From a virus: a stretch of DNA of 64,000 bases. The notes under the pieces are model-generated. The model did no database searches. It was not told the DNA's origin and saw only the letters and a list, made by a program, of their open reading frames with translations. The stretch is taken from positions 1 through 64,000 of IMG/VR virus record IMGVR_UViG_3300027759_000056, one strand, 5' to 3'. How positions within the stretch are numbered: position 1 is the stretch's first letter; the number at the start of each line of letters is the position of its first letter. The translations under genes were made by a program, and so were the position numbers. This document shows, piece after piece, positions 1 to 64,000 of the stretch.

Positions 1-302
1 TATGGCGTAAAATTGGTGATTTAATCCAAATTAAAGAAAAAAGAAGTTTTTTGTTTTGGTATTTACCATTTTTCAAAACAGTGACATACCAAATTGATTT
101 TATCGGTTTAGATTGTTCAGCATTACTAAAAAACCCAAAAACAAAAGAATCAAGAACAATAACAGGAAATGTAAATGTTTTATAATAATCTACGGAAGAA
201 AAAAATGAAAACAAATTTTAAAGCAAAGTTATTATGGACGATTGAATTGGTAATTGAATTTGTGATTTATTTAATTATATGGGGTTTAATTATTGAAAAA
301 TT

Positions 303-539
303 ATGACAAATAATAAACAACGAACGGGAGTAGATATTCTATTTGATAGATTTTTAGAACTTTTTTTATTTCATGAGGGTATTCCTGAAGAATTACAAGA
401 AGCATATAACATAGCCAAAGAAGTAGAAAAGACAGCAATTATCAAAGCAGTTAATAAAGGTTGGAATTACCATGAAGATGGTTTTGTGAGTTGGATGGGA
501 GAACAATACTACGAACAAATATACGGAGGTAACAAATGA
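303..539 (+). CDS. hypothetical phage protein
   Basis: 78 aa ORF in an overlapping (ATGA-coupled) gene string. Confidence 0.7.
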   Translation: MTNNKQRTGVDILFDRFLELFLFHEGIPEELQEAYNIAKEVEKTAIIKAVNKGWNYHEDGFVSWMGEQYYEQIYGGNK

Positions 540-988
540 TAGAAAATGAATTTACACCATACGAACTTGCTTTAGAGTTAAAGCAACTTCAATTTAATGA
601 ACCTTGTATTGCACACTATACTGTTGTTCCCGAAGACAATATTAACTGGTTTACAATTTCTGAACAAGCAGTTACAGGTAATAGTAGTATTTTTGGTTCT
701 AGTAAAAATTACAACACTGAGTGGTTTGAAACAGAAGGTACAATATCAGCACCAACCTATGCACAAGCATTTAGATGGTTTAGAGAGAAGCATAATCTTA
801 GATGTCAAATCAATTATATTGGAGGACTAATCAATAAAACTACATGGTGGGATATTTCTGTTATTGGTCACTATAATACAGACCCTAAAGAATGGGAGAT
901 GAAGTATCAACCATACGAAGAAGCAGAACTTGAATGTCTTAAAAAATTAATTGAATTATTAAAAACCCACGAAGGAGGTAACAAATGA
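536..988 (+). CDS. hypothetical phage protein
   Basis: 150 aa ORF coupled to its neighbours; PTYAQAFRWFREKH segment. Confidence 0.75.
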   Translation: MIENEFTPYELALELKQLQFNEPCIAHYTVVPEDNINWFTISEQAVTGNSSIFGSSKNYNTEWFETEGTISAPTYAQAFRWFREKHNLRCQINYIGGLINKTTWWDISVIGHYNTDPKEWEMKYQPYEEAELECLKKLIELLKTHEGGNK

Positions 989-1293
989 AAACACATTTAA
1001 TTACAACACTGATATTGATAGGACTTTTAACTCTTTCTGTAGCGATGGCTATGAGCGAATATGTTTTGATGGGAGTTATGGGAACTGTGATTCTTCTATT
1101 TGCTTACTGTGGTGTTTATTTAATTGTAAGTCGCAACATGATAAATAAAAATATGAACGACCAAAATATTAATGAAAAAAATGTTAAACATCTTCAGTGG
1201 CTATATGATAGAATGGCAAATGTTCATGGTGAGAACAAAGACTATGACTACATGATTAAGTTTAAGGAAATTATTGAACAATTAAAAAAATAA
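985..1293 (+). CDS. hypothetical membrane protein
   Basis: two N-terminal hydrophobic segments. Confidence 0.7.
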   Translation: MKTHLITTLILIGLLTLSVAMAMSEYVLMGVMGTVILLFAYCGVYLIVSRNMINKNMNDQNINEKNVKHLQWLYDRMANVHGENKDYDYMIKFKEIIEQLKK

Positions 1294-1294
1294 T

Positions 1295-1567
1295 ATGAAA
1301 AAACTATTCTTATTCCTGTTAAGGAAATACAGCAAGACGGAATCACAACGAATGGAAATCTATACGGAGTTGTGGTACCAAACCAAATCTGAATATAACA
1401 AAGCAACTGCGTTTGAAAATGTTTACAATATGAACGTTGAGGTTCTTATGTCAAACCCCTTCTTTGTTAGAAGAATTAAGTTTGGTGAAGTAAAACATTT
1501 GGAATGGATAAAAGAACGTTTGGATAATTCGTTTAAGGATAGTATTGAGTTAACATCAAAGAAATAA
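1295..1567 (+). CDS. hypothetical protein
   Basis: 90 aa ORF in operon. Confidence 0.65.
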   Translation: MKKLFLFLLRKYSKTESQRMEIYTELWYQTKSEYNKATAFENVYNMNVEVLMSNPFFVRRIKFGEVKHLEWIKERLDNSFKDSIELTSKK

Positions 1568-1829
1568 CCATGATTGATGCAATTGGATATTTTATTGTGA
1601 TGGTGGCAATGATAGGTGGAACAATTTATCAGACCATTAACTACAGGGACCATAATGTGGATTAACTATCACATGCCGGAAACCGTCTCGGAACCCCCAC
1701 CCCCTTTTTCTGACCCCGTCCACCCGTCCTTCGGACGGTTCTCTGACCTCCCGAACCCTTCGGGTGTTATATTGTCCCCCTAATTATATCCATCTTAAAA
1801 AAAGGTGGGTTTGATTATATTTATTAATA

Positions 1830-2795
1830 ATGAACCTACAAGAAAACATATATAGGATAAAACAAATGATGGGTCTTCTTACAGAAGAAGAAGACCAACT
1901 TGAAGTAAAAGGGGTTAATCACGGAGTTGTGATTAAACAACCCTATCAACAAGGTCAAGAAGGAGAACAATATAATAGTTTTATAATTGGTGTTACTCAT
2001 TTTAATAAAGAAAATCCAGTATATTTGGAACTTGGTGATATTAATCCTTCAATTATTGAGGAAATAAAACAGGTTGCCACTAACTGTGGATATTACTATG
2101 AAGGAATAGGTGGACCTGATTTAATAAACATTGAAAGATTCTTTAAAGAAGAATTGGGGTTAAATAATATCGTAAAGCACGGAAGTTACGAACCAAAACT
2201 TGAAGATAATAATCCGGACAAAAAGTATTTTATGTATACTTTCTTTTCTAATGGGAATGCTATTGATGAGAAAACCAAAGCTTCGTTGGATGGAATCAAC
2301 CAAGATAAAATCCTATTAGACCAACTTTCCATATTAAAAAATAGTGGTCAGAAAATAAATTCAATTTATGACTTAATTATGTTAGGTGATGGGTCAAAGT
2401 TATTTTGGGAGGGTAGTTTATCTTTTGATGATAATGATAAAAAATGGTTTATTGAACAAATAAAAAATACACCCAACACACAAAATATAATGGGATTACT
2501 ACAAAGCGAGCCAACACCTGAAAATATAAGAAAATTTATTCAAAGTGGGTTTGATATTATGTGGGGAAATTTTGATTCAAAGAAAGACAATTTTGGTTAC
2601 CAAGATGGTAAAAATTTATTGACTAACATGGCGGAAACCGCAACAAAAAGAAGAAGAGAATACATTAAAAACAATTTAGTTTGTGGAATTTATTTTATAG
2701 GTGAAGGACACATAAAATCTTGGCAAGAACAATTTGTAGATACAAAAGTAATTGAACCCATAATGAACTTACAAAAACAAATATCAAAAATATAG
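1830..2795 (+). CDS. hypothetical protein with MNLQENI.RIKQMMGLLTE leader; possible TraB/Tiki-like fold
   Basis: 321 aa; TATTTAT upstream; GVTH...E...IGEGH motifs are weak evidence for the fold. Confidence 0.6.
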   Translation: MNLQENIYRIKQMMGLLTEEEDQLEVKGVNHGVVIKQPYQQGQEGEQYNSFIIGVTHFNKENPVYLELGDINPSIIEEIKQVATNCGYYYEGIGGPDLINIERFFKEELGLNNIVKHGSYEPKLEDNNPDKKYFMYTFFSNGNAIDEKTKASLDGINQDKILLDQLSILKNSGQKINSIYDLIMLGDGSKLFWEGSLSFDDNDKKWFIEQIKNTPNTQNIMGLLQSEPTPENIRKFIQSGFDIMWGNFDSKKDNFGYQDGKNLLTNMAETATKRRREYIKNNLVCGIYFIGEGHIKSWQEQFVDTKVIEPIMNLQKQISKI

Positions 2796-2924
2796 TATTT
2801 ATTCATTATGAAAAGTTCAAAGAGTACGTATTCAAGATGTAGAAAAATGAGTAAGAAATTTGCCTTAAGAATTAAACAGAACAACGAGGTTCTGAATAAG
2901 GCCAAAGAATCTAACAAGTAATCT

Positions 2925-2958
2925 TAAACCCCCATCTTATGTTGGGGGTTTTTTATTT
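2925..2958 (+). terminator. intrinsic terminator, repeat copy 1
   Basis: aacccccatcttatgttgggggtttttt hairpin plus U tract. Confidence 0.8.
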
Positions 2959-2978
2959 TATTGTATATTTATATTATT

Positions 2979-3488
2979 ATGAAAAGATTTGTAATTACAG
3001 AAGATGAAAAAAACCATATATCAAAAATGTATGGTTTGATATATGAAAATATGATTAAAATTCCGAAGCAATATGGTGGAGTGAGAGTGGAACTTGGTAA
3101 TTCATCGTCCCCTGAAGATATTATGGATTCTTATAACACTACAGTTGAAGAAGGAACTACTCTTGTTAGTTATTCTGATGGGGTATTTTACAATGAAAAT
3201 GATGAGGAAATTACTTTAGATGTTGTTTTGGATGAATTAAATTATGCGATTAATGGTGATGAAGATGAGGATTATTATGACTCTCCCGTTAAAAAGACAG
3301 GTAGAGTTAGTGATAATGAATTTGTATTTAGTGATTCGGGAATTGACCAACACAAAATTACCTTTAACCCAAAATTTAATACATATGAATTTCGCCATTC
3401 GTCTCGATTAAATGGTTCTTCAGGTATGACAGTACTAACTGATGAACTGATGAAATCATTACTTGATTTTTTAACCAAACGTAACTAA
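2979..3488 (+). CDS. hypothetical protein (MKRFVITEDEK leader)
   Basis: ATG at 2979 after TATTTATA. Confidence 0.7.
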   Translation: MKRFVITEDEKNHISKMYGLIYENMIKIPKQYGGVRVELGNSSSPEDIMDSYNTTVEEGTTLVSYSDGVFYNENDEEITLDVVLDELNYAINGDEDEDYYDSPVKKTGRVSDNEFVFSDSGIDQHKITFNPKFNTYEFRHSSRLNGSSGMTVLTDELMKSLLDFLTKRN

Positions 3489-3495
3489 ATACTTT

Positions 3496-3527
3496 AACCC
3501 CCATCTTATGTTGGGGGTTTTTTATTT
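3496..3527 (+). terminator. intrinsic terminator, repeat copy 2
   Basis: core identical to the 2925 copy. Confidence 0.8.
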
Positions 3528-3552
3528 CATTTATTTTTATTATCTTTGTAAA

Positions 3553-3702
3553 ATGAAATACGAATATACCTATATTAGCAACAAAGATTTTGGACAAGGA
3601 ATGGCTCAGGTTTCCAATTTGGCAAAACAAGGATGGAGATTAATATCAACAGTTACTCGTGGGGGAACCTATAAGTTTGTTTTAGAAAAAGAAGAACAAT
3701 AA
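3553..3702 (+). CDS. small DUF4177-like protein
   Basis: MKYEY...LAKQGWRLIST; TATCTTTG promoter just upstream. Confidence 0.55.
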   Translation: MKYEYTYISNKDFGQGMAQVSNLAKQGWRLISTVTRGGTYKFVLEKEEQ

Positions 3703-3705
3703 TAT

Positions 3706-3738
3706 AACCCCCCATCTTATGTTGGGGGTTTTTTATTT
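3706..3738 (+). terminator. intrinsic terminator, repeat copy 3
   Basis: core identical to the 2925 copy. Confidence 0.8.
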
Positions 3739-3763
3739 GAAATCTTTTTTGTATATTTTTATT

Positions 3764-4030
3764 ATGATACAGGAAAATGAAACATTAAGTGTTAGGGTGG
3801 ATATGACATATGTTGGTGGTAGATTAAACTTTCAATTGTTTGCCGACAAAGGAGTTAAACCTGAAATGTTGAGAGCCATGTTGGTTGGTGGTGTTGCTTT
3901 AACTATTAAAGCCGAAGAAGGTCCTGAGAAACAAGGTGTGGCAATGAAAGAGGTTATTGATTACTTGACCAGTGAGTTCATCTCAACCGATTCATTTGAG
4001 AATGCCAAGTATGTATATCCAGAGGATTAA
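3764..4030 (+). CDS. hypothetical protein
   Basis: start refined to the ATG after the terminator. Confidence 0.65.
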   Translation: MIQENETLSVRVDMTYVGGRLNFQLFADKGVKPEMLRAMLVGGVALTIKAEEGPEKQGVAMKEVIDYLTSEFISTDSFENAKYVYPED

Positions 4031-4057
4031 AGTATGTTTCAGTGTATTTATTAATAC

Positions 4058-4357
4058 ATGAAAATCATCATTACAGAATCTCAACACAATAAATTACAAA
4101 TGAAACAATGGCTCTTAAGAAGACAAGAGTTATTCATGAGTGAATATAATGATTCTCTTACACAAACTAACCCTTGTAATCATGATGATAGTAAAAGTTA
4201 TGTTAATAGGGTAATACATTACACTATGGATGGACTTCATCCTCATTTTTATTTAAATCATGATTTTGATTATGAGTTATTGTTTGAGGTTATCTTTGAT
4301 ATGGTTTATGTTGATTTAACTGAAAAATATAATTCTGAAATTAAAAATTGCCAATAA
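4058..4357 (+). CDS. hypothetical protein (MKIIITESQ leader)
   Basis: ITESQ N-terminus; TATTTAT upstream. Confidence 0.7.
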   Translation: MKIIITESQHNKLQMKQWLLRRQELFMSEYNDSLTQTNPCNHDDSKSYVNRVIHYTMDGLHPHFYLNHDFDYELLFEVIFDMVYVDLTEKYNSEIKNCQ

Positions 4358-4358
4358 T

Positions 4359-4649
4359 ATGAGATACATAATTAGTGAATCACAACTTGACATAGTTATC
4401 CCTACACCTTTGAAAAGAAGGTTGGATGGTCTACAGGAACTCATGTATGATGTTATGATGAATAACGGTATGAGTTTGGATGCCGATGAATACAATGATG
4501 TGGAAGATTTTGTTAATTATGTAATTGACATAATGATGTATGATATTTTTCCTCACACGGATTACGAAGAGATTCCAACATACGAGAAAATATTAATCCA
4601 TCTTCTTGGTGATAAGATTCGTGAATTTTGGAATGAGAACCAAAATTAA
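4359..4649 (+). CDS. hypothetical protein (MRYIISESQ leader)
   Basis: N-terminus paralogous to 4058. Confidence 0.7.
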   Translation: MRYIISESQLDIVIPTPLKRRLDGLQELMYDVMMNNGMSLDADEYNDVEDFVNYVIDIMMYDIFPHTDYEEIPTYEKILIHLLGDKIREFWNENQN

Positions 4650-4670
4650 TTATCTTTGTATTTATAACTA

Positions 4671-5474
4671 ATGGCTAACGAAATAGACTTTTCAAATTTA
4701 ACAACTGAGGATTATCAAGATTATTGGAATCAGTTTTTAAGATTTTATGCCGATGAGACTGGTAAAAACTTCTCAAAGAAATTACCAATTAGTTACTTGG
4801 ATAAACTTCTTAGAGATGAAATTATTGAAAAATACGAATTAGACACTTCAAGGTATTCAGCAAATAGAATTATTCCACTTACCCAACAACTTATTCAAAA
4901 AGGTGCCATTGAATTTGAAACATTCAGACCTGAAGAAAAGTTTACCGAAAAATATGCAAATCCCCTGTCAAAAATTATATCAAGAATAAAAATCAATCCA
5001 AAATATAAGATAACTATTGGTGAAGAAAAACCAAATGAAGTTTATGTTCGCGTTAACATTGATACAGAAGATTGGTTGAAACTTTCAAATGAAGAAAAAA
5101 AACAAGCCAATGAATTTCAAGCTAATCTAAGAATTAATATTCAAAAGTTTCTTGGTGTTGAATTTGGTTCGCCAGCTCATGGTAAATTAAATATGAACGG
5201 TTATGGTACCAATGTTATGAATGGTGACGAATGGATTACAAATGTCATGAATAAAAAGATTAAAAAGGAAATTAAAGAATCTATATTTAATGAGTATATT
5301 CAACGTATGTCAATTAAAATTAATGGTGACAAATTAAAAATTTCAATTATTAGCCCAAGAAACAGAAGGATGAATAGGTATTGGGATGTAAGAACTCAGT
5401 TTGAAAAATTTATGAAAGATTTATTTGAGAAGTACGGTTATAACAAAGATTCTTTTGAACTTGATTTTGTTTAA
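4671..5474 (+). CDS. hypothetical protein
   Basis: 267 aa ORF. Confidence 0.75.
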   Translation: MANEIDFSNLTTEDYQDYWNQFLRFYADETGKNFSKKLPISYLDKLLRDEIIEKYELDTSRYSANRIIPLTQQLIQKGAIEFETFRPEEKFTEKYANPLSKIISRIKINPKYKITIGEEKPNEVYVRVNIDTEDWLKLSNEEKKQANEFQANLRINIQKFLGVEFGSPAHGKLNMNGYGTNVMNGDEWITNVMNKKIKKEIKESIFNEYIQRMSIKINGDKLKISIISPRNRRMNRYWDVRTQFEKFMKDLFEKYGYNKDSFELDFV

Positions 5475-5510
5475 CCTTCAGTTGTAAAGACTATATTTAT
5501 TAAAAAAAAC

Positions 5511-6155
5511 ATGAAAAAAATATTATTAACATTAATTACATTATTCACAATCGTAGCGATGACCTCTTGTGATAATGGAAAAAAAGAAGAGAGTAAAGAA
5601 GAATTTACGCACCAACGTGCATTACAATTATTTCACGGTAAGTTTGCCTTCTGTGGAGCATCACCTGCAACGTTAACAGGAAACAAAATTGTTGTTCAAG
5701 GTGATACATTCCTTGAAGGATGTGCTACATGTCCTGTAATGGAAGGAACTGCTCTTGTGAATACTTTATTGGTTGGTGACCCTTACATCACTCCTGATAG
5801 TACAAACAAGACTGTCTGGTCATACTTTTGGTATTATGATAGTGTTCCTCAAGCACCAACTTGGATAAATCAACCAACGGTAAACAGAACATTTACAATC
5901 ACTGAAACCCCAGGTGGTGGTATGAGCAATATGTGGTGTATGCCATGTAAGATATTACCAAATAAAGTTAATGGTGTAACATTGGCTAAATGTTATGGAC
6001 CAATCAATGAATTGGCTTTACCATTACGTCAATCAGTTAAAGCGTTACCTGGTGAAACATCTGTAACACAAGCACCTGTGGGAGCAACTTATCCTGTCGG
6101 AACAATTATACCCGATGCGGACTCAACAAAACATTATAAAAAAGTAACAAAATAA
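5511..6155 (+). CDS. Cys-rich lipoprotein
   Basis: signal peptide with lipobox MTSC; several Cys. Confidence 0.7.
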   Translation: MKKILLTLITLFTIVAMTSCDNGKKEESKEEFTHQRALQLFHGKFAFCGASPATLTGNKIVVQGDTFLEGCATCPVMEGTALVNTLLVGDPYITPDSTNKTVWSYFWYYDSVPQAPTWINQPTVNRTFTITETPGGGMSNMWCMPCKILPNKVNGVTLAKCYGPINELALPLRQSVKALPGETSVTQAPVGATYPVGTIIPDADSTKHYKKVTK

Positions 6156-6161
6156 AAATTA

Positions 6162-6190
6162 AAAACCCCACTCAAAAGGTGGGGTTTTTT
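6162..6190. terminator. bidirectional terminator
   Basis: aaaaccccac-tcaaaag-gtggggtttt. Confidence 0.75.
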
Positions 6191-6563
6191 GTTTATTGTT
6201 CTTTTGACATCTTGTACAAAGCGTAAACCGCAATCAACGGTGATACGGACTCTGTAAACCAACCAATTTGGTCTAAGTCAAAGTACAACCTTACAAATGT
6301 TAAAAGTCCTAATACAATCAAAATAATTGGGTAAATAAGTTTTTGTTTCATATGTCAAAGATAACATATTAACATTTAAGTTAAAACAATTGTGTTTAAT
6401 ATGTGTATAAGTGTATTTATTAACAGTAGAGAATTATGGATTACATTGTTTACGTAAATAATAAACTTGATTCATTTATTATTTTTCCAAATTCTAATTA
6501 TTCTGTGGACAAAACAGGAAGGGAAACTATTCACAAGTCCTCACCTGTTAAAAACCCATTTTC

Positions 6564-6818
6564 TTAATAATCAATGCCTTTTGTTGCAAAAGTAATATTT
6601 TCAATATCTCTTCTTTTTAATCCCATACTTTTACAAACATTTTCAATATCTTTAACAATCTCATTCTGATAATTAAGTGCTTCGTACTTATTTGATATAA
6701 TGTAAATCAAGTAAGTAGTGTAATCAAAATCATTGTCTTCACGTACCACTATCTCATCCACTGATGGATATTTTGGTTTAACAACCAAGTTCAGTACATT
6801 TTCAATAGCGTTTACCAT
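6564..6818 (-). CDS. hypothetical protein
   Basis: 84 aa ORF. Confidence 0.6.
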   Translation of the reverse strand: MVNAIENVLNLVVKPKYPSVDEIVVREDNDFDYTTYLIYIISNKYEALNYQNEIVKDIENVCKSMGLKRRDIENITFATKGIDY

Positions 6819-6857
6819 ATAATTGTAAATATAAGTAAATTACATTATCTTTGTTGT

Positions 6858-7193
6858 ATGGAACCGAATATTATTGATAAAATGGTAAAAGTAGTGAGAG
6901 TTCACTATATGAACCATACGGTTTCAGGAACCTATCAGTTTTGTATTAAAATTGAAGTTGAATTTTTACATCCCATAATGTACGTAAATGGATGGGATAC
7001 ATATCACATTCCAATATATGATAATCTAGGTATGTTAAATGAAACGGTCTATAATGCATTATTTGCGTTACACAAATACTGTGGAGTATCAAAAGAGGAG
7101 TTATTGTTGTGGATGCTATCTAAAATTGATTTTGATAAGGCTTGGGATAAAGATATGTATTTTTGGTTACGTAAAAGTTTTATTAAATACTAG
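6858..7193 (+). CDS. hypothetical protein
   Basis: TATCTTTG 4 nt before ATG. Confidence 0.65.
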   Translation: MEPNIIDKMVKVVRVHYMNHTVSGTYQFCIKIEVEFLHPIMYVNGWDTYHIPIYDNLGMLNETVYNALFALHKYCGVSKEELLLWMLSKIDFDKAWDKDMYFWLRKSFIKY

Positions 7194-8796
7194 TTCCCTC
7201 ACTTATAACTTTACCAACAATATTTGTGGTATTAACCCATTCATCCATTGGTTTTGTTTCTTTAATACCACTCTCAATAACATCATCCACATATTTGGTA
7301 TGTGGTTTGGTTCTATCTTCTTGTCTGTGATAGTAGTTACCCCAATCCATATTACCTTCTTGAGAGGGTAATGGTTGTACTTCTTTAATACCTTTTTCCA
7401 AAACACTTGCGACATCATCTAATCTATGGTTTTCACGATATACAACAGAAAAATCCATTGGGTTGTATAGTGGAGTATGTGAGGGTATACATTGTTTAAC
7501 ACCATTTTTAATTACACCACCAACTCTACCTTTATGGTGATAAACATCATCATGGGTTTCTTTGATTCCATTTTGAATAACATCTTCTACAACACAAGAA
7601 CCATCAATTTGTAATGAGCTGTTTGTCAGTTTTACACCCTGTTTAATTACTTCCTCAACCTCATTATTTTGTTTTGGAGATTCAAGTTGATGAACCATTT
7701 TACCTTTCATTTCTATTGAACCCAAATATCCACCACCTTTAGTTTCTTTAACACCTTCAGAAATAATCCTATCAACTTTAGTTTCATCAAATAAAACACC
7801 ACCTTCAGTGCGTTTTATTCCACGTTCAATCACATCATCAATTAATTGTGGAATGTTAACGGTATTATTATCCGACAGAAAATCAAGGACTCCCAAAATA
7901 TCACCATCTTCACCAGGTGTTTTGGTTTCCTTCACCCCATTTTGAATGATGTCATCAACAGTCTTTGGGTGTCGCTCTGCATCTCGGTGAGTTTCTTTCA
8001 CCCCATTTTGAATGATGTCATCAAATCTTTCATCACCATCTAACCAATCACCATATTCGGTATGCTTAACCCCATTTTGAATGGCATCTTCAACCGAAGA
8101 TGGTCTAACCCCTTTGTGTAATTCAATTTCTTTTACCCCATTTATAATGGCGTCTTCAGCATCGGTATTCATAGAATCCCCGTTTCTTCGGGTCTTTTTC
8201 ACCCCATTTATAATGGTATCTTCAACATATTTGTTTTTATGATGTGTGGTGTCTATGGTGTGTTTCACCCCATTTTGAATTGTGTTTTCAACACTGATAC
8301 ATTGTTGATTTTCGTTACCTCGTGTGTGTTTCACCCCATTTTCAATGGTGTCTTCAGCCCTTTCCTGAGAGAGCAGGTCTTTTGAATCCTCGGTGTGTTT
8401 CACCCCATTTTGAATTATTGTGTCAACTACATCATTAGTATAGTATGGAGCATCTTTGGTTTCTTTAACCCCATTTTGAATGGTGTCTTCAACTTGGTGG
8501 GACTCATCTCGGGTATTTGACCCGGTGTAGTTCACCCCATTTATAATGGTATCTTCAACCCATTTGGTAATGTAGTTTTGATTTTCAACAACATCCAAAG
8601 AAAGAACCTTAAGTAAATTTTTGAAAAAATTGTAATTGTACCATAAAGTACCATCCTTAGTTAATTCAATAACCCATTTTTTTTCATCAGTAAAAATTAA
8701 CCAAGTACTATGATTGTTAACGTATTTATCACAACCCACAATAGCCTTGTCAATCATCTTATTAATTAGTTTACCTAAATCTTTCATTTGGAACAA
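7183..8796 (-). CDS. tandem-repeat protein (about 18 x VEDxIxNGVKxT with variable linkers)
   Basis: 537 aa; approximately 22-aa period. Confidence 0.8.
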   Translation of the reverse strand: MFQMKDLGKLINKMIDKAIVGCDKYVNNHSTWLIFTDEKKWVIELTKDGTLWYNYNFFKNLLKVLSLDVVENQNYITKWVEDTIINGVNYTGSNTRDESHQVEDTIQNGVKETKDAPYYTNDVVDTIIQNGVKHTEDSKDLLSQERAEDTIENGVKHTRGNENQQCISVENTIQNGVKHTIDTTHHKNKYVEDTIINGVKKTRRNGDSMNTDAEDAIINGVKEIELHKGVRPSSVEDAIQNGVKHTEYGDWLDGDERFDDIIQNGVKETHRDAERHPKTVDDIIQNGVKETKTPGEDGDILGVLDFLSDNNTVNIPQLIDDVIERGIKRTEGGVLFDETKVDRIISEGVKETKGGGYLGSIEMKGKMVHQLESPKQNNEVEEVIKQGVKLTNSSLQIDGSCVVEDVIQNGIKETHDDVYHHKGRVGGVIKNGVKQCIPSHTPLYNPMDFSVVYRENHRLDDVASVLEKGIKEVQPLPSQEGNMDWGNYYHRQEDRTKPHTKYVDDVIESGIKETKPMDEWVNTTNIVGKVISEGTSI

Positions 8797-8842
8797 AGGT
8801 AATAAAAAATTATGATACTAACAAACTATTTATAGAAACTAC

Positions 8843-9187
8843 ATGGAAATGACTTACACTGATAAAGCCATTTTGGAGTTATTGAATAACCCAAAGATTA
8901 TACCACCAAATGATATTATACACGAATACACCGTGGCATCACACAATGATGTAGAATTGTTGGTTATTAAAGTTATTCTTAATATTGATGTTAATAATAA
9001 AGGACAACGTGGTGATGGTGAAAGAATGTTGTATGAAAATAATTTTGACGCTTATAAACTTAGTGAAACCATTATTAAAAAAATACTTAGACCATTAGGT
9101 TTATTAAAAACAATATCTTGGGGAGTGTTAATTGTTATTGATGCTAGTGGTAATAGACTTGTTGAACACTCCATGATTAAAAATTAA
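8843..9187 (+). CDS. hypothetical protein
   Basis: resembles 9494..9877. Confidence 0.65.
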   Translation: MEMTYTDKAILELLNNPKIIPPNDIIHEYTVASHNDVELLVIKVILNIDVNNKGQRGDGERMLYENNFDAYKLSETIIKKILRPLGLLKTISWGVLIVIDASGNRLVEHSMIKN

Positions 9188-9211
9188 ATTTTTTTCTTAT
9201 ATTTATACCTA

Positions 9212-9493
9212 ATGAAATACCTAATTACAGAAAGCCAAAAAGAAAACATTATTAAAAAGTATATCTTATCAAATTTTGATAGGGTTGATGATGTGTGGTT
9301 TACAAACAGAAGAAACGAAATTGTTATTAATGTTTTGGTAGATAATTTGGATGATGAGTTGACTAAAACAAACCTTTATGAGTTAAGACAAAGTATCATA
9401 AATAAGGCAGATAAAACTTTCAATTTGGGATATAACAGACCCAATGGAGGTTGGGCTTTTTCATTCTCACAAAAAACCATTCAAAAGTTTTAA
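9212..9493 (+). CDS. hypothetical protein (MKYLITESQ leader)
   Basis: ITESQ N-terminus. Confidence 0.7.
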   Translation: MKYLITESQKENIIKKYILSNFDRVDDVWFTNRRNEIVINVLVDNLDDELTKTNLYELRQSIINKADKTFNLGYNRPNGGWAFSFSQKTIQKF

Positions 9494-9877
9494 ATGGAAC
9501 TTACAAATGTAATAGAAAAATTATTGAATAGAGATTCGTTTTTGAATCTTTTAGAAAATGATATTATTGAAAAATTTGAAGTTAGTGTTAGTCCTTTTGA
9601 ATCCAAAATTTTAGTTATAAAAATGTTTCTGAATACAACTACAGATGAATTTACAACTACAGATGAATTTACAGGTACCGGTGAATCCACACCTCGTTTA
9701 TCTGAGTGGGAAGTAAGGGGGAAATTATGGGAAAATTATAACTTGGACACAGCTTGGTGGCACGCACATATTATTCCAAATAGAATACTAAAACCATTGG
9801 TGGGTAAGGATTATTTTATAAAAATACTTCTTTTTGTTGTGGACAAGAATGGTATTCATTTATTTACTGAAAATTAA
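9494..9877 (+). CDS. hypothetical protein
   Basis: 127 aa; TTTDEF duplication. Confidence 0.65.
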   Translation: MELTNVIEKLLNRDSFLNLLENDIIEKFEVSVSPFESKILVIKMFLNTTTDEFTTTDEFTGTGESTPRLSEWEVRGKLWENYNLDTAWWHAHIIPNRILKPLVGKDYFIKILLFVVDKNGIHLFTEN

Positions 9878-9879
9878 TT

Positions 9880-10182
9880 ATGAATAAAGAAAATTTAGAA
9901 CAGGGTTTAACAAAACTATTAAAAACTTTTTTCACAAAAAAGTATGATAGAGATTTTTCTGATTTAACCGTTGTGTTAGATGAATATGAAGAAGATGCTG
10001 ATGATACTGATGATGAGGGTAATTGGGTTTCAGCTGAGAGTTATTATTTTACCGTATATTCAGATAATTTTGATGGTTCACAACCACTAATTGAACTTTA
10101 TCAATTATCTAGAGAATTGTTTGGAAATATAATAGGAAGTAAAAATTGGATTGAAATTGAATTCAAAAAATATCCCTTGTAA
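9880..10182 (+). CDS. hypothetical protein
   Basis: 100 aa, acidic. Confidence 0.65.
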   Translation: MNKENLEQGLTKLLKTFFTKKYDRDFSDLTVVLDEYEEDADDTDDEGNWVSAESYYFTVYSDNFDGSQPLIELYQLSRELFGNIIGSKNWIEIEFKKYPL

Positions 10183-10213
10183 TTTATCAAACTTATACTA
10201 TATTAGAAATATC

Positions 10214-10399
10214 ATGGAAAAAAACGAAGCGAAAGCACAAGCCTATAATAATCTTTTATTTCAACATTCAAGATTGGAGGAACAAATCAGACAAATCAAA
10301 GCAGAAAACTTTGACTTAACAAAACAAGATGTTGAAAAAATTGACAGAATTAGATTCCAACAACAAATGTTGATGGCTGAAGTTCAGAAATTATTCTAA
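10214..10399 (+). CDS. small coiled-coil protein
   Basis: start refined to MEKNEAK. Confidence 0.6.
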   Translation: MEKNEAKAQAYNNLLFQHSRLEEQIRQIKAENFDLTKQDVEKIDRIRFQQQMLMAEVQKLF

Positions 10400-10556
10400 T
10401 GAGAATAATCCTTTTATTATTAATCACAGTTTTTTTATTTGGTTGTAGTAGAAAACACTTCAATAGAAAACATCCATACCAACCAAAAAGGGTAAAATAT
10501 CTTGACTCAAGATATGAAAGATGTTATCAACCATAATTTTGTGATATTTATTAAAC

Positions 10557-10772
10557 ATGTCAAGAAAAAAATTAATTACCGAACAATATGGTGACGAGGT
10601 TGACTTATTCAAACTTGCAGCATCTTATTACAAAAAACATGGTATGGAAAGAACCAAAAAGGTTTTGACTAAAATTATGGATACTTTGGAAAAAAGAGAA
10701 ACCCCTGATAGAGCACCTAAAGATGTTTTTCCGGGTAAACACTATATCGAAGAGGTAAAAAAAAAGACGTGA
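10557..10772 (+). CDS. hypothetical protein (LITEQ leader)
   Basis: TATTTAT upstream. Confidence 0.6.
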   Translation: MSRKKLITEQYGDEVDLFKLAASYYKKHGMERTKKVLTKIMDTLEKRETPDRAPKDVFPGKHYIEEVKKKT

Positions 10773-10957
10773 CGTGTGATAATTGTGGTTGGTCATGGGA
10801 CATTGAACCTAATGACAAACACCCTTATCTTTGCCACCAATGTGGGCACGTAAATAAAAAGACTGAATCTAAAGAAGGTGCTGGAGCGTACGACGCACCA
10901 GCCTTTTCTATGAAACCTGACCATGTTCATTTCAGAAATGTTAAAAATAGGTTTTAA
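10769..10957 (+). CDS. small zinc-ribbon protein
   Basis: CDNC...CHQC. Confidence 0.55.
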   Translation: MTCDNCGWSWDIEPNDKHPYLCHQCGHVNKKTESKEGAGAYDAPAFSMKPDHVHFRNVKNRF

Positions 10958-10973
10958 CAAGTATTTATAAGTT

Positions 10974-12350
10974 ATGAAAGTAATTCTTACCGAATCTCAA
11001 ATTAATAGAATTTTAGAACAAAACAATGATTTGATTACAACAATCAAACAAATGGGTTTTGTTCCATCAGGAAATGCAATATTCAAACACAGTCAAAAAC
11101 CTGAATTAACTTTAACCTTAACTGGTGATTATATTATTGTAAAAGATAATGGTAAAGAAATTACAAAAATTAAAACAAGTGAAATTGAAGACTTGGAAGG
11201 TACCATTAAATCAACATCATTAAAAGAACAAGTTGCTCAAGGTGCTCAAGGTGACCCTTATGAATATAAAAAAGAAGGTGGGTATTACTATGCAAGGAAA
11301 AAAGGTTCCAAAAATTGGATACTAACACGAGGTAATATGGCTGATTCAATAGAAAAAAAAATATTTGCAAACAAACAACCAAAAAATCCAACTCAAGTAA
11401 ATCCAACTCAAGTAAATCCAACTCAAGTAAAAACTGAAAAAAAATATTGTCCAGCACATCCTCAAAGTGCCGATGTTAATCCAAACTTAGAAAAAAATTA
11501 TCAAACAGAAGCTGCAAAATTAATTGGTAAGGGCATCCCAACAAGAACTAGTTGTGAGATTTCATTTATTAAATTAAGACCAAAATTTTCTAATAAATCT
11601 TTTTTTGTATTTGATGGTTCTCAAAACTTAATTTATTTATTTGATAAGACAGGAAATTTTGTTGCTAAAAGTTATGTATTGGATGGTGCTGATGCACAAT
11701 CACAAGACACCAAAAAAATTGCACAAGCTCTTTGGACATGGCAACAACAAGTTGAAAGTTTGGGTTTCAAATGGGACCCAAAAATGCAAAAATATTTAGA
11801 TAAGACTAATAAAAATAGAACTTATAGTAATGATTTAATTTACAATAGTATTGATAAAAATGACACTAGATTTTTTCCTAAAGGTGTGTATTCAATTGTT
11901 GGGTTATCAACAGATAAAGAATATGCTGGTGGACAAGATAATTTATTCAGAGTTGAAACATTAGATGGTAAAAAAATTGCCCAAGCAATTCACGGTTTTT
12001 ATAACGAAGCACCAAGAGTTGCTGCGTTAGAAGAATTAAAAACCAAAATGGGTACAAGTGCATCTCCAAAATCAGCATCAGTTCCACAAGAATTTTTGAG
12101 TATGGTTGAGAAATATAAATCCACTCAAAAATTTAATAAATCTTATGGTTGTGTTAATCTACCAACAGATTTCTTAAAAATTGCTAAACCATACGCTGTG
12201 GGAGCAATGTTATTTGTTATTGGTGAAACTCAAAATAATTATTTGGTTCAAAACGCCAACACATTCTTCCAAAAAATGGGTAACGCTGAAAATTGTTCAG
12301 ACCCAACATCTTTAGGTACGGAACTTCCAAATTTGGAAATGACCGCTTAA
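10974..12350 (+). CDS. L,D-transpeptidase (YkuD)-like domain protein with LTESQ leader
   Basis: AIHG...SYGCVNL catalytic motif. Confidence 0.65.
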   Translation: MKVILTESQINRILEQNNDLITTIKQMGFVPSGNAIFKHSQKPELTLTLTGDYIIVKDNGKEITKIKTSEIEDLEGTIKSTSLKEQVAQGAQGDPYEYKKEGGYYYARKKGSKNWILTRGNMADSIEKKIFANKQPKNPTQVNPTQVNPTQVKTEKKYCPAHPQSADVNPNLEKNYQTEAAKLIGKGIPTRTSCEISFIKLRPKFSNKSFFVFDGSQNLIYLFDKTGNFVAKSYVLDGADAQSQDTKKIAQALWTWQQQVESLGFKWDPKMQKYLDKTNKNRTYSNDLIYNSIDKNDTRFFPKGVYSIVGLSTDKEYAGGQDNLFRVETLDGKKIAQAIHGFYNEAPRVAALEELKTKMGTSASPKSASVPQEFLSMVEKYKSTQKFNKSYGCVNLPTDFLKIAKPYAVGAMLFVIGETQNNYLVQNANTFFQKMGNAENCSDPTSLGTELPNLEMTA

Positions 12351-12390
12351 TTTATTTTTATATTTAACATTTTTTCATTACCTTTGAGGT

Positions 12391-13020
12391 ATGAGAAATC
12401 TTTTATTTGTTTTAATGGTTTTATTCATTTCTTCTTGTGAAAAACAAGAGACTTCAGTAGTTGTAAAACCAAAGGTTGTTAAATCTGTTAAAACCCAAAA
12501 AACTATATTTGTTGTTCCTATGGGTAAAACCAGTAATTTTGATGTTAACTACATTGTTAATGAACTAAAACAATTTTACAAATGTGATGTTAAAGTATTA
12601 CCTAAAGTTGAAACACCTGCAATTGCCAAAGTAAATGGTTTGAAAAGATATAGAGCTATCGATATTTTGAATTTCTTATCTACTAAGTACAAAAAGAATA
12701 ACGGAAAAGTATTGGCACTTACTGATGGTGATATTTGTACTGATAGAGAACTTAACGGTATTGTATATAAAAATTGGGGTGTATTTGGATTGGGTAGATT
12801 AAACGATAAACCTTGTGTTATCTCAACTAACAGATTCAAAACAAACTATTACGACAGGTTGTCAAAAGTAACCATCCATGAAATTGGTCATACCTTGGGT
12901 TTAAGTCACTGTGATAACGATAAGAATTGTCTTATGAGTGATGCTAAAGGTAAAGGTGGACAAGTAGATTCTGAGAAAAAATGGATGTGTGATAAATGTA
13001 GAAAAAAAATAAAATTATAG
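12391..13020 (+). CDS. archaemetzincin-like Zn metalloprotease (M54), lipoprotein
   Basis: HEIGHTLGLSHC..CLM..CxxC; lipobox. Confidence 0.85.
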   Translation: MRNLLFVLMVLFISSCEKQETSVVVKPKVVKSVKTQKTIFVVPMGKTSNFDVNYIVNELKQFYKCDVKVLPKVETPAIAKVNGLKRYRAIDILNFLSTKYKKNNGKVLALTDGDICTDRELNGIVYKNWGVFGLGRLNDKPCVISTNRFKTNYYDRLSKVTIHEIGHTLGLSHCDNDKNCLMSDAKGKGGQVDSEKKWMCDKCRKKIKL

Positions 13021-13033
13021 TATTTATAATCAT

Positions 13034-13348
13034 ATGGGACGTTTCATTCTAACTGAAGAAGATAAAAAAGAAGTCATGAACAATTACTTTGGTGAATTTA
13101 ACCAAAAGTTTTACGATTTTCTAAAGTCCAACATTGAAGTCGAGTCTCACAATACCGAACATTACCCAAGACCTTTTGTTCTATTGTATATTGATGGTAA
13201 ATCAAAAATACTTAATGATTCAAAAAAATACTTGGTAAGTAAAATAGTTAGTGTATTCTCAGATGATTTTCCAAATGTTCCTGAGTCATCGTTAAGACTT
13301 ACCGCAAAAAAGTTTATTGACGAACTCAAAAAAGAATATTACGGTTAA
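13034..13348 (+). CDS. hypothetical protein (ILTEEDK leader)
   Basis: TATTTATA upstream. Confidence 0.65.
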   Translation: MGRFILTEEDKKEVMNNYFGEFNQKFYDFLKSNIEVESHNTEHYPRPFVLLYIDGKSKILNDSKKYLVSKIVSVFSDDFPNVPESSLRLTAKKFIDELKKEYYG

Positions 13349-13436
13349 TTGCAATTTTCTTCACATACAAATATTTATTTACAAGTCCCCTATTACACTT
13401 AGTGAATAAACCTTAAATTTTAATGTATGGAAGACA

Positions 13437-13811
13437 GTGAACCGATTAGAAACTACAGCAACAGCATTTATCAAGCCATCATACAGGTTTATAGACAAAC
13501 TTGGGGTAACCATGTTCAAAGAGGGTGATGATACCTCTTATCTATTAACATTATTTGTTGACCCTTATTCTTTAAGAAAATATTTGGAAATAAGTCCCAA
13601 TTTTATTAGTGGTACTGGTAAAATCAAAAAAGATTTAACGGACAGACCATTTAACTCATTTACACAAATTGTCGATGAGACAAATTCAACAAGTGTTAAC
13701 AACGCTAAAAAATTAACACAGAATATTAAAAAAGATTTCTATTTGGCAAGAAAAATGTCAGGAGTTGAATTTCCATCGGGTTTAGTTTCATTGCGTATTG
13801 TTTTTCAGTAA
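13437..13811 (+). CDS. hypothetical protein
   Basis: 124 aa ORF; start uncertain. Confidence 0.55.
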   Translation: MNRLETTATAFIKPSYRFIDKLGVTMFKEGDDTSYLLTLFVDPYSLRKYLEISPNFISGTGKIKKDLTDRPFNSFTQIVDETNSTSVNNAKKLTQNIKKDFYLARKMSGVEFPSGLVSLRIVFQ

Positions 13812-13832
13812 AACTTTATTTATCTTTGTTTC

Positions 13833-14135
13833 ATGATGTCAAAACAAAAAAAATCTGCTTACAATTTCGCTTATAAAGTTGGTATTACTGTGTTTGTAAT
13901 TTTAGTGGGAATAGTTTCACTTATTGTCATTACTCTAACAAAATCTTGTAATACTTTTACAAAAACAAACATCCAACATCATGATTCTCTTATAACTATG
14001 ATGGATACGGTATATCTACCAAATCCAAACGCTGTTAAAGTTGTTATTCACGATACTGTTTATAAAACAGCGACGTGTAACAAAAAACATTGTGATGTTG
14101 TAAAAACTACTAAGGATACGTCAAAGTCTAAATAA
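13833..14135 (+). CDS. membrane-anchored hypothetical protein
   Basis: N-terminal TM helix. Confidence 0.6.
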   Translation: MMSKQKKSAYNFAYKVGITVFVILVGIVSLIVITLTKSCNTFTKTNIQHHDSLITMMDTVYLPNPNAVKVVIHDTVYKTATCNKKHCDVVKTTKDTSKSK

Positions 14136-14409
14136 TGTCGTAACTTGCTTGGACAACAATTTTTAGTCCACCATTTTTTCCGTTAACAAACTCATACGCT
14201 TCTTCTATTAACCAACTAATATTTTCTGGCCAATAATTCATTGATGTTTCAGGGTCAGTTAAATAAACTTTTGCCGTAATTTGTTGTGATTTTGTTTGTG
14301 AAAGTGGAAACGCTTTAATTAATTCTATTCTTGAACCCTCACCGAAGAACAACTCCATTTTATTTTTTATACCACGATTGCAGTATGATTCCATCATTGC
14401 GAGTTTCAT
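14128..14409 (-). CDS. hypothetical protein
   Basis: 93 aa ORF. Confidence 0.6.
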   Translation of the reverse strand: MKLAMMESYCNRGIKNKMELFFGEGSRIELIKAFPLSQTKSQQITAKVYLTDPETSMNYWPENISWLIEEAYEFVNGKNGGLKIVVQASYDII

Positions 14410-14505
14410 AGTAAAAATATAATTTTAATTTAAGAATAAAAAAGTAAAAATCGGCATATTTATACTAGCTTAGCATTTAGTCTAGCAGCTTTAATAGCTT
14501 TTTAA

Positions 14506-14763
14506 TTATTTAGCATTTGTTATTATTTTCCAGCCATTTCTTAAATGCGGCATTTTATTAGTTTCTTCTTTAATTAAAGAATAAGCTTCGCATTTCATAT
14601 TAAAAAAATTTTCTGGTAATGGAGTAGTTTCTACTACTATGGTTGGGTCCATGTAAATTGATTGATTATCTTTTTCCCTACAATCAAACGTTATTGATTT
14701 TAGAAATGAATATTTCTCGACTAATTTATCACTAACTTCTTTGCTTATTGGACAGGTAATCAT
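14506..14763 (-). CDS. hypothetical protein
   Basis: 85 aa; TATTTAT upstream. Confidence 0.6.
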   Translation of the reverse strand: MITCPISKEVSDKLVEKYSFLKSITFDCREKDNQSIYMDPTIVVETTPLPENFFNMKCEAYSLIKEETNKMPHLRNGWKIITNAK

Positions 14764-14810
14764 GATAAATAAATATCTCTTTATATTTATAATTAATAAA
14801 TTACCTTACT

Positions 14811-15053
14811 ATGAACTTTTTTATGAAACTAATGGGTGATGGTTCTGATGTATCTTCTAAAAGATTCTCAGGTATCATTACATTGATTAACTTAATCGGA
14901 TTGGCTTATGTTGCGACAATTAAATCAGGTACAACACCTGAATATATGTTTGACACATTAGCTCTTTTATGTGGTGGTTTCTTAGGTTTAACAACTGTTG
15001 AAGCTATTTTTGCGAAGAAAAAAAATCCTGAACCTAAAAAGGATGGTGAATAA
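14811..15053 (+). CDS. small 2-TM protein (holin-like)
   Basis: VSSKRF followed by two TM helices and a basic tail. Confidence 0.55.
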   Translation: MNFFMKLMGDGSDVSSKRFSGIITLINLIGLAYVATIKSGTTPEYMFDTLALLCGGFLGLTTVEAIFAKKKNPEPKKDGE

Positions 15054-15120
15054 CCATCAGTGAAATTAAATTTAACCCCTTAAATTTGACGTTTAAGGGG
15101 TTTTTTATTATCTTTGTAGT

Positions 15121-15330
15121 ATGTCTACGTCTGGAACCACAAAAGCGTCTGAGAGCTTAAAATTTGAACGTGTATATGAAACTGAATATACCAAGTCAGT
15201 TTGGAGATTTGATTATTCCATCACAAAAAGTGGACCCGTGTCCGTGAGTGTGACCCATAAAAAAGAATTTTTTGAGAAAAAACAAACTCTTGGTGATTTG
15301 GTACCAAAGAAAAAAAGTCGTAAAAAATAA
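15121..15330 (+). CDS. hypothetical protein
   Basis: TATCTTTG before ATG. Confidence 0.6.
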   Translation: MSTSGTTKASESLKFERVYETEYTKSVWRFDYSITKSGPVSVSVTHKKEFFEKKQTLGDLVPKKKSRKK

Positions 15331-15957
15331 TTAAAGGAGTTTCTTTTGTAGTTTTTCTATTAAAAACTTTGTCTCAGATTCATTGAGACTATCAATGAAC
15401 GAATCCAAATTGGATTCTTTCATAATTTTTCTTTTTTTGTTTGATTCTGGTATTACGTCAGAAACCATAGTAATCTGTCTTAACTCTATACCATTACCTT
15501 CACCATCACCATAATCTCTGTCAGTTTCACTAAAATCATAGAAATCAAAAACTTCACCCTGTCCTAATTCGTAGAAACTTCTATATAGTTGGTCTTCCTT
15601 AAAATAACCTTCTACTTGACCCTCATAAGTAACATGTACCTGTTCAACCCTATCTTCATAAGTTTCAACATCAAACGTATAATATTTTGGAATAATTACA
15701 TTATCAACAGTTAATGTGTCGTTGTCTAAGTTATCTTCATTTTCCTCCAAAGCGTTCATCCAATAATAGTAATCATCGGCTTCACGACCAAGACCTAATT
15801 GTTTTTCGTATTTGTAATAAAATTTATAAGGGTCACCAGCTTCCCACTCAATATAATGTTTTGATGGCCAATCACTATTACTATCATGTTCTCTTTTCCA
15901 CAATTTGTAGAGAATTTTAAGTGCTTGGACTAATTTTTCTTTTGGTATATTTTTCAT
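15331..15957 (-). CDS. hypothetical protein
   Basis: 208 aa ORF. Confidence 0.7.
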   Translation of the reverse strand: MKNIPKEKLVQALKILYKLWKREHDSNSDWPSKHYIEWEAGDPYKFYYKYEKQLGLGREADDYYYWMNALEENEDNLDNDTLTVDNVIIPKYYTFDVETYEDRVEQVHVTYEGQVEGYFKEDQLYRSFYELGQGEVFDFYDFSETDRDYGDGEGNGIELRQITMVSDVIPESNKKRKIMKESNLDSFIDSLNESETKFLIEKLQKKLL

Positions 15958-15958
15958 A

Positions 15959-16735
15959 TTAAGAATAATTTGAACCCATTATATCACTTACTTTTTTAGC
16001 CCCTTGAGCAATTAAACTATTACCACTATTTTTTCTAGCGTCAATAGAAATTTTACTTAATTCTTTTGGGTTAGTAATACCGCTTTTAACGGAATCATTA
16101 ATTTTCTTGGCAAATTTTTGAAACCAACCTGGACCATTCCAAGTGGCATAAACAAAATTAGATAATAAACCACTATTTTTATTAACTATTTCACGAGATT
16201 CAGGAGATAAATATTTTTGAGCAAATTCATCATAAAATGGTTTCATCATTTTACTAACCAATGATTTTAATCTTGGTTCCAATGAACCTCCTTTGTAATT
16301 CCATTTCCAATTTGATTTGGCATTCTCCTTATCAATTATATCCCAAAATTCTTTACCTGCGGAACTTGTATTGATTTTTCCACCATTCTTCCTGTCAATA
16401 CCAAACATTGTTTCACCTGAATTACCATAACGAGAATCTTTAACTCTACCGTCTTTTAACATATTAGGATGGAAATAACCACCTTCAAGTTTATCTATAA
16501 TATTTTTGACAATATTATCAAAGTTTGTATCACCACCTGAAACACTTGATGATGAATCTGTATTTGTTGTCTCACCATTATCATCATCATTATTAAGAGT
16601 TGCATCCATAAATGATTTGAGTATTGCTTGACCCATAGCGTCTTTTATTCCACCAAAAACATTCTGAGCCAACTGCTCATTAACCATCATTAATTCTTTT
16701 TGGCGATGAATTTCCGCTAACAATCTTTTATTCAT
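15959..16735 (-). CDS. lysozyme-like glycoside hydrolase (GH108-like)
   Basis: LEGGY...GETMFGID motif. Confidence 0.6.
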   Translation of the reverse strand: MNKRLLAEIHRQKELMMVNEQLAQNVFGGIKDAMGQAILKSFMDATLNNDDDNGETTNTDSSSSVSGGDTNFDNIVKNIIDKLEGGYFHPNMLKDGRVKDSRYGNSGETMFGIDRKNGGKINTSSAGKEFWDIIDKENAKSNWKWNYKGGSLEPRLKSLVSKMMKPFYDEFAQKYLSPESREIVNKNSGLLSNFVYATWNGPGWFQKFAKKINDSVKSGITNPKELSKISIDARKNSGNSLIAQGAKKVSDIMGSNYS

Positions 16736-16749
16736 AAATTATAAATATC

Positions 16750-17088
16750 TTAAATTGCGAAACTTTCCCCACAACCACAGGTACGAGACGCATTTGGATT
16801 TATAAATTGAAAACCTTTTCCATTTAACCCATCCGAAAAATCTAATTCGGTTCCAAATAAATAAAGAAAAGATTTTTTATCTATTGCAATTTTTATTGAA
16901 TTATCTTCAACAATATTATCACCTTCTTGTGGTATGTTGTCAAAACCTAATTCATATGATAAACCTGAACAACCACCACCTTTAACACCCACTCTCAAAA
17001 AATAAGTTTCCCTATCCAACTTTTGTTCTTCCAAAAGTTCTTGTAATCTTATTCTTGCTTTTTCTGATACCGTAATAATTTCCATCAT
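16750..17088 (-). CDS. iscA: Fe-S cluster assembly A-type carrier (HesB/IscA)
   Basis: GGGCSG and [12 protein letters not shown]. Confidence 0.93.
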
Positions 17089-18056
17089 GCCAATGGTGAT
17101 ACATAAACAGAATCTTTATTTTGTAAAGCTTCTCTAACCCATCTTCCACGTTCTTCAGCCATACGTCTAACAGCAATTCTTTCTTTATTACATGGACCAT
17201 TACCTTTTACCACAGCCCAAAACTCATCCCAATCAGGGTCAGAGTAAGTCCAAGTACCATCTTCATTTTTTTTCAAATCAGGGTCAGGTAATGTTAAACC
17301 AAGTTCTTCTATCTTTGGAACATACATACTGAAAAATTGATTTCTCATTTCATCATTGGTCATCATTTTGATTTTCCATTTAATAAGTTTTTCAGAATGA
17401 ACCGATTGTGAATCTGGTGGACCAAAAAAATGAATCACAGGTCTCCACCATCTATTCAAAGCATCTTGTACCATTTCCCTTTGTTCAGGTGTTCCTGTTG
17501 CAAGATAAACTGTATTGTCATGTCCTTGCTTCAAATGGAAACTTTCTTCAAAACAGATACGTTCTAATGCTCTACAATAAGGTCCATAAGAACCTTTGGC
17601 ATTAGCAAGTTGATTTACAATTGCCGCAGCATCAATCAACCATCCAATAACTGCAGTATCAGCCCAAGTCTTGGCGGGATAATTAAACACGTTGGAATAT
17701 TTTGATTTACCTGAAATTAAATCATTAACCATTTCTTCACGTGGTTTTCCAAGTGTCTCAGCTGCGGAATATAAAAGTTGAGCATGACCAACTTCATCCT
17801 GAACTTTGGCCATCAATGCTAATTTCCTTCTAAATCCTGGTGCTCTTGTAATCCATGTTCCTTCAGGTAAAGCTCCCACAATTTCTGAGTGAGCGTGTTG
17901 TTCAATCATACGGACAAGTTGCTTTCTATATTCTTTGGGCATCCAATCCTTTGGTTCAATCTTATCACCCGAGGCAATCCTTGCTTCAAACTCGGCAAGT
18001 TTTATTGGGTCGTCATCAACATCAAAATCTTTTGTCAAATTTGTATTTCCGTACAT
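17085..18056 (-). CDS. paaA: 1,2-phenylacetyl-CoA epoxidase subunit A
   Basis: [37 protein letters not shown] diiron motifs. Confidence 0.92.
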
Positions 18057-18082
18057 ACCAATAAATATAAAAAACCCCCAAC

Positions 18083-18841
18083 TTAGTTAGGGGTTGTAAT
18101 GTTGTTAAGAACTTTTACTTCTTTGAAGTGAACATTCAGTTCGATTTCCCACGGGTCATTCTTCATTTCGTAGTTACCATCTAAGACACTACCGTTAAAG
18201 AATTCGGTGTTACCATTGTATGCCCAACTATGACCTTCGTGGATATGTCCTGATAAATGAAGAATAGGTTTAACCTCTTGTACTTTGCGTTCCAAGTCTT
18301 CACAACCAGCAAAGAACTGTTGATGTGGAATGTAATCACACTTATACATCACAGGACCGTGAGTAATAACCACATGAGTTCCCAAAGGGATTTGGTCCCA
18401 TACTTGTTTGATGTCGTGACCTCTTTGTTTGTTGAATACCCAAAAATCACCACCGAACCAAGGAGTTGCAGGAGAACCCCAAAACTTAACGTCCCCAATT
18501 CCACAACCATTGTTTTCCAAGTAGAACACATTGTTTGGCAAATTGTCCAAAAGGTTATTTAACCAAGCGGGTTTTGAAGGAGAATAATGTTCACCCATAA
18601 GGTGTTTTTCCAACTTATTTTCATTCAAAGGGTGGTGCTCATCAAAACAAATATCGTGATTACCAGCGATGAAGATTTTATATTTGTGGGGTTGATTAAC
18701 CAACCAATCAATAAAATCTTCCACTTGATATCTTTCACCGCGATTGCTGATGTCACCGCTGTGAATTAACACATCACCAAAAGGAACTTTAACTTTCCTG
18801 TGGAATCCGTGAGTGTCTGATATGTGTACAATGTTCATCAT
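18083..18841 (-). CDS. calcineurin-like metallophosphoesterase
   Basis: ISDTH, GD, GNHD, THGP, GHIHE. Confidence 0.9.
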
Positions 18842-18969
18842 GAGGCAAAGATAGTTAATTTATTTGATATTGTTTATTATTTTTTTTCCTTTTTTTGAAA
18901 CAATACTGTGAGCATCATGGTTAAAAAAAGCCCCAAAGTATGACAAAGGTAAACAATCATACAATATTT

Positions 18970-19218
18970 TTAGTAGTCTCCCCATGTAGTATCATCAATT
19001 TGCTCTGACAATGTTTCAATTTTGTTTTCAACGTATGAACGTATTTTTTTCATACTTTCCAATAATTCAATTCTTAATTTATGGAACTCCTCATCTTCAA
19101 TTTCTTCAAATGAACTGTAGTGTTCAAAACAATAATCCATACCTTCATCACCCATTCTATATTGAACGGCTTTGAAATTCTCAAGGTTATCTTCTATTTC
19201 TTTAATATTCGGTTTCAT
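18970..19218 (-). CDS. hypothetical protein
   Basis: 82 aa ORF. Confidence 0.6.
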   Translation of the reverse strand: MKPNIKEIEDNLENFKAVQYRMGDEGMDYCFEHYSSFEEIEDEEFHKLRIELLESMKKIRSYVENKIETLSEQIDDTTWGDY

Positions 19219-19219
19219 A

Positions 19220-19585
19220 TCAGTTAATTATCTCAAAGTAAAATTTAATTTGTTTTGGTGTTTCAGTCAATAATCCATAATCACGTGCCAATCTAAAATT
19301 TGGTGTATCACGATTTAATCTCATTAGTGATGTCTCAATTACGTTTCTAAATTGTTCCAAGTTATAAGTTGTTTTCCATTTATTACAACGAGAACAGGAC
19401 GGGTTAAGATTTTCTAAATTATGGGAACCTTTTTTTATCTTAGCCCGTTCCGCCTCATTCTCCGTTAATGTATGCCAATGAGGTTCAATGTGGTCAACCT
19501 GCATTTGTTTTATTGTAATTTCAACACCACAATAAGCACAATGACCATCACATTTGTCATACACCAACTGTCTATCAATTTTCAT
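19220..19585 (-). CDS. HNH endonuclease
   Basis: CAYCG..VDHIEP..NLNPSCSRCN. Confidence 0.85.
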   Translation of the reverse strand: MKIDRQLVYDKCDGHCAYCGVEITIKQMQVDHIEPHWHTLTENEAERAKIKKGSHNLENLNPSCSRCNKWKTTYNLEQFRNVIETSLMRLNRDTPNFRLARDYGLLTETPKQIKFYFEIIN

Positions 19586-20066
19586 CTTTAATGAAGTGAG
19601 GTATGTTAACCCTAACACAAGTTTGTGGTTGTGCCTCATTCATAAAAAAGTTATTGACGTAACCCATGATGTTTGCAGAACCAATTGGATTTGCAGAATG
19701 AACCAACACGGTTGGAAAATTGAATGATATACTTTTCTTTTGAAGTCTTCCCAAAATTAACCAATCAGGATTTTTTTCATAAAAATGATTCACTAACCAC
19801 TTGGCACAATCGTATCCTGTCTTTTCATGGATGTTATCATAATCCAATTTATAGTTGGGGGATACATTAGTAAAATATTCTTTCATTGCTGTGTCACCTA
19901 AATCATGGTCCAAAGAAATCAATTTGATTGTCTCCAAACCAAGTTCCATAACTTTAGATACAAACTCATCGTAAGAACGAACAACAATCCATTCAGGAAC
20001 CTCGTGAGTAGATGGGTTTGGTGATGGAGTCCTAACATCATCCAAATAAATGTAATTCATTTTCAT
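19575..20066 (-). CDS. cyclic-phosphate-processing receiver-like domain protein
   Basis: YLDDVR..SLDHDLG..TGYD..HSANP. Confidence 0.7.
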   Translation of the reverse strand: MKMNYIYLDDVRTPSPNPSTHEVPEWIVVRSYDEFVSKVMELGLETIKLISLDHDLGDTAMKEYFTNVSPNYKLDYDNIHEKTGYDCAKWLVNHFYEKNPDWLILGRLQKKSISFNFPTVLVHSANPIGSANIMGYVNNFFMNEAQPQTCVRVNIPHFIKDEN

Positions 20067-20075
20067 AATACAAAG

Positions 20076-20510
20076 TTAATTATTTTTTTCTACATTAGTA
20101 TAGTAGTAATTCAAAAATTCATAAACTAATGACTCAAGAATTTCTAATTTATTATCATTCAATTCTTTTTGTTCCAAGAAACTTTCACCATCAACTTCAA
20201 TACTGAAATACCTACTTGTCATTACAAACGAAGGAAAACCATCATTACAAGGTGTTAATTCAATCTTGTCAATGACTTCCATGGCATCGTTCCAACAATA
20301 AAAAGGGTTACAAATATCGTTCTCAAAATGTGTAACAATATCACCATCATCTTCCATGTGAACCAATTCACTGATAGAATAAAAGTCTCGAGGTAATTCC
20401 CATTTTGATTGTACAACCACTTTTTCGGTTAATGTTTCATTGTGAGTACACGTTACTGTTTGGGTAAATTTGAATCCCATAAAATGAAAAAGTTGATTTG
20501 ATTTGTCCAT
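20076..20510 (-). CDS. hypothetical protein
   Basis: start refined to MDKSNQ after TATCTTTG. Confidence 0.6.
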   Translation of the reverse strand: MDKSNQLFHFMGFKFTQTVTCTHNETLTEKVVVQSKWELPRDFYSISELVHMEDDGDIVTHFENDICNPFYCWNDAMEVIDKIELTPCNDGFPSFVMTSRYFSIEVDGESFLEQKELNDNKLEILESLVYEFLNYYYTNVEKNN

Positions 20511-20630
20511 AGTCCAACAAAGATAATAAATAAATTTGATAAAAAAAAGACCCGATTTCTCGGGTCTTTTATAAAAGAGATATATATATAAAAACACCCA
20601 AAGGGCGATGAATATATAAATATTGTTAAT

Positions 20631-20852
20631 TTACAATTTTTCTACACTGCCAACCTTTTCTTTCATAGATTTTTTGAAAGTATCTTTGAAAGTTTGTTTT
20701 GTTTGGTCTTTTTTACCCAACGATTTAAAATGTTCTTTGTGTAGATTCTTAAAATTATCAAATAGTTTTTCAGTTCTTCTGACTTGAGTTAGTGTTTCAC
20801 AAGAATCTAAAACTTTCAAAACCCAATTAAAATCTTCATTTATATTTTCCAT
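20631..20852 (-). CDS. hypothetical protein
   Basis: 73 aa ORF. Confidence 0.6.
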   Translation of the reverse strand: MENINEDFNWVLKVLDSCETLTQVRRTEKLFDNFKNLHKEHFKSLGKKDQTKQTFKDTFKKSMKEKVGSVEKL

Positions 20853-20901
20853 ATTACAAATATAATAAAAGGTGTTGAAATAAACAACACCTTTTTACAA
20901 A

Positions 20902-21723
20902 TTACGCCAACAAATGGTAATATTCTTTGAAGTGTTTAATTCTGTCAGGTAAACCTATGGTTCCACCATTAACTCTTTTTGTTACTGCCGTTACAGTAGC
21001 ATCGTCAGCTCCTTTATCAGAAATTGCATTTAATCCGTTCTTACTGAAGAACCAACCTGCAGATGCCAATGCGTATTTTGTGGCAACCAAATCAGGATTT
21101 GCTACAGTATCTTCACCGATTGATTTAGCGAAAGATGTGTAGTTTTCTTTCCCTGTTAATTGGATATAACCTCTACCTCTGAATTTATAACCTTCTTTAG
21201 TTTCTTCACCACCATTACCCATTCTACCACCATAAACTTTTGATGCGATTTTTTCAGGGTTTCTTGCGTAAGATTCCGCAATGTTACCAGGGAAATATTT
21301 TGGGAAAATCTTTTTAAGACCGTCAGCCGAATAGTTTAAGTTTTCTTGAGTTGCTTTGAATCCACCTGATTCGTGTCCACATTGTGCCAAGAAATGAGCC
21401 AATCTTAAAGGAGTGTTAATTTGGAATTTTTCCATTACTGTTGGAATCTGTGTGATTACTGCATCAGGTACATGTCCTTTTAATTTTTCCAAATTGATTG
21501 GACCACCTTTAGGAATTACAACATCTTCTTTGATTAACGTACCTAATCCAAGTTTCTCTAATGATGCTGGTCCGATGATTCCATCAGCCACCAATCCATT
21601 TTTTGTTTGCCATTCTTTAATTGATTTTTCAGTTCCAGGACCAAAGTTACCATCGGCAACTAATCCTAATTTTGCTTGAAGAGCTTTTACCTCTTCGCCT
21701 TTTGAGCCATTTTTTAATATCAT
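20902..21723 (-). CDS. endolysin: peptidoglycan-binding domain + GH19
   Basis: ADGNFGPGT repeats; FLAQCGHES..ENLNYS..RGRGYIQLTG..VNGG. Confidence 0.92.
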   Translation of the reverse strand: MILKNGSKGEEVKALQAKLGLVADGNFGPGTEKSIKEWQTKNGLVADGIIGPASLEKLGLGTLIKEDVVIPKGGPINLEKLKGHVPDAVITQIPTVMEKFQINTPLRLAHFLAQCGHESGGFKATQENLNYSADGLKKIFPKYFPGNIAESYARNPEKIASKVYGGRMGNGGEETKEGYKFRGRGYIQLTGKENYTSFAKSIGEDTVANPDLVATKYALASAGWFFSKNGLNAISDKGADDATVTAVTKRVNGGTIGLPDRIKHFKEYYHLLA

Positions 21724-21752
21724 AGTATCTTAGTTTTACTATAAATACCACT

Positions 21753-22466
21753 TTAAATGGATAGGTTAAAACCCATAGTAAAATTTTTAATATCGTTTTG
21801 TGCTCCTGTAATTATGAATGATTCAAATGATGTTGAGTAGTTTACCTTAATACTAAATTTTTTATTTAGGTCAAATAAAAATGTTGTTTTTGTATTGGTA
21901 ATATAATCTTTCTTATCCAAAAGGTTTGGTTGATAAAAACCCTCAAATGAGTATGATATTTTGTACTTTTCATTTTTTCCAAACAGTTGGATTCTTGGTG
22001 AAACTCTTAAACCTTTTCTATTTGTTAAATCACTATAATCATTATTAAAGTATAATGTTCCTAATGAAAAAGTACTTTCTAATAACTTTCTTTTGAAAAT
22101 TGTTTTACCATATCCAATACCTGCTTCAACACGCTGATTTACTTTCTTAGAGTATAGAGATGAAATTTGACCAAAAGAAAATATTGAATAATTTTCATCA
22201 ATAACTCTTGGTTGAACTCTCAATACAAAATCATTAATTAATTGGGTATTGTTATTTGTCATCATTTGATATGATGTAGATAATCCCGTTTCAAATTTTT
22301 TCCAACCTACGGAACTAAAAGAATTCAAAAGTATGTTGTCTTGTTTATTAGTATTGGCTTGACTAATACTTCCTGTTAAATCAAATGTAAATTTTGTTTT
22401 AATAGTGTCTTGACTAAAAAGTTGTAATGAGGATAATAAAAGTAAAAATAAAAATAATTGTTTCAT
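21753..22466 (-). CDS. DUF481-like outer-membrane beta-barrel
   Basis: signal peptide; alternating beta strands. Confidence 0.55.
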   Translation of the reverse strand: MKQLFLFLLLLSSLQLFSQDTIKTKFTFDLTGSISQANTNKQDNILLNSFSSVGWKKFETGLSTSYQMMTNNNTQLINDFVLRVQPRVIDENYSIFSFGQISSLYSKKVNQRVEAGIGYGKTIFKRKLLESTFSLGTLYFNNDYSDLTNRKGLRVSPRIQLFGKNEKYKISYSFEGFYQPNLLDKKDYITNTKTTFLFDLNKKFSIKVNYSTSFESFIITGAQNDIKNFTMGFNLSI

Positions 22467-22485
22467 ATTTGTAATTAGTGTAAAG

Positions 22486-23562
22486 TTAATTTCTGTAACC
22501 AGTCCTAACTAAATAATAATTAGAATTTCCTTTATTGGAAAGACCACTAAGTGTGATTGTTTGTACTCCAGGATACGTGGATTTAAGATTTGATGTTGAC
22601 GTATTTATGGTACTCCATTCTGATGAAGTAAATATTCTATAATCAACCATACCTGATTTCCAAGAACGACCAATTATTTTCATATAAATTGAATAAACAT
22701 CTGATATAGAAAGATTGTTATCATCATTAACATCCATTCTATAATAGTCACGAGAATTAAATGATTGTTGTAATACTTTTTGATTAAATGATTTTGCGTC
22801 ACTTACAATAGGTGATAAAATTGTTAATGTGTTAATTCGTAATTGGAAATCATATGAAGTGGCATCTCTTGTTGAACTTATACTATATTTCCCGTTGGCG
22901 TCTGTTGTTGTAGTACTCAATGAAGTGTATGTGGAACTTGTTTTTAATTTACTGTATAATTCTATTGGTACATTTTGAATTCCGACACCTTCTGAATTAT
23001 AAATGTAACCTGTATAACTAAATGGGTCGGTTGCTCCCACAATTCTTGTTTTAAAATCAAAAGTATTACCATAAGAATATGTTCCACATATTACAGGAGA
23101 ACCTGAATATTGCATTACAAATCTCATATACACTTCACCATTATATACTGAAGTTGGGACTGTAAATGTTGCACTTACCGTCTTAGTTCCATTCCATTGA
23201 TAATTTGAACTATGAACCAATTCACCAGCATCGGTTAAAACACCATTACCATTAAAATCAATCCATAGTTTGAAATATTCCATATAGTTACCATTAGTCA
23301 CCGCAGTGTATGATATTGTAATACTTTGTCCTGCTTTAATTCTTGGTACAGTATCTTTTGTATATGCATAATCATAATATCCGGCAGGACTTCCACCAGA
23401 TGTGTTACTAAAACCTTTACTACCGGCAAAAGTCCTTCCGTTTATCGTTACACTAGAAACATATTCACAACAAAAACTTGTAGGTCTACTAGCACACAAA
23501 GGTGACTGAGAATATGACTTCAAGGATATAAATAATGTCAATATGTATACAATCCACTTCAT
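22486..23562 (-). CDS. secreted GEVED-domain protein with dockerin-like motif
   Basis: WIDFNGNG..GE; DVNDDNNLSISD. Confidence 0.7.
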   Translation of the reverse strand: MKWIVYILTLFISLKSYSQSPLCASRPTSFCCEYVSSVTINGRTFAGSKGFSNTSGGSPAGYYDYAYTKDTVPRIKAGQSITISYTAVTNGNYMEYFKLWIDFNGNGVLTDAGELVHSSNYQWNGTKTVSATFTVPTSVYNGEVYMRFVMQYSGSPVICGTYSYGNTFDFKTRIVGATDPFSYTGYIYNSEGVGIQNVPIELYSKLKTSSTYTSLSTTTTDANGKYSISSTRDATSYDFQLRINTLTILSPIVSDAKSFNQKVLQQSFNSRDYYRMDVNDDNNLSISDVYSIYMKIIGRSWKSGMVDYRIFTSSEWSTINTSTSNLKSTYPGVQTITLSGLSNKGNSNYYLVRTGYRN

Positions 23563-24017
23563 TAAATTTTAGAAATACCGTCTTGTAAAGATTTTTTAAC
23601 TGCAGATGCAAAAACACTTTTTTCAAATGGTAAGTTCTCATCTTTCAATTCGGCAAAAGATGCTTTAACTGAAAGTTTTGCTGAACCCTCACCAACATAA
23701 ATTTTATCATTAAATAAAATTTCAGTTTTAACAATTGTGTTCTTTTTTCTAATCATAAATGGACCAAAATTGATACCAACAGTAGGAGCCTCAATTGAAG
23801 TGATATTAACCACAACAGGTTTTCCATCAATACAAATTGTAAACTTTTCACCTAACAATTCTTCAGTCATTTGTTTTATACCGAAAGTGAACCTTTTAGA
23901 TGAAAGGTCAGGGTTTTCAGTTTTGTTGTTAATTTCTTTGACTGTGTAACAGTCCTGTGCGTTTAGGTTGATTATACCCATGAGTATAATACCTAATAGT
24001 ATTATTGTGTTTTTCAT
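23562..24017 (-). CDS. secreted hypothetical protein
   Basis: signal peptide; C-terminus resembles that of 25976. Confidence 0.6.
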   Translation of the reverse strand: MKNTIILLGIILMGIINLNAQDCYTVKEINNKTENPDLSSKRFTFGIKQMTEELLGEKFTICIDGKPVVVNITSIEAPTVGINFGPFMIRKKNTIVKTEILFNDKIYVGEGSAKLSVKASFAELKDENLPFEKSVFASAVKKSLQDGISKI

Positions 24018-25609
24018 AACATTATTTTACCACCAGTTAATATCTGATAGTTTAAGAATTTATCCGAGTATTGATATGTTCCTGAGAAACTCACATTGAA
24101 TTTAAAGTTTTTGGAAATTGAATAATCCCAAGAACTAAATGGAACCAATAAGACTCCTGAACTCCACCATCTACCTTCGTAGAACTTTGTAAACGGTGAA
24201 TACACGGCTAACATTAATATATTTGCATTAACTTTCTTACCAACCTTAAACATATAAAAACCACCACCAACAGCTGATAAATTTGTGAACACTTCATCAC
24301 TCAAACTACCCACAGTAAAGTTAGCACCACCCATAAGTGACAATCTACCATATCTGTGAGATTCAAGTGCGGTTGTGGTATTAAATAAATTTTTTTCAAA
24401 ATCAACCATAGATGAGTTGGCAAATATTGCCGTATTTGTCTTCTTTTTATTTGTTAATGCGGTGTAAAATGTAAGATTTGAATTATTAATTGTTGTTGTA
24501 AAATTTAATAGAGCTCCTTTTGCTCTTGAATTGTCCGTATTTGACTTTGTCATGGACATAGTAGCCCTAAATTGGTTAGAATTGTCCTCAGCACTCCTAA
24601 TAACAACAATATCACCAGTTCCTATAATAGAACCTGTTTTTGCGGTAGTCTTTGAACTTGGTTTTCCACCACCTGAACTACTTGATTCCGCAGCATTTGC
24701 TACAGAATTGGTTGTTCCACCATTTCCACCCGATTTATTGTCTGTTGGAGTGGTTGTAGGGTCATTTTTGGGTTCTGCAGTACCATTTCCGCCAGAACCA
24801 CCTGAATTCCCCGTATTTGACCCTGAATTCCCCGTATTTCCACCATTTTGACCCGTATTTGACCCTGTGTTACCACCTGAATTCCCCGTATTTGACCCCG
24901 AATTCCCCGTATTTCCGTTATTTTGGGGTGTTTGAGGGTTAGTTGGTGGGTTTGTACCCGTATTTTCACCAGTTTGTGGTGTTTGGGGGTTATTTCCCGT
25001 TTGTGGCTCATTTTTGGGTGTTTGTGGCTCATTTTGGGGTGAATTTGAGCCAGAATTTGGGTTATTTTGACCGATATTTCCTGTACTTGTACCCGATTGG
25101 GTGTTATTACCCCCATTTTCGGTGGTATTTGTACCCGATTGGGTGTTATTTTTGTCATTTTTACCGTTTTTTCCCGAACCTTTCCCCGAACTTTCACCTG
25201 ATGATGAATTATCTACACTATTACTTAATCCACCTGAAGTTATATTTCCAACACTACTAGCAACCGTCATTGTAGATACTGCGGTTACAGAACTTAATGT
25301 TGAGATGATATTTTGTGTTATTATTGTATTTTGTGATACTTGTGTCTTTGTTTTGATTTCATCACAAGGTGCTGAGGCGTATTTGGTTGACAAATCACCT
25401 ACCCATCCTGCAAAATTACCATTATCAAAGTCATCTTTTGTGAATGTATTAACATAACCCAAATAATTTACGGTTACTGATGAATTGGCGTTAGGTATAT
25501 TAATTACCTTAAGTTTTTTTGAACAAGGGTCCACATACGAATATGTGAACCCCTGACCAAAACTGATAGAGGATACCAACAATAATAATATTGAGAATAT
25601 CCACTTCAT
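24014..25609 (-). CDS. secreted protein with G/N/T/P low-complexity linker and probable C-terminal beta-barrel
   Basis: 531 aa; GNTGNSG repeats. Confidence 0.7.
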   Translation of the reverse strand: MKWIFSILLLLVSSISFGQGFTYSYVDPCSKKLKVINIPNANSSVTVNYLGYVNTFTKDDFDNGNFAGWVGDLSTKYASAPCDEIKTKTQVSQNTIITQNIISTLSSVTAVSTMTVASSVGNITSGGLSNSVDNSSSGESSGKGSGKNGKNDKNNTQSGTNTTENGGNNTQSGTSTGNIGQNNPNSGSNSPQNEPQTPKNEPQTGNNPQTPQTGENTGTNPPTNPQTPQNNGNTGNSGSNTGNSGGNTGSNTGQNGGNTGNSGSNTGNSGGSGGNGTAEPKNDPTTTPTDNKSGGNGGTTNSVANAAESSSSGGGKPSSKTTAKTGSIIGTGDIVVIRSAEDNSNQFRATMSMTKSNTDNSRAKGALLNFTTTINNSNLTFYTALTNKKKTNTAIFANSSMVDFEKNLFNTTTALESHRYGRLSLMGGANFTVGSLSDEVFTNLSAVGGGFYMFKVGKKVNANILMLAVYSPFTKFYEGRWWSSGVLLVPFSSWDYSISKNFKFNVSFSGTYQYSDKFLNYQILTGGKIML

Positions 25610-25974
25610 TAATCTACTGATGTTACGTTAGATAAAGATTGACCATCTTCTTCGTCAACCTTTTGGATTAACATTTTGTCTCTGTCTTCAGAGTTGAACC
25701 AATAGTCAACAACTTTGTTCAAGTTACCAACAAACGCACCCAACAAGATTAATAATAATTCTTTCCAATCTTCACCAATTGTTATATTGAAGAATACCGC
25801 TGAGTTAATTCCAGCGATGATGAAAAAGAATAAGAATAAAATTGCTAAGGTAATATTCCATCTGTTATTTTGCATTTGTTGCAACATGAAATAGAATCTG
25901 TTCTTGTCTTCTACTTTTACATAATCAGGTTTACCTAAACCCAATGTGTTTTTAATTTTTTCTTTAATTGCCAT
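25609..25974 (-). CDS. 2-TM membrane protein
   Basis: two TM helices; VVDYWF. Confidence 0.65.
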   Translation of the reverse strand: MAIKEKIKNTLGLGKPDYVKVEDKNRFYFMLQQMQNNRWNITLAILFLFFFIIAGINSAVFFNITIGEDWKELLLILLGAFVGNLNKVVDYWFNSEDRDKMLIQKVDEEDGQSLSNVTSVD

Positions 25975-25975
25975 T

Positions 25976-26704
25976 TTAATTTTTGAATACTTCTTTTTTT
26001 ATCAACTTTTCTACCACTCTTACGGTAGATGTTTCCAATGCTTTTTTGGTTGATACACCCACAGTAGACTTGTTAAACTTTGGTCCTTCAATATCACCAA
26101 GAGTTGATGATGTTTTTGTCGTAACCGCCTTACCTTGTCCACTACCTGTGATAACCTCACCAGATTCTGCATCAACAAATCTAACTTGTAAACCAAGTTG
26201 TGTAATTTGTTTGATTGTAACACCTGATGTTTCAACCACCTCATCTTCACCTACAGAAAAGTCATAAACTTCAATGTAGACGAAATACTTAGCTAACTTA
26301 ATCTTACCTTTACCATCAACTTTGTTTTCAGTAAAACCTTTGTTAGACGCTTTGAATTGGTTCACCATTCTCTCTTTTATTTCCAACTTGTCTTCAGTGA
26401 AAACAAATCTTCCAGTCTGTTCCAAATATTCTAATACAATATTTGTAACACCCAAACCAACTCTTGCATCTTTTAATTCAGGATACATCTCATACACCTC
26501 ATCGTTAATACCAATCTTTAAGATTTGAATTGGAATCTGAATTGTGTCTGTGTATGGAGGTAATGAATCCAAAGATTTTTTCTTTTCAAAGCCTGCGGTA
26601 TATTCCTCAGTTTTAACTGAACCTATTTGTGCGTTACACTCTTTAGGTGTTCCACAACTAAATAAAAATAAAGTTAAACCTATTAGTATATTACCAAGGC
26701 GCAT
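25976..26704 (-). CDS. CsgG/HfaB-family lipoprotein
   Basis: lipobox LFSC; LEQTGRF; VRFVDAESGEVI. Confidence 0.7.
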   Translation of the reverse strand: MRLGNILIGLTLFLFSCGTPKECNAQIGSVKTEEYTAGFEKKKSLDSLPPYTDTIQIPIQILKIGINDEVYEMYPELKDARVGLGVTNIVLEYLEQTGRFVFTEDKLEIKERMVNQFKASNKGFTENKVDGKGKIKLAKYFVYIEVYDFSVGEDEVVETSGVTIKQITQLGLQVRFVDAESGEVITGSGQGKAVTTKTSSTLGDIEGPKFNKSTVGVSTKKALETSTVRVVEKLIKKEVFKN

Positions 26705-27023
26705 CTTCAGTTTCGCTTTTCTTTGCCGGTTTAGATTCTGCAGGTGCCGCTTGTTTTTCTACAACAGTTCTTTCTTTGATAACTGTGTTAGTTCCACCAC
26801 CGCCAGCAGTGTTCTTTGACGAATTGTCAACACTTAAATTGATTACAGGTGCCGCCGCTGGGGCTTGTTCTGTTTTAGGTTTTTCTTCGTCATCACCACC
26901 ACCGAATAATGTTGATGTGAACCATGCTCCACCAGCCGTAACCGCGGTAGCAATTGCTCCGATAATGGTTTTTTTCAAACTAGACCAAGTACCGTCATTT
27001 GTTTCTTCTGTTTCTTCACTCAT
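26691..27023 (-). CDS. membrane-anchored hypothetical protein
   Basis: TM helix followed by low-complexity tail. Confidence 0.6.
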   Translation of the reverse strand: MSEETEETNDGTWSSLKKTIIGAIATAVTAGGAWFTSTLFGGGDDEEKPKTEQAPAAAPVINLSVDNSSKNTAGGGGTNTVIKERTVVEKQAAPAESKPAKKSETEDAPW

Positions 27024-27113
27024 TTTGTTTTGTATTTTATTTTGGTTTATTTTATTTTTCGGCTATTGGGGGTCAGTGACCCCCGTGTATTAATTAGTTT
27101 TAACTGTTGTGTA

Positions 27114-29006
27114 TTAGTTAGTTTTAACTGCTCTTTTTACTTCTATCTCTTCTTCTTTTTTCAAAACTGCCAAGTACATTCCATCAGATAAGTCTGACAT
27201 ATCAACTGTGTAAGTGTATTTTCCTGAAGGAGTCATATCACCCATTACACTTTTAACTTCTCTTCCTGTTGCATCAATAATACTTAAAGTTGTATTACCT
27301 TGTTGTTTTATGTTGAAAGAAATTGTTAAATTTGATGTAAATGGATTTGGATAAAGTTCCATATCATTACCAACGTAAACGTGTCCACCCATTCTGAATA
27401 CCTGAACAATACCATCAGTAGGTGTAATGTTTAAATCAATTGCGTCTTTGTTACCAGCAAATTTTCTTGTAACATATAATGGACTTACTCCCCATTGACT
27501 TTGAGGTTTCTTTGCAGAAAATTGAAGTGTGTAAATTAACTCACCATCATTGAATAAGTTGACGTTATTAGTTGGGTCATACCCACCCCATTCAACTTTG
27601 TTCTCTGATGTGTTTATGTATGATAACCATAAAGAAGATTTCAATTCGTTTTTAACGCTTTTGAATTCCAACAATGAAGTATCGTATTTAATCATCAATT
27701 GTAATGCTCCAACGTTGATACCACCAGTCTTTAATCTAACTGGAATGTTTACCAAGTTTCCATCATCAACTTTTAACAGAGGTAAATTAACTTCTATTGT
27801 TTCAAGAATGTTGTCATATTGTGTTGTAACATCAATGATGTGTTTTTTAGCATTTGCAGGATTAACAATTTCAATTGGAGTCATACGAGCTCTGTTGTAA
27901 CCAGTTCCGTTAACGTCACCCATACCTAATACATAATAAGTTACAGAGTCAGGTTGACCTGCGATGATTTGGAATGTGAAGTTTGTTACACCAGGAACTG
28001 TAGATTGTTTACTTGAACTTGAACCGTTAACTGAACTATATTGACTTTCAGTGAAGAACAAGATGTCTTTTCTACTGTTAGCCCAAGAAGTGAATCTTCC
28101 TGAAACTCTTGCGTAAATTCCATAAACGTCTGATACAGTGATTTTATCATCGTTGTTTACGTCAGTAGAATAGAAATCAAATCCAGATGGTGTTAAAGTT
28201 CCTAACACAAATTTGTTAGCTCTTTGTGCATCTGCAGTTGAAACAATTGCTCCCACACCCATCGTATCACCTTTAACCGCGATTCTAACATCCCAAGCAG
28301 TTGTATCAATTTCCACATTAGTAAAATTGAATCTACCTTGAGTATTAGTAACCGATGTTTGAACATAAGACCAAGTTGAAGATGTTTTTAATTTCTTCTC
28401 TAAAGATACACTTAGGTTTTTAGATGCAGTTCCTGTTACGTTAACAAACTTTCCTTTAAACGACATAACTTGTGGTTTAAATTTACCACCAAAGTTTTTA
28501 AGTGTTAAAGTGTAGTCAAGACCTGATTGAGTTGTTGCTGTTTCAGGAAAAGACGCTGTACCAGTAAACTTCATGTCGGTCACACTCAAATATGTTGTTG
28601 AAAGTGCTGTTGTGTGTTTTAATGTAACTTGAAATAATCTACCATCGGGAATAGTAAAAGAACTATTAGTTCCTGTGTAAACCATTGTGATTGTTACATA
28701 ACCACCAGCCGCATTGTCAACATATTGTAAGTCTTGTGAAAATGACGTGTTCATAGATGTTACGGTGTCAACTTTAGCAAAAGCCGCATTGTCGTAAAAC
28801 ACTCTATATTGAACTGCGGTAATGTTTGTTGATGTGTTGTTGTAAAAACACAATCCTATATTTGTTTTCCCAGACCTATAGGTACCTGTTTGATAGGTTG
28901 AGTCCAACATAATGTGAGCACCCGTGGTACTTGGAGTTGGACATGTTTGCGCAAAACCTATCACTGAAGCGCAAATTGTGATTAATGACGTAAGAAGTCT
29001 TTTCAT
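27114..29006 (-). CDS. cohesin/dockerin-like protein with T9SS C-terminal sorting domain
   Basis: DVNNDDKITVSD; VNIPV..ALQLMIKYD; LYPNPF..GMYLAVL. Confidence 0.75.
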   Translation of the reverse strand: MKRLLTSLITICASVIGFAQTCPTPSTTGAHIMLDSTYQTGTYRSGKTNIGLCFYNNTSTNITAVQYRVFYDNAAFAKVDTVTSMNTSFSQDLQYVDNAAGGYVTITMVYTGTNSSFTIPDGRLFQVTLKHTTALSTTYLSVTDMKFTGTASFPETATTQSGLDYTLTLKNFGGKFKPQVMSFKGKFVNVTGTASKNLSVSLEKKLKTSSTWSYVQTSVTNTQGRFNFTNVEIDTTAWDVRIAVKGDTMGVGAIVSTADAQRANKFVLGTLTPSGFDFYSTDVNNDDKITVSDVYGIYARVSGRFTSWANSRKDILFFTESQYSSVNGSSSSKQSTVPGVTNFTFQIIAGQPDSVTYYVLGMGDVNGTGYNRARMTPIEIVNPANAKKHIIDVTTQYDNILETIEVNLPLLKVDDGNLVNIPVRLKTGGINVGALQLMIKYDTSLLEFKSVKNELKSSLWLSYINTSENKVEWGGYDPTNNVNLFNDGELIYTLQFSAKKPQSQWGVSPLYVTRKFAGNKDAIDLNITPTDGIVQVFRMGGHVYVGNDMELYPNPFTSNLTISFNIKQQGNTTLSIIDATGREVKSVMGDMTPSGKYTYTVDMSDLSDGMYLAVLKKEEEIEVKRAVKTN

Positions 29007-29032
29007 ATTGTAATATCTTGGTATATATAAAT

Positions 29033-29488
29033 ATGGTTAAGCGTCTTCTAGTATTACTTTTTATTCTATCATCAACAAATTTGTTTGGACAAATAAAGAT
29101 TGCCCCCGTTGAGTTTTTATGGGTAAAACGAGTGGACTCTGCTTTAACTATTATTAAAACCTATGATAAAAGTGCTTATGATACACTTACAAAGTATTGT
29201 ACCAACATTGGTTTTTGGAATGGGAAATATTCTTCTATTGATGGAATTAATGAAATCTTAATAACAAAAAATGATGTGTTATCAGGTTCGTTAAATAATA
29301 TAGCCGCGGTGATTGTCCATGAATCAAAACATTTACAATACGTTAACAATAATATTTTGATACCATTAAGTGTTGAAGAGATTGAATGTTTTACATATGA
29401 AAAAAACTTTTTATTAAAAATACCAAATGTTGAATTATGGTTGATTAACAATACTGAAAAAGAAATAAAAAGGTTTCAGGGTAACTAA
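29033..29488 (+). CDS. secreted HExxH metallopeptidase-like protein
   Basis: IVHESKH..EE. Confidence 0.55.
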   Translation: MVKRLLVLLFILSSTNLFGQIKIAPVEFLWVKRVDSALTIIKTYDKSAYDTLTKYCTNIGFWNGKYSSIDGINEILITKNDVLSGSLNNIAAVIVHESKHLQYVNNNILIPLSVEEIECFTYEKNFLLKIPNVELWLINNTEKEIKRFQGN

Positions 29489-29500
29489 GTATTTATATAT

Positions 29501-30601
29501 ATGTTTGATTTATTAACAGAAGTAAAAAAAATGAAAACAATGATGGGTCTTATTAAAGAAGACCAAGATTTGGAATCCATTAACAAACACGCACAAAATA
29601 TTCTGAATATTCTAAAATTCAGTAATTTATACTCATCAACAATTAAAAAACTTATTGATAAAATTATTAAATTTGGTGAAACCAACATTATTGATTTTGA
29701 TTTGATTGAAAAAAATCTTAAAAATATAATGTTAAAAAAAGGTAACCGTAAGAAAAATGTTGAGGATTATTTTTTAAGAATATTTACATCATTAGAGTTT
29801 AGAGAAAAAGGTATTTACGGTATTGAACCCGAAAGTGAAGATTTTGGTTCTAGTATTGAAGACGTTTCAATAGTACCTAAAAAAATCTTTAATAAAGAAT
29901 TATACGGATTACAAGTTGAATTAATTAAATTACAAGATTGGTTAGCTGAAACAGGTAAAACCGTTCTTATTGTTTTTGAAGGTAGAGACAGTGCTGGTAA
30001 AGGTTCATCAATTAAAAAATTTACAGAAAACATGAATCCAAAAGGATTCAAAGTAATTCAACTTGGAATTCCAACACCTGAGGATAGAGCTGATTGGTGG
30101 GGTAGATATAGAAAACAAATTGAACCGGGTAAAATTAATTTATTTGATAGAAGTTGGTACAATAGAGGTTTAGTTGAACCAGTTGCTGGTTATGGTACTC
30201 CTGAAGAATACGAAGACTTTATGGAAAACGTTGAAAACTTTGAAAACTCATTGGTTGAAAATGGTGATTTCCTTTTCAAACTTTGGTTTTCAATCGATAA
30301 AGAAACCATGGCAAAAAGATTTAAACAAAGATTAAGTTCACCATTAAAGAAATGGAAATATTCACCTAACGATGAAAAGATGTTAGATTTATGGGATAGA
30401 TTCACTGAATTCAAAGAAAAATTATTTGACAAAACATCAACAGTAAACCACCCTTGGGTTATATTGGATTCATCAGATAAAAGAGTATCAGGATTAAACT
30501 CCATAAGATATGTTTTACAGAACATACCATACAAAGGGAAAAATAAAGAATTCTTAAGTAAAGAATATCCCGAAGCATTAACAATATTAAAACCAGAATA
30601 A
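29501..30601 (+). CDS. ppk2: polyphosphate kinase 2 with N-terminal phage extension
   Basis: FEGRDSAGKG, FDRSWYNR, PLKKWKYSPND. Confidence 0.92.
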   Translation: MFDLLTEVKKMKTMMGLIKEDQDLESINKHAQNILNILKFSNLYSSTIKKLIDKIIKFGETNIIDFDLIEKNLKNIMLKKGNRKKNVEDYFLRIFTSLEFREKGIYGIEPESEDFGSSIEDVSIVPKKIFNKELYGLQVELIKLQDWLAETGKTVLIVFEGRDSAGKGSSIKKFTENMNPKGFKVIQLGIPTPEDRADWWGRYRKQIEPGKINLFDRSWYNRGLVEPVAGYGTPEEYEDFMENVENFENSLVENGDFLFKLWFSIDKETMAKRFKQRLSSPLKKWKYSPNDEKMLDLWDRFTEFKEKLFDKTSTVNHPWVILDSSDKRVSGLNSIRYVLQNIPYKGKNKEFLSKEYPEALTILKPE

Positions 30602-31392
30602 TGAAAGATTTTATCCGTTATATATTAAAAGAAAACTTACCAAAAAAAGGTATTGTAATAAAAGAAGGTGTTGAAATCTCAGAAGGGTTAAAATACCATA
30701 GAGAATATGATTTACCATTAGTTGAAAATGTATATAGACCATTTTCTGATGAATATTTTTCATTGATAAATGAAGCTCGTGGTCTTTGGAAAAATGGTTT
30801 AGTAGAGCTTTGTGAAGATGATGAATGGTTATTAAAAACCGATATTGGAAAAACAGGAATATTTGAAGGTGAGGAGGTTTGGTTAGATATTCCATTTTTA
30901 GATGAGTCAGAACTTGATGAAATAGGATTACATTCATCAGGAGTAGAATCGTTTTTAGAAAAATTAAAAGAAAATCCTGAGTATATTGATAAGTTAGGTT
31001 TTGATTCATTATCAGATATTAAACATTATATTCATAAAAATGGTATCTCCGATTGGGAAGAATTAAGAAGTGAATTAAATGATTTAATGGGTGAATCAAT
31101 TAATGAAGCTGAATATAAAGGTAGAAAAGTTAATTTAAATTCACCATTTAGAACTTCAGGTGGACCAAAGAAATTTGCTGTATATGTAAAAGCACCAAGT
31201 GGTAATGTTAAAATTGTTAGATTTGGTGACCCAAATTTAAGAGTTAGAAATAATAACCCTGGAGCAAGAAAAAGTTTTAGAGCACGTCACAAATGTGATA
31301 CAAAACATGACAAAACCAAAGCAGGTTATTGGGCTTGTAACGTTGCTAGATATAGAAAGAAATTAGGGATTAAATCTTCATCTCCTTGGTAA
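30601..31392 (+). CDS. conserved phage protein
   Basis: C-terminal KKFAVYV..VRFGD..ARKSFRARHKC..AGYWAC. Confidence 0.7.
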   Translation: MKDFIRYILKENLPKKGIVIKEGVEISEGLKYHREYDLPLVENVYRPFSDEYFSLINEARGLWKNGLVELCEDDEWLLKTDIGKTGIFEGEEVWLDIPFLDESELDEIGLHSSGVESFLEKLKENPEYIDKLGFDSLSDIKHYIHKNGISDWEELRSELNDLMGESINEAEYKGRKVNLNSPFRTSGGPKKFAVYVKAPSGNVKIVRFGDPNLRVRNNNPGARKSFRARHKCDTKHDKTKAGYWACNVARYRKKLGIKSSSPW

Positions 31393-31443
31393 TTTAATAT
31401 TAATATAATATTCTCAAACATTCCATTTCCTATTTATAGTTGT

Positions 31444-32151
31444 ATGGAATTACAAAATTTATTAACGGTAGTTATACCGTGTAAAAATGAGAGAGAGAAT
31501 ATACAGAACGTTTTAAATTCTCTTAACAAACAAAAAAATTCTAAAGGTTTATTGGTAATTGTTGCAGATGTTAGTGATGACATGACAACAATACATTACA
31601 TTAATGCCGAAAGAAATAAAAACATTCAAATTTTAACAATTGATGGCGGGTATCCAGCTTATGGTAGACATCAAGGTGCTTTAATGTCTGAAACTCCATA
31701 TACGTTGTTTTTGGATTCGGATATGGAAATTAAAGATAAAGATTTTTTAGAAAAAATATTAAATGAAATCATTACTAAAAAAGGTTCATTACTTACTTGT
31801 AAAGTTAGAACCACTGATAACGAATATAACTACGTTTATAAGTTTTTTGATTTAATACAAAAGTTTCATAGAATAACAGGACCATTTGCATTAGGTGGAA
31901 TTATGTTGTTTGATACTAAAAGTTATTTTAAACTTGGGGGATTTAATCCAAATGATAAATTTGCGGAAGATTATAATTTAAGTAAAAAAGTTAACTCAAA
32001 AGATTTTATTTTATCAAAAAATATAATACATACATCATCAAGAAGATTAAAATCTAAAGGTGTTTGGTACATGGCCAAATTAATGTTCCTTTCTTTTCTT
32101 AATAGAAATAACCAAAGTTTTTTTGAAAAAACACATTCGTATTGGTCATGA
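31444..32151 (+). CDS. glycosyltransferase family 2
   Basis: VVIPCKNE, FLDSD, AEDY, TSSRR. Confidence 0.88.
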   Translation: MELQNLLTVVIPCKNERENIQNVLNSLNKQKNSKGLLVIVADVSDDMTTIHYINAERNKNIQILTIDGGYPAYGRHQGALMSETPYTLFLDSDMEIKDKDFLEKILNEIITKKGSLLTCKVRTTDNEYNYVYKFFDLIQKFHRITGPFALGGIMLFDTKSYFKLGGFNPNDKFAEDYNLSKKVNSKDFILSKNIIHTSSRRLKSKGVWYMAKLMFLSFLNRNNQSFFEKTHSYWS

Positions 32152-32864
32152 GTTATAAAACGGTAATAATTTCAGATTTACATTTGGGTTCAAAAGCTTC
32201 AAGGTCAAAAGATATTATTAATTTTTTGGAAACAATTGAGTGTAATAATTTATTTCTTAATGGTGATATTATTGATGGGTGGGCGATGAAACGTGGTTCA
32301 AAATGGAAGGATTCACATACCAAAGTTATTAGAAAACTACTTAAAATGGCTGAGAAAGGAACAAATGTAGTTTGGATTAGAGGTAACCACGATGATTTTT
32401 TAGATAACTACATGGGATTAACATTAGGTAATATTACAATAAAAAAAGATTTAATATACAAAGGTGTTGATAAAAGATTGTATTATATTTTTCATGGTGA
32501 TGTTTTAGATGTATTCTCATCAAAATTTAAACTAATAGCAAAAATAGGTTCTATTGGGTATGATTTGGCTTTGTGGTTAAATAGAGTTTACAACAAATAC
32601 AGAGAACTCAGAAAACTACCATACTATTCAATATCTAATGATATTAAACAAGGTGTTAAAGCTGCGGTTAATTTTGTTGGTGACTTTGAAAAAAATGCGG
32701 TACTTTTGTCTAAACAAAAAAATTGTGACGTTGCGGTTTGTGGACATATCCATAAAGTTGAATTGAGTGAAAAATATATGAACTCTGGTGATTGGTGTGA
32801 AAGTTGTACAGCATTGGTTGAAGATTATGATGGAAAGTGGACTATTATTAATTTCCATTTATAA
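32148..32864 (+). CDS. LpxH-like metallophosphoesterase
   Basis: SDLHLG, NGDIIDGW, GNHD, HGD, GHIH, NSGDW. Confidence 0.82.
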   Translation: MSYKTVIISDLHLGSKASRSKDIINFLETIECNNLFLNGDIIDGWAMKRGSKWKDSHTKVIRKLLKMAEKGTNVVWIRGNHDDFLDNYMGLTLGNITIKKDLIYKGVDKRLYYIFHGDVLDVFSSKFKLIAKIGSIGYDLALWLNRVYNKYRELRKLPYYSISNDIKQGVKAAVNFVGDFEKNAVLLSKQKNCDVAVCGHIHKVELSEKYMNSGDWCESCTALVEDYDGKWTIINFHL

Positions 32865-32872
32865 TTATAAAT

Positions 32873-33142
32873 GTGAACTTTCCTTTTACACAAAAAAATG
32901 AAGACGGATATATTGTCCGTACATTTGCACATGATGTTGAATCAGAAGAATTAACTTGGCATTACGATTTACACGAAAGATTTGTTGTTTGTGAACACGA
33001 TACTGATTGGCAAATCCAATTTGATAATGGATTACCAAAACAAATAAAAAAAGGTGAAACAGTTCATGTTCCACCTTTAGTATATCACCGAGTTATAAAA
33101 GGTACTGGTGATTTAACAGTTAAAATTAAAGAAATTATTTAA
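32873..33142 (+). CDS. cupin-like protein
   Basis: WH.D..R..HRVIKG. Confidence 0.55.
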   Translation: MNFPFTQKNEDGYIVRTFAHDVESEELTWHYDLHERFVVCEHDTDWQIQFDNGLPKQIKKGETVHVPPLVYHRVIKGTGDLTVKIKEII

Positions 33143-33719
33143 CAATATACAGTTTGAAATCACTACTTAATGGTTTTTCATTCTTAAAAAAGTATTTTGT
33201 TGTTTTACCATTAACTGTGATGTATTTGTAAAATCCTGAAGGTACTGTAGCACCTGTAGGTAACTTAATTGATTTTTTATCAAACACTAAAACAATTTTA
33301 ACTTTTACAGTTGATGTCTTTGACAATTCTCTTTCGTGTACTTCTAACAATCTCCAAGTACCACGATTTAAGTATTGGTCTTGTAAACAACAATTTAGAA
33401 ATGTGAACGTAGAAAATAACATCTCTTTAGTACAATTAAAGTCAGCTGCTGGTGCTAAATGACCTTTATCGTAAATGTTATTTTCATAGTCTTTACCGTC
33501 AGATGTTTTAATTGAATCTACGGTAAAGAAATCCATACCAGTTCTTGGTGTACTTCCATTTGGACATTTAACAACATACTCAACCCATAAAGGTTCCTCT
33601 AATACTTCAGAATACATTCCCTTAAAGATTGGGTTTTGAAAAAAAACCGAATCTCTTAATTTAGTTTGTGAAAACAAAAAAGTTGGTAGTAAACATAGTA
33701 CGAATAATAATTTTTTCAT
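33135..33719 (-). CDS. DNA/RNA non-specific endonuclease (NucA/EndoG family)
   Basis: YDKGHLAP..N...Q..LN.G.W..LE; signal peptide. Confidence 0.88.
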   Translation of the reverse strand: MKKLLFVLCLLPTFLFSQTKLRDSVFFQNPIFKGMYSEVLEEPLWVEYVVKCPNGSTPRTGMDFFTVDSIKTSDGKDYENNIYDKGHLAPAADFNCTKEMLFSTFTFLNCCLQDQYLNRGTWRLLEVHERELSKTSTVKVKIVLVFDKKSIKLPTGATVPSGFYKYITVNGKTTKYFFKNEKPLSSDFKLYIVK

Positions 33720-33748
33720 ACTAATAAATACTACCAACCAAATACTAT

Positions 33749-34729
33749 TTATCCACCACCATATTCTACATATTCACTCCAATCAGGTTGGTCATTAGTG
33801 GGTTCATCAATTGTTACTAAAACTTCATTTCTAACACGTCTGTTAACAGTTCTCATTGGTCCATCATCCGCAAGAGGTATTGGTTCTGATTCATCTTCTT
33901 TCATATGTAAATCATGAGATTTTGTCCAATACTCACCACCAAGTTCTTTATTGGTTTTTGTTTCTGAAGATGAGTACATTTTTTTAATCAAATTATAAAC
34001 ATCAAAATCAATTTCAGCCGACAAAGAATCTATTCTATCATCAATGGAGTTCCAAAATGAAATATCGTAAAATTTTTTATTTTCTTTCCACATATGAAAC
34101 GCTAATTTATATCCTGTTTCTTTATTTATACAATAGACTAAAACACCATTTTCAGTATATCTAAAATATTGACTGGGGTTATGTTTTGCTGAGGTACACC
34201 ATTTTGTACTTGAGCCGTATTTTAGAGATGATTCATAGGTTAATGGTCTAATAATCAACCATTTTTCAGTTTCTAAATCAACGTATGTTTGTTTTTCAAA
34301 TTCTTTACCAATGTTTTTTATACTAATTAAATTTACAATACCTTCAATTTCATCAATAGTTTTTAATTGATTAATATCAACATTATGAATTTGATTTTTT
34401 TCATACATCTCCATAAAATTTACAAAGACATCTATTTCATTATTGGGAATTCTTTCTAATAATGACCAAAAACTATAAATTAATGTAGGGTCTGAAATAC
34501 TAAATTTACCTTTTAAATGTGGTATTGTGTTTTCTATTCTTGTAAGAAATTCAGTAACTTCATATTCACCCCAAGTATCTACTCGTTCTTTAAATGATGA
34601 ATCAGCAATTTTTACCAATAATGGTAAAAATTTATTTGTATTTGATGGGTCCACCATTTCTAACACATCAATAAGTGATAGGTTCATCCAAGGTGGTACG
34701 GTTTCTTTAAACTTTTTTAATTTTGTCAT
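33749..34729 (-). CDS. hypothetical phage protein (PcfJ-like WCT domain)
   Basis: RPLTYESSLKYGSSTKWCT; start moved downstream of the tRNA. Confidence 0.65.
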   Translation of the reverse strand: MTKLKKFKETVPPWMNLSLIDVLEMVDPSNTNKFLPLLVKIADSSFKERVDTWGEYEVTEFLTRIENTIPHLKGKFSISDPTLIYSFWSLLERIPNNEIDVFVNFMEMYEKNQIHNVDINQLKTIDEIEGIVNLISIKNIGKEFEKQTYVDLETEKWLIIRPLTYESSLKYGSSTKWCTSAKHNPSQYFRYTENGVLVYCINKETGYKLAFHMWKENKKFYDISFWNSIDDRIDSLSAEIDFDVYNLIKKMYSSSETKTNKELGGEYWTKSHDLHMKEDESEPIPLADDGPMRTVNRRVRNEVLVTIDEPTNDQPDWSEYVEYGGG

Positions 34730-34797
34730 GATTAAATTATTTGATACAAAGATAGTAAATAAAAAAAACCGAGTCAAATAACTCGGTTCTTTTTCTG

Positions 34798-34882
34798 CGG
34801 AAGATGAGGGACTTGAACCCACGCATCCTTTTACGGATGTACGGTTTAGCAAACCGCTGCATTACCACTCTGCCAATCTTCC
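34798..34882 (-). tRNA. tRNA-Ser(GCT)
   Basis: cloverleaf; GCGGT-TTGCTAA-ACCGT; long variable arm. Confidence 0.93.
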
Positions 34883-35430
34883 GTATTATTTTTTATAATT
34901 TGATATCCATTATATTCTAATATTTTAACACAATTTTCAAATAACTCATTTATAGTTAAATCTCCTTTCATCATATTAATTTCAGACTTTAATATACCCA
35001 TATTTTCTAATGTATTTTTTCCACCTTTATTTACTGGTATTATATGGTCTAAATGATAATCTTTTGGATTTGTAATGTCAATTGGTTGACCTGTTAAATA
35101 ACAAATTGGATTATCACTTATTTTTTCTTTACCTTCTTTTATTGTGAAATTTTTTTCTTGAATATTCATTAATTTAGTTGAACCATCTCTTCTTTGAAAA
35201 TCCCTAAATTTCAAATTAGTATTTCTATTTCTATACCTATCAATTTTTTCAACTAACTTATCTTGTCTTTTTTGTTTTACTCTATCATAAGCCTTTTCTT
35301 TTTGACCTTCACCACAATAGTATGATATTGTTGACATTGAACAATTAAGTTCTTTTTTAATTTCTGAATATGTTTTACCTTCTTCCCTTAATTTCAATAT
35401 ATTTTCTTTCATACTTATGTTTCTAATCAT
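34846..35430 (-). CDS. HTH-HNH (homing) endonuclease
   Basis: N-terminal HTH; CYLTG..HLDHIIP..GG.N..N; stop lies inside the tRNA. Confidence 0.8.
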   Translation of the reverse strand: MIRNISMKENILKLREEGKTYSEIKKELNCSMSTISYYCGEGQKEKAYDRVKQKRQDKLVEKIDRYRNRNTNLKFRDFQRRDGSTKLMNIQEKNFTIKEGKEKISDNPICYLTGQPIDITNPKDYHLDHIIPVNKGGKNTLENMGILKSEINMMKGDLTINELFENCVKILEYNGYQIIKNNTEDWQSGNAAVC

Positions 35431-35500
35431 AAATATATGATACGAACACTAAATACTTATTAAATAAAAAAATTCTTGGGTTAGTGTCCCAAGAATTTTG

Positions 35501-35588
35501 TGGAAGTTGAGGGATTCGAACCCCCGAACGACTTTCACCGTTGCTAGTTTTCAAGACTAGTGCGTTCAACCAACTCTGCCAAACTTCC
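35501..35588 (-). tRNA. tRNA-Ser(TGA)
   Basis: CTAGT-CTTGAAA-ACTAG; long variable arm. Confidence 0.92.
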
Positions 35589-35609
35589 AAAGTAATTATA
35601 AATACAAAG

Positions 35610-36035
35610 TTATATAGTTTTATCTAAAATATCAAGATTACCTTCAATAATTTGATTGATTCTATTTTTTGCTCTGTCACTAATAGGAATTGGATTACCC
35701 TCATCATCAATCCTAACAAACGTAATTTGTGTGTGTAAAATCACTGTTTGTTTTCCAGTATACACACTATGTGACCTTGCTTCTAAATAAAGAGTGATGG
35801 ATGTATTTCCAACTTTAACAGGTTTACCATATATTTTGAGTAGTTGACCTTCTTTACCTGGTTTGATAAATCTACATTCATCCAAAGCGATTGTTACCAA
35901 TCTTGGTGAATCACAAAGTTGCATTGATAGACCTGATGCTGCTGAGTCCACCCAAGCCAAAATCTTACCTCCAAATAAATTTCCGTGAAAACCCAAGTCT
36001 GATTTTTTGATTGGGTGTGTGTTTAACAATTCCAT
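35610..36035 (-). CDS. acyl-CoA thioesterase (hotdog fold, YciA-like)
   Basis: DLGFHGNLFGG..WVD..VGNTS. Confidence 0.85.
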   Translation of the reverse strand: MELLNTHPIKKSDLGFHGNLFGGKILAWVDSAASGLSMQLCDSPRLVTIALDECRFIKPGKEGQLLKIYGKPVKVGNTSITLYLEARSHSVYTGKQTVILHTQITFVRIDDEGNPIPISDRAKNRINQIIEGNLDILDKTI

Positions 36036-36091
36036 GACAAAAATATACAAGTTTATTTGTTGAAATCAATTTGTTTATGTATCTTTGTTTT

Positions 36092-36568
36092 ATGAAACGT
36101 TTAATAATTTTCATTTTTGTTTTGTTTACAATATCTATTAAGGCACAGACAAACTACAACAATGGTAGGACGTGTGATTTTATTTTGGTTCAAGGTGACA
36201 CATCTTTAATTACTGGATTCAATGGGTTAGATAAAAAAGATTTTGGGATATACTTGGGTGTAAAGTATGGTGGTTTATTCAGTGGGAGTATTTTTTATAC
36301 ACCATTTAATTCAATTAATAGGTTAGGTATTTCTAAAGGTTATATGCACGATGGTATAAGAGGAACTGCTGGTATTAAGATTACACCAACAGGAACAAAT
36401 AGTTATTCTTTGGTACCTGAGTTCGGTATTGCGTTACACCCAATTCGTTTAATCAGTAAAGACCCATATTCTTTTGATATTGTATTATCATATTATCAAT
36501 CAAGCACAGCTCGTTTTGGTTTTGGTATCTCATTCCCTATTCAATATAGAAATAACTTTAGGTTATGA
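36092..36568 (+). CDS. secreted or outer-membrane hypothetical protein
   Basis: signal peptide; beta-rich. Confidence 0.6.
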   Translation: MKRLIIFIFVLFTISIKAQTNYNNGRTCDFILVQGDTSLITGFNGLDKKDFGIYLGVKYGGLFSGSIFYTPFNSINRLGISKGYMHDGIRGTAGIKITPTGTNSYSLVPEFGIALHPIRLISKDPYSFDIVLSYYQSSTARFGFGISFPIQYRNNFRL

Positions 36569-36577
36569 TATTTATAT

Positions 36578-37543
36578 TTGATGGACAATTCAACCATAGA
36601 GCAGATTAACAAGATTTTTGGAACTAAAAAATTAACTTGGTGCGGTAATTTTTTAAGGTATGATAAGAATGCCAGACAAGATTGTTACAATTTTACTTTT
36701 CAAATCAAAGAAATCAAACCGATGATTTCTGTTGGTGAGTGGAAAGACCATGCCCTTGTTGATGTTACTTTATATGTTGACCCAAATATCTTACTTGGTA
36801 AACTTGTGTCTGGTGAATACAAAGACATTTGGGGGGATAGTGAACAGTTACTACGTTTTTACCCAATTAAAAATGGTACTGCGGAAAAAATAACAAATGC
36901 CTTAAAATTAGTTTCTAATTTAGATGTTATTGTAAAATCAATCAAACCGGTTCTTATTGGTGGTGAAGAAGAAACTATTACAGAACAAAAAGTGAGTAAT
37001 AGTTTAATTCGTAATATTGTTAGAGAAATTGCCTTCGAAATAAAAAAAGATTTGCACGGTAAACGTAAAAAGAATATTGGGAGTTACGATATTGGAATGG
37101 AAGAGCCTGTGGATATTGTTTTATTTGTTAACCCAACACCAAACAAAGATGAAAATATAAAACCATTGGACATTCAAGGGTATTGGGATGAAGATGAAAA
37201 TCAGATTGAAATTGATATTGACATTGATGATGATGCCGATATGGATGTCATGTATGAATTGATTGGTGAATTAAATGATGTGGTAACACATGAATTTGAA
37301 CACGCAAAACAAACAAAAAGAGGATACGTTTTTCCTGATGTTGAGTATACTCAACCAAAACGTTATTACTTACAACAACACGAAATTGAAGCTCAGGTTG
37401 CTGGTTTCAAAAGAAAGGCAAAATTACAGAAAAGACCTATTGAAGAAATTATTCGAGAGTACTTCCAAAAAAGAGGTATTAGAAAAAGTTTGATTAATCT
37501 TTTGGTGGAACGATTAATGGACTACTACGTAAATAAAAATTAA
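36578..37543 (+). CDS. hypothetical protein with HExxH motif
   Basis: THEFEHAKQ..EIEA. Confidence 0.65.
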   Translation: MMDNSTIEQINKIFGTKKLTWCGNFLRYDKNARQDCYNFTFQIKEIKPMISVGEWKDHALVDVTLYVDPNILLGKLVSGEYKDIWGDSEQLLRFYPIKNGTAEKITNALKLVSNLDVIVKSIKPVLIGGEEETITEQKVSNSLIRNIVREIAFEIKKDLHGKRKKNIGSYDIGMEEPVDIVLFVNPTPNKDENIKPLDIQGYWDEDENQIEIDIDIDDDADMDVMYELIGELNDVVTHEFEHAKQTKRGYVFPDVEYTQPKRYYLQQHEIEAQVAGFKRKAKLQKRPIEEIIREYFQKRGIRKSLINLLVERLMDYYVNKN

Positions 37544-38154
37544 GATTTTAATATTCTTTTAACAATCTCCTCAAGAGCTGCTGTTGAAACGTGCATTATT
37601 CCTGTTGCTGCCAATGTTTTAACAAGTGTTTCTATTTGGTCAGGAGATAAACTATTACCTTGTAATGCGATTGTTAAATACCCCAATAACGGTATCAAAT
37701 AAATGTATGACATAATATCAGTCAAAAACGCTGCGGAGTTCCCTAAGGTACCTAAAAATCCCTTAAACACGGTTACCAATCTCTTTGTTTTTAATACAGA
37801 ATATCTAAATTCATTTTCAATATTGTCTTCTTTTATTTTTGGTAGAATTTCTTTTAATACATCTTTACCTTCATTGAATACAATACAAATGGTTCCAACA
37901 ATAATCATTAATTTTTGGTCTTCGGTCAAATGTGGGAATTTGTTATTTATTAAATCCATTAATGGTTGCATTAAACCACCAACACCAGCACCAAAAGTTA
38001 ATAATATTCTAAGATTAAATTTTAATCTTTTACTAATTCTTTTATATAGATTGGCTGAAAAGTCCGTACTTTTTTCATAAATTGTTGACAGGATATCTGG
38101 CATCCCCTCAACAAGAATTACTTTTGTTTGTTCTTCCGTAATTAATACGTTCAT
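37540..38154 (-). CDS. membrane protein (LITEEQ leader)
   Basis: hydrophobic segments. Confidence 0.65.
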   Translation of the reverse strand: MNVLITEEQTKVILVEGMPDILSTIYEKSTDFSANLYKRISKRLKFNLRILLTFGAGVGGLMQPLMDLINNKFPHLTEDQKLMIIVGTICIVFNEGKDVLKEILPKIKEDNIENEFRYSVLKTKRLVTVFKGFLGTLGNSAAFLTDIMSYIYLIPLLGYLTIALQGNSLSPDQIETLVKTLAATGIMHVSTAALEEIVKRILKS

Positions 38155-38190
38155 ACTAATAAATACTTCGATATATTTATTCTTTATAGT

Positions 38191-38817
38191 ATGTCACAAT
38201 TAAATCCAAAATTAGAACCTGGCGATAGAATAGTTTTACTACATATGGATGACCCGTATAGTGCGGTCCGTATGGGTACAAAAGGTACAGTACTTAAAAT
38301 TGTTAAAGTTCCATTTGATATGGGATACCAATATAATGTTAAATGGGATGATGGTTCTGTGTTAGATTTATTACCTGAAGCCGACAGTTGGGTATTAGCC
38401 ACGGATGTTAAACCAAAGAAAAATTTAACAACTGAAGAATTTAATCAAGAATTAAAAACGTTATCAAAACATAAAGACATTATTAAAAATATGGATTATA
38501 GACCAGTTCTTGATTATCTAAAACTTATTCAAAAATCAGGATTGGTTAATATGCTTCAGGCAAGAGCATTTTTAATGACTGACTCAAAAAATTTACACAA
38601 GTTAATTTATAAGTTTGATGGCGAACCTGAAGATTATCCTGAGTTATTTGAGAATATTGATGAAGTAAGAGACATTCTAATTAACGAAACAATTAGAATC
38701 ATGCAAGAACAAAATATGGAATTTGACGATTCAACAGTCAATCGTGTTTTTCAAAAAGTTTGTGGTGCGGTTATGGAGATGTACGTAAGTCTATACTCAA
38801 CTTACTTTAAGAAGTAA
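38191..38817 (+). CDS. DUF4314-like protein
   Basis: PGDRIVLLHMDDPY..GTKGTV..VKWDDGS. Confidence 0.6.
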   Translation: MSQLNPKLEPGDRIVLLHMDDPYSAVRMGTKGTVLKIVKVPFDMGYQYNVKWDDGSVLDLLPEADSWVLATDVKPKKNLTTEEFNQELKTLSKHKDIIKNMDYRPVLDYLKLIQKSGLVNMLQARAFLMTDSKNLHKLIYKFDGEPEDYPELFENIDEVRDILINETIRIMQEQNMEFDDSTVNRVFQKVCGAVMEMYVSLYSTYFKK

Positions 38818-39106
38818 TTTCGTATCTATACTCATCGTGAGTTTTAATTGGTATTACCGTAGTTTCCAAAAAAACTGGTGACAACTCACCATAATACCCA
38901 CCTTTAATATTATAGTCAAAATATTCTTCTGCTTCCAACCAAGTCATTCCATCTTTACACAGGGTTTCAATTATTTGGTTTTTTGAATATAATATTCTAC
39001 GACCTTCAAATGATTCTACAATACCAATAATTGCTGCGTTATAACCATCTAAGAGTATGGAACCTTCACAATATTCGTCAAGTTCTAATATATGTCTAGT
39101 TTCCAT
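38807..39106 (-). CDS. conserved phage hypothetical protein
   Basis: DGY..AIIG..EAEEYFDYNI.G. Confidence 0.65.
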   Translation of the reverse strand: METRHILELDEYCEGSILLDGYNAAIIGIVESFEGRRILYSKNQIIETLCKDGMTWLEAEEYFDYNIKGGYYGELSPVFLETTVIPIKTHDEYRYEITS

Positions 39107-39501
39107 TACGGGAAAAAATAATATGAAACCCTTTGTTCTTTATCAAAAACAACAACACCCAAACCATTTTCCAATACTTTGATAACAATTTCCATGTTTC
39201 TTTTAAGAAATGTGTTATAAACTTTCAAATACGCAGCGTCATCAACTTTTGAGTAGGATAAAATATCATAATTAATATCACCATTAGAAATCATACCAGT
39301 GTTTTCGTCAGTAACATTAAAAACCCAAAGAGTTTTATATGTTGTCATATCTTGATTTGGAACAAAATCCCATTTCTGAGTCTGATAATTGTATATCATC
39401 TTAGATGTGGATAACGTATTAGTCATAACTTTTGTAGTTGTGTACTGACCAAATAATGATGTTGAAAACAACAATAACAGAGACAAGAATATATTTTTCA
39501 T
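39106..39501 (-). CDS. secreted hypothetical protein
   Basis: signal peptide. Confidence 0.6.
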   Translation of the reverse strand: MKNIFLSLLLLFSTSLFGQYTTTKVMTNTLSTSKMIYNYQTQKWDFVPNQDMTTYKTLWVFNVTDENTGMISNGDINYDILSYSKVDDAAYLKVYNTFLKRNMEIVIKVLENGLGVVVFDKEQRVSYYFFP

Positions 39502-39514
39502 TTAGTTTTAATTC

Positions 39515-39593
39515 AAAAAAAAGGTTCTCCGTTGTTGACAGGGCTTAAATAAATTACCAAGATACTACTACTCTAAACAACAACGTGAGAACC
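39515..39593 (-). other. long hairpin (15-bp bulged stem) plus U tract; small RNA or terminator
   Basis: ggttctc(a)cgttgttg...caacaacggagaacc-T8. Confidence 0.5.
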
Positions 39594-39624
39594 GTATATA
39601 ATAAACTTAGATATTATATTTCAT

Positions 39625-39861
39625 TTAGTCAAGTTCATCATCATCTTCAACAAGATAATTACCATTTTTAATGTCATCTATGGATAATTCATCACCCCCA
39701 TCAAAAGAATCATATTCTTCTTTTGTTGAACGAGTAATCACATAACCTGTATCGAACAGGGAATCCATAACCTCAATGTTATCCCCCAGTACATCCTCAT
39801 CGGGGAAAGTTACATACCCGATGAGGTCACCATTTTTTTCAATCTTTATATAAACTTCCAT
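39625..39861 (-). CDS. hypothetical acidic protein
   Basis: 78 aa ORF. Confidence 0.6.
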   Translation of the reverse strand: MEVYIKIEKNGDLIGYVTFPDEDVLGDNIEVMDSLFDTGYVITRSTKEEYDSFDGGDELSIDDIKNGNYLVEDDDELD

Positions 39862-40604
39862 TAGTTATAGAACCTTTCTGCCAAGAATTTGAAACGACCA
39901 CCTTGAACAAACTCTCTGATTTGGGATTTCGGTAACCAAAACTCGAACTCACCAATTTCTTCAACACGAAGAGCCAATTCCTCGTGGAAACGAGCCACCT
40001 CAACCTTGTCTTTGATGTATTTCAATCTCAAGTTCTTAGCACATACTGGACCCATACCAGTCAAAATTGAGAACTCGTCAGTCAATTCAGCTCCACAACA
40101 ACGACACACATCACCATTTTCTTTAGTCAATTTGGCACGAACTCTTACCGCTTTGGCACTGATGTGAGTTGTTCCAACCAAGTCAACCAAGATTGGCATG
40201 AACTCCAAACCATATTCTTCTTTGATTTTCAAAGCGATACCACGTTTGATACGGATAGATTCGTTCTTCAAATCAACACGAATTTCCATAGTGGGGGTCT
40301 TTTCTTTTTTGATGCTTTTAACCGCCGCAGAGATTTGACGTTCAGACAAGTTTCTCCATTTGGTGTAGTCTTCTTTCATCTTCAAGATGAACTCATTTGA
40401 ACCTGTGTAGTTCATAATCAATTGTAAATCTTCAGAAAGATTCTCAATTACAAGTTCACCACTACGTTCAATTGTACGTAGAGCTCGTTCAGCAATATCA
40501 CGCTGACGGTTAGTTAAAGATGAGTAGCGAGTCAAAGACTGTTTTAGGCTGTTCAAGAAGTTATTTGAACCTTGGTAGTTGCGGACTTTTTGTTCTGTTG
40601 TCAT
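39861..40604 (-). CDS. DUF6011-like Zn-finger protein
   Basis: CRCCGAELTD..S..GMGPVCA. Confidence 0.7.
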   Translation of the reverse strand: MTTEQKVRNYQGSNNFLNSLKQSLTRYSSLTNRQRDIAERALRTIERSGELVIENLSEDLQLIMNYTGSNEFILKMKEDYTKWRNLSERQISAAVKSIKKEKTPTMEIRVDLKNESIRIKRGIALKIKEEYGLEFMPILVDLVGTTHISAKAVRVRAKLTKENGDVCRCCGAELTDEFSILTGMGPVCAKNLRLKYIKDKVEVARFHEELALRVEEIGEFEFWLPKSQIREFVQGGRFKFLAERFYN

Positions 40605-40675
40605 GGTGGTGGTTATTTGTTATACAAAGATAATACTTTTTTCTTACTGCACAACTATTTATAGAGAAAAAGATT

Positions 40676-41968
40676 ATGAACGCATATTTTTTCCCAGTAT
40701 CAAACGAAGAACGTGAAAACATCTTGAATAAACACAAACATGTTTATAATGGATACAAGACGTTGAATCCTAATCCCGTTGAAAATGAACAACCATTATT
40801 TGTTCAAGACTTTGCAAATGACAAAGGTGGGTTAGTAGTAAATAATAAAGGTGAAGTGAAAGCATACACCAACATGGGTATTAACGAAGCTAGAAAAAGA
40901 AAACCATATTTAGATGATGATGATGCTACTGATGTCCACCCTCATGGTGAATCAGATTGGAACAAACCTAAAGAAATGGATGAAAGTGAACACATGTGTG
41001 AACAATGTGGTTTGAAAGAATCATTATGTGAGTGTGGTGGTTATATGGAAGAGGCTGAATGTAATGAGTGTTGGAATGAAGGTGAAGTAGACGAAGCTGA
41101 AGATGGTGGATTATCAACAATTGAAGAATTGGGTGATGCCATTATGGGTTCAGGAAGATTGGAAGAGATATTAGAAGAAAACAAACCTGAAGATTACTCA
41201 GATGAATTTGAATTTGTTGATAACATTATATTTCAATTAGTAGACCCATATATGGACGATGAGTACTATGATGAGTTGTATGAGTATATAAAAGACATGT
41301 ACGGTGAAACATTATTTGACGAATATAGGTCTGAAATGGGTGATGAGTTTGATGATGATATGTTTGATGATGAAGAAGATGACGAGTCCGATGATGAAGA
41401 AGATGAATATGTTACAGAACAATCAAACAACATATTATCAAATGAATTAGATTCACCAATAGGTAGAAGTTCTTACAGTTATATCAGTGGTGGTCCTGAA
41501 CAATTCAGTGATGATGAAGATGAAGAACACGATGGTTATGAAGATGATATTGAAAACATCCAAAATATGTTTGATTATGCATCACAACACGATGCTGACC
41601 CAGATTCCAAAGATATGATTAGAAATCTTAATAAAGATATGAATCAAGAATTTGATGGTGATGAACCATCTGATGATGAAAAAGAAGCATACACATTTAT
41701 TTCAGGAGGACCTCCAGGTGTGACATTCAGAGAGGAAGAAGAAGAACTTGATGAAGAAGAAGTTGAAGAAAAATGGTCTGAAAAATACAAAAATAGTATT
41801 GACTGTAATAACCCAAAAGGATTCAGTCAAAAAGCTCATTGTCAAGGAAAGAAAAAAGAATCAAAAGAGGAAGTAGAAAAAGAAGTGGACGAAGATTTAA
41901 GAGAGTCTTTTGTAACACAAAGGAACAAAATAACAGAAATGTTCCAAAGATTTAACAAATATAATTAA
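40676..41968 (+). CDS. acidic protein, probable virion/head component
   Basis: 430 aa, D/E rich; KWSEKYKNSIDCNNPKGFSQKAHC. Confidence 0.7.
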   Translation: MNAYFFPVSNEERENILNKHKHVYNGYKTLNPNPVENEQPLFVQDFANDKGGLVVNNKGEVKAYTNMGINEARKRKPYLDDDDATDVHPHGESDWNKPKEMDESEHMCEQCGLKESLCECGGYMEEAECNECWNEGEVDEAEDGGLSTIEELGDAIMGSGRLEEILEENKPEDYSDEFEFVDNIIFQLVDPYMDDEYYDELYEYIKDMYGETLFDEYRSEMGDEFDDDMFDDEEDDESDDEEDEYVTEQSNNILSNELDSPIGRSSYSYISGGPEQFSDDEDEEHDGYEDDIENIQNMFDYASQHDADPDSKDMIRNLNKDMNQEFDGDEPSDDEKEAYTFISGGPPGVTFREEEEELDEEEVEEKWSEKYKNSIDCNNPKGFSQKAHCQGKKKESKEEVEKEVDEDLRESFVTQRNKITEMFQRFNKYN

Positions 41969-42069
41969 CACTCAAAACCCTCACATAAAGTGGGGGTTTT
42001 TTATTTGCTATGTCTTTTACTTTTTTATTTGATATTTCTTAGTAAATAAACTTTTTTTTTAACAAAAAG

Positions 42070-42378
42070 ATGGAAGTTAGGGAAATAATAGAAACCACAA
42101 TCAAAGAACCGATTATTGAGGTTAAGTTTAGATTAGCAACAGATAGTGATGAAGTGATGAGAACCGTTGAATTTCAATTGGACGAGATTGAAGAATATGG
42201 TTATAATGTTCTTACAGAAGATTTTGATTTATTTGACATTGATGATGATTGGGAGGATGAAGATTTTGATTATATGGAAGATGAAGACGAGTTAAATGTT
42301 GATGAGGATGAATTAATATCATTTATGAATGAATATTTTCTAATTAATGACCATGTCCCACCCGCAGAACTATTTTAA
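42070..42378 (+). CDS. acidic hypothetical protein
   Basis: 102 aa ORF. Confidence 0.65.
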   Translation: MEVREIIETTIKEPIIEVKFRLATDSDEVMRTVEFQLDEIEEYGYNVLTEDFDLFDIDDDWEDEDFDYMEDEDELNVDEDELISFMNEYFLINDHVPPAELF

Positions 42379-42393
42379 GTAGTATTTATAGAT

Positions 42394-42642
42394 ATGAACA
42401 TTAAAACAATTGATATGGATACATTGATTGATATATTCAATCAATTGGCAAAACAAAAAAATGAGTTTACTGAACAAGATGCTGCTGGAGGTGAATCCGC
42501 TGGTTCATCATCAGGCGGTAAAGTTCCACCAAAATGGGCCGATACTTACACAATTGCAAGAGGACCTGCAAATATGTTAGGAAAACAAGGTGAAAAATGG
42601 GATACTGGTCTAAAAAGAGGTGCTGGTAATCAAATTTGGTAA
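42394..42642 (+). CDS. hypothetical protein
   Basis: RGPAN/RGAGN repeats; TATTTATA upstream. Confidence 0.6.
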   Translation: MNIKTIDMDTLIDIFNQLAKQKNEFTEQDAAGGESAGSSSGGKVPPKWADTYTIARGPANMLGKQGEKWDTGLKRGAGNQIW

Positions 42643-42662
42643 TTAAAAGATATTTATAACTT

Positions 42663-43916
42663 ATGGAAAACATTTATGATATGAAATTATCCCAAAATGG
42701 TAAATATATTTTAGCCAATGGAATGGTGTATGACATATCATTAGACGAATCAGTTTCAATAAACGACTTATCGTTTGGTTTTTGGTTTGATTTTATTAAA
42801 GAAAATTCAATATCATCTTTATTCAATAAAACAAAAACAACATTAGAAATTCAAAAAATTTTAAGAGAAACGGTTTATAATATTTCTGAAATATTTGATA
42901 CTGATAGTAAATTGAATGTTTTGATTGAATATGAAACAAAATTTGGAAATAATTTATTGATTGAGAGTGAGGAAAATTTATCATCAAAAATCAATGAAAC
43001 TTTTGATTTTGTAAAATCAAAATTATTATCGTATGGAATTTTAAGTGAACAAAGTTGGTGGGATAAGACTAAAAATTTTGTATCATCAACCGCAAAAAAA
43101 GTTAGTGATAAAATTTCAGGGGCTTGGAATTGGGTAAAAGAAAAAGGTGCTGGATGGTTCTTTGAGAACTTAAGAAGTGCATTGTTTAGTTGGGGTGGAG
43201 CTGCGGTTCAGGCGTTTTTATCTTCAGGGGCAACTGCTGGAATTGGAAATGTTGTTTTGGTTATAGTTTGGGGAGCAATGTTGGCTTATGACCTTTATTT
43301 GGCTGTAGGTGGAAATGTTAATTGGGTAAATTTAATTATTGATATAGTTGGTATTGCTACCACAGGACCTGGAGCCAAGATAGTTGGTGAGGCATTCAAA
43401 AAATTAGGTATTTTTGGAAAAAAACTTCCTTTAAATTCTATATTAGAAACCCTTTCAAAATCATCAATTGGTAAATGGTTTGTTGGTATTATTGAAATGG
43501 CGGTAAAAGGACTTTCAGGAATTGCTAATACATTAACTAAAGGAATTACGTGGTTAGCTGAAAAATTTGGAATTAATTTTACAAATAGTTCAGGTCAATT
43601 ACAAACATTTTTGAATAAAGCGGTTACTGATATATCATCAAGTCCTACTCTTAAAACAGTCGCGGGTAAAGTTGGACAAAAAGCCGGTAAGACATTAGTA
43701 AAAAATGTTGCATCTAAAGTTGGTAAAGCAGCATCAACAAAAGTTGGTCAAACTGCGGTGGCTGGAGGAGCCACATATGGAATAAACAAAAAAACGGGAG
43801 CAAACACTGAGGTACTTGGTGGAGCATTCAAAGATAAACCAAATCAAGAACAAGAACTATACGCATCTCTTGGTAATGTAAAATCAAGTGATTTTGTAGA
43901 TGGAGTTGATTTTTAA
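42663..43916 (+). CDS. large protein with hydrophobic hairpin (possible ejection protein)
   Basis: 417 aa; LxE sites; TM-like segments. Confidence 0.7.
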   Translation: MENIYDMKLSQNGKYILANGMVYDISLDESVSINDLSFGFWFDFIKENSISSLFNKTKTTLEIQKILRETVYNISEIFDTDSKLNVLIEYETKFGNNLLIESEENLSSKINETFDFVKSKLLSYGILSEQSWWDKTKNFVSSTAKKVSDKISGAWNWVKEKGAGWFFENLRSALFSWGGAAVQAFLSSGATAGIGNVVLVIVWGAMLAYDLYLAVGGNVNWVNLIIDIVGIATTGPGAKIVGEAFKKLGIFGKKLPLNSILETLSKSSIGKWFVGIIEMAVKGLSGIANTLTKGITWLAEKFGINFTNSSGQLQTFLNKAVTDISSSPTLKTVAGKVGQKAGKTLVKNVASKVGKAASTKVGQTAVAGGATYGINKKTGANTEVLGGAFKDKPNQEQELYASLGNVKSSDFVDGVDF

Positions 43917-43921
43917 TATAT

Positions 43922-46042
43922 ATGAAAAACGAAATACTAAATGAAGGACAATTAGCTTTGGAAAAAGCACTTTTGATGATGAAATATGATTCAAAAGATA
44001 CTCTAAGTGAAAATTTAGAAAAAATAAATTTAAGTGAACAAGTTCAATCATTACTTGGAGCGGCTGAACGTGGATTAAGTAATGCTGCTGCAACTGAGAT
44101 TAAAACTGTTTTACAAAATCTTAGAAAACCACTACAAACTATTGATGGAGTTGTTTTATCAAATGGTGACGATGTGGTAAAGGCATTAAAGGCTGGTAAA
44201 CTTGCCGATGATGGTATCAGAAGTATTAGAACTGCACTTTTGAAAAGTACGACTAACCCAAAAATAAGAACAAAATTAATTGATTCATTATTGGAGAACC
44301 CACAAGTTCTTTCAAAATATGCAGGAAAAACTGAAAATCAAATTAAAGCGGCTTTTAAGAAATTGGGTTATAGTGATGAAGCAGCACTTGAAACCGCAAC
44401 AAAAATAGTAAACAAAAGTGCTGGTGGAGTTGGAGCTGGGGCTGGAGCCGCAGCAAATACCACGGTTAACGCATCAAAATTAGCATCACTTTATTCAAGT
44501 GTAAAAGGGTTAAAATGGAAAGGTCTTCCAAGAATTGTAAGATGGGGTTTAACAGGTGCTGGGTTATATGCGGCATATAGATATTTTATCCATGAAGAAG
44601 AATTGTTTCCACAATGTTTAGAAAAGAAAATACCTGATAATTTATTATCAGATGCCTTAAAAAACAAAAGTGTGATTATTAAGTCTACAGGTAATAGACA
44701 AATTGATACTTTAGGTGGTTTGAAATTTTATTTAGATTCAAACAAAGTATCATCTGTTAATGGTTCTTATACTGGTACGTATAGTTGTGATGGTGATAAT
44801 TTAATGAGTGATATTGGTGGAAGTGAATTTATTGTTACCGGTTCAGTAGTTGGTTCAGGTTTAGCTTCCGCAGCAGCACCCGCAACAGCTTCCGCAGCAG
44901 CACCCGCAACAGCTTCCGCAGCAGCACCCGCAACAAAAGTGGCCCCAATTACTGATACAAAATTATTAAATACGTTAAAATTCGATTATGAGTTTCCGGG
45001 TGATAAAGGATACACATACGCATTTGTTCCAACAGTAACTGAAGATACCTCAACTCAAAGTGGAACATGGTATGCTAAAAGTAACAAAACGGGTAAAGTA
45101 TTCGATATTACTAAAAACTATCCACAAACAGCTGAAAAATTAAATACACAATTTCCAAATGCGGCTACAACTGGAAGTCAAACAACTCAAACATCAAATG
45201 AGTCAAATAAAACAACAACCGCAGCTGATGACGTATCTTCAATACAAGGTAAAAAACTTGAGGTTCAGTCTGTGAGTCCTGATTTACAAACACCAAAAAA
45301 TATTAATTTAGCAACAACTATGAATCCAAATACAAATAATTCAGATAAAATTGGTCCTAAAACCGAAAGTCTAAAAAAATCATTAAAGAAAAATTTAATT
45401 GAAGCGAAAGAAAATAAAGAAAACTTAATGGTTGAAACAAATATAGTTGAAAAACGTTTTAACTTTATTGTTGAAGGTAAAACTTTTAATAATTTAGAAG
45501 ACCAAAATAATTTAGTTGAATCTGTAATTTCTGAAATAGGGTACTTAAAGAATCAAGGATATACCTCAAAAGCAATCAATGAAGGTTTATTCTCAATGTT
45601 AAGTAGTTTATTAGGTGGTGGAGCTCAAGCGGTACCAGCGGTATTTGGTGAATACATAGCAAATTGGATAACAGGTAAATTACAAATACCAAAAAATAGT
45701 TATATGAACGGTGTTATTGTCGCGTTGATTGGTAACTTGAATATTGCGGATTATGATAGATTCTTCAGTGATTGCAGATTCGCATCAAATAAAATTGCTG
45801 ACTCGTTAATTGAGGGTTATTTAGTTCAGTTACAAAATCAAAAGGATGTTAATTCAGGAGCTTCAGGATTTATTGTGTCGGCATTAAGAAACTCAGTTGT
45901 TGATTATTTTGCTGAAGATAAAAATTCATTAATACAAATATTAGAGGACAAAATTGGTGAATTCCTTTGTCCAAAACTATCAAAACTTTCAGGAATAATT
46001 GGTGATAAGGCCAATGAAATGAAAGCTAAAGTGGTAGCATAA
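43922..46042 (+). CDS. large virion-like protein
   Basis: 706 aa; LxE sites; ASAAAPAT x3. Confidence 0.75.
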   Translation: MKNEILNEGQLALEKALLMMKYDSKDTLSENLEKINLSEQVQSLLGAAERGLSNAAATEIKTVLQNLRKPLQTIDGVVLSNGDDVVKALKAGKLADDGIRSIRTALLKSTTNPKIRTKLIDSLLENPQVLSKYAGKTENQIKAAFKKLGYSDEAALETATKIVNKSAGGVGAGAGAAANTTVNASKLASLYSSVKGLKWKGLPRIVRWGLTGAGLYAAYRYFIHEEELFPQCLEKKIPDNLLSDALKNKSVIIKSTGNRQIDTLGGLKFYLDSNKVSSVNGSYTGTYSCDGDNLMSDIGGSEFIVTGSVVGSGLASAAAPATASAAAPATASAAAPATKVAPITDTKLLNTLKFDYEFPGDKGYTYAFVPTVTEDTSTQSGTWYAKSNKTGKVFDITKNYPQTAEKLNTQFPNAATTGSQTTQTSNESNKTTTAADDVSSIQGKKLEVQSVSPDLQTPKNINLATTMNPNTNNSDKIGPKTESLKKSLKKNLIEAKENKENLMVETNIVEKRFNFIVEGKTFNNLEDQNNLVESVISEIGYLKNQGYTSKAINEGLFSMLSSLLGGGAQAVPAVFGEYIANWITGKLQIPKNSYMNGVIVALIGNLNIADYDRFFSDCRFASNKIADSLIEGYLVQLQNQKDVNSGASGFIVSALRNSVVDYFAEDKNSLIQILEDKIGEFLCPKLSKLSGIIGDKANEMKAKVVA
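44864..44935 (+). repeat. 3 x 24-bp coding tandem repeat
   Basis: gcttccgcagcagcacccgcaaca. Confidence 0.8.
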
Positions 46043-46107
46043 GAGATTTCCAAGGTAAGACTTGTAAATATAAATCACTTAATCAAAAGGGGGTGTTTTC
46101 AAAACCA

Positions 46108-46133
46108 AAGGGTTCCGTAAGGAACCCTTTTTT
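46108..46133. terminator. terminator between convergent genes
   Basis: aagggttcc-gtaa-ggaaccctttttt. Confidence 0.8.
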
Positions 46134-46138
46134 GTTGG

Positions 46139-46816
46139 TTATTTTTTCTCTTTTCTAACTACAATCTCATCAATAATTCCGTATTCTAATGCATCATTTG
46201 CACTTAACCACAAATCACGACTTGAGTCTTTCATAACTTGTTTTGCTGTTTTACCACAATACCCACCTAACAAATCAAAAAGAATTTGGTTAATTTTTTT
46301 CCACTCAACCATATCAATTTCTGCGTCTTGAATGTTTCCACGGAACCCACCTGAAGATTGGTGTAACATTGTTCTTGAAAACCTCAAAGATGAACGTTTA
46401 CCTTTGGTACCAGCACCTAATAATACTGAACCCATTGACGCTGCCATACCAGTGTTAACTGTACGAATATCACAACGTATATAATCCATAACATCAACCA
46501 TAGACAAACCTGACTTTACTGAACCACCAGGACTGTCAATATGCATTGTAATGTCTGAACCTTCAACAGAATCCAAATACATTAACTGTGCTTGAACTAC
46601 CGTTGACATATTATCATCAACAGGTCCCGCAACCCATAATAATCTTTCCCTCATTAAACGAGAAAAGATATCCATTTGGGTAACCCTCATTTCTCTTTCT
46701 TCAAGAATGTAGGGTGTCATCGAATTCTCAATTCGTTGATTGTAATAATGTAAATCTAATGAACCTTTACCAAGATGCTTGGTGTAGTAACTTTGAAACT
46801 CTTTTGTAGTATCCAT
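46139..46816 (-). CDS. clpP: ATP-dependent Clp protease proteolytic subunit
   Basis: MDIFSRL..IDSPGGSV..GMAASMG..MLHQ..RD.W.SA..A.EYG. Confidence 0.95.
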   Translation of the reverse strand: MDTTKEFQSYYTKHLGKGSLDLHYYNQRIENSMTPYILEEREMRVTQMDIFSRLMRERLLWVAGPVDDNMSTVVQAQLMYLDSVEGSDITMHIDSPGGSVKSGLSMVDVMDYIRCDIRTVNTGMAASMGSVLLGAGTKGKRSSLRFSRTMLHQSSGGFRGNIQDAEIDMVEWKKINQILFDLLGGYCGKTAKQVMKDSSRDLWLSANDALEYGIIDEIVVRKEKK

Positions 46817-46837
46817 ATTTTATTTTGTATAATTTAG

Positions 46838-46922
46838 TACCGATGGCCGGAGTCGAACCGGCACGGACCTTACAGTCCACAGGATTTTAAGTCCTGCGTG
46901 GCTACCTTTTCACCACATCGGC
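46838..46922 (-). tRNA. tRNA-Leu(TAA)
   Basis: CAGGA-CTTAAAA-TCCTG; long variable arm. Confidence 0.93.
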
Positions 46923-46954
46923 ATTGTTATACAAATATAAGAACTATTTTTTAA

Positions 46955-47446
46955 TTAAACAAATGATTGTTTGTAATCAGACCACAATACTTCAACTTCT
47001 GAACTTATAATAGATGAAAAAACAGTTGGTTCATAAACTCTGTATCTCATTTTCATATTTGCTTCTTCAGGTGTCTTGTTGGCCTTTTTCAAATTACAAG
47101 AAGAACAACATGTTACCAAGTTAGTCCAACTGTTTTTTCCATCACGTGAACGAGGTATGATATGGTCAATTGTTAAATTTTTTTCACTTCCACAATAAAC
47201 ACATTGGTTGTTATCTCTTTTATAGATACGTTTTCTATTTAACCTAACACCTCGTGTTTTAAATCTAACATATGACAATAAACGAATTATTAATGGTTTA
47301 ACATAATTTTTAACTGATGATGATATTTTTTGAGAGTCTTGTTTTAAAACCTCAGCCTTTCCTTTTATGACCAATACAAATCCCTTACGAACCGAAGTTA
47401 CGTTCAAAGGTGTGTAGTCTGAGTTTAATACTAATACTTTATCCAT
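46955..47446 (-). CDS. HNH endonuclease (McrA-like)
   Basis: VLVLN..RD..CVYCG..LTIDHIIPRSR..W.NLVTCC..CN.KK. Confidence 0.88.
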   Translation of the reverse strand: MDKVLVLNSDYTPLNVTSVRKGFVLVIKGKAEVLKQDSQKISSSVKNYVKPLIIRLLSYVRFKTRGVRLNRKRIYKRDNNQCVYCGSEKNLTIDHIIPRSRDGKNSWTNLVTCCSSCNLKKANKTPEEANMKMRYRVYEPTVFSSIISSEVEVLWSDYKQSFV

Positions 47447-47482
47447 TTCAATATGTTTTACAAATTTACAAAATTTATGTGT

Positions 47483-47637
47483 AAAAAAAAAGTCCTGATT
47501 TCTCAGGACCCTTCTAAACACGTTTATTATCTTTTTCGGCGTTTCAAAAGGGTCATAGGTTTATCAAACAATAACGATGGCGTACCGTTAAGATACACAA
47601 TCTCTGTTTGCCCAATATTCATTGCCGTACAATTCAT
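47483..47637 (-). promoter_or_regulatory. putative attenuator 3: 36-aa leader ORF 47637..47527, antiterminator and terminator 47483..47511
   Basis: MNCTAMNIGQTEIVYLNGTPSLLFDKPMTLLKRRKR*; GACCCTT pairs with AAGGGTC in the terminator 5' arm. Confidence 0.55.
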
Positions 47638-47697
47638 CTACACATAAATAGGTGTAAATGTTGAAAAAGTCAAATATTTTGTTTATCTTTCTATCAT

Positions 47698-48051
47698 ATG
47701 AATATTAACTTAAAGTATTTTCTACTAACTTGTTTGTTTTTTTTATTAGGTCAAACTGGTGTGTGGTTCCAACTAAATGCACAATTTATGTGGGATTGGG
47801 CAAAAAAGAATCCATTGGCTATGTCGTTTGTTGGTGTGCCGTTCACATATCTTTTTATATTAGCCACAGGTTATGGTGAAAAAGCATTTATGGGATTAAT
47901 GTGGCCACAAAGATTTTTAGGATTCTCAATTGGTATTGTAATCTACGCAATTTTAACATATTTTTTCTTAAACCAAGGTATGACACCTAAAACATGGGTT
48001 AGTTTGACTTTGGCAATTATGATTATTATAATTCAAGTAATATTTAATTAA
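47698..48051 (+). CDS. 4-TM membrane protein
   Basis: four hydrophobic helices. Confidence 0.7.
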   Translation: MNINLKYFLLTCLFFLLGQTGVWFQLNAQFMWDWAKKNPLAMSFVGVPFTYLFILATGYGEKAFMGLMWPQRFLGFSIGIVIYAILTYFFLNQGMTPKTWVSLTLAIMIIIIQVIFN

Positions 48052-48253
48052 AGTTATGGCATATTGTATTGTAAAATTGATGAAAACTAATAATGGTGTT
48101 GAAATACCTGTTATATTATTGGATAACCACGATGAGGTTTGGGAATTTGATGATGTGGATATTGCCATTAAAATGTCTGAAATTTTAACAAAGAATTCTG
48201 ATTCGGGATATAGATATTTCGTAAAGAAAGTTTAACTTTGTGAAATAATAAAT

Positions 48254-48327
48254 GCCTTCGTAGCTCAGCTGGATAGAGCAACTGCCTTCTAAGCAGTAGG
48301 TCACAGGTTCGAATCCTGTCGGGGGTA
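48254..48327 (+). tRNA. tRNA-Arg(TCT)
   Basis: ACTGC-CTTCTAA-GCAGT. Confidence 0.93.
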
Positions 48328-48462
48328 CAAAATGAAATTTTGGAATAAAGACGAATGGCAAGGTAGGTCCAAAGAACAAGTGGAAAGCTATTATAGAAAT
48401 ATTGGTACCGTAACAACAATTGCGGTTTTATCATTTTGTTTGGTAAGTTTTATCATTTCAAT

Positions 48463-48816
48463 ATGGCACATCCTTTAATTCACGCAAAATCTTCTGCTAA
48501 AAAGTTTGGTGGAAAATTTGAAGATTACATTCATTTACACGATTGGTTAGATGAAACAAAGGCATGGGTGGGACATTCAAATCATAGAATGTTTCGTCAT
48601 CACTCAGAAGGTATTTTTGAGATGGAAAAAATATTTGGTAAATCATTTATTAATAGCGATGGTAAAACAGTTTACACCAGATATGTTGGTGAACAACACA
48701 TAAAAGAAGATTGTTTTAATTACATCCCAACAGCAAAAGATTGGATTGATGCTTTACAGGCTGAAAAGAAACCAATGTGGATGATAAGAACATTGGACCT
48801 CAAAGTTGATGATTGA
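48463..48816 (+). CDS. DUF6915-like protein
   Basis: MAHP..HA.SS..GG..EDY..HDW.D..HR..RHH.EG. Confidence 0.7.
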   Translation: MAHPLIHAKSSAKKFGGKFEDYIHLHDWLDETKAWVGHSNHRMFRHHSEGIFEMEKIFGKSFINSDGKTVYTRYVGEQHIKEDCFNYIPTAKDWIDALQAEKKPMWMIRTLDLKVDD

Positions 48817-48827
48817 TATTTATTATT

Positions 48828-49502
48828 ATGACTCCCAAACAAAAATCAATTTTTGAATTAGTTAGTAAATACGCATCTTCTCGTGGTTGTGAGTATCTTG
48901 AGATGGATGTTGACCCTTGGAATTTCACACCATATAACGGTAGAAATTTTGGTTGTGGAACTGAAAGACATGAAAATCCGCAAAAATTACCATTTGACAT
49001 AAGTGATATGATTACAGAATATGTTGGTGAAAATGCTTCAGATATTGATGAAGATAATTTGAGTGGGTTAAGTTTTAGATTATATCCCCAAACAAGGACA
49101 ATTACTATTAGTGGAACTTATCAAGAAGTTGTTGACGGACCTTTAGATGAAACTGAAAAAAGTGAAGAAGATGATGAAATTCTAAAAGAGATTATGGATT
49201 ATCTTAAAAACGAAGACATATATCCATTTGCGGAAGTTGAGTTTAGTGGTGCTGGTGATGATGGATATATTGAAGATAACTTATATGTTGATGCAGGTTC
49301 AAAACCACAAAGAAAAGTAGGTGATGTTCCAGGGTTAGAGGATTATTTATATGACATGTTAAATGTGTATGGTGGTTGGATGAATGATGAAGGTTCTTTT
49401 GGAAATTTCATGATTGACTCAAGAGCGGGTACAATTACATTAAAATTTACTTGGAATGAATATGCGTATGAAGATGTTGTATTCCATCAAGAAGAATTTT
49501 AA
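48828..49502 (+). CDS. DUF6878-like protein
   Basis: VEFSGAGDDG..GW..DEG..G; usual partner of DUF6915. Confidence 0.6.
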   Translation: MTPKQKSIFELVSKYASSRGCEYLEMDVDPWNFTPYNGRNFGCGTERHENPQKLPFDISDMITEYVGENASDIDEDNLSGLSFRLYPQTRTITISGTYQEVVDGPLDETEKSEEDDEILKEIMDYLKNEDIYPFAEVEFSGAGDDGYIEDNLYVDAGSKPQRKVGDVPGLEDYLYDMLNVYGGWMNDEGSFGNFMIDSRAGTITLKFTWNEYAYEDVVFHQEEF

Positions 49503-49505
49503 CCT

Positions 49506-50132
49506 ATGTCAGTTCTAAACCACAACATACCAAGTTTTAAGGCTTTAGTCCGCAAATCACATTTTACAAAAAACGAATCTGATTTTGAAACATTCTTAAA
49601 TGTTTATTGTTTTGGAATTCAATCTGTTAATGGAAAGATTTTAACTTTTCATGTTATGACAGATGATGGTATGGTAAGAAGTCGTGTACCAATGTCAGAA
49701 ATATTCACAAAACCCCCCACCAATGATATTCCTTTTCATTTCAAACAATTATGGGATTGTTTTTCAGAAAATGTTAGTGTTATAGAATATGATTTTCTTA
49801 AGGGTCATAAAGTTCAAGTTGCCTTAAGAGACGGTAATAAAGTTTGGGGGACCTATATGTTTACTGTGGATTGGTATAACAATCCGTTTAGTGATGAGCC
49901 GTCAGATTATAAGTGTGGACACATCTTCAGTGCTGATGATGGTTACTTGATGTGTCAACCAAATAACAGAATATTTTGGAAAGATTCAAATTGGGTTACC
50001 AAGGGGTTACCTGAAAACCTAAAACAATTCAAAGTAGATACCGAATTACCATCTGTAGAAAATGTTAGTGATAGATGGGTGTCTGAAGATTCCGATAGTT
50101 TTTATTACGATATTTCTTTGATTAAAGAATAA
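49506..50132 (+). CDS. conserved phage hypothetical protein
   Basis: QLWDCF..Y.FTVDW..K.GH..QPNNRI. Confidence 0.7.
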   Translation: MSVLNHNIPSFKALVRKSHFTKNESDFETFLNVYCFGIQSVNGKILTFHVMTDDGMVRSRVPMSEIFTKPPTNDIPFHFKQLWDCFSENVSVIEYDFLKGHKVQVALRDGNKVWGTYMFTVDWYNNPFSDEPSDYKCGHIFSADDGYLMCQPNNRIFWKDSNWVTKGLPENLKQFKVDTELPSVENVSDRWVSEDSDSFYYDISLIKE

Positions 50133-50151
50133 TCTTCATTACCTTTGCTTT

Positions 50152-50715
50152 ATGAAAGTTATATTTTTGGACCACGATGGTGTTATATGTCTATCTGACA
50201 ATTGGGGTAATCGTTTCAAAAAACAAAAAGAGTGGGGCGGTCGTAAATTATCTATGGGTTTGAATGAAATCCCGTTGGAGTATCGTTTTGACAATTTTGA
50301 TAAAAAAGCGATTAAAGTACTTAATGAAATCTTAGAGGAAACAGATGCCGAAATTGTTGTGTCTTCAGATTGGAAGAAATGGGCAACAGTTGAAGAGATG
50401 GGAGAATATTACGAATCACAGGGTATTATCAAAAAACCAATTGCGTTTACTGACTCTATTTTATATGATGACTATGAGAATTTTCCATGGCATAACAAAT
50501 GGGAGTCAGAACAAACTCGTAGTTTGGAGATTGCACAATATCTTGGTCAGAATCCTGTAATTACACATTGGGTGGCAATAGATGATTTGAATATGTCATT
50601 GAGAGAGATAGATGATACATCTTGGGGATTGAAGAACTTTGTATTAACTCCTGTAAATAATGAAGGGATTAAACAAACGGGTATAAAAGAAAAAGTATTG
50701 GAATATTTATTATAA
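50152..50715 (+). CDS. HAD-family phosphatase (RNA-repair-associated HAD type)
   Basis: FLDHDGV..IVVSSDW..WVAIDD. Confidence 0.75.
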   Translation: MKVIFLDHDGVICLSDNWGNRFKKQKEWGGRKLSMGLNEIPLEYRFDNFDKKAIKVLNEILEETDAEIVVSSDWKKWATVEEMGEYYESQGIIKKPIAFTDSILYDDYENFPWHNKWESEQTRSLEIAQYLGQNPVITHWVAIDDLNMSLREIDDTSWGLKNFVLTPVNNEGIKQTGIKEKVLEYLL

Positions 50716-51972
50716 ATGAGAAAAGTTTCTAAACAAAACATTAAAGAAGCTGTTGGTGTTCCAGCAAACATTGAAGTTGCATCACAGAATTTATATAATG
50801 ACATTGCAAAAAAATTAAAGAATAAAGAAATTGGTCCTGAGGATGTTGTTAAATTCAAATTTATTAACAAAGATGGTAGATATTCATTTGGAGATTTTAA
50901 TCCAAATTTTATAACCGCTGAGTTCGGTTTAGGTACTTATTCTGGTGATGCCATAGATAATAGTACCGGAAATAAAATAACGGGTGGGTTGGTTCACAGT
51001 ATGGGATTTTCAAAACAATCAAAATTAAATGATGTATTTGATTTGGTTAGTGTGGATGATGATGGTGGTATTGAATTAAATATTGATTATGCTCAACCTA
51101 ATGATGATGAAGAGTGGTCAGGGAATAAAATTTTGGACACAATGGAAAAAAACAAGTCCAATAGTATATCATCATTGGGGCATGAATTAAAACATGCTTA
51201 CGACAACTACAAAAAGCCGGTAGAAAAATTGGTTGATAGAAGCAATTATGCTGGATTTCAAAGGTCAAGGTCAGGAGTACGACCAATGGACCAATTTATG
51301 TTCAATATGTATTTTATAAATCAAATTGAAAATTTGGTTAGACCAACTGAATCATATGTTGAAATGGTTTCTGATGGTGTTGTAACAAAAGAACAATTCT
51401 TAAAGTTTTTGTTAAATTCAAAAACATATAAAACTTTGGTGCAAATACGTGACAGTTCATTTGATAATTTGGTTGAAGACTTAAAAGGTTACGAAACTGA
51501 AATTGATGATTACTTAAATAACACAGTTGATGATTATGATTCATCTTCATTAGACATTGATGATAAGGTAAAATACTTTCTAAAAGTATTTGCATTCGTA
51601 ACAGCACAAAAGGTTCACGAAGTAAGAAAACAAATGGTTTCTCCAAATATTTTTCAAATGTTATTTAGTAGTAGTTTATTTGGTGGTAATGATGAGGCTG
51701 ATAAATTTTTAGAAAGTACTTTAGGTGATTTAACCAAAATGATGGACAATCCAAATAAGTTTTACTACACTTCAATTGAAAACATGAAAAAAATTGCAAT
51801 TAAAATGATGAAAAAATTGTCAAAACTATACTCTTTAATTAACAAAGACAAAACAATCACTGTTGAAACAAGAGACCCTATGAGTTTTGAGATGGACCAA
51901 TTGATGAGAAAAACTCAAAAACCAAGAAAGATTGATACCAAGTTGGATGAAAGATTTACCAAAAAAAAATAA
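50716..51972 (+). CDS. hypothetical protein with HExxH motif
   Basis: GHELKHAYD. Confidence 0.7.
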   Translation: MRKVSKQNIKEAVGVPANIEVASQNLYNDIAKKLKNKEIGPEDVVKFKFINKDGRYSFGDFNPNFITAEFGLGTYSGDAIDNSTGNKITGGLVHSMGFSKQSKLNDVFDLVSVDDDGGIELNIDYAQPNDDEEWSGNKILDTMEKNKSNSISSLGHELKHAYDNYKKPVEKLVDRSNYAGFQRSRSGVRPMDQFMFNMYFINQIENLVRPTESYVEMVSDGVVTKEQFLKFLLNSKTYKTLVQIRDSSFDNLVEDLKGYETEIDDYLNNTVDDYDSSSLDIDDKVKYFLKVFAFVTAQKVHEVRKQMVSPNIFQMLFSSSLFGGNDEADKFLESTLGDLTKMMDNPNKFYYTSIENMKKIAIKMMKKLSKLYSLINKDKTITVETRDPMSFEMDQLMRKTQKPRKIDTKLDERFTKKK

Positions 51973-51973
51973 T

Positions 51974-52210
51974 ATGATTACAATGGAAGACTTAAAAGAT
52001 TTTGACTTCACAAATGATAGTAAGGTTGAATTTATGACCAAACCAGGTTTTGTAGAAAAACGTATTCAACAAATGATTCAAATTGGTGCGAATGAAGAGT
52101 ATGAAAAATACAGTGAAGGAATGAGTGATGATGACATTGCAAAATGGAAAGAAGGGTTTGTAGTCGGAGCAAACTGGTTATTAAAAAATAAAAACGAAAA
52201 AAATATTTGA
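51974..52210 (+). CDS. hypothetical protein
   Basis: start refined to MITMED. Confidence 0.55.
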   Translation: MITMEDLKDFDFTNDSKVEFMTKPGFVEKRIQQMIQIGANEEYEKYSEGMSDDDIAKWKEGFVVGANWLLKNKNEKNI

Positions 52211-52259
52211 CATATCAATAAACTTTTGTATCTTTGTACCATATTTAATACTAAACACA

Positions 52260-52355
52260 ATGAAACTCGTAAATAAACAAATCGTGAAACATGTCATTCA
52301 ATTCTGTTCGAATTGGTATCTTCGCGTATTCGTAAGTTCGGGTGTTTTAAGTTAA
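52260..52355 (+). CDS. leader peptide of tRNA array 1 (MKLVNKQIVKHVIQFCSNWYLRVFVSSGVLS)
   Basis: 31-codon ORF after TTTG..TATCTTTG promoter; control window matches the array; overlaps the antiterminator. Confidence 0.8.
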   Translation: MKLVNKQIVKHVIQFCSNWYLRVFVSSGVLS

Positions 52356-52407
52356 CACATAGTAGCCTTAAAAAGGAAACCCGAACTCACAAGGTTCGGG
52401 TTTTTTT
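52335..52407 (+). terminator. attenuator 1: terminator 52377..52407 and alternative antiterminator AGTTCGGGT (52335-43) : ACCCGAACT (52379-87)
   Basis: mutually exclusive pairings read directly from sequence. Confidence 0.85.
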
Positions 52408-52413
52408 GTTTTT

Positions 52414-52435
52414 AAGTTCTTTGACATGTTGGTAA
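52414..52435 (+). promoter_or_regulatory. rrn-type boxA-like element
   Basis: AAGTTCTTTGACatgTTGGTAA; repeated before array 2. Confidence 0.7.
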
Positions 52436-52443
52436 TCAAAAAT

Positions 52444-52516
52444 GGGACGGTAGCAAAGATGGTCAATGCGCTGGACTGAAAATCCAGTCATGGTGGTTCG
52501 AGTCCACCCCGTCCCA
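52444..52516 (+). tRNA. tRNA-Phe(GAA)
   Basis: CTGGA-CTGAAAA-TCCAG. Confidence 0.92.
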
Positions 52517-52524
52517 CAATACAT

Positions 52525-52601
52525 TGGTGATTAGCTCAGTTGGTTAGAGCACTACGCTGATACCGTAGGGGTCACAGGTTCAAATCCTGTATCACCAACC
52601 A
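52525..52601 (+). tRNA. tRNA-Ile(GAT)
   Basis: CTACG-CTGATAC-CGTAG; CCA encoded. Confidence 0.92.
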
Positions 52602-52606
52602 TAAAT

Positions 52607-52677
52607 TACCCTTTCGTCTAACGGCAGGACGAGTGGTTTTGGTCCACTTAGTGGAGGTTCGAATCCTTCAGGGGTAA
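52607..52677 (+). tRNA. tRNA-Gln(TTG)
   Basis: AGTGG-TTTTGGT-CCACT. Confidence 0.92.
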
Positions 52678-52683
52678 CAATAT

Positions 52684-52757
52684 GACTTCGTAGCTCAATT
52701 GGCTAGAGCACCGTGCTTTTAACACGGGGGTTTCGGGTTCAAGTCCCGATGGGGTCA
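52684..52757 (+). tRNA. tRNA-Lys(TTT)
   Basis: CCGTG-CTTTTAA-CACGG. Confidence 0.92.
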
Positions 52758-52763
52758 CAATAT

Positions 52764-52836
52764 CTTTCCTTAGCTCAGTTGGAAGAGCACTTGGCTTACA
52801 TCCAAGATGTCGTTGGTTCAAATCCAACAGGAAAGA
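52764..52836 (+). tRNA. tRNA-Val(TAC)
   Basis: CTTGG-CTTACAT-CCAAG. Confidence 0.92.
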
Positions 52837-52843
52837 CAAAAAT

Positions 52844-52925
52844 GCCAGTATCGCATAGCGGCAATTGCGGCGGATTGTAAACCCGCTCTCATTTGAGTTC
52901 GTAGGTTCGAGTCCTACTGCTGGCA
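52844..52925 (+). tRNA. tRNA-Tyr(GTA)
   Basis: GCGGA-TTGTAAA-CCCGC; variable arm. Confidence 0.92.
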
Positions 52926-52987
52926 CAAAACTTATAATCCTCCAAAACTCACTTTTTTTACTAGTTTTGGAGAGTTATAGAATATAA

Positions 52988-53061
52988 GTCCATATGCCTG
53001 AGAGGTTCAAAGGGACAGTCTGCAAAACTGTTATTCGTTGGTTCGATTCCAACTATGGACT
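52988..53061 (+). tRNA. tRNA-Cys(GCA)
   Basis: ACAGT-CTGCAAA-ACTGT; U73. Confidence 0.92.
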
Positions 53062-53063
53062 CT

Positions 53064-53138
53064 GTGACTGTAGTTCAGTGGTAGAGCATCGGCTTGTGGT
53101 GCCGAGTGTCGTGGGTTCGAATCCCATCAGTCACCCCA
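53064..53138 (+). tRNA. tRNA-His(GTG)
   Basis: TCGGC-TTGTGGT-GCCGA; C73 plus CCA. Confidence 0.92.
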
Positions 53139-53143
53139 AATAC

Positions 53144-53226
53144 GGAAGTGGTCCGAATGGACGAGGACACCGCCTTGAAAGCGGCTGGCTGTAAAAGGCT
53201 TGGGGGTTCGATTCCCTTCTCTTCCG
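53144..53226 (+). tRNA. tRNA-Ser(TGA), atypical D-arm junction
   Basis: CCGC-CTTGAAA-GCGG; variable arm; G73. Confidence 0.8.
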
Positions 53227-53234
53227 CAAAAAAT

Positions 53235-53309
53235 GGTTCCTTAGTTTAATTGGATAAAACATCTCGCTACGGACGAGAAGATGTGGGGGTTCGAATCCCT
53301 CAGGAATCA
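53235..53309 (+). tRNA. tRNA-Arg(ACG)
   Basis: TCTCG-CTACGGA-CGAGA. Confidence 0.92.
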
Positions 53310-53316
53310 CAACTAC

Positions 53317-53387
53317 GTAAGTGTGGTGTAATGGTAGCATAAAGGTCTCCAAAACTTTTGGCGAGGGTTCGAGTCCTTCCACTTGCG
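53317..53387 (+). tRNA. tRNA-Trp(CCA)
   Basis: AAGGT-CTCCAAA-ACTTT. Confidence 0.92.
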
Positions 53388-53393
53388 CAAAAT

Positions 53394-53475
53394 ACCAAAG
53401 TGGCGTAACGGTAGCCGCATTAGTCTTAGAAACTAATGTCCTAAGGGCGTGTGGGTTCGACTCCCACCTTTGGTA
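53394..53475 (+). tRNA. tRNA-Leu(TAG)
   Basis: TTAGT-CTTAGAA-ACTAA; variable arm. Confidence 0.92.
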
Positions 53476-53486
53476 CAAAAATAAAT

Positions 53487-53568
53487 TGGCAGGTAGCCTA
53501 GAGGTCAGGCAGCAGACTGTTAATCTGCGACGGAAACGTCTACGTGGGTTCGATTCCCACCCTGTCAG
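53487..53568 (+). tRNA. tRNA-Asn(GTT) with long variable arm
   Basis: GCAGA-CTGTTAA-TCTGC; GACG-GAAA-CGTC arm. Confidence 0.88.
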
Positions 53569-53613
53569 CAAAATATTTTTTGTAAAGTCAAATATCTGTT
53601 GTATATTTGTTGT

Positions 53614-54090
53614 ATGGAAAAGGGGTTTATATCATCTTCAAAAGCAATCAAAGGATATACTGAATCAAAAATTGCCAAATCTGAAAACAACGATTGTGTT
53701 GTTAGAGCAATTGCATCAGCTGCGGATATGGATTATGATTCCGCCCACCAATTCGTTAAAGAAACATTCAATAGAAAAAATGGTAAAGGTACTTTTGGAC
53801 TTGGTACTGGTATGAATTTGTTGTCAAAGAATGGTAAACAAATTAACGGTAAAAACATTCAAATTATTTCTGAAGAACACAACACCATGTTGTATTATGT
53901 GGTAGTTAAAGGTGTAAAAAAATTAAGAGCAACAACAACCGCATCATTCATCAAAAAACACCCTGTTGGTTCTTATGTGGTTGTTGTTAAAGGTCATGCG
54001 TTTACCATCAAAGATGGTGTTGTTATTGGTAACCCTGATGATGGTAAAAAAATGAAAAAACACATTACAGGGGCTTGGAAAATTGGATAA
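53614..54090 (+). CDS. conserved phage hypothetical protein
   Basis: NDCVVRAIA..GHA..KDG. Confidence 0.7.
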   Translation: MEKGFISSSKAIKGYTESKIAKSENNDCVVRAIASAADMDYDSAHQFVKETFNRKNGKGTFGLGTGMNLLSKNGKQINGKNIQIISEEHNTMLYYVVVKGVKKLRATTTASFIKKHPVGSYVVVVKGHAFTIKDGVVIGNPDDGKKMKKHITGAWKIG

Positions 54091-54117
54091 TATGTTTTAA
54101 CTTTGTATAACAATAAT

Positions 54118-54191
54118 GGTGTGGTAGCTCAGCAGGTAGAGCAGTAGATTGAAACCCTACGTGCCACGTGGTTCGATTCCCGTTCACACCA
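54118..54191 (+). tRNA. tRNA-Phe(GAA), divergent second copy
   Basis: GTAGA-TTGAAAC-CCTAC; bulged T stem. Confidence 0.75.
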
Positions 54192-54197
54192 CAAAAT

Positions 54198-54329
54198 AAT
54201 TAGATGGGCGTAATGAGGGATGGTACCCGAGTCCCCAAGATTGGAGGTCACCAGTAATAGGTGGCCGTTGCGTCGTAAGGTTGTCTAATCCGTCCTGAAC
54301 GGTATTCGGTTCGAGTCCGACTCTAATTA
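54198..54329 (+). ncRNA. tRNA-like RNA A (acceptor stem and T arm, expanded core)
   Basis: AATTAGA/TCTAATT; TCGG-TTCGAGT-CCGA. Confidence 0.6.
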
Positions 54330-54407
54330 TGAAAAACTAACCCAGTTTCACAATGAGGGCTGATACCTTCGGAGTGGGGGTGACGGTCAGGAAAGACTGA
54401 CAACCAT

Positions 54408-54565
54408 AGTCAGGTGGCGGAATTGGTAGACGATAATGGAGTTATACTATCAAACACAGAGGGTGCGGCGTAGATGGGAACTACTACATTATCTCTTGGA
54501 CGCAAGAGAGCAATATAACCCTAACCATTTGGTATAACGTGTAGGTTCGAATCCTACCCTGACTA
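54408..54565 (+). ncRNA. tRNA-like RNA C (Leu-like D arm, T arm, structured insert in place of the anticodon loop)
   Basis: AGTCAGG/CCTGACT; GGCGGAATTGGTAGACG; GTAGG-TTCGAAT-CCTAC. Confidence 0.7.
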
Positions 54566-54671
54566 CAAAAACATAAACTCAAGTACCCACACAGTGGTGA
54601 GACGGGCTAAGTAAGATACAATTCCTCGGAACTGGGAGTAGAGAGCTTGAGAGTGTTTTTTAATTAAAAAT

Positions 54672-55355
54672 ATGAAAAATTTAGTAAAAGCAATTATTTT
54701 GGTCATTGTTATAGGAATTTTAGGTTTCATAACAAGTTGGAAAGTTTGGGGTAACAATAAACCAATTGAAGATACCGTTAAAATTGATACGGTAAAAATT
54801 AAACCACAAGACACAATTGTGGATGTTAAAGGAAAATACGTTCTTTTTATTGGTGATTCACATACATCAAATCCTAATGGATGGCAAACAATCTTATCCA
54901 ACAAAACAAAGATGAGAATGAATAACATTTCTGTTGGTGGAAAAACTACAGGTTGGATGTTAGAAAGGGCAAAAGAATCAATTCACGAGAATTTAGATTA
55001 TTGTTTTATCTATGGTGGTGCCAATGATATGTTTAACAGTAAAATTACTATTGAAAGTGCCATAAAGAACATTCAAAGAATTGTTAATATTTGTAATTCC
55101 AAAGGTGTTAAACCAGTTGTGATTACGGGATTTGACCCCCTTACTTGTATTAACACACCAGAAAATCCAAACTATAAATTTAAGTATTCCAAATTTCAGA
55201 ATGAATTGATTAAAAAAATTGTTGGTGGAAAGGTGATTAATACTCGTGTGATTACAAAATCGGATTGTTGGGATGGACTTTGTCATATGGCACCATCAGG
55301 ACATAAAAAAATTGGAAATTGTGTTATCAAAGAAATGAAGTTTAAGACATATTAA
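54672..55355 (+). CDS. SGNH/GDSL hydrolase, membrane-anchored
   Basis: IGDSH..G..GGAND..D..H. Confidence 0.85.
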   Translation: MKNLVKAIILVIVIGILGFITSWKVWGNNKPIEDTVKIDTVKIKPQDTIVDVKGKYVLFIGDSHTSNPNGWQTILSNKTKMRMNNISVGGKTTGWMLERAKESIHENLDYCFIYGGANDMFNSKITIESAIKNIQRIVNICNSKGVKPVVITGFDPLTCINTPENPNYKFKYSKFQNELIKKIVGGKVINTRVITKSDCWDGLCHMAPSGHKKIGNCVIKEMKFKTY

Positions 55356-55376
55356 CACATCAGTATATTTATTGAT

Positions 55377-55814
55377 ATGGAAATTACAAAAAGAGACCTT
55401 TTAAATGGTTTATCATCAAAATCAAATCCAGCAACTGAAACTGCAGATGTGGTTGATATGATTGCAACATTACTTCATTCAAGAAATCAGGCTCATGTTT
55501 TTCATTGGCAAACAAAATCACAATCATCATTTGCTGAACATATGGCCTTAGGTACGTATTACGATGAGATTGTTGAATTAATTGATAATATTGTTGAAAG
55601 TTATCAAGGAAAATACGAAATAATTACTGGTTATAAAACAATTAAAACAGTTGATTATAAATCAACAGAACAAGTAATATCTTATTTTAAAGAATTAGAT
55701 GAAAATATTGAAAAAAATAGAACATCGGTTAAAGAATCCTATATTCAAAATCAAATTGATGGAGTTCAAGAATTGATTTACTCAACATTATACAAATTAA
55801 GATTCTTAAAATAA
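55377..55814 (+). CDS. Dps/ferritin-like protein (DUF5856-like)
   Basis: HVFHWQT..EH.AL..YD...D..VE.YQG. Confidence 0.75.
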   Translation: MEITKRDLLNGLSSKSNPATETADVVDMIATLLHSRNQAHVFHWQTKSQSSFAEHMALGTYYDEIVELIDNIVESYQGKYEIITGYKTIKTVDYKSTEQVISYFKELDENIEKNRTSVKESYIQNQIDGVQELIYSTLYKLRFLK

Positions 55815-55849
55815 TTGACGAATCACGGTTTTAAACATATATTTGCCTC

Positions 55850-56461
55850 ATGGCTAAATACACACTTAATACCTATGGATGGTCTTTTGAGGCTATCTGC
55901 AAATCTCTAACTGACGAACAAGTCCAAATTATTAAAGACAAAATGGAAGAAGAAGGTTTTTCGGAACTCCATGAAATCCGTTTTGATTTGGATGAACTAT
56001 TGGACCTTGATTTTTGGGACGGTGAAATATTTCACAAAACCGAAGCGTTTGACAATGGTACAATGCACTTTGAACTTCTTGATGAAGAAGAAAATAAAGT
56101 ATTAGAGTTTGGTATTGGTGAAACCGCCGACTTATACGAAACAATTGAAGATTTTGAAGAAAAGTATGAGTATAGAGGTTATAGTCCGATTCCTGAAGAA
56201 AAAGGACCAACCAATTTGTATTTAAGCATAGATGAAAACAAAGGTGGGATTTTTACATTCAAACTTGAATCTGATACCATACCGACACCATCGGATTTTA
56301 CTTACTCAACAGGTTCAATAGACACAACTGATGGTGATTATGATTTTATTGACAAAATTTTCTTTAAAGGACAACCATTAGAAATTGAAGATTGTTTGGA
56401 TAATTCAGGGAAATCATCCTCATGTATGATTTATACATTGGATGGTGAAACCATAGAATAA
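55850..56461 (+). CDS. acidic hypothetical protein
   Basis: 203 aa ORF. Confidence 0.7.
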   Translation: MAKYTLNTYGWSFEAICKSLTDEQVQIIKDKMEEEGFSELHEIRFDLDELLDLDFWDGEIFHKTEAFDNGTMHFELLDEEENKVLEFGIGETADLYETIEDFEEKYEYRGYSPIPEEKGPTNLYLSIDENKGGIFTFKLESDTIPTPSDFTYSTGSIDTTDGDYDFIDKIFFKGQPLEIEDCLDNSGKSSSCMIYTLDGETIE

Positions 56462-56465
56462 TTAT

Positions 56466-56539
56466 GGCGAGGTAGCTCAGTCGGTTAGAGCGCAGGATTC
56501 ATAACCCTGAGGTGGGGGGTTCAATTCCCTCCCTCGCTA
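56466..56539 (+). tRNA. tRNA-Met(CAT), elongator-like
   Basis: CAGGA-TTCATAA-CCCTG. Confidence 0.88.
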
Positions 56540-56568
56540 CAAATACATAATTGTGAGTATTTATATAT

Positions 56569-58122
56569 ATGATTTTATTTGAAGGTCGTAAGGAAGACTC
56601 ATTTAAGAAATTCCAAAAAAGTATTGATGGTGAAAGAAAGATGATATCCACTTACATGGATGATGCGTCTGCGTATGATTTTTTAATTGGTGAACCTTTT
56701 ATAAAAGAGACTAATTACAAATATCTTAATGATATTTTGGATTATTATTATACCGTAAATTATTATTCAGGTGAAGCTGAGCCTTTAGACAAAGACAAAG
56801 CAAGAAATCTAATATTTGGAATGAGGAGTGAAATTGACAAGATTGTTGCTTCTTTAGAAACATTTGAAAAACACAAATCCAAATTCAAATATCCTGAGTT
56901 TAGAAAATACAATACAAATATAGAAGATTTTTTTAAGGAAGCTCAAAAGATTAAAACTGACGTTGAGACCAAACAGATTGAAAAATCCGCCAAGAAAGAA
57001 ATAGATAAAATTTTTGAAAACGATACGTTGTTGGTTATAAAACCAAAATCATTTACAGCATCTTGTTATTATGGTTCAGGTACAAAATGGTGTACAACAA
57101 TGAAAGGTAATCCATCGTACTTTAATCAATATAGCTCAAGTGGAAACTTGTATTATTTAATATTAAAAAATGTTGATAGAAGTAACAAGTTTTACAAAAT
57201 GGCTATTCACGCACCAAAGAATAAAAGATTTGATGAAGCTTCAATTTGGTACGATTCAACTGACGAAAGATTAACATCAAGAGAAAAAGAATCTGTATTA
57301 GCTCATATGCCAAAAGACGCTTATAATGCAATGGTTAATGACTATAAAACTTCATTCCCTGAAGAGAATCCAATAGATATTATTTACAAGATAATGCCAA
57401 ATGTGAACCAAAATGTGGATGATTATGTATATAAATTCAAAGGTGGTGAAATAGAATTGGCAATTGATTCACCTGAGATTGAAGATACTGACACAAATAG
57501 TCTTAGAATTAGTTCTACTTGGGGTATATCGGAACAAAGAAATGGTAAAGAGGTTTATCATGAAGATGGTGCCATTGATTGTTATTTGGAATCTTATCCA
57601 AATCAAGTGTTATTACCAAACTATTACATAGTTAAAATAAGTTATGAGATAATACCATATTCAGATACTAAAATTGTTGAAAGATATGATGGTACTACAA
57701 CATTACAACTTGACAACGAAAGAAAAAACGACCCAGAATATGTTAGAATACAACTTAACGGTGCATTAAAACAAATATTTGACGGTTTCCAAAATAAAAT
57801 GGAGTATAGACTTAGAAATGATGAGGATTTATTAGAGAAATATCCACCAACAAAGTCTAAAGCTTATACCATGTCAAAATACACCTTCACAGGTAAAGGA
57901 GCGTTAACCAAAGCATTTATGGAATATCTTAAAAACATTCCTGAAGGTAAGGTCGGTAATAAGAACGAATTTTTAACTCAAATAGGTAGAAGAAGTGGTC
58001 CTGGTCAATATAGTAGTTTCTTTTCAGCGTCAAATATGGCAGGTATTAGTGCCAGACAAGGAAAAAGTGGTTTGGTTAAAGGACCAAACTTTGACAAATT
58101 TTACAAGAAAATATTTGAATAA
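56569..58122 (+). CDS. hypothetical phage protein (PcfJ-like WCT domain, paralogous to 33749)
   Basis: KPKSFTASCYYGSGTKWCT. Confidence 0.7.
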   Translation: MILFEGRKEDSFKKFQKSIDGERKMISTYMDDASAYDFLIGEPFIKETNYKYLNDILDYYYTVNYYSGEAEPLDKDKARNLIFGMRSEIDKIVASLETFEKHKSKFKYPEFRKYNTNIEDFFKEAQKIKTDVETKQIEKSAKKEIDKIFENDTLLVIKPKSFTASCYYGSGTKWCTTMKGNPSYFNQYSSSGNLYYLILKNVDRSNKFYKMAIHAPKNKRFDEASIWYDSTDERLTSREKESVLAHMPKDAYNAMVNDYKTSFPEENPIDIIYKIMPNVNQNVDDYVYKFKGGEIELAIDSPEIEDTDTNSLRISSTWGISEQRNGKEVYHEDGAIDCYLESYPNQVLLPNYYIVKISYEIIPYSDTKIVERYDGTTTLQLDNERKNDPEYVRIQLNGALKQIFDGFQNKMEYRLRNDEDLLEKYPPTKSKAYTMSKYTFTGKGALTKAFMEYLKNIPEGKVGNKNEFLTQIGRRSGPGQYSSFFSASNMAGISARQGKSGLVKGPNFDKFYKKIFE

Positions 58123-58150
58123 TTCTTATTAGTGTCTTATACTTTTGATA

Positions 58151-59419
58151 ATGGAAAAATTATCAAATGTAGGGAACAATATTGTGGGCTCTGAAATTAT
58201 TAAAATCTCACAACAAATCAAAGAAATTGCTAAAACAAAATCAGTATCTAACCTAACCATAGGTGACTTTAATTCCAAACTATGGCCAATACCCTCAAAA
58301 TTAAGAGAACACATTCAAGATGCGTATGAGTGGGATTTAACCAACTATCCAAACTCACAAGGAGAACTTGAATTAAGAGAATCCGTATCCAAACACATTA
58401 AACATCAGTTCAATGTTGATTATTCACCTGAAGAAATATTAATTGGTGGTGGAGTTCGTCCATTAATTTATACGGTTTATAAAGCCACGGTAAATCCAAA
58501 TGAAGAGGTGATTTATCCTGTACCATCTTGGAATAATAACCACTATTGTTTTTTACATAACGCAAAAAAAGAAGAAATTGAATGTACACCTGAAAATTCA
58601 TTTTTCCCAACCGTTGAAGATGTTGACGGCAGAATAAGTGATAAAACATCATTGGTTTGTATTTGTTCACCGCAAAATCCAACAGGTCGTGTAATTGACC
58701 CCGAAGTTCTGAAAGGTATTTGTGAGTTGATTGTGAGAGAAAATAAAATCAGGTCAACACAAGTAGGTTCAAGACCATTGTATTTGTTCTTTGACCAGAT
58801 TTATTCTGACATCACCAAAGAAGGTTTGTTTATCCACCCATTAACTTTATGTCCTGAAATCAGAGATTATTTGATTTGTGCTGATGGTATTTCAAAGTCA
58901 TTAAACGCAACTGGTGTTCGTGTTGGTTGGTTGTTTGGTCCAAAAGATATTATTGGAAAGATGACCGAAGTTTTGTCTCACATTGGAGCATGGGCTCCAA
59001 AACCTGAACAACGAGCATTGGATGCGTACATCAGAGAAGATTATGAAGATTACATTTCTCACATTAACTATGTAACAAAATCGTACGAATTTATATCAGA
59101 TAAAATATGTGGTAAGTTGGAAGAATTGAAAAACAAAGGTCATAATGTTGATTACCAAAAACCTGATGGTGGAATTTATATTTCGGTTTATTTGGGTTAT
59201 GTTCATTCATTTCCAACAACTGAAGAGTATATTTCGTTCTTAATTAATACCTGTGGGTTGGGAATTGTTCCGTTTGAATATTTTGGTTCAAAGAGTAACA
59301 AAGGATGGTTTAGAATATCAATTGGTAATGTTGCCGAGTTAAATTTGGACTCAATTATTAAAACAATTGAAAATTCTGTACAAAAATCAGTAAGTTATGT
59401 AAATTCTTTAGCATTTTAA
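58151..59419 (+). CDS. PLP-dependent aminotransferase class I/II
   Basis: SPQNPTG, DQIY, GISKS..TGVRVGW, FRIS. Confidence 0.9.
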   Translation: MEKLSNVGNNIVGSEIIKISQQIKEIAKTKSVSNLTIGDFNSKLWPIPSKLREHIQDAYEWDLTNYPNSQGELELRESVSKHIKHQFNVDYSPEEILIGGGVRPLIYTVYKATVNPNEEVIYPVPSWNNNHYCFLHNAKKEEIECTPENSFFPTVEDVDGRISDKTSLVCICSPQNPTGRVIDPEVLKGICELIVRENKIRSTQVGSRPLYLFFDQIYSDITKEGLFIHPLTLCPEIRDYLICADGISKSLNATGVRVGWLFGPKDIIGKMTEVLSHIGAWAPKPEQRALDAYIREDYEDYISHINYVTKSYEFISDKICGKLEELKNKGHNVDYQKPDGGIYISVYLGYVHSFPTTEEYISFLINTCGLGIVPFEYFGSKSNKGWFRISIGNVAELNLDSIIKTIENSVQKSVSYVNSLAF

Positions 59420-59476
59420 TTGACACTTTTCAAAAGTTTGATATATTTAATAAGAAATTAAATAATAATACATTCA

Positions 59477-59545
59477 ATGATTACCATCAACATATTCGGC
59501 ACACCAGCAACAGAGGCTGATACTTCCAAAGTGGAGATGGGATAA
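59477..59545 (+). CDS. leader peptide of tRNA array 2 (MITINIFGTPATEADTSKVEMG)
   Basis: 22-codon ORF; control codons match the array; overlaps the antiterminator. Confidence 0.75.
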   Translation: MITINIFGTPATEADTSKVEMG

Positions 59546-59598
59546 TATTGTAAAAAAATATCTTACAAAAACCCATCTCAAAAGGATGGGTTTTTTTT
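59534..59598 (+). terminator. attenuator 2: terminator 59567..59598 and antiterminator GAGATGGG (59534-41) : CCCATCTC (59572-79)
   Basis: mutually exclusive pairings read directly from sequence. Confidence 0.82.
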
Positions 59599-59665
59599 GT
59601 GTTTGTTTGGCAGTATCAAAAAAATGTATTAACTTTGTAGTGTTGAAAAACACAACAGAACAAAA

Positions 59666-59687
59666 AAGTTCTTTGACGTATTGGTAA
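59666..59687 (+). promoter_or_regulatory. rrn-type boxA-like element
   Basis: AAGTTCTTTGACgtaTTGGTAA. Confidence 0.7.
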
Positions 59688-59696
59688 GAAAAAATT

Positions 59697-59768
59697 GCTC
59701 GGTTCATCTATCGGTTAGGATGCTAGGTTTTCATCCTAGAAAGAGGGGTTCGACTCCCCTACCGAGTA
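59697..59768 (+). tRNA. tRNA-Glu(TTC)
   Basis: CTAGG-TTTTCAT-CCTAG. Confidence 0.92.
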
Positions 59769-59777
59769 CAAATAAAT

Positions 59778-59852
59778 AGCGGGGTGGAGCAGAGGTAGCT
59801 TGCGAGGCTCATAACCTTGAGGTCACAGGTTCGAATCCTGTCCCCGCTACCA
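59778..59852 (+). tRNA. tRNA-Met(CAT), initiator-like body with A1:U72
   Basis: AGCGGGG acceptor; CGAGG-CTCATAA-CCTTG; CCA. Confidence 0.88.
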
Positions 59853-59860
59853 AAATAAAT

Positions 59861-59934
59861 CGCGAGTTGGTGTAATGGTAACATAATGGGCTCATAACCC
59901 ATAGTTCCGAGTTCGAGTCTCGGGTTCGCAACCA
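59861..59934 (+). tRNA. tRNA-fMet(CAT)
   Basis: C1:A72 mismatch; GGG/CCC anticodon stem; CCA. Confidence 0.9.
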
Positions 59935-59937
59935 ATG

Positions 59938-60148
59938 GATGTAACTTGGGTCGTGCCACATTGGCCACTTTTACATCAAGAGTCAGAAGGATTAGAGGTG
60001 GCCGTGACTACTCTGACTCGAATACAAAGTACCACGATGCTTACCGTAAGAACAGCACAGTGGTAGATAGAGTTAACGTGAATAACCCAAGGCATAAGCG
60101 TTAACAACCCCCAATAAGACTATTTGGCCAATAGAAACTGTTGGGGTT
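59938..60148 (+). ncRNA. unknown multi-hairpin RNA with loop-loop pairings
   Basis: five stems and two long-range complementarities. Confidence 0.6.
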
Positions 60149-60155
60149 ATTAAAA

Positions 60156-60227
60156 GCGAGTGTAGTATAAAGGCTATTACTCCAGCCTTCCAAGCTGGAT
60201 ATGCGAGTTCGATTCTCGCCACTCGCT
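60156..60227 (+). tRNA. tRNA-Gly(TCC)
   Basis: CCAGC-CTTCCAA-GCTGG; U73. Confidence 0.92.
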
Positions 60228-60230
60228 CAA

Positions 60231-60431
60231 AAAGAACCTTTTCTTACGGAAGTCCGATTAGCGCGGATGAAAGGAACCTTGACTTCACGGGAGTAGCTAC
60301 CCAATTGAAGCTTGAATGACTCAAGGTACTCTGTAATGGACCCTGCTCTATGGTGCACACATAACAGGTGATGGGGAACAAACCATCGGTAAAATCTAAA
60401 CCCACGGTGAGCGTGGAAGGAAAGTTTCTTT
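60231..60431 (+). ncRNA. unknown multibranch RNA of about 200 nt
   Basis: closing helix aaagaaccttttctt/aaggaaagtttcttt enclosing several hairpins. Confidence 0.55.
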
Positions 60432-60436
60432 TTTTT

Positions 60437-60511
60437 GCGGGAGTAGCTCAGGGGTAGAGCTTCAGTTTACCAAACTGAAAGTCGAAGGTTCGAATCCTTT
60501 TTCCCGCTCCA
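60437..60511 (+). tRNA. tRNA-Gly(ACC)
   Basis: GCGGGAG acceptor; TCAGT-TTACCAA-ACTGA; U73 plus CCA. Confidence 0.88.
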
Positions 60512-60579
60512 AATGTAAATCTTAAAAAGGGCCCTTCCGTGTTTATCACGGCTTGTTGGGCCCGGGTTTACTAACTTAC

Positions 60580-60651
60580 GGTCCTGTAGTTAATCGGCTA
60601 TAATATTGCCCTGTCACGGCAAAGTGCCGGGTTCGATTCCCGGTGGGACCG
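60580..60651 (+). tRNA. tRNA-Asp(GTC)
   Basis: TTGCC-CTGTCAC-GGCAA; G73. Confidence 0.92.
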
Positions 60652-60662
60652 CAAAAATAAAA

Positions 60663-60732
60663 GGGCCTGATGTCAACGGCAGACCGTTTGATTTGCAATC
60701 AGAACGTATGGGTTCGATTCCCACAGTGTCCA
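60663..60732 (+). tRNA. tRNA-Ala(TGC), atypical (bulged acceptor stem)
   Basis: G3:U70; TTTGA-TTTGCAA-TCAGA. Confidence 0.75.
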
Positions 60733-60741
60733 CAAACAAAT

Positions 60742-60817
60742 AGCGTAGTAGAGGAGTCAGGTTTATCTCATCTGCTTTGGGAGCAGAGGCACGCTGGTTC
60801 GAATCCAGTCTACGCTA
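60742..60817 (+). tRNA. tRNA-Pro(TGG)
   Basis: TCTGC-TTTGGGA-GCAGA. Confidence 0.9.
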
Positions 60818-60850
60818 CTAATTATAAAAAAAATTTACTATCTTTGTAAC

Positions 60851-61138
60851 ATGAAAAACATATTAAAAGACCCCCGATTTTATTTTTTCCTATGGATTGT
60901 TCTATCTATTATTCTTGCCATTACGTTAGGAGCTTGTAAACAGAAACCTTTGATTGAAAAAGGTGATGTAGTTGAAAAGTTCGTTATTGATTCAATGGTT
61001 CAATTGCCACCTCACAGCACAATTGAACTTGACAGGAAGTACAAGTATTTCATGTCAGACAGCAGTGAGTTTACTTCTTTGAAGAAATATAACATTGGTG
61101 ATACAATCACTTATGTTTACAAAAAACAAGGAAAGTAA
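60851..61138 (+). CDS. putative lipoprotein
   Basis: LGAC lipobox. Confidence 0.6.
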   Translation: MKNILKDPRFYFFLWIVLSIILAITLGACKQKPLIEKGDVVEKFVIDSMVQLPPHSTIELDRKYKYFMSDSSEFTSLKKYNIGDTITYVYKKQGK

Positions 61139-61157
61139 TATATATTAAAACATAAAT

Positions 61158-61234
61158 GCCTGAATAGCTTTAATTGGTAGAGCACCTGACTTGTAATCAG
61201 GGGGTTGGCGGTTCGAGTCCGTCTTCAGGCTCCA
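61158..61234 (+). tRNA. tRNA-Thr(TGT)
   Basis: CCTGA-CTTGTAA-TCAGG; CCA. Confidence 0.93.
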
Positions 61235-61246
61235 AACACAATAATC

Positions 61247-61432
61247 ATGGACCCCAAGACTCAAATGACGCAGGAAGATTTTTTAACTGAATTGACTGAA
61301 TTAAGTCAGTCATTTGGATTGTATGGTGAAAATGACAACTTTGGTGTTGATGGAGTTTACATACATACCCAACCAGAAATGTACATATGTCCGTGGGATA
61401 ATACTCAAGGGGATTGTACTCATTTCAACTAA
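61247..61432 (+). CDS. small hypothetical protein
   Basis: start refined to MDPKTQ after the tRNA. Confidence 0.5.
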   Translation: MDPKTQMTQEDFLTELTELSQSFGLYGENDNFGVDGVYIHTQPEMYICPWDNTQGDCTHFN

Positions 61433-61437
61433 TATTT

Positions 61438-61511
61438 GGACGGGTAGCTCAACAGGTTAGAGCAGGATGCTTATATCATCAAGGTTGGGGGTTCAAGTCC
61501 CTTCTCGTCTA
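61438..61511 (+). tRNA. tRNA-Ile(TAT)
   Basis: GATG-CTTATAT-CATC. Confidence 0.85.
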
Positions 61512-61525
61512 CTAAAAATTTAATT

Positions 61526-62098
61526 ATGAGCAACGAATATAATCAATGGTATTGGAAACTTTATAGATGGTTCAGATGGGACGCTAAACATCTTCATCGT
61601 GATATTGCACAGGGTTTTAGAAACCTATGGAAATGGTTACCAATAATTTGGAAAGACCGTGATTGGGATGACCATTTTATTTTTGAAGTTTTGAAATTCA
61701 AAATCAAGAATACCGCCAAGTATACAGAAAAAAAACAAAGGTTTGTTGGTTGGGAAAAAGAAGTTAGATATATGAGAATATGTGAAACTTTAATTGATAG
61801 AATTCAAAATGAGTATTATCAGATGGAGTATCAAGATTATCATGATTTTGATATTAGTACGGTACCAACAGAAGATGGTTTGTATGAAGTTGTCTTTGAT
61901 GTTAAACGTGATGATACTGATGAATTTGTTAAAAAATACCCACACGCTCTAAGAAAAGCAAAAAAAGACCCAAGATTTAAGAGTTATTTTAAGAATGAAA
62001 GAAATGGTTATCTTGCTGTGGGTATGATTAGACACGAAAAAGCAAGAAAACTGTTATTCAAAATTTTGGAACAAAGAATTGAGCGTTGGTGGGATTGA
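61526..62098 (+). CDS. conserved phage hypothetical protein
   Basis: W.PIIWKDRDWD...WWD. Confidence 0.7.
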   Translation: MSNEYNQWYWKLYRWFRWDAKHLHRDIAQGFRNLWKWLPIIWKDRDWDDHFIFEVLKFKIKNTAKYTEKKQRFVGWEKEVRYMRICETLIDRIQNEYYQMEYQDYHDFDISTVPTEDGLYEVVFDVKRDDTDEFVKKYPHALRKAKKDPRFKSYFKNERNGYLAVGMIRHEKARKLLFKILEQRIERWWD

Positions 62099-62126
62099 TT
62101 TTTTTCACTATATTTGTATAACAAAT

Positions 62127-62200
62127 GGACCTTTAGCTCAGTTGGTCAGAGCGGCTGACTCATAATCAGTAGGTCGTAGGTTCAAGCCCTACAGGGTCCA
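62127..62200 (+). tRNA. tRNA(CAT), probably Ile2 (lysidine type)
   Basis: GGACCTT acceptor; GCTGA-CTCATAA-TCAGT. Confidence 0.85.
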
Positions 62201-62203
62201 CAA

Positions 62204-62389
62204 ATGAAACAAAAAATGTATAGACCAAAAATTGACCGAGTTATTGGTGGAGTATGTTCTGGTATTGCATACCACGTAGACATTGACCCAATTTTTGTTC
62301 GAGTATTATTCTCAATATTAATTTTTAGTCCACTCCCAATTATCTTTGCTTATTTATTATTTTGGTTTTTTACACCAGGTGGTGAATAA
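62204..62389 (+). CDS. pspC: PspC domain protein
   Basis: MYR..DRVIGGVCSGIA....DP..VR. Confidence 0.85.
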   Translation: MKQKMYRPKIDRVIGGVCSGIAYHVDIDPIFVRVLFSILIFSPLPIIFAYLLFWFFTPGGE

Positions 62390-62456
62390 AAAGTTTTAAT
62401 ACCTGATTTATATCAGTTTTTTTTGTATTTATTTAGTAAATAACACTTTTTTACTA

Positions 62457-63083
62457 ATGGAATGGGCTGATATTCTTAAAACATTAATAACCGCTGTATC
62501 ATCAATTGTTGTTGCATTGGTTGCTGCAGGGTATTTTAGAAAAAATTCTGAAAAAAACAAAGAAGAAAAAAGCCGTGGTAAATTAATGGAACAAATTCAA
62601 CGTGATGAATTGGTTCATTTTACATTAAGAGAAATTAGAAGAAAATTTAATTCAGATAGAGTTTATATTATTCAATTTCATAATGGTGGAAGTTTTTATA
62701 CTCAAACACCAATGCAAAAAGCATCCATTACATATGAAAGATGTTCAGATGGATTAGAAAAATTTTCAGAAAGATTTCAAAATATTTTAATTTCAAATCA
62801 TAATTGGTATTTTACCGAAATTATTAACAATCGTTGTTTTTTTTCAGACATTGAAACACAGGTCAAAGATTTACCTGAAAAAAGTTTATTAAAAAATTAT
62901 GGTAATTACGCACATGCTGGAGTACCAATTTATGATGTTGAAAAAAGATTAATTGGTGTTATGTGTTTATCTTGGGTATTTTCTGATTTACAAATAAATG
63001 ATATACATGATGGTAAATTCAATGATGAGTTCAAAAAACAACTTTATGATGATGCCAATTCTTTAAGACCATATCTTGTATGA
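62457..63083 (+). CDS. TM helix + GAF-like domain protein (possible T4 T-like holin)
   Basis: N-terminal TM; DRVYIIQFHNG..VPIYD..LIGV. Confidence 0.55.
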   Translation: MEWADILKTLITAVSSIVVALVAAGYFRKNSEKNKEEKSRGKLMEQIQRDELVHFTLREIRRKFNSDRVYIIQFHNGGSFYTQTPMQKASITYERCSDGLEKFSERFQNILISNHNWYFTEIINNRCFFSDIETQVKDLPEKSLLKNYGNYAHAGVPIYDVEKRLIGVMCLSWVFSDLQINDIHDGKFNDEFKKQLYDDANSLRPYLV

Positions 63084-63361
63084 TTGAATTTTGGGACATA
63101 GATTTTGATGACGAATTAGATTTAGAGGTTGAAGATTTTGTTGAAGGTTTATTAAAATTAGGATTCAAAAGAAAAAACAAAGACATTTTTGTTAAATCAG
63201 TAATTAATCATAATGGTGATAAAGTTGATGACGGATTATTTTACCATCTAAACGAACAACTTTTGGTTTATTATCCTGAACCTAATAGTGGAATAACAAT
63301 CAAAGGTGTAGGTGATGACATCAATAAAATTGATGAATTTATCCGAAAGAATATAATGTAA
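63080..63361 (+). CDS. hypothetical protein
   Basis: 93 aa ORF. Confidence 0.6.
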   Translation: MIEFWDIDFDDELDLEVEDFVEGLLKLGFKRKNKDIFVKSVINHNGDKVDDGLFYHLNEQLLVYYPEPNSGITIKGVGDDINKIDEFIRKNIM

Positions 63362-63372
63362 TATTTATTGTT

Positions 63373-64000
63373 ATGGAAATGACTTATCCCGTAGCCGGAG
63401 AAACCTTTAATAGTAACTCATCATTTGGTATGAGAGGAACTGGTACACACAAAGGAATTGACCTTAAAGCCGATTCTGGTGACCGTGTAGTTGCCGCTTT
63501 ACCAGGTACTGTAATAAAATCAGACGATAATACTGACCCACAAGGTTATGGTGGACAAATATTAATTAAACACAATATTGACGGTGATATTTTTTATACT
63601 CGTTATGCTCACTTAAGAAAAAGATATGTTCAAGTAAATGAGAACGTTTCTCAGGGTGAAAAAATTGGAGAATCAGGTGGTGGTGAAGGTGATGCAAATA
63701 GAGGTAGAGCAACTGGTCCACATTTACATTTTGAATTATTAGATTACGGTCAAAAAGCAATTGACCCTGAACCATACTTAAAAGGTGCTTTAGCGGTTGG
63801 AGCTGCGGGTCTTGTTGCTGGAGGAACAAATAGTGGAAGTACAAGTTCATCAGGCTCAACTCTTAATACCGACGCTGCTGGAAAAGCGGTTGATAAAATT
63901 ATGGCTGGGTTTATGAAAGGATATTCACCTATAGGTTATTTATCATCACTAAAAGGATTGTCTGAACCAAAAAAAGAATCGGAAATTTCAAAACCAATAC
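63373..64000 (+). CDS. M23 peptidase (partial, runs off the window)
   Basis: my translation: HKGIDL..GYG..YAHL..TGPHLHFE; absent from the ORF track because there is no stop in the window. Confidence 0.88.
   Translation, partial: MEMTYPVAGETFNSNSSFGMRGTGTHKGIDLKADSGDRVVAALPGTVIKSDDNTDPQGYGGQILIKHNIDGDIFYTRYAHLRKRYVQVNENVSQGEKIGESGGGEGDANRGRATGPHLHFELLDYGQKAIDPEPYLKGALAVGAAGLVAGGTNSGSTSSSGSTLNTDAAGKAVDKIMAGFMKGYSPIGYLSSLKGLSEPKKESEISKPI

Follow-up and report, generated by a model that had tools for sequence, protein, structure and literature searches.

Directly upstream of an HNH endonuclease gene, a tRNA-Leu(UAA) gene and a clpP-like protease gene of a phage-like contig, we find a compact unit in which the 3' end of a short open reading frame can pair with the foot of an intrinsic terminator. 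We read it, with a probability of about one half, as a ribosome-operated leader-peptide attenuator that probably once served tRNA-Leu and has now been split off from it by the mobile HNH gene. This reading is drawn from sequence comparison: from the anatomy and folding energies of the unit, and from its conserved pairings and open frame in relatives.

The analysed stretch of DNA, here called the window, comprises 64,000 nucleotides, the opening 64 kb of one contig of 111,976 bp with 32.5% G+C, and contains 29 tRNA genes by ARAGORN. Relatives of the window are large uncultured IMG/VR phages, with contigs of up to ~320 kb, mostly from lake metagenomes. The nearest GenBank phage, LR745206.1 (634 kb), has a clpP that is 64% identical, with no synteny, no HNH and no tRNA there. 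One relative carries a freshwater-1 RNA motif (RF02979; L087:1593-1655, minus strand) scoring 67.8 bits, slightly below the gathering score of 72.

Anatomy and alternative folds of the unit

The unit and its downstream genes consist of the following elements (window coordinates; type A is the group of relatives to which the window belongs).

47668..47673 (-): TTGACT, -35/-33-like box, 17 nt upstream of TATTTAT; kept in all type-A relatives
47644..47650 (-): TATTTAT promoter-like box; the leader ATG follows after 6 nt
47527..47637 (-): 36-codon leader ORF, coordinates with the stop included; ATG at 47637, second TAA straight after the first
47569..47574 (-): tandem Leu codons TTA-TTG, codons 22-23; the antiterminator arm begins 14 nt later
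47539..47554 (-): antiterminator 5' arm, within the last codons of the ORF
47507..47521 (-): antiterminator 3' arm, overlapping the terminator foot and the first three stem bases
47483..47515 (-): intrinsic terminator with extended stem, GAAA loop and nine U; -15.7 kcal/mol
47461..47468 (-): TAAATTTG, -7 box of Bacteroidota type; the HNH start follows after 14 nt
46955..47446 (-): HNH endonuclease gene, 163 aa (Pfam HNH_5 6.9e-15, HNH 5.2e-14)
46932..46939 (-): TATATTTG -7 box, 9 nt before the 5' end of mature tRNA-Leu
46837..46922 (-): tRNA-Leu, anticodon UAA (ARAGORN; Rfam tRNA 55.5 bits)
46139..46816 (-): clpP-like protease gene, 225 aa (Pfam CLP_protease 1.4e-55)

The unit begins here, since the next upstream gene lies on the opposite strand; the TTGACT box and the promoter region of this divergent membrane-protein gene (47698..48051, plus strand) stand back to back. 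An earlier note on this DNA had described the TATTTAT box, the 36-codon ORF, the TTA-TTG pair, a helix with the stop codon in its loop and a terminator ending in T9, and all of them are present on the minus strand at the coordinates listed. The leader stop codon (47529..47527) falls in the antiterminator loop, 10 nt past the 5' arm. The core stem of the terminator is G+C-rich and 7 bp long (47509..47503 with 47498..47492), can be extended to 12-13 bp, and is followed by T9 at 47491..47483. A simple terminator scan missed this terminator, probably because extension of the stem into the T run uses up the tail. No Pfam family matches the 36-codon ORF. Rfam, searched with window 45000-50000 at E up to 1, returned only the tRNA and no T-box, leader (Leu, Trp, His, Thr, Phe) or sRNA family; the leader elements of eight relatives, searched at E up to 5, matched no leader or T-box family either.

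What do the boxes stand for? TATTTAT followed by 4-6 nt and an ATG occurs at ~45 long ORFs genome-wide, and a TAnnTTTG box lies 4-6 nt ahead of the start codon of at least 11 long ORFs (TAnnTTTG/TATTTAT start examples: window 12391, 50152, 55850 (+) and 1830, 10974, 56569 (+)). In Bacteroidota promoters, TAnnTTTG serves as the -7 element. Because of this identity, and of the distance of only 4-6 nt between boxes and starts, the host would appear to belong to the Bacteroidota, and the phage mRNAs to be mostly leaderless or near-leaderless and driven by two promoter classes. The leader ATG of our unit shares its distance from TATTTAT with those ~45 genes, which counts in favour of the attenuator reading; the spacing likewise implies a leaderless or nearly leaderless leader mRNA. 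A PHROGs search of the genes behind TATTTAT or TAnnTTTG boxes assigned no function to them, and gave no timing class for either promoter type. Elsewhere in the window, at 20530-20625 (minus strand), a TATTTAT without ATG is followed by ~60 nt, a strong GAAA-loop terminator and then a TAnnTTTG box ahead of the next gene, an arrangement that may specify a short non-coding transcript.

The leader region folds better than its shuffles (z = -4.1). For a transcript that starts at the ATG, the terminator fold (-37.5 kcal/mol) and the antiterminator fold (-37.2 to -37.5 kcal/mol) are iso-energetic, and the lone hairpins are closely matched as well (terminator -15.7, antiterminator -16.4 kcal/mol). The two are mutually exclusive: the antiterminator takes three bases of the core stem together with the purine foot, the partner of the U tract, and the residual hairpin (5 bp, -5.5 kcal/mol) is separated from that tract by two bases. 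As modelled, the pair is a bistable design. The earlier note had the helix sequestering the 5' arm of the terminator; in the window the overlap is partial, comprising the foot and three core bases, and in the relatives of type B the antiterminator takes up the terminator's entire 5' arm.

How unusual is such complementarity in this genome? An exact-repeat search for copies of the terminator 3' arm misses the element, because its helix uses the foot and not the core arm. We therefore computed, for the 36 predicted terminators of the genome, the duplex energy between the 100 nt upstream and the terminator 5' side. At -19.1 kcal/mol the duplex of the leader is the strongest of the 36, and 0/150 shuffles are as good; its z-score is the third-best. 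First by z-score is a unit at window 59420-59600 (plus strand), second an ordinary gene-end terminator, and fourth a unit at window 52208-52400 (plus strand). A candidate fourth leader (genome position 65979, minus strand) was rejected, being an ordinary gene-end terminator.

The units ranked first and fourth are two further combinations of leader ORF, antiterminator and terminator, each placed before a tRNA array. The switch that the earlier note proposed is present, and it is built like the other two leaders of the genome. In the array leaders the last codons of the ORF repeat the terminator 3' arm and the stop codon follows immediately; our unit is alike in that the end of its ORF repeats or complements a terminator arm, that the stop follows at once, and that a -7 box or boxA-like motif lies past the terminator. 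It is unlike them in that the HNH gene sits between its switch and the tRNA, in that it lists no tRNA set, and in that its family follows the HNH gene to places free of tRNA. As a tRNA sensor, the HNH leader is weaker than the two array leaders. The boxA-like motif GTTCTTTGA is found at window 52414-52424 and 59674-59684 (plus strand), 15-30 nt ahead of the first tRNA of each array, and it also precedes tRNA-Leu in several related loci.

Relatives: conservation of the switch and linkage to HNH

HNH and clpP homologues were gathered from viral and metagenome contigs, and 133 distinct HNH upstream regions were sorted. Of these, 38 have a unit built in the same way, with a box, an ATG, a short ORF, a terminator, a stretch of 40-75 nt that includes a TAnnTTTG box, and the HNH start; the other 95 lack it. 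The units fall into four sequence types, for which HNH identity to the window is also given.

Type A (includes the window): 12 distinct sequences, HNH 73-100% identical
Type B: 5 distinct sequences, HNH 57-62%
Type C: 19 distinct sequences, HNH 53-61%
Type D: 2 distinct sequences, HNH about 70%

A scan with the type-C DNA pattern, blind to HNH, returned 18 full copies, every one of them directly before an HNH gene, and blind scans for types A and B likewise returned HNH-linked copies only. Since these scans found no other copies, the leader family is, as judged from its sequence contexts, tied to the HNH gene and not to clpP; the converse is false, given the 95 HNH contexts without a leader. 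The HNH gene itself has variable neighbours: besides its 133 distinct upstream contexts, it may be present or absent before clpP and stands beside different tRNA genes, which fits a free-standing mobile endonuclease.

Two loci of this collection deserve separate mention. At L277:2989-3830 (contig SXGQ01042012.1; HNH 90% identical to that of the window) the tRNA-Leu(UAA) gene is split in the anticodon loop by a ~790-nt insert containing an HNH-motif ORF, and ARAGORN reports no tRNA there. The insert resembles a group I intron that houses a homing endonuclease and sits at the classic position in tRNA-Leu(UAA), but no intron family of Rfam matched it. In type-C loci, such as L040:979-1180, two copies of a ATAAACTAT block are found, one where the small ORF ends and the other ~75 nt downstream, overlapping with the HNH -7 box; the two might represent a pair of operator sites.

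Is the switch maintained? We aligned 15 distinct type-A and type-B sequences, the HNH genes of which are 57-99% identical. Six core antiterminator pairs form in all 15 (90/90 cells), and two of these pairs are changed on both sides, one from G-C to A-U and the other from C-G to U-A, with a U-G wobble in one sequence. The terminator pairs form in 100% of cells, with four of them changed on both sides. A base common to both helices changes in one lineage along with its partner in the ORF and its partner in the terminator 3' arm. When the partners are slid by one to three columns as a control, pairing drops to 32-67%. Because the sequences are related and the independent changes few, the covariation lends the switch moderate and not decisive support. 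Two of the checks that the earlier note had called for, folding of the alternative structures and a search for conservation in relatives, came out in favour of the switch.

The reading frame is retained as well. It is open in 17/17 distinct sequences of types A and B, where indels are in frame, down to an HNH identity of 73%; the relative at 73% has several such indels. The loop between the two antiterminator arms is the most variable part of the unit, and its changes alter the tail of the peptide and the exact position of the stop codon, which nevertheless stays in the loop throughout types A and B. Could the ORF then be a stand-alone gene for a small protein, for instance an accessory factor or regulator of the endonuclease, that has its own promoter and terminator and travels with HNH, its 3' hairpin serving only to stabilise a short mRNA? 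Such a gene would account for a module of small ORF, terminator and HNH that recurs in four sequence types, and for the invariable position of the blind-scanned type-C copies directly before HNH, which has a promoter-like box of its own. It would also suit the recurrence of certain residues in spite of differing codons: types A, B and C all have Leu-Leu (at this position type D has only one Leu) and a Thr near the 3' end of the ORF. The remainder of the peptide behaves otherwise. Its sequence evolves fast, and the variable columns, counted by codon position, number 20/17/17 in type A and 15/10/20 in type B, that is, with little third-position bias; the C-terminal tail is altered with every loop indel; the type-C ORF is broken in 5/19 copies while the nucleotide blocks are still conserved; and Pfam knows no such family. 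A small protein would further leave unexplained why the ORF 3' end covaries with the terminator foot, and why tRNA arrays, where no protein partner is needed, are preceded by the same design. We therefore regard this explanation as unlikely. The frame of the leader seems to matter more than its peptide, a pattern that fits a leader better than a working protein.

A slightly less probable alternative is that the terminator acts as a constitutive insulator, shielding HNH from upstream transcription, and that the ORF and the helix are relics of an old tRNA-Leu leader that was co-converted with HNH. Some relatives (locus L089) indeed have only a terminator with a similar loop, and no ORF, between the upstream gene and HNH, and the downstream genes have predicted promoters of their own. 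Type C points in the same direction: its ORFs are decaying and it is without a significant antiterminator. We had considered pairing of its conserved Arg-Thr codon block with the terminator arm and rejected it, since the energies (-4 to -10 kcal/mol, z +0.6 to -1.7) are poor and the block pairs its own terminator arm no better than the arms of other sequences. Terminators and hairpins that hold down homing endonuclease genes are, in addition, known from T-even phages (PMC2988022). Mere relics, however, would hardly retain an intact ORF in every type-A and type-B sequence, nor an alternative helix kept by compensatory changes across HNH identities of 57-99%, and a dedicated promoter-like box directly upstream of an insulator would serve no purpose.

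RNAalifold, applied to whole elements, recovers the terminator only and, in type C, a 5-bp hairpin, with no other conserved structure. The broken frames of type C prompted us to consider a pure non-coding RNA, a reading that we rejected for types A and B, in which all ORFs are open. More generally, a riboregulator independent of translation, in which the ~150-nt transcript acts in trans or a bound protein or tRNA selects the fold, could draw on the unit's own promoter-like box and terminator, on type-C blocks that are strongly conserved at the nucleotide level whatever the frame, and on the folding z-score of -4.1, yet is improbable in view of the in-frame indels that keep types A and B open, the lack of any match in Rfam (T-box, leaders or sRNAs; E cut-offs of 1-5), and the lack of conserved structure beyond the two competing helices.

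Leucine codons, downstream genes and a proposed mechanism

If the unit is a ribosome-operated attenuator, what does it sense, and on behalf of which gene? The earlier note had taken the use of 18 of the 20 amino acids as the mark of a general sensor. This argument is not supported: for 36 residues of genome composition P is ~0.09, and the relatives use 14-17 amino acids. Nor do the relatives support the proposed cargo of a tRNA and a protease, for the leader always stands directly before HNH. As a whole, the earlier reading finds partial support only. In types A, B and D a tRNA-Leu follows HNH in 17/18 cases, within 450 nt in 16, and the lone exception is the L277 locus with its split tRNA gene. 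In type C, the largest type, tRNA-Leu is found in 1/18 only, and 11/18 have no clpP within 1.6 kb past HNH.

The leader of the window has 5 Leu in 36 residues, compared with 7.8% Leu in the genome, and contains a single TTA-TTG pair with no run of regulatory codons. Across relatives, the codons at the Leu-Leu site compare with the tRNA-Leu genes downstream as follows.

TTA-TTG: tRNA-Leu(UAA) only
CTT-TTG or CTT-TTA: tRNA-Leu(UAA) and tRNA-Leu(UAG)
CTT-CTG: tRNA-Leu(UAG) only

CTG makes up 1.2% of the Leu codons of this genome. Other Leu codons in the leaders of relatives do not track the downstream tRNA, and one lineage has TTA at the homologous site yet only tRNA-Leu(UAG) downstream. Because these other codons break the rule, we count the Leu-Leu pattern as a lead only. 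Of the earlier proposal that TTA-TTG is read by the tRNA-Leu(UAA) downstream, the codons are there, and the link to the tRNA is suggestive only.

The earlier note was right to caution that TAnnTTTG sites also occur downstream of the leader. These sites are conserved in relatives: we read the box before HNH in examples of every leader type, and most tRNA-Leu genes of the relatives are preceded by one, with or without a leader, while some have none. As HNH and tRNA-Leu each have a conserved box, and hence a predicted promoter, read-through from the leader would not be their sole route of expression. The same layout of terminator, -7 box and tRNA also follows the tRNA-array leaders of relatives, for which reason the boxes may be part of the normal design, providing basal expression to which an inducible share is added.

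A scan for the tRNA-Leu(UAA) gene led to two sister contigs, L355 and L356, in which a leader stands directly before this same tRNA. It consists of TATTTAT, an ORF of 22 codons, 8 of which specify Leu (TTA in 5 cases), a terminator, a TAnnTTTG box and then tRNA-Leu(UAA), and an alternative helix with the terminator lies just past the stop; in L355 the unit occupies ~727-900 of the 990-nt stretch extracted. Relatives that share the gene upstream of this leader have a terminator only, or nothing, at that place. Judging by contig name, each of the two contigs also has a type-C unit before an HNH gene elsewhere (L199 and L193, respectively). We infer that tRNA-Leu(UAA) in this phage group is served by a Leu-sensing leader, and that, where HNH moved away from the tRNA, the leader went along and is decaying.

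The attenuator that we favour would operate through coupling of ribosome and polymerase. Transcription would start at TATTTAT, at or beside the ATG of the 36-codon ORF. A ribosome that reaches the stop codon would cover the inner half of the 5' arm and the loop and so leave the terminator foot free; the strong terminator could then form, and the transcript of ~150 nt would end at the U tract. If the ribosome were slow, or stalled earlier, the 3' end of the ORF would pair with the terminator foot. By the known ribosome footprint, TTA-TTG lies just far enough upstream for a ribosome stalled there to leave the arm uncovered. With the antiterminator in place only the weak 5-bp hairpin would remain, and polymerase would read on into HNH, tRNA-Leu(UAA) and clpP, adding to basal transcription from the TAnnTTTG boxes of the downstream genes. 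As for its history, the unit was probably once the leader of tRNA-Leu(UAA), from which the free-standing HNH gene now separates it.

Taken to its full extent, the attenuator would mean that the phage gauges the speed at which UUA and UUG are read: a leaderless 36-codon test gene would release transcription of HNH, tRNA-Leu(UAA) and ClpP only when decoding slows, as one of three sensors that gate nearly all tRNA genes of the phage, and, dragged along by HNH, would decay where tRNA-Leu is missing. We put this fuller version forward tentatively, as a possibility with the odds against it. If true, it would provide a supply sensor for tRNA genes and bear on host resistance. tRNA-Leu(UAA) is a weak point of A+T-rich phages, and a marine Synechococcus resists a cyanophage by not supplying this tRNA (PMC11726456); other host defences cut tRNAs (PMC10264068, PMC11555353).

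Relation to known systems

The usual view of phage tRNA genes is that of helpers expressed constitutively. With a leader-peptide switch ahead of them, the phage would instead be sensing the decoding capacity of the infected cell and answering with tRNAs of its own. We found no published account of leader-peptide control, in the style of the trp operon, for phage tRNA genes. Nearest comes the stress-induced tRNA operon of Anabaena (PMC8421152; repressor TrcR, PMC10272220), which, in the portions of these papers that bear on the comparison, is silent by default and turned on when translation is impaired. It resembles our proposed attenuator in that extra tRNA genes are switched on by impaired translation, and differs in that, as far as those portions go, control is by a transcriptional repressor on a cyanobacterial megaplasmid, with no leader peptide or terminator.

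The HNH cassette also recalls the free-standing homing endonuclease genes mobE, segB and segF of T-even phages, for which terminators, RNA structures and several promoter classes are described in the relevant part of PMC2988022. According to that part, these genes, like the HNH cassette, occupy variable intergenic sites, often beside tRNA genes (T4 segB), and are restrained by terminators. The devices it covers act either as terminators within the gene or as hairpins masking the ribosome-binding site; it describes no translated leader paired with an antiterminator (PMC2988022). On our reading, the present case adds two points: such a switch can be parted from its tRNA by a mobile endonuclease gene, and the leader then travels with HNH and decays, which yields a natural series of working and relic copies for testing the mechanism. 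Attenuators governed by leader peptides have also been modelled (PMC1183508).

How does our unit compare with the attenuators of E. coli? There, leuL, trpL and hisL are leader-peptide attenuators of amino-acid operons. Unlike these, the HNH leader precedes an endonuclease, a tRNA and a protease of a phage and not biosynthetic enzymes; it has two tandem Leu codons as compared with four in leuL; no 1:2 helix was identified in it, and its mRNA is probably leaderless; and its downstream genes keep predicted promoters of their own, with no Rfam match for the leader. The resemblance lies in the core of the design: a short ORF, an intrinsic terminator, and a helix that uses the 3' end of the ORF and the 5' side of the terminator; a stop codon placed such that, given the general footprint of a ribosome, a terminating ribosome would block the antiterminator; and tandem codons for an amino acid, the cognate tRNA of which, in the case of the HNH leader, is encoded downstream.

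Follow-up and report, generated by a model that had tools for sequence, protein, structure and literature searches.

A putative leader-peptide attenuator that lists the amino acids of the tRNA array it precedes in a giant phage of Bacteroidota

Leader ORF 1 and tRNA array 1

The window, that is the whole stretch of DNA analysed here, comprises 64,000 nucleotides (positions 1 to 64,000) of the 111,976-bp IMG/VR record IMGVR_UViG_3300027759_000056, which derives from an uncultured giant phage of Bacteroidota. A short ORF, a terminator, a boxA-type element and a tRNA array follow one another in it, and further tRNAs are encoded outside this array:

52206..52236, + strand, leader 1 promoter of Bacteroidota type (TTTG at 52206-09, 19 nt, TATCTTTG at 52229-36; read from the sequence)
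52260..52355, + strand, leader ORF 1 (31 codons, ATG to TAA)
52299..52315, + strand, hairpin within leader ORF 1 (CAATTC / GAATTG; from folding)
52335..52387, + strand, antiterminator 1 (52335-43 pairs with 52379-87, and 52345-51 with 52367-73)
52377..52407, + strand, intrinsic terminator 1 (11-bp stem, 5-nt loop, run of seven T; terminator scan and folding)
52416..52434, + strand, boxA-type element 1 (19-mer, 9 nt ahead of tRNA-Phe)
52444..53569, + strand, tRNA array 1 (Phe Ile Gln Lys Val Tyr Cys His Ser Arg Trp Leu Asn; ARAGORN, Infernal)
34797-34882, Ser(gct), outside array 1
35500-35588, second Ser(tga), outside array 1
46837-46922, Leu(taa), outside array 1
48254-48328, Arg(tct), outside array 1

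A first-pass annotation, made from the sequence alone, had described a 31-codon ORF whose 13-codon inventory names the tRNAs downstream, and both are present as claimed. Indeed, codons 10-22 (52287-52325) encode Lys His Val Ile Gln Phe Cys Ser Asn Trp Tyr Leu Arg and are followed by three spacer codons and then by AGT TCG GGT, and ARAGORN and Infernal agree that the 13 tRNAs of array 1 correspond to these same 13 amino acids, each once. All 24 codons of the leader body, from the ATG to the antiterminator, are drawn from this set; the reported absence of Asp, Glu, Pro, Thr and Ala is true of these 24 codons, and internal Met is missing from them as well. The codon-box matches between leader and array were correctly given (Ser TCG with tga, Leu CTT with tag, Arg CGC with acg), and the AGY-Ser, UUR-Leu and AGR-Arg tRNAs said to lie elsewhere were located as Ser(gct), Leu(taa) and Arg(tct); the second Ser(tga) had not been mentioned. 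Three tRNAs missed by ARAGORN were recovered by Infernal, namely a Ser tRNA in L174, a Trp tRNA in G004 and the Ala-like tRNA of the window.

The set match is beyond chance, as the shuffling recommended in that annotation confirmed. A scan of the record (111,976 bp, six frames) yields 223,876 segments of 13 codons. No amino acid is repeated in 75 of them, and a single one, at 52287-52325, is a permutation of the array 1 set; the expected number of such permutations is 0.014 genome-wide and 1.6e-5 within 250 nt upstream. None of 20,000 shuffles of the 250-nt upstream stretch attained the set match.

The attenuator criterion of a short start-to-stop ORF, located between a promoter and the regulated genes and conserved as an ORF, is met. 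The ATG, the frame and the stop are kept in 38 unique homologous leaders of 30-35 codons despite near-complete sequence turnover, and in an alignment of 28 sequences the indels within the ORF measure 9, 3 and 3 nt, against arbitrary lengths past the stop. Between clades the peptide turns over almost completely, and what is retained is composition, ORF length and RNA pairing. In the closest clade, 14 leader replacements stay within the amino acids of the array and 3 leave them, which is no significant bias (P 0.17). Translation of the leader is inferred. An ORF so clearly conserved as such could also encode a trans-acting micropeptide, since some leader peptides are trans-acting (peTrpL, PMC7298713), or it could load ribosomes against Rho, the composition match being a by-product in either case. 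This explanation is hardly credible: peptide turnover is near-complete, the only invariant residues are fixed at the nucleotide level, and ribosome loading would not need the array's amino acids.

The leader promoter is conserved in 7/7 aligned relatives and is the only recognisable promoter for array 1 in the window; its typing is based on a Bacteroides/Flavobacterium consensus that we take to be TTTG..TAnnTTTG. Pairing of the 3' end of the ORF with the 5' arm of the terminator at 52377-52407, postulated in the first-pass annotation, was recovered as the minimum-energy fold when the transcript was ended ahead of the terminator 3' arm (-15.2 kcal/mol, z -3.0). The core of this antiterminator consists of AGTTCGGGT (52335-52343) paired to ACCCGAACT (52379-87), and the stop codon (52353-55) is located in its loop. 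In 42/42 unique homologues, the truncated transcript likewise has this closing helix in its minimum-energy fold. The Ser-Ser-Gly end of the ORF is always written AGT TCG GGN, the complement of the terminator 5' arm; 42 unique sequences contain no synonymous change there, and synonymous variation is absent from AGTTCGGG. This end of the ORF is conserved as RNA and not as peptide. Terminator 1 is about 8 kcal/mol more stable than antiterminator 1, so that the choice between the two folds must be kinetic; its dependence on ribosome stalling is inferred.

The 3' arm of the hairpin within the ORF contains the Trp codon TGG (52314-16), which is invariant in 28 aligned leaders and sits six codons ahead of AGT (five in the L166/L196/L222 clade). 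A hairpin is found at the same place in every clade (mean z -1.7 versus codon shuffles) and shows two compensatory pairs in L006; across clades, the hairpins do not line up in register (alignment A2). It is probably a pause hairpin, a function that is inferred. No anti-antiterminator of the 1:2 type was found, as the ORF hairpin (52299-52315, extended 52279-52331) excludes 52335-43, and an untranslated leader should therefore give read-through. The hairpin, the default of read-through without translation and the boxA element had been overlooked in the first-pass annotation. A covariance search of positions 44000-64000 against Rfam (E up to 0.1) detected no leader family and no T-box, the only hits being tRNAs, freshwater-1 and sub-threshold Plastid-ycf2 hits antisense to tRNA genes.

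The 19-mer between terminator 1 and tRNA-Phe occurs in only two copies in the record, one ahead of each tRNA array. Its 12-nt core matches boxA, with G2, C5 and U6 preserved relative to the published boxA (PMC3177189). A genome search with the 19-mer returned more than 120 hits, almost exclusively in Bacteroidota, where the identical 19-mer lies 30-150 nt before the 23S rRNA gene (29 cases) or before the 16S rRNA gene (4 cases). By this match and these positions, the motif ahead of tRNA-Phe is the boxA of Bacteroidota rRNA operons, the recruitment of Nus factors to it being inferred. As boxA acts in rRNA operons as a signal in the RNA, transcription must start upstream of it. An assignment of the motif as a phage promoter was rejected, given that it has only two copies in the record and is the boxA of rRNA spacers and leaders in Bacteroidota. 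A candidate host analogue in Pedobacter (L077), where boxA lies 160 nt before a tRNA-Arg gene, was rejected, as no leader and no terminator were seen there.

A search for cultured relatives by blastn against INPHARED gave matches at the level of tRNAs only, and no viral relatives were obtained in a search with the 418-aa protein encoded upstream. The RNA runs were available as contigs only, which give no starts, ends or levels and whose uncovered parts are uninformative. One metatranscriptome contig (run X17) extends without a break from 52296 across the terminator and boxA into the tRNAs and so bridges leader and array, a weak hint that may stem from DNA carry-over.

Leader ORF 2 and tRNA array 2

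A second set of features of the same kind is encoded further downstream in the window:

59420..59449, + strand, leader 2 promoter (TTGACA ... TATATTTA; conserved in five genomes)
59477..59545, + strand, leader ORF 2 (22 codons; codons 8-16 Gly Thr Pro Ala Thr Glu Ala Asp Thr)
59534..59598, + strand, antiterminator 2 and terminator 2 (59534-41 pairs with 59572-79, and 59548-53 with 59563-68; terminator at 59568-59598)
59606..59637, + strand, second promoter, from terminator 2 to boxA 2 (TTTG, 20 nt, TAACTTTG)
59668..59686, + strand, boxA element 2 (sequence match, genome comparison)
59697..62201, + strand, tRNA array 2 (Glu, Met twice, Gly twice, Asp, a weak Ala(TGC)-like tRNA, Pro, Thr, Ile(tat), Met(cat))

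Leader ORF 2, which has ATA at codon position 6 and Glu Met Gly as its final three codons, lists the seven amino acids that leader 1 lacks (Glu, Met, Gly, Asp, Ala, Pro and Thr). Segments of nine codons that use only these seven amino acids, with at least six of them present, number 7 among 223,900 and fall in 3 loci. Antiterminator 2 folds at -14.7 kcal/mol (z -3.6; 0/200 shuffles), and the region of antiterminator 2 and terminator 2 is conserved in five genomes. In array 2, other RNAs and small ORFs are interspersed among the tRNAs.

The promoter between terminator 2 and boxA 2 is kept in 5/5 genomes, its variation being confined to two free positions, and a -7-like box lies between terminator 1 and boxA in some clades, L014 and related clades having a TATCTTTG-like box there. 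Owing to this promoter past the attenuator and to these boxes, the attenuator is not always the only entry to an array. The same observations would suit another explanation, in which the small ORF and its terminator form an independent unit and the array is transcribed, without attenuation, from a promoter of its own at or near the motif. We consider this very unlikely, because (i) the motif is the rRNA boxA, which lies inside transcripts (16S-23S spacer) and misfits the -33/-7 spacing, (ii) no promoter was recognised past terminator 1 for array 1 of the window, and (iii) neither the amino-acid match nor the covariation of the ORF end with the terminator arm (see below) would be explained.

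Covariation of leaders and arrays among phages

The generality of the arrangement was assessed on 23 distinct boxA-led arrays from IMG/VR, which have different terminators and were chosen blind to leader content. The leaders cover 98% of the amino acids of their own array, versus 78% in permuted pairings (leader/array Jaccard z 5.7; 0/200,000 permutations), and the 3' end of the ORF pairs with the arm of its own terminator at -10.6 kcal/mol, versus -7.0 +/- 0.42 kcal/mol in permuted pairings (0/5000). The stems differ between systems, and the antiterminator covaries with the terminator. Both comparisons had been suggested in the first-pass annotation and both bore it out, leader composition tracking array content in the relatives of the window as well as in unrelated arrays. 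Among these relatives, the best fit of each leader is with its own array (P 1e-4 at 4.5 kb; 0.02 at 2.5 kb).

The clearest case of a single codon concerns TCG, which accompanies tRNA-Ser(tga) at codon 17 in the window, L193, L174 and L199 and at codon 11 in G004. Codon and tRNA are both missing in 24 loci, and the tRNA without the codon was found in no locus. In the loci without tRNA-Ser (for example L002), TCG is replaced by CAG (Gln), which requires two nucleotide changes and still specifies an array amino acid; an exception is L184, in which TCG is kept and tRNA-Ser is absent.

Most leaders hold some amino acids that are absent from their array, and outside the clade of the window the match between leader and array is, on this comparison, statistical and not exact. 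In the L205 clade, a tRNA-Arg is encoded without an Arg codon in the leader, and a TCA codon is present without tRNA-Ser(tga); in the L183 clade, Tyr and Ala codons are missing, and the G005 variant is also without Leu. In L205 and L183, the two long single-leader loci examined, leader 1 includes Thr, Gly and Pro, together with Glu and Ala (L205) or Asp (L183); no second leader or terminator was found in these two loci, and L205 has a second boxA. Internal ATG codons follow the presence of tRNA(cat) as a loose tendency only, G002 and the L223 and L205 clades fitting and G004 and the L183 clade not fitting (the Met/Ile2 identity being unresolved), and the relation of UUR and CUN Leu codons to Leu(caa) and Leu(tag) tRNAs is noisy.

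Proposed mechanism and comparison with known systems

The first-pass annotation had read the locus as an attenuator. It is probable that a ribosome-mediated leader-peptide transcription attenuator gates this phage tRNA operon, a reading supported by sequence comparison without experiment; those of its sequence-level predictions that lend themselves to computation were all borne out. Host RNA polymerase would start at the Bacteroidota-type promoter and a ribosome would translate the 31-codon leader. A ribosome reaching the stop (52353-55) would cover 52335-51, terminator 52377-52407 would form and the 13-tRNA array would stay off. If a ribosome lingered at any codon of the leader, 52335-43 would pair with 52379-87 and the terminator would be blocked; the polymerase would then read boxA (52416-34), probably gain the Nus-factor antitermination modification of rRNA operons, a recruitment that is inferred, and transcribe the array. 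A second copy of the device (59477-59598), with the other seven amino acids, would front array 2. The phage would thus probably make these tRNAs only when ribosomes read the listed codons slowly. As the device would report the decoding speed of exactly those codons, it would act as negative feedback on the phage tRNA supply.

A broader reading, which we favour with less assurance, is that a family of giant Bacteroidota phages possesses a per-codon meter of tRNA supply, in which leaders inventory their operons, at least two leaders partition the code, any slow codon opens the operon and transcription follows, via boxA, the mode of rRNA operons. The cause of stalling is inferred: slow decoding may result from the loss of host tRNAs, from attack by anticodon nucleases or from the demand of phage codon usage, nucleases being only one possible cause of codon hunger. 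The same switch could instead sense amino-acid starvation or a general failure of translation, and not the loss or cleavage of specific tRNAs, with the array as a general stress output. Leader-peptide attenuators answer to charged tRNA whatever the limiting cause, a lack of translating ribosomes should also yield read-through in the absence of an anti-antiterminator, and the tRNA array of Anabaena is induced by general translational stress (PMC8421152). This possibility is nevertheless unlikely, as a shortage of amino acids would not be relieved by extra tRNA genes, and the one-to-one listing and the division of the code between two leaders, each with its own array, point to tRNA-specific sensing.

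Enterobacterial leaders (thr with Thr and Ile, ilvGMEDA/ilvBN with Ile, Leu and Val, trp, his, leu and pheA) share with the phage device a short ORF, regulatory codons, an antiterminator overlapping the ORF end and the terminator 5' arm, and a stop codon whose position lets a ribosome completing the ORF mask the antiterminator; the multivalent ones (thr, ilv) also sense more than one amino acid. However, they control biosynthetic enzymes, whereas the phage device controls tRNAs, and they have four RNA segments, versus three in the phage, which lacks an anti-antiterminator and whose untranslated state should be ON. The boxA after the terminator, the phage setting and the absence of any match to an Rfam leader are further differences. 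Enterobacterial leaders use runs of codons, whereas the phage leaders name 13 (or seven) amino acids mostly once each, and sensing by single codons, unlike the runs of classical leaders, is a caveat on the attenuator. In pheST of E. coli, an aminoacyl-tRNA synthetase operon is controlled by leader-peptide attenuation, and slow decoding raises decoding capacity; it differs from the phage device in that a single amino acid is involved, the product is a protein and the gene is cellular. T-box riboswitches likewise attenuate the transcription of translation-related genes according to tRNA status, through a codon-like specifier, but they bind tRNA directly, without a ribosome or an ORF, and to our knowledge are rare outside Firmicutes.

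Phage tRNAs have been proposed to compensate for codon usage, to replace host tRNAs that have been degraded or to allow anticodon nucleases to be evaded. If a sensor reads the codons one by one ahead of the arrays, the phage measures a shortfall in decoding and answers it with the matching tRNAs. This favours supply on demand, a model testable with small reporters for which the TCG and CAG leaders are natural controls. Literature searches returned no published case of leader-peptide attenuation of tRNA genes; if true, the device would be the first known ribosome-mediated attenuator of tRNA genes, and no attenuator with as many as 13 independent inputs would have preceded it. The range of leader-peptide attenuation would then include non-coding RNA genes and many inputs read at once. 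For annotators, the arrangement also supplies a rule by which such leaders, skipped by gene callers, can be found.

A likeness in output is seen in the trn operon of Anabaena sp. PCC 7120, a long, silent tRNA array that is supernumerary and horizontally mobile and stays off until translation is impaired (PMC8421152). Its control relies on a protein repressor, TrcR, acting on repeats over the -10 box (PMC10272220), and, unlike the phage device, it has no leader peptide, terminator switch or codon inventory. As for boxA, the phage copy resembles the elements of rrn operons and of lambda nut, on which NusB/NusE-dependent processive antitermination relies, in that it heads a long untranslated structured transcript; it differs in lying directly behind a conditional terminator in a tRNA operon, where the phage would borrow the rRNA antitermination signal of its host.

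Leader 1, its proposed attenuator and the boxA element

The first-pass annotation had claimed a leader ORF whose codons list the tRNAs of the array that it precedes. This ORF is indeed present, and the amino acids of the 13 tRNAs encoded at 52444-53569 each appear once, in another order, in its codons 10-22. All 24 codons from the ATG to AGT TCG GGT are limited to these 13 amino acids, in line with the absence of Asp, Glu, Pro, Thr and Ala claimed before; the Ser, Leu and Arg codons belong to boxes decoded by the array anticodons, and the other Ser, Leu and Arg isoacceptors are located elsewhere in the window, both as had been described. A second tRNA-Ser(tga) lies outside array 1 (35500-35588). 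In the six frames of the whole record, 75 of the 223,876 thirteen-codon windows hold 13 different amino acids and just one, that of leader 1, is made up of the array's 13. For the whole record 0.014 such matches are expected, and 1.6e-5 for the 250 nt upstream; shuffling, the check proposed with the original claim, did not reach this set match in 20,000 trials.

Elements of unit 1, from the promoter to the first tRNA
52206-36, plus strand: promoter of the Bacteroidota type (TTTG, 19 nt, TATCTTTG)
ahead of ORF 1: A/U-rich leader RNA of about 17 nt
52260-52355, plus strand: leader ORF 1
52299-52315, plus strand: hairpin within ORF 1, with the Trp codon in its 3' arm
52335-43, plus strand: antiterminator strand, after three spacer codons
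52353-55, plus strand: stop codon of ORF 1
52377-52407, plus strand: terminator 1
52416-34, plus strand: conserved 19-nt motif, followed by tRNA-Phe at 52444

The antiterminator previously proposed between the 3' end of the ORF and the terminator was recovered by folding: a transcript ending before the terminator 3' arm pairs 52335-43 with 52379-87 and 52345-51 with 52367-73 (-15.2 kcal/mol, z -3.0), and the full-length transcript folds into terminator 1 (-23 kcal/mol). For a ribosome with Arg22 in its A site, the leading edge presumably lies at about 52335-37; by this geometry, the last inventory codon still leaves the antiterminator strand nearly free, and a ribosome at the stop codon covers it.

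The 19-nt motif occurs twice in the record, once directly 5' of each array, and is present in all relatives. Across 185,579 species genomes, more than 120 matches were obtained, nearly all in Bacteroidota, versus about 17 expected by our own estimate (about 1.2e12 bases, both strands counted, over 6.9e10 possible pattern matches). In all four genomes checked with Rfam, it is located 13-27 nt 5' of the 23S rRNA, behind the spacer tRNAs; among 83 occurrences, 29 are just 5' of 23S, 4 lie 140-240 nt before 16S and several others resemble rRNA flanks. The motif core differs from the Escherichia coli rrn boxA at 2 of 12 positions and retains G2, C5 and U6, three positions on which the binding of NusB/NusE critically depends (PMC3177189). 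On sequence grounds the motif is a boxA, and its position before both arrays means that these are built in the style of rRNA operons. Since boxA acts as RNA, transcription must start upstream of it, and for array 1 the leader promoter is the sole recognisable start in the window.

The exact phage 19-mer serves many Bacteroidota as the boxA of their rRNA leaders or spacers (loci L050, L059 and L108; 29 loci before 23S); in freshwater Aquirufa it stands in the 16S leader, with two copies in L059. This distribution may be of use in identifying the host more closely. Within array 1, the sole long gap (52927-52987, plus strand, tRNA-Tyr to tRNA-Cys; 62 nt, kept in relatives) contains a 10-bp inverted repeat (about 52940-52972) without a T run after it, and may be a processing site.

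Conservation in relatives and in independent systems

Relatives chosen by terminator 1 (8 IMG/VR loci and 79 metagenome contigs) yielded 38 unique leaders from about 12 clades. The leader peptides are nearly unalignable across clades, and ATG, frame and stop are kept in every one; an alignment of 28 sequences shows ORF indels of 9, 3 and 3 nt, and gaps of arbitrary length after the stop. AGT TCG GG is without nucleotide change in 42 unique sequences, which were selected via the terminator and not via this segment, and all their truncated transcripts have a minimum-energy fold with the antiterminator helix as its closing stem (-14 to -20 kcal/mol). An invariant TGG precedes AGT by six codons in most clades, by five in the L166/L196/L222 clade. 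A hairpin carrying this TGG in its 3' arm is present in every clade (all z negative, mean -1.7), and locus L006 shows two compensatory pairs; the hairpin is inferred to be a pause hairpin synchronising polymerase and ribosome.

Array tRNA-Ser(tga) is accompanied by a control-block TCG at codon 17 (window, L193, L174, L199) or codon 11 (related genome G004), 24 loci (14 haplotypes) have neither, and no terminator 1 relative was found with this tRNA and without the codon. The exceptions for Ser are L184, with TCG and no tRNA-Ser, and the L205 clade, with TCA at codon 3 and no tRNA-Ser(tga). Loci without tRNA-Ser carry CAG in place of TCG, two changes apart and coding for Gln, still an array amino acid. 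In ten clade representatives, the leader accounts for 11-14 of the 13-15 amino acids in its array, Trp, Cys and His among them; compared with random peptides that have the composition of the phage, each of these matches has a P of 1e-4 to 5e-2. Leaders fit their own array better than those of other clades (P 1e-4 for 4.5 kb and 0.02 for 2.5 kb), with relatedness not fully controlled. No second leader or terminator was found in L205 and L183, the former having a second boxA at +2068; in these single-leader loci, leader 1 also contains Thr, Gly and Pro, plus Glu and Ala (L205) or Asp (L183), with the cognate tRNAs downstream. The fit is imperfect: Arg codons are missing in the L205 clade, Tyr and Ala codons in the L183 clade and also Leu codons in its G005 variant, and most leaders include extra amino acids outside the array.

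Furthermore, IMG/VR was scanned with the boxA 17-mer alone (at least 115 contigs). Among 116 motif matches, 41 lie 24-60 nt 5' of a tRNA array, 30 of them with a terminator and a small ORF upstream; of the rest of these 41, those inspected are internal boxA copies behind tRNAs, and L292 is cut by the contig end. Array contents vary widely:

L232: Pro-Pro-Gln-Tyr-Thr-Gly-Gly-Lys-Lys-Lys
L239: Lys-Gly-Trp-Ala-Asp-Asn-Asn
L234: Asp-Asp-Glu-Glu-Val

The leaders follow their own arrays, that of L232 having 17 consecutive codons from its six array amino acids only. Both co-variations named as checks in the first-pass annotation were obtained in 23 distinct systems: (i) leaders cover 98% of the amino acids of their own array versus 78% after permutation (z 5.4; Jaccard z 5.7, with 0 of 200,000 permutations reaching the observed value), and (ii) the last 33 nt of the ORF pair with the 5' arm of their own terminator at a mean of -10.6 kcal/mol versus -7.0 +/- 0.42 permuted (0 of 5000 permuted pairings match), through stems clearly distinct between systems (e.g. 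L332, L321, L248 and L291).

RNA evidence comes from metatranscriptome contigs only. A contig of run X17 spans 52296-52442 and 52513-52754 (leader, terminator, boxA and tRNAs), and another skips precisely tRNA-Ser, like the relatives. Contigs bridging leader and tRNAs are a weak hint of read-through transcripts, as DNA carry-over is not excluded.

Proposed mechanism and known systems

Ribosome-mediated attenuation is the likely mode of control: slowly decoded leader codons would cause read-through of terminator 1, and boxA would then allow processive transcription of the array. As the phage tRNAs would accelerate leader translation, the circuit would also exert negative feedback on tRNA supply. 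From sequence, tRNA decay following host shut-off, anticodon nucleases and charging cannot be told apart as the cause of hungry codons.

At the sequence level, the device fulfils the criteria of multivalent leader-peptide attenuators apart from the 1:2 segment, and its proposed action resembles theirs. No anti-antiterminator was found; thus, unlike the trp and his attenuators, an untranslated leader should read through, and the arrays would switch on when translation collapses. Rfam leader and T-box models gave no match. Full-text literature searches found no described leader-peptide control of tRNA genes, in agreement with the earlier statement. The nearest published inducible tRNA array, in Anabaena (PMC8421152), is controlled by a protein repressor (PMC10272220), whereas a leader-peptide switch is proposed for the phage arrays.

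Unit 2 and genomic surroundings

A 22-codon ORF (59477-59545) precedes array 2, which encodes tRNAs for Glu, Met, Gly, Asp, Pro, Thr and Ile(tat) and a weak Ala(TGC)-like element. Codons 8-16 are exclusively Gly, Thr, Pro, Ala, Glu and Asp, the final three are Glu, Met and Gly, and codon 6 is ATA; the two leaders and two arrays jointly partition the 20 amino acids 13 + 7. Nine-codon windows as pure number 7 of 223,900 (three loci), and leader 2, less pure than leader 1, also has Ile, Phe, Asn, Lys, Ser and Val codons. Its end (59534-41) pairs with the terminator 2 5' arm (59572-79; -14.7 kcal/mol, z -3.6). Between terminator 2 and boxA 2 stands a well-formed promoter (TTTG, 20 nt, TAACTTTG; 59606-37), kept in five genomes and without counterpart in unit 1, so that array 2 has an additional unattenuated entry.

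The Ala-like element (60663-60732, plus strand; Infernal 29.5 bits, threshold 29; not reported by ARAGORN) aligns to, and sits in place of, the normal tRNA-Ala of relatives, and a near-identical odd sequence occurs just 5' of boxA in unrelated phage contigs (L241, L292). Inside array 2, a freshwater-1 RNA (RF02979) lies at 60332-60394 (plus strand), between the two tRNA-Gly genes (73.8 bits versus a gathering score of 72; also at L029:16248-16310; 70.1 bits for a copy in relative G004), which places this orphan motif on one transcript with phage tRNAs. The long non-tRNA spacers of array 2, 59935-60155 and 60229-60331 (plus strand), have no Rfam match.

The source record has 111,976 bp (estimated completeness 37%) and close relatives have 269-295 kb (98-100%), which makes the source a jumbo phage; freshwater metagenomes contain it repeatedly. 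ARAGORN predicts 29 tRNAs in the window. Genes near the arrays include:

46139-46816, minus strand: ClpP protease
50152-50715, plus strand: HAD domain of 'Swiss Army Knife' RNA repair proteins (PF18143), 1.5 kb upstream of leader 1
55377-55814, plus strand: starvation-inducible-regulator-like protein
58145-59419, plus strand: class I/II aminotransferase, immediately 5' of leader 2

The repair-type protein fits a tRNA-damage theme and proves nothing. A third leader/attenuator is possible at 47636-47478 (minus strand), where the 3' part of a 36-codon ORF using 18 amino acids pairs with a terminator 5' arm (antiterminator -16.4 kcal/mol, z -4.3; terminator -22 kcal/mol, z -4.2). It has no boxA; downstream of it follow an HNH endonuclease gene, tRNA-Leu(taa) and a ClpP gene, with promoter-like boxes intervening. 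Finally, a 158-nt tRNA-model match (54408-54565, plus strand, 30.5 bits) consists of a tRNA frame interrupted by about 85 inserted nt; near the matching place in relatives, ARAGORN reports a 'tRNA-???' with a two-letter anticodon.

Follow-up and report, generated by a model that had tools for sequence, protein, structure and literature searches.

The stretch analysed here, called the window, comprises 64,000 nucleotides of the IMG/VR record IMGVR_UViG_3300027759_000056, which derives from a giant freshwater phage. Two tRNA arrays lie in it. The segment ahead of array 2 holds a short leader ORF, two putative promoters, an intrinsic terminator and a competing antiterminator, and a sister device stands ahead of array 1. 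The features are as follows.

52206-52410, plus strand: sister device ahead of array 1, with promoter TTTGAC..TATCTTTG, leader ORF, antiterminator AGTTCGGGT and terminator (52373-52407)
52260-52355, plus strand: leader ORF 1, MKLVNKQIVKHVIQFCSNWYLRVFVSSGVLS
59420-59449, plus strand: putative promoter P1, -33 box TTGACA (59420-59425) and -7 box TATATTTA (59442-59449)
59477-59545, plus strand: leader ORF 2, MITINIFGTPATEADTSKVEMG, 22 codons, ATG at 59477 and TAA at 59543-59545
59492-59524, plus strand: the 'menu', codons 6-16 of leader ORF 2, ATA TTC GGC ACA CCA GCA ACA GAG GCT GAT ACT
59534-59541, plus strand: antiterminator 5' strand GAGATGGG, within the last three sense codons, GAG ATG GGA
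59548-59568, plus strand: bridging hairpin inside the antiterminator, TTGTAA (59548-59553) complementary to TTACAA (59563-59568)
59567-59603, plus strand: intrinsic terminator 2, 12-bp stem (59567-59578/59584-59595), loop CAAAA, T-tract
59572-59579, plus strand: antiterminator 3' strand CCCATCTC, within the terminator 5' arm
59606-59637, plus strand: predicted promoter P2, TTTG-N20-TAACTTTG, downstream of the terminator and ahead of array 2
59668-59687, plus strand: conserved motif GTTCTTTGACGTATTGGTAA, some 30 nt upstream of the first array-2 tRNA
59697-62201, plus strand: tRNA array 2, Glu, Met, Met, Gly(TCC), Gly(ACC), Asp, (Ala), Pro, Thr, Ile(TAT), Met/Ile2(CAT)

Array 2 and the segment ahead of it

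The tRNA genes of array 2 are interspersed with structured RNAs and small ORFs. ARAGORN called Glu(TTC), Met(CAT) twice, Gly(TCC), Gly(ACC), Asp(GTC), Pro(TGG), Thr(TGT), Ile(TAT) and, at 62127, Met(CAT), which covers most of the tRNAs listed in an earlier note on this DNA. Two entries of that list fared less well. The tRNA-Ala(TGC) at 60663-60732 is marginal: it was reported by Rfam only, at 29.5 bits for a cut-off of 29, its acceptor stem is mismatched by reading of the sequence, and ARAGORN did not return it even at 85% thresholds, where many doubtful calls were gained instead (calls at these thresholds were used only if also backed by Rfam or array context). The CAT tRNA at 62127, listed there as Ile2, was called Met by ARAGORN and shares only 69 to 73% identity with Ile tRNAs. 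A tmRNA in the related locus L001 was reported by Rfam and not found by ARAGORN.

DNA searches of the GenBank phage collection gave tRNA matches only, and all matches there to the protein of the aminotransferase gene that precedes the leader (58145-59419) were below 30% identity. The comparison set was therefore taken from IMG/VR. It consists of 41 related loci; the window belongs to lineage A, and L004 and L012 to lineage B.

P1 directly abuts the stop codon of the aminotransferase gene. It scores 11 out of 12 (TTGACA-16-TATATT), and both boxes are unchanged in five relatives and in G001. Homologues of leader ORF 2 are present in L001, L003, L036, L015 and G001. We infer that this ORF is translated; to our knowledge, Bacteroidota-type mRNAs carry no Shine-Dalgarno signals by which translation could be judged.

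Terminator 2 is among the three strongest terminator-like sites in the 46-64 kb region, and across relatives its pairing is kept in 97.2% of cells. The earlier note had proposed that the end of the ORF pairs with the terminator, and GAGATGGG, which ends 2 nt upstream of the leader-2 stop codon, is indeed complementary to CCCATCTC; the duplex of GAGATGGG with the terminator 5' arm has a predicted energy of -15.1 kcal/mol, compared to a null of -4.2 +/- 2.8. The resulting antiterminator and the terminator are mutually exclusive and predicted to be isoenergetic (-14.7 kcal/mol each). Antiterminator pairing is kept in 97.8% of cells over six sequences, with one compensatory change: in L015 the shared-strand column changes from T to C, while its partners in the antiterminator and in the terminator 3' arm both change from A to G. 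Covariation statistics for the leader-2 family are weak, this one event in six sequences being equalled by 139 of 500 shuffles. Overall, the alignment across related phages, a check suggested in the same note, finds the leader-2 ORF and its pairing conserved. The hairpin said to bridge them is complementary in the window; it is retained only there and in L001 and L003, the two closest relatives (66.7% paired as aligned).

Folding was also predicted with ribosome positions masked. For a ribosome at the stop codon, the terminator alone remains; for a ribosome at ATA, the minimum-energy structure keeps the antiterminator. Nascent RNA without any ribosome is predicted to fold into the antiterminator as well, so that the default state would be unlike that of trp, and is uncertain.

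The motif GTTCTTTGACGTATTGGTAA has only two copies in the 112-kb record, at 59668-59687 and 52416-52435, one heading each array. The conserved GTTCTTTGAC..TTGGTAA motif was considered as a promoter and rejected, no -7-like box lying at a suitable distance from it.

Four lake-water metatranscriptome runs were available as contigs, which are blind to ends, strand and level and may include DNA carry-over. Two contigs match exactly but are given no weight here: X1 (59518-59769) runs across terminator 2 into tRNA-Glu, and X3 (52261-52446) covers leader 1 with its terminator and reaches the 5' end of tRNA-Phe.

Leader content and tRNA content

The run of codons that had been singled out in leader ORF 2, within the reading frame as described, is the menu. 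It lists Ile (AUA), Gly, Thr, Pro, Ala, Glu and Asp, with Phe as the sole outsider, and its core shows almost no variation among close relatives. All eight amino acids of the array-2 tRNAs are found within 21 leader residues, 76% of which belong to this set. Among the 454 ATG-ORFs of 15 to 50 aa in the window, leader ORF 2 is the only one to combine such an in-set fraction with all eight amino acids; for random peptides from the phage proteome the same score has P = 5e-4. The Phe codon TTC is conserved even though array 2 has no tRNA-Phe, and the N-terminal codons and TCC-AAA-GTG correspond to the set of the other array.

Leader 1 lists all 13 array-1 isotypes, with 29 of its 30 residues in the set (P < 5e-6). 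The two leaders had been proposed to be independent internal replicates, and leader 1 does have the same device and name the amino acids of its own array. No promoter is present between terminator 1 and tRNA-Phe (52444).

The correspondence does not extend to codons. Phage anticodons can decode 81 to 87% of leader codons, compared to 87% in phage genes overall, and exact codon-anticodon matches amount to 47 to 52%, compared to 54.5% in phage genes. Codon-level matching was therefore rejected, the leaders doing no better than phage genes in general, and the leader-array signal is confined to the amino-acid level.

The architecture recurs ahead of the relatives' tRNA arrays despite unrelated leader and terminator sequences. 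Of 19 leaders, 18 show a significant duplex joining the 3' end of the ORF to the 5' arm of the terminator, and the distance from stop codon to terminator 5' arm is 21 to 52 nt (21 to 34 nt in 17 of the 19). When the 41 loci were scanned, all matches that were not T-runs and had an antiterminator of at least 7 nt preceded a tRNA array; loci without tRNAs among the 41 gave zero such matches.

Leader composition follows the tRNA genes through moves (Asn, Glu, Leu, Met, Pro, Arg) and losses (Ser, Pro). Asn, Leu, Glu and Met have switched arrays between lineage A (the window) and lineage B (L004, L012), and leader content has switched with them. Where array 1 includes tRNA-Ser(TGA), as in the window and L036, leader cores carry S (FCSNWY); L001, L003 and L015 lack this tRNA, and their cores read FCQNWY. 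Array 2 of L015 lacks tRNA-Pro, a search of the 61.8-kb contig gave no homologue of this tRNA, and P is missing from the leader core, GTETGADT. In L014, Pro sits in a third array under its own leader with three P, and the counterpart there of the Pro-containing leaders of L004, L012 and L017 has none. G001 has Arg(TCT) in its array and AGA in its leader.

In 16 of 24 leader-array pairs the leader contains every amino acid of the array, and in 7 others the sole absentee is Met, supplied by the start codon. Residues specific to a leader's own array number 364, compared to 109 specific to the remaining arrays of that genome. When arrays were shuffled among the 24 leaders, the observed match was reached in 0 of 20,000 trials (about 7 sd). 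Tracking is imperfect in L003 (ATA retained, Ile(TAT) elsewhere), in L017 (N, T, A and L retained in the leader of a reduced array without those tRNAs) and in G001 (P in the leader, tRNA-Pro in the next array). The leader moves with the array and not with the aminotransferase gene, behind which neither leader nor tRNAs are found in lineage B.

Among cultured phages, two leaders of this kind, each with terminator and antiterminator, are present in the 146-kb Cellulophaga phage phi4:1, which belongs to another genus: MKIQRLHLQELEQPIISGGTGV stands before Pro-Glu-Gln-His-Leu-Leu-Arg, and (M)QLTKTGITVIDKTKGARAYLGDTVIG before Ala-Lys-Ile-Gly-Met-Asp-Thr-Val-Arg-Met-Tyr. Flavobacterium phage vB_FspM_immuto_13-6C has 4 tRNAs only, and its 51-aa ORF before Ser-Glu-Gln has neither terminator nor match. 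In the tRNA region of phage T5, none of the small ORFs is clearly a short leader followed by such a terminator.

Known regulators and competing readings

The earlier note had read the locus as an attenuator, with a translated leader, a terminator/antiterminator pair and a matched amino-acid set; on sequence comparison, recurrence and co-variation lend support to this reading. The features are those of a leader-peptide attenuator: a short start-to-stop ORF in the 5' leader, downstream of P1; an intrinsic terminator between this ORF and array 2; an antiterminator that excludes the terminator and whose 5' strand would be masked by a ribosome at the ORF end; and control codons that fit the regulated genes, without the runs of classical members. 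In classical attenuators the control codon occurs in runs, whereas in leader 2 each amino acid has one to three codons and no single-codon runs. With so few codons per amino acid, the response to any single tRNA may be low.

Enterobacterial attenuators can be multivalent, the thr leader having Thr and Ile codons and ilvGMEDA Ile, Leu and Val codons; trp, his, leu and pheA are further cases. The phage element shares with them a short leader, control codons, an intrinsic terminator and strand-sharing with an antiterminator within reach of the ribosome. It differs in that it regulates tRNAs and not biosynthetic enzymes, in the absence of sequence homology, in a Bacteroidota-like host type without Shine-Dalgarno signals, and in the second promoter after the array-2 terminator. 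Its menus run from 8 (leader 2) to 13 (leader 1) amino acids, mostly present once or twice, compared to runs of one to three amino acids in enterobacteria. The pheST attenuator of E. coli, which controls phenylalanyl-tRNA synthetase through a run of Phe codons, is likewise a leader-peptide device that serves the translation apparatus and not biosynthesis, but it is cellular, serves a synthetase gene and senses one amino acid. T-box riboswitches bind uncharged tRNA directly, without translation, by means of a single specifier codon together with the conserved T-box sequence. They too adjust translation-related genes to the state of specific tRNAs by a terminator/antiterminator choice; the phage codons, unlike theirs, lie in frame within an ATG-to-stop ORF. 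There was no Rfam T-box match at the gathering threshold in the window, nor at E <= 1 in 59400-59700.

The trn operon of Anabaena sp. PCC 7120, a long tRNA array induced by translational stress, is controlled at its promoter, where direct repeats are bound by the repressor TrcR (PMC8421152, PMC10272220). It is an accessory tRNA array and, as is proposed for the phage case, its expression rises when translation is impaired; neither paper mentions attenuation or a leader peptide. No account of tRNA-gene attenuation turned up in the literature searched.

We consider it likely that the element is a ribosome-mediated attenuator which ties array-2 expression to the decoding speed of codons for the amino acids of its tRNAs. 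The same cis element might instead report amino-acid supply, that is, tRNA charging and not tRNA abundance or integrity, as in the thr and ilv leaders. Any slow decoding would give the same stall, the architecture being blind to whether a tRNA is uncharged or missing, and the Rfam model of the enterobacterial Thr operon leader (Thr_leader, RF00506) aligns full-length to 59470-59600 on the plus strand at 26.1 bits (E = 0.005). This score, like that of Phe_leader (RF01859, 19.0 bits), is below the 55-bit gathering threshold, so the element is not a member and the likeness is architectural only. Extra tRNA, however, cannot cure starvation, and the tracking of array tRNAs by the leader would then be hard to explain; the leader co-varies with tRNA genes and not with biosynthetic genes. 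We regard amino-acid supply as an unlikely signal.

P2 raises a different question. The earlier note had warned of a promoter-like site downstream of the terminator, and the site is real: it matches the Bacteroidota consensus perfectly and is kept in all five aligned lineage-A sequences, and P2-like TAtcTTTG boxes follow the terminators of lineage B too. Since it is conserved between terminator and array, array 2 could be transcribed while bypassing the attenuator, which would govern only transcription arriving from upstream. The device might then be real but minor for array 2, P2 driving the tRNAs while leader and terminator mainly end or insulate the aminotransferase transcript; the imperfect -7 box of P1 (TATATTTA) agrees with this. 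An insulator, on the other hand, requires no ORF, no antiterminator and no peptide that tracks array content through rearrangements, and the device ahead of array 1 comes without a P2. We therefore give so minor a role little credence, and attenuation of array 2 is most likely an additional, upstream-driven tier of transcription.

That a chance ORF lies beside an ordinary terminator, or that a small protein gene has a function unrelated to attenuation, is highly improbable: short ORFs are common in AT-rich DNA (18 kb contain 263 that are 20 aa or longer) and the composition of leader 2 alone (P about 5e-4) is not overwhelming after multiple testing, but recurrence with unrelated sequences, constant geometry, the permutation result and the three-way compensatory change speak against chance, and a micropeptide function does not predict residue changes when tRNA genes move.

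Proposed operation and meaning

Attenuation would operate as follows. Transcription would start from P1, and the 22-codon leader would be translated. With fast decoding, a ribosome at the stop codon (59543) would mask GAGATGGG, so that CCCATCTC would pair with the downstream GGATGGG, the terminator would form and the transcript would end near 59600. If one or more tRNAs for Ile-AUA, Gly, Thr, Pro, Ala, Glu or Asp were scarce, the ribosome would be delayed in the menu; free GAGATGGG would then pair with newly made CCCATCTC, no terminator would form, and the polymerase would continue into the tRNA genes. We infer the direction of this switch and its physiological signal; the phage probably raises tRNA output when leader codons are read slowly. 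The net effect would be negative feedback on tRNA supply, likely triggered when infection depletes host tRNAs or leads to their turnover or cleavage. For array 2 this would be regulated read-through on top of transcription from P2, and array 1 would work without such a second promoter.

How phage tRNA genes are regulated, and why large phages carry near-complete tRNA sets, is debated; the ideas put forward are compensation for codon usage, substitution for host tRNAs that have been degraded, and evasion of defences directed at tRNAs. If the attenuator reading is true, the phage would gauge decoding capacity directly and supply tRNAs on demand. Leader-peptide attenuation, known to us for amino-acid operons and one synthetase operon, would be extended to tRNA genes, with up to 13 amino acids sensed at once. 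Leaders that track tRNA gene movements amount to a natural experiment, of a kind seldom available, in the covariation of a regulatory peptide, and the presence of the device in phi4:1, which has a culturable host, makes the idea directly testable.

A wider proposal, for which we see the chances as evenly balanced, is that in Bacteroidota phages, from 300-kb freshwater jumbo phages to phi4:1, tRNA blocks are demand-controlled modules, each behind a leader that lists its amino acids and uses transit time as the sensor. If so, a block would be switched on when the host tRNAs of its set run low, are turned over or are cut, as by anticodon-nuclease defences, and off once supply is restored, a tRNA-supply homeostat made from trp-type attenuation; and selection would rewrite the menu whenever a tRNA gene changes block.

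Leader 2 and the array behind it

The earlier note had claimed a leader ORF, a terminator and a mutually exclusive antiterminator in front of array 2, the second of the two tRNA arrays of the window, and these were borne out in coordinates and in pairing. The parts follow one another as aminotransferase gene, promoter P1, leader-2 ORF, two-tier hairpin, terminator and tRNA-Glu:

52260-52355, +, leader 1, before array 1
58145-59419, +, class I/II aminotransferase gene (Pfam PF00155, E = 1e-38)
59420-59425 and 59442-59449, +, P1, promoter-like pair TTGACA and TATATTTA
59477-59545, +, leader-2 ORF, 22 codons, MITINIFGTPATEADTSKVEMG
59534-59541 with 59572-59579, +, outer tier of the antiterminator, GAGATGGG with CCCATCTC, bridged by TTGTAA/TTACAA
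59567-59595, +, terminator, 12-bp stem and T-tract
from 59697, +, tRNA-Glu, first gene of array 2
60437-60511, +, tRNA-Gly with the unusual anticodon ACC
60663-60732, +, degenerate tRNA-Ala(TGC), with acceptor-stem mismatches seen by eye and G3:U70 retained

Because the 5' arm of the terminator also holds CCCATCTC, antiterminator and terminator are mutually exclusive; both have a predicted stability of -14.7 kcal/mol. Leader 2 had been said to list the amino acids of its array, and all eight (E, M, G, D, A, P, T, I) do occur within the 21 residues after Met1, 76% of residues being in the set. The window has 454 ATG-ORFs of 15-50 aa, and leader 2 alone reached both values, coverage and in-set fraction (P = 5e-4 in random peptides of phage composition). 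Outside the set are codons 1-5, TTC (Phe) and TCC-AAA-GTG; the last of these, three codons long, may be a mere spacer between the antiterminator and the 'menu' (codons 6-16, 59492-59524, matching the array-2 tRNAs). Codon choice in the leaders gave no extra signal beyond the amino acids.

Leader 1 has the geometry of leader 2 and an unrelated sequence, as had been proposed, with the antiterminator AGTTCGGGT (-17.2 kcal/mol, against -18.6 for the terminator). With 29 of its 30 residues in the set and all 13 array-1 isotypes listed (P < 5e-6), its composition match is stronger than that of leader 2. The two terminators are among the three strongest in 46-64 kb.

The source record is 111,976 bp long and 37% complete by CheckV; related contigs reach 295-311 kb, which makes this a jumbo phage with a genome of some 300 kb. 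Bacteroidota-type promoters (TTTG-N15-21-TAnnTTTG) are enriched between its genes (16 matches compared to 7.7 expected). Directly 5' of leader 2, next to the tRNA region, the phage has an auxiliary metabolic gene, that of the aminotransferase, which is conserved in 41 related viral contigs. The phage has 29 tRNAs by ARAGORN and one by Rfam only. The list of array-2 tRNAs in the earlier note holds overall, with two weaker entries: tRNA-Ala is marginal (Rfam 29.5 bits for a cut-off of 29; missed by ARAGORN), and the CAT tRNA at 62127 has a putative Ile2 identity only. The tRNA-Gly with anticodon ACC in the window has GCC in the related loci L003, L015 and L036.

Several other elements were observed in this region. 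A freshwater-1 RNA (Rfam RF02979, 73.8 bits for a cut-off of 72) lies inside array 2 between both tRNA-Gly genes (60332-60394, +), and another in L003 (12823-12885). Between tRNA-Met and tRNA-Gly(TCC), about 210 nt are free of tRNAs (59938-60148, +). The bin 59786-60117 had by far the top depth in two lake metatranscriptomes (2124 and 1229), to which tRNA-Met of other organisms may contribute in part; one RNA contig connects 60022 to 60152, skipping 129 nt. The motif GTTCTTTGAC(A/G)T(A/G)TTGGTAA stands about 30 nt 5' of the first tRNA of each array (52416-52435 and 59668-59687, +), its only two places in the 112-kb record, and at the same position in L001, L003, L015, L036 and lineage B (L004, L012). 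Its spacing is unsuitable for a promoter; a role in processing or binding is possible. In L003, a CTA-anticodon (amber-reading) tRNA, labelled Pyl by ARAGORN, adjoins array 1 (6634-6705, +), and a TTA-anticodon ('Stop') tRNA was called in L037; a similar call in the window (42752-42832, -) appeared at relaxed thresholds. These are possible suppressor tRNAs. Relatives carry a tmRNA (55-90 bits) on the opposite strand, about 5 kb past the tRNA region:

L001 16676-17061, -, tmRNA (Rfam RF00023; no ARAGORN call)
L004 16011-16407, -, tmRNA (Rfam RF00023); also in L012, L026, L017, L028, L022 and L009

Judging from this position, the tmRNA of the present phage should lie just past 64000.

Leader composition among related loci

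A search with the aminotransferase protein provided 41 IMG/VR loci (51-98% identity), whose tRNA arrays differ in arrangement. They were scanned for an ATG-ORF followed by a terminator, with a copy of the terminator 3' arm near the ORF end. All matches with an antiterminator of at least 7 nt, other than a mere T-run, lay directly 5' of a tRNA array, and such matches were absent from loci that lack tRNAs. The leaders form several sequence-unrelated families, each listing the tRNAs behind it.

In L004, MKNLNTLLATLAPTNGGGRDLCSRVQI precedes Pro-Asn-Gly-Gly-Asp-Thr-Ala-Leu-Arg-Leu and MRTTMVHISSFKQQEICSWYRYVENCSSENKVK precedes Val-Glu-Phe-His-Ser-Ile-Lys-Cys-Trp-Tyr-Gln-Arg-Met-Ile-Ser. Compared to the window, which belongs to lineage A, lineage B has Asn and Leu shifted into the 'small' block and Glu and Met into the 'large' one, and the leaders follow. 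Similarly, tRNA-Ser(TGA) is found in array 1 of the window and of L036, both with S in the leader core, while L001, L003 and L015 lack it and have the core FCQNWY instead of FCSNWY; the flanking protein of L001 is 98% identical to that of the window. Array 2 of L015 is devoid of tRNA-Pro, no homologue of which was found in its 61.8-kb contig, and its leader core reads GTETGADT, compared to GTPATE(A/G)DT. In L014, Pro belongs to a third array behind a third leader, MKPINKNMISKRQPQISICWYPRITHSS..., and the counterpart of the Pro-containing leaders of L004, L012 and L017 has no P. Finally, the leader-2 homologue of the further relative G001, MKTLHIILIGGTDRTEATTPMEMV, has AGA, and Arg(TCT) is present in its array. 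These Asn/Leu/Glu/Met, Ser, Pro and Arg switches are separate events. Some leaders lag behind: that of L017 keeps N, T, A and L, that of L003 keeps ATA, and that of G001 has P.

Among 24 leader-array pairs, the leader contained all array amino acids in 16 and missed only Met, which the start codon provides, in 7. Residue counts were 364 for those exclusive to the leader's own array and 109 for those exclusive to other arrays of the same genome, and none of 20,000 shuffles of arrays among leaders matched the observed score (1.71 compared to 1.18 +/- 0.07); as homologous leaders are not independent, these statistics overstate the number of events.

Predicted switch and scope of control

The best-supported model for leader 2 is classical attenuation logic, in which both leader translation and the direction of the switch are predicted. 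A ribosome at the stop codon would cover GAGATGGG, letting the terminator form; a ribosome slowed in the menu would leave GAGATGGG free, and the antiterminator, being transcribed ahead of the terminator, would pre-empt it. When the RNA was folded with the first ribosome position masked, the terminator alone remained; with a mask as at codon 6 (ATA), the minimum-energy fold contained the antiterminator. The signal is likely the supply of functional tRNA of the block, since tRNA synthesis cannot cure amino-acid starvation and the tRNA genes co-vary with the leader. Each amino acid has one to three codons, and what the leader reports is probably transit time summed across the whole menu rather than the state of a single tRNA.

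In 18 of 19 leaders, the terminator 5' arm pairs more strongly with the 36 nt around the stop codon than with at least 95% of random 36-mers taken at the same locus. This arm begins 21-52 nt downstream of the stop codon (21-34 nt for 17 leaders). Across the six sequences of the leader-2 family (alignment A4), 97.8% of cells are paired in the outer antiterminator helix and 97.2% in the terminator. L015 carries T to C in the shared column and A to G in both partners, a three-way compensatory change that is one event, the shuffle controls not being significant alone (139/500). The TTGTAA/TTACAA bridge described in the earlier note is present in the window and, beyond it, is kept in L001 and L003 only.

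P2, a promoter-like site between terminator and array 2 (59606-59637, TTTG-N20-TAACTTTG), matches the consensus perfectly and is conserved in each of the five lineage-A sequences aligned. Similar boxes occur 3' of lineage-B terminators; none was found in the 41 nt between the array-1 terminator stem and tRNA-Phe. Given the position of P2, array 2 can be transcribed without passing the attenuator. The leader-2 attenuator would therefore govern only the P1-driven or upstream-driven tier of array-2 transcription, the very caveat that had been attached to the proposal. With this caveat included, the comparison across relatives, in pairing as in leaders that follow their arrays, argues for the attenuator as predicted from sequence.

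Known systems and cultured phages

The thr and ilvGMEDA leaders are multivalent, and the leader-2 device would work like them. The Rfam Thr_leader model aligns end to end with 59470-59600, far under threshold (26.1 compared to 55 bits); the element is therefore not in that family, and no T-box or other curated Rfam family matched it. The nearest published regulated accessory tRNA array is the Anabaena trn operon, where the repressor TrcR acts at the promoter; both papers on it are silent on attenuation (PMC8421152, PMC10272220). Leader-peptide attenuation of tRNA genes was described nowhere in the full-text literature covered, which leaves out most subscription journals.

In phage T5 (L049, NC_005859), T5.072 (11618-11893, -, 91 aa), upstream of promoter P14a and the tRNA-Tyr-Glu-Trp-Phe block, includes the segment SWEGWEGEIEWLYFYDVE, in which precisely W, E, Y and F abound. 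Of the 42 aa of T5.070, which precedes tRNA-Cys, 7 are Cys; this may be no more than a zinc ribbon. The short-leader-plus-terminator form is absent from T5.072 and T5.070.

Two leaders of the present type were found in Cellulophaga phage phi4:1 (genus Lightbulbvirus, host C. baltica; KC821632.1):

87065-87133, first leader, unannotated
88025-88108, second leader, annotated as part of gp075 ('hypothetical protein')

A TAtgTTTG promoter box is followed by MKIQRLHLQELEQPIISGGTGV and Pro-Glu-Gln-His-Leu-Leu-Arg; the promoter is then repeated, ahead of the GTG-initiated (M)QLTKTGITVIDKTKGARAYLGDTVIG and Ala-Lys-Ile-Gly-Met-Asp-Thr-Val-Arg-Met-Tyr. Both leaders have a terminator and a nascent-RNA antiterminator using its 5' arm. 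We conclude, with strong comparative support, that the leader-2 device would be attenuation of a known type applied to tRNA genes, and phi4:1, being in culture, makes that idea tractable.
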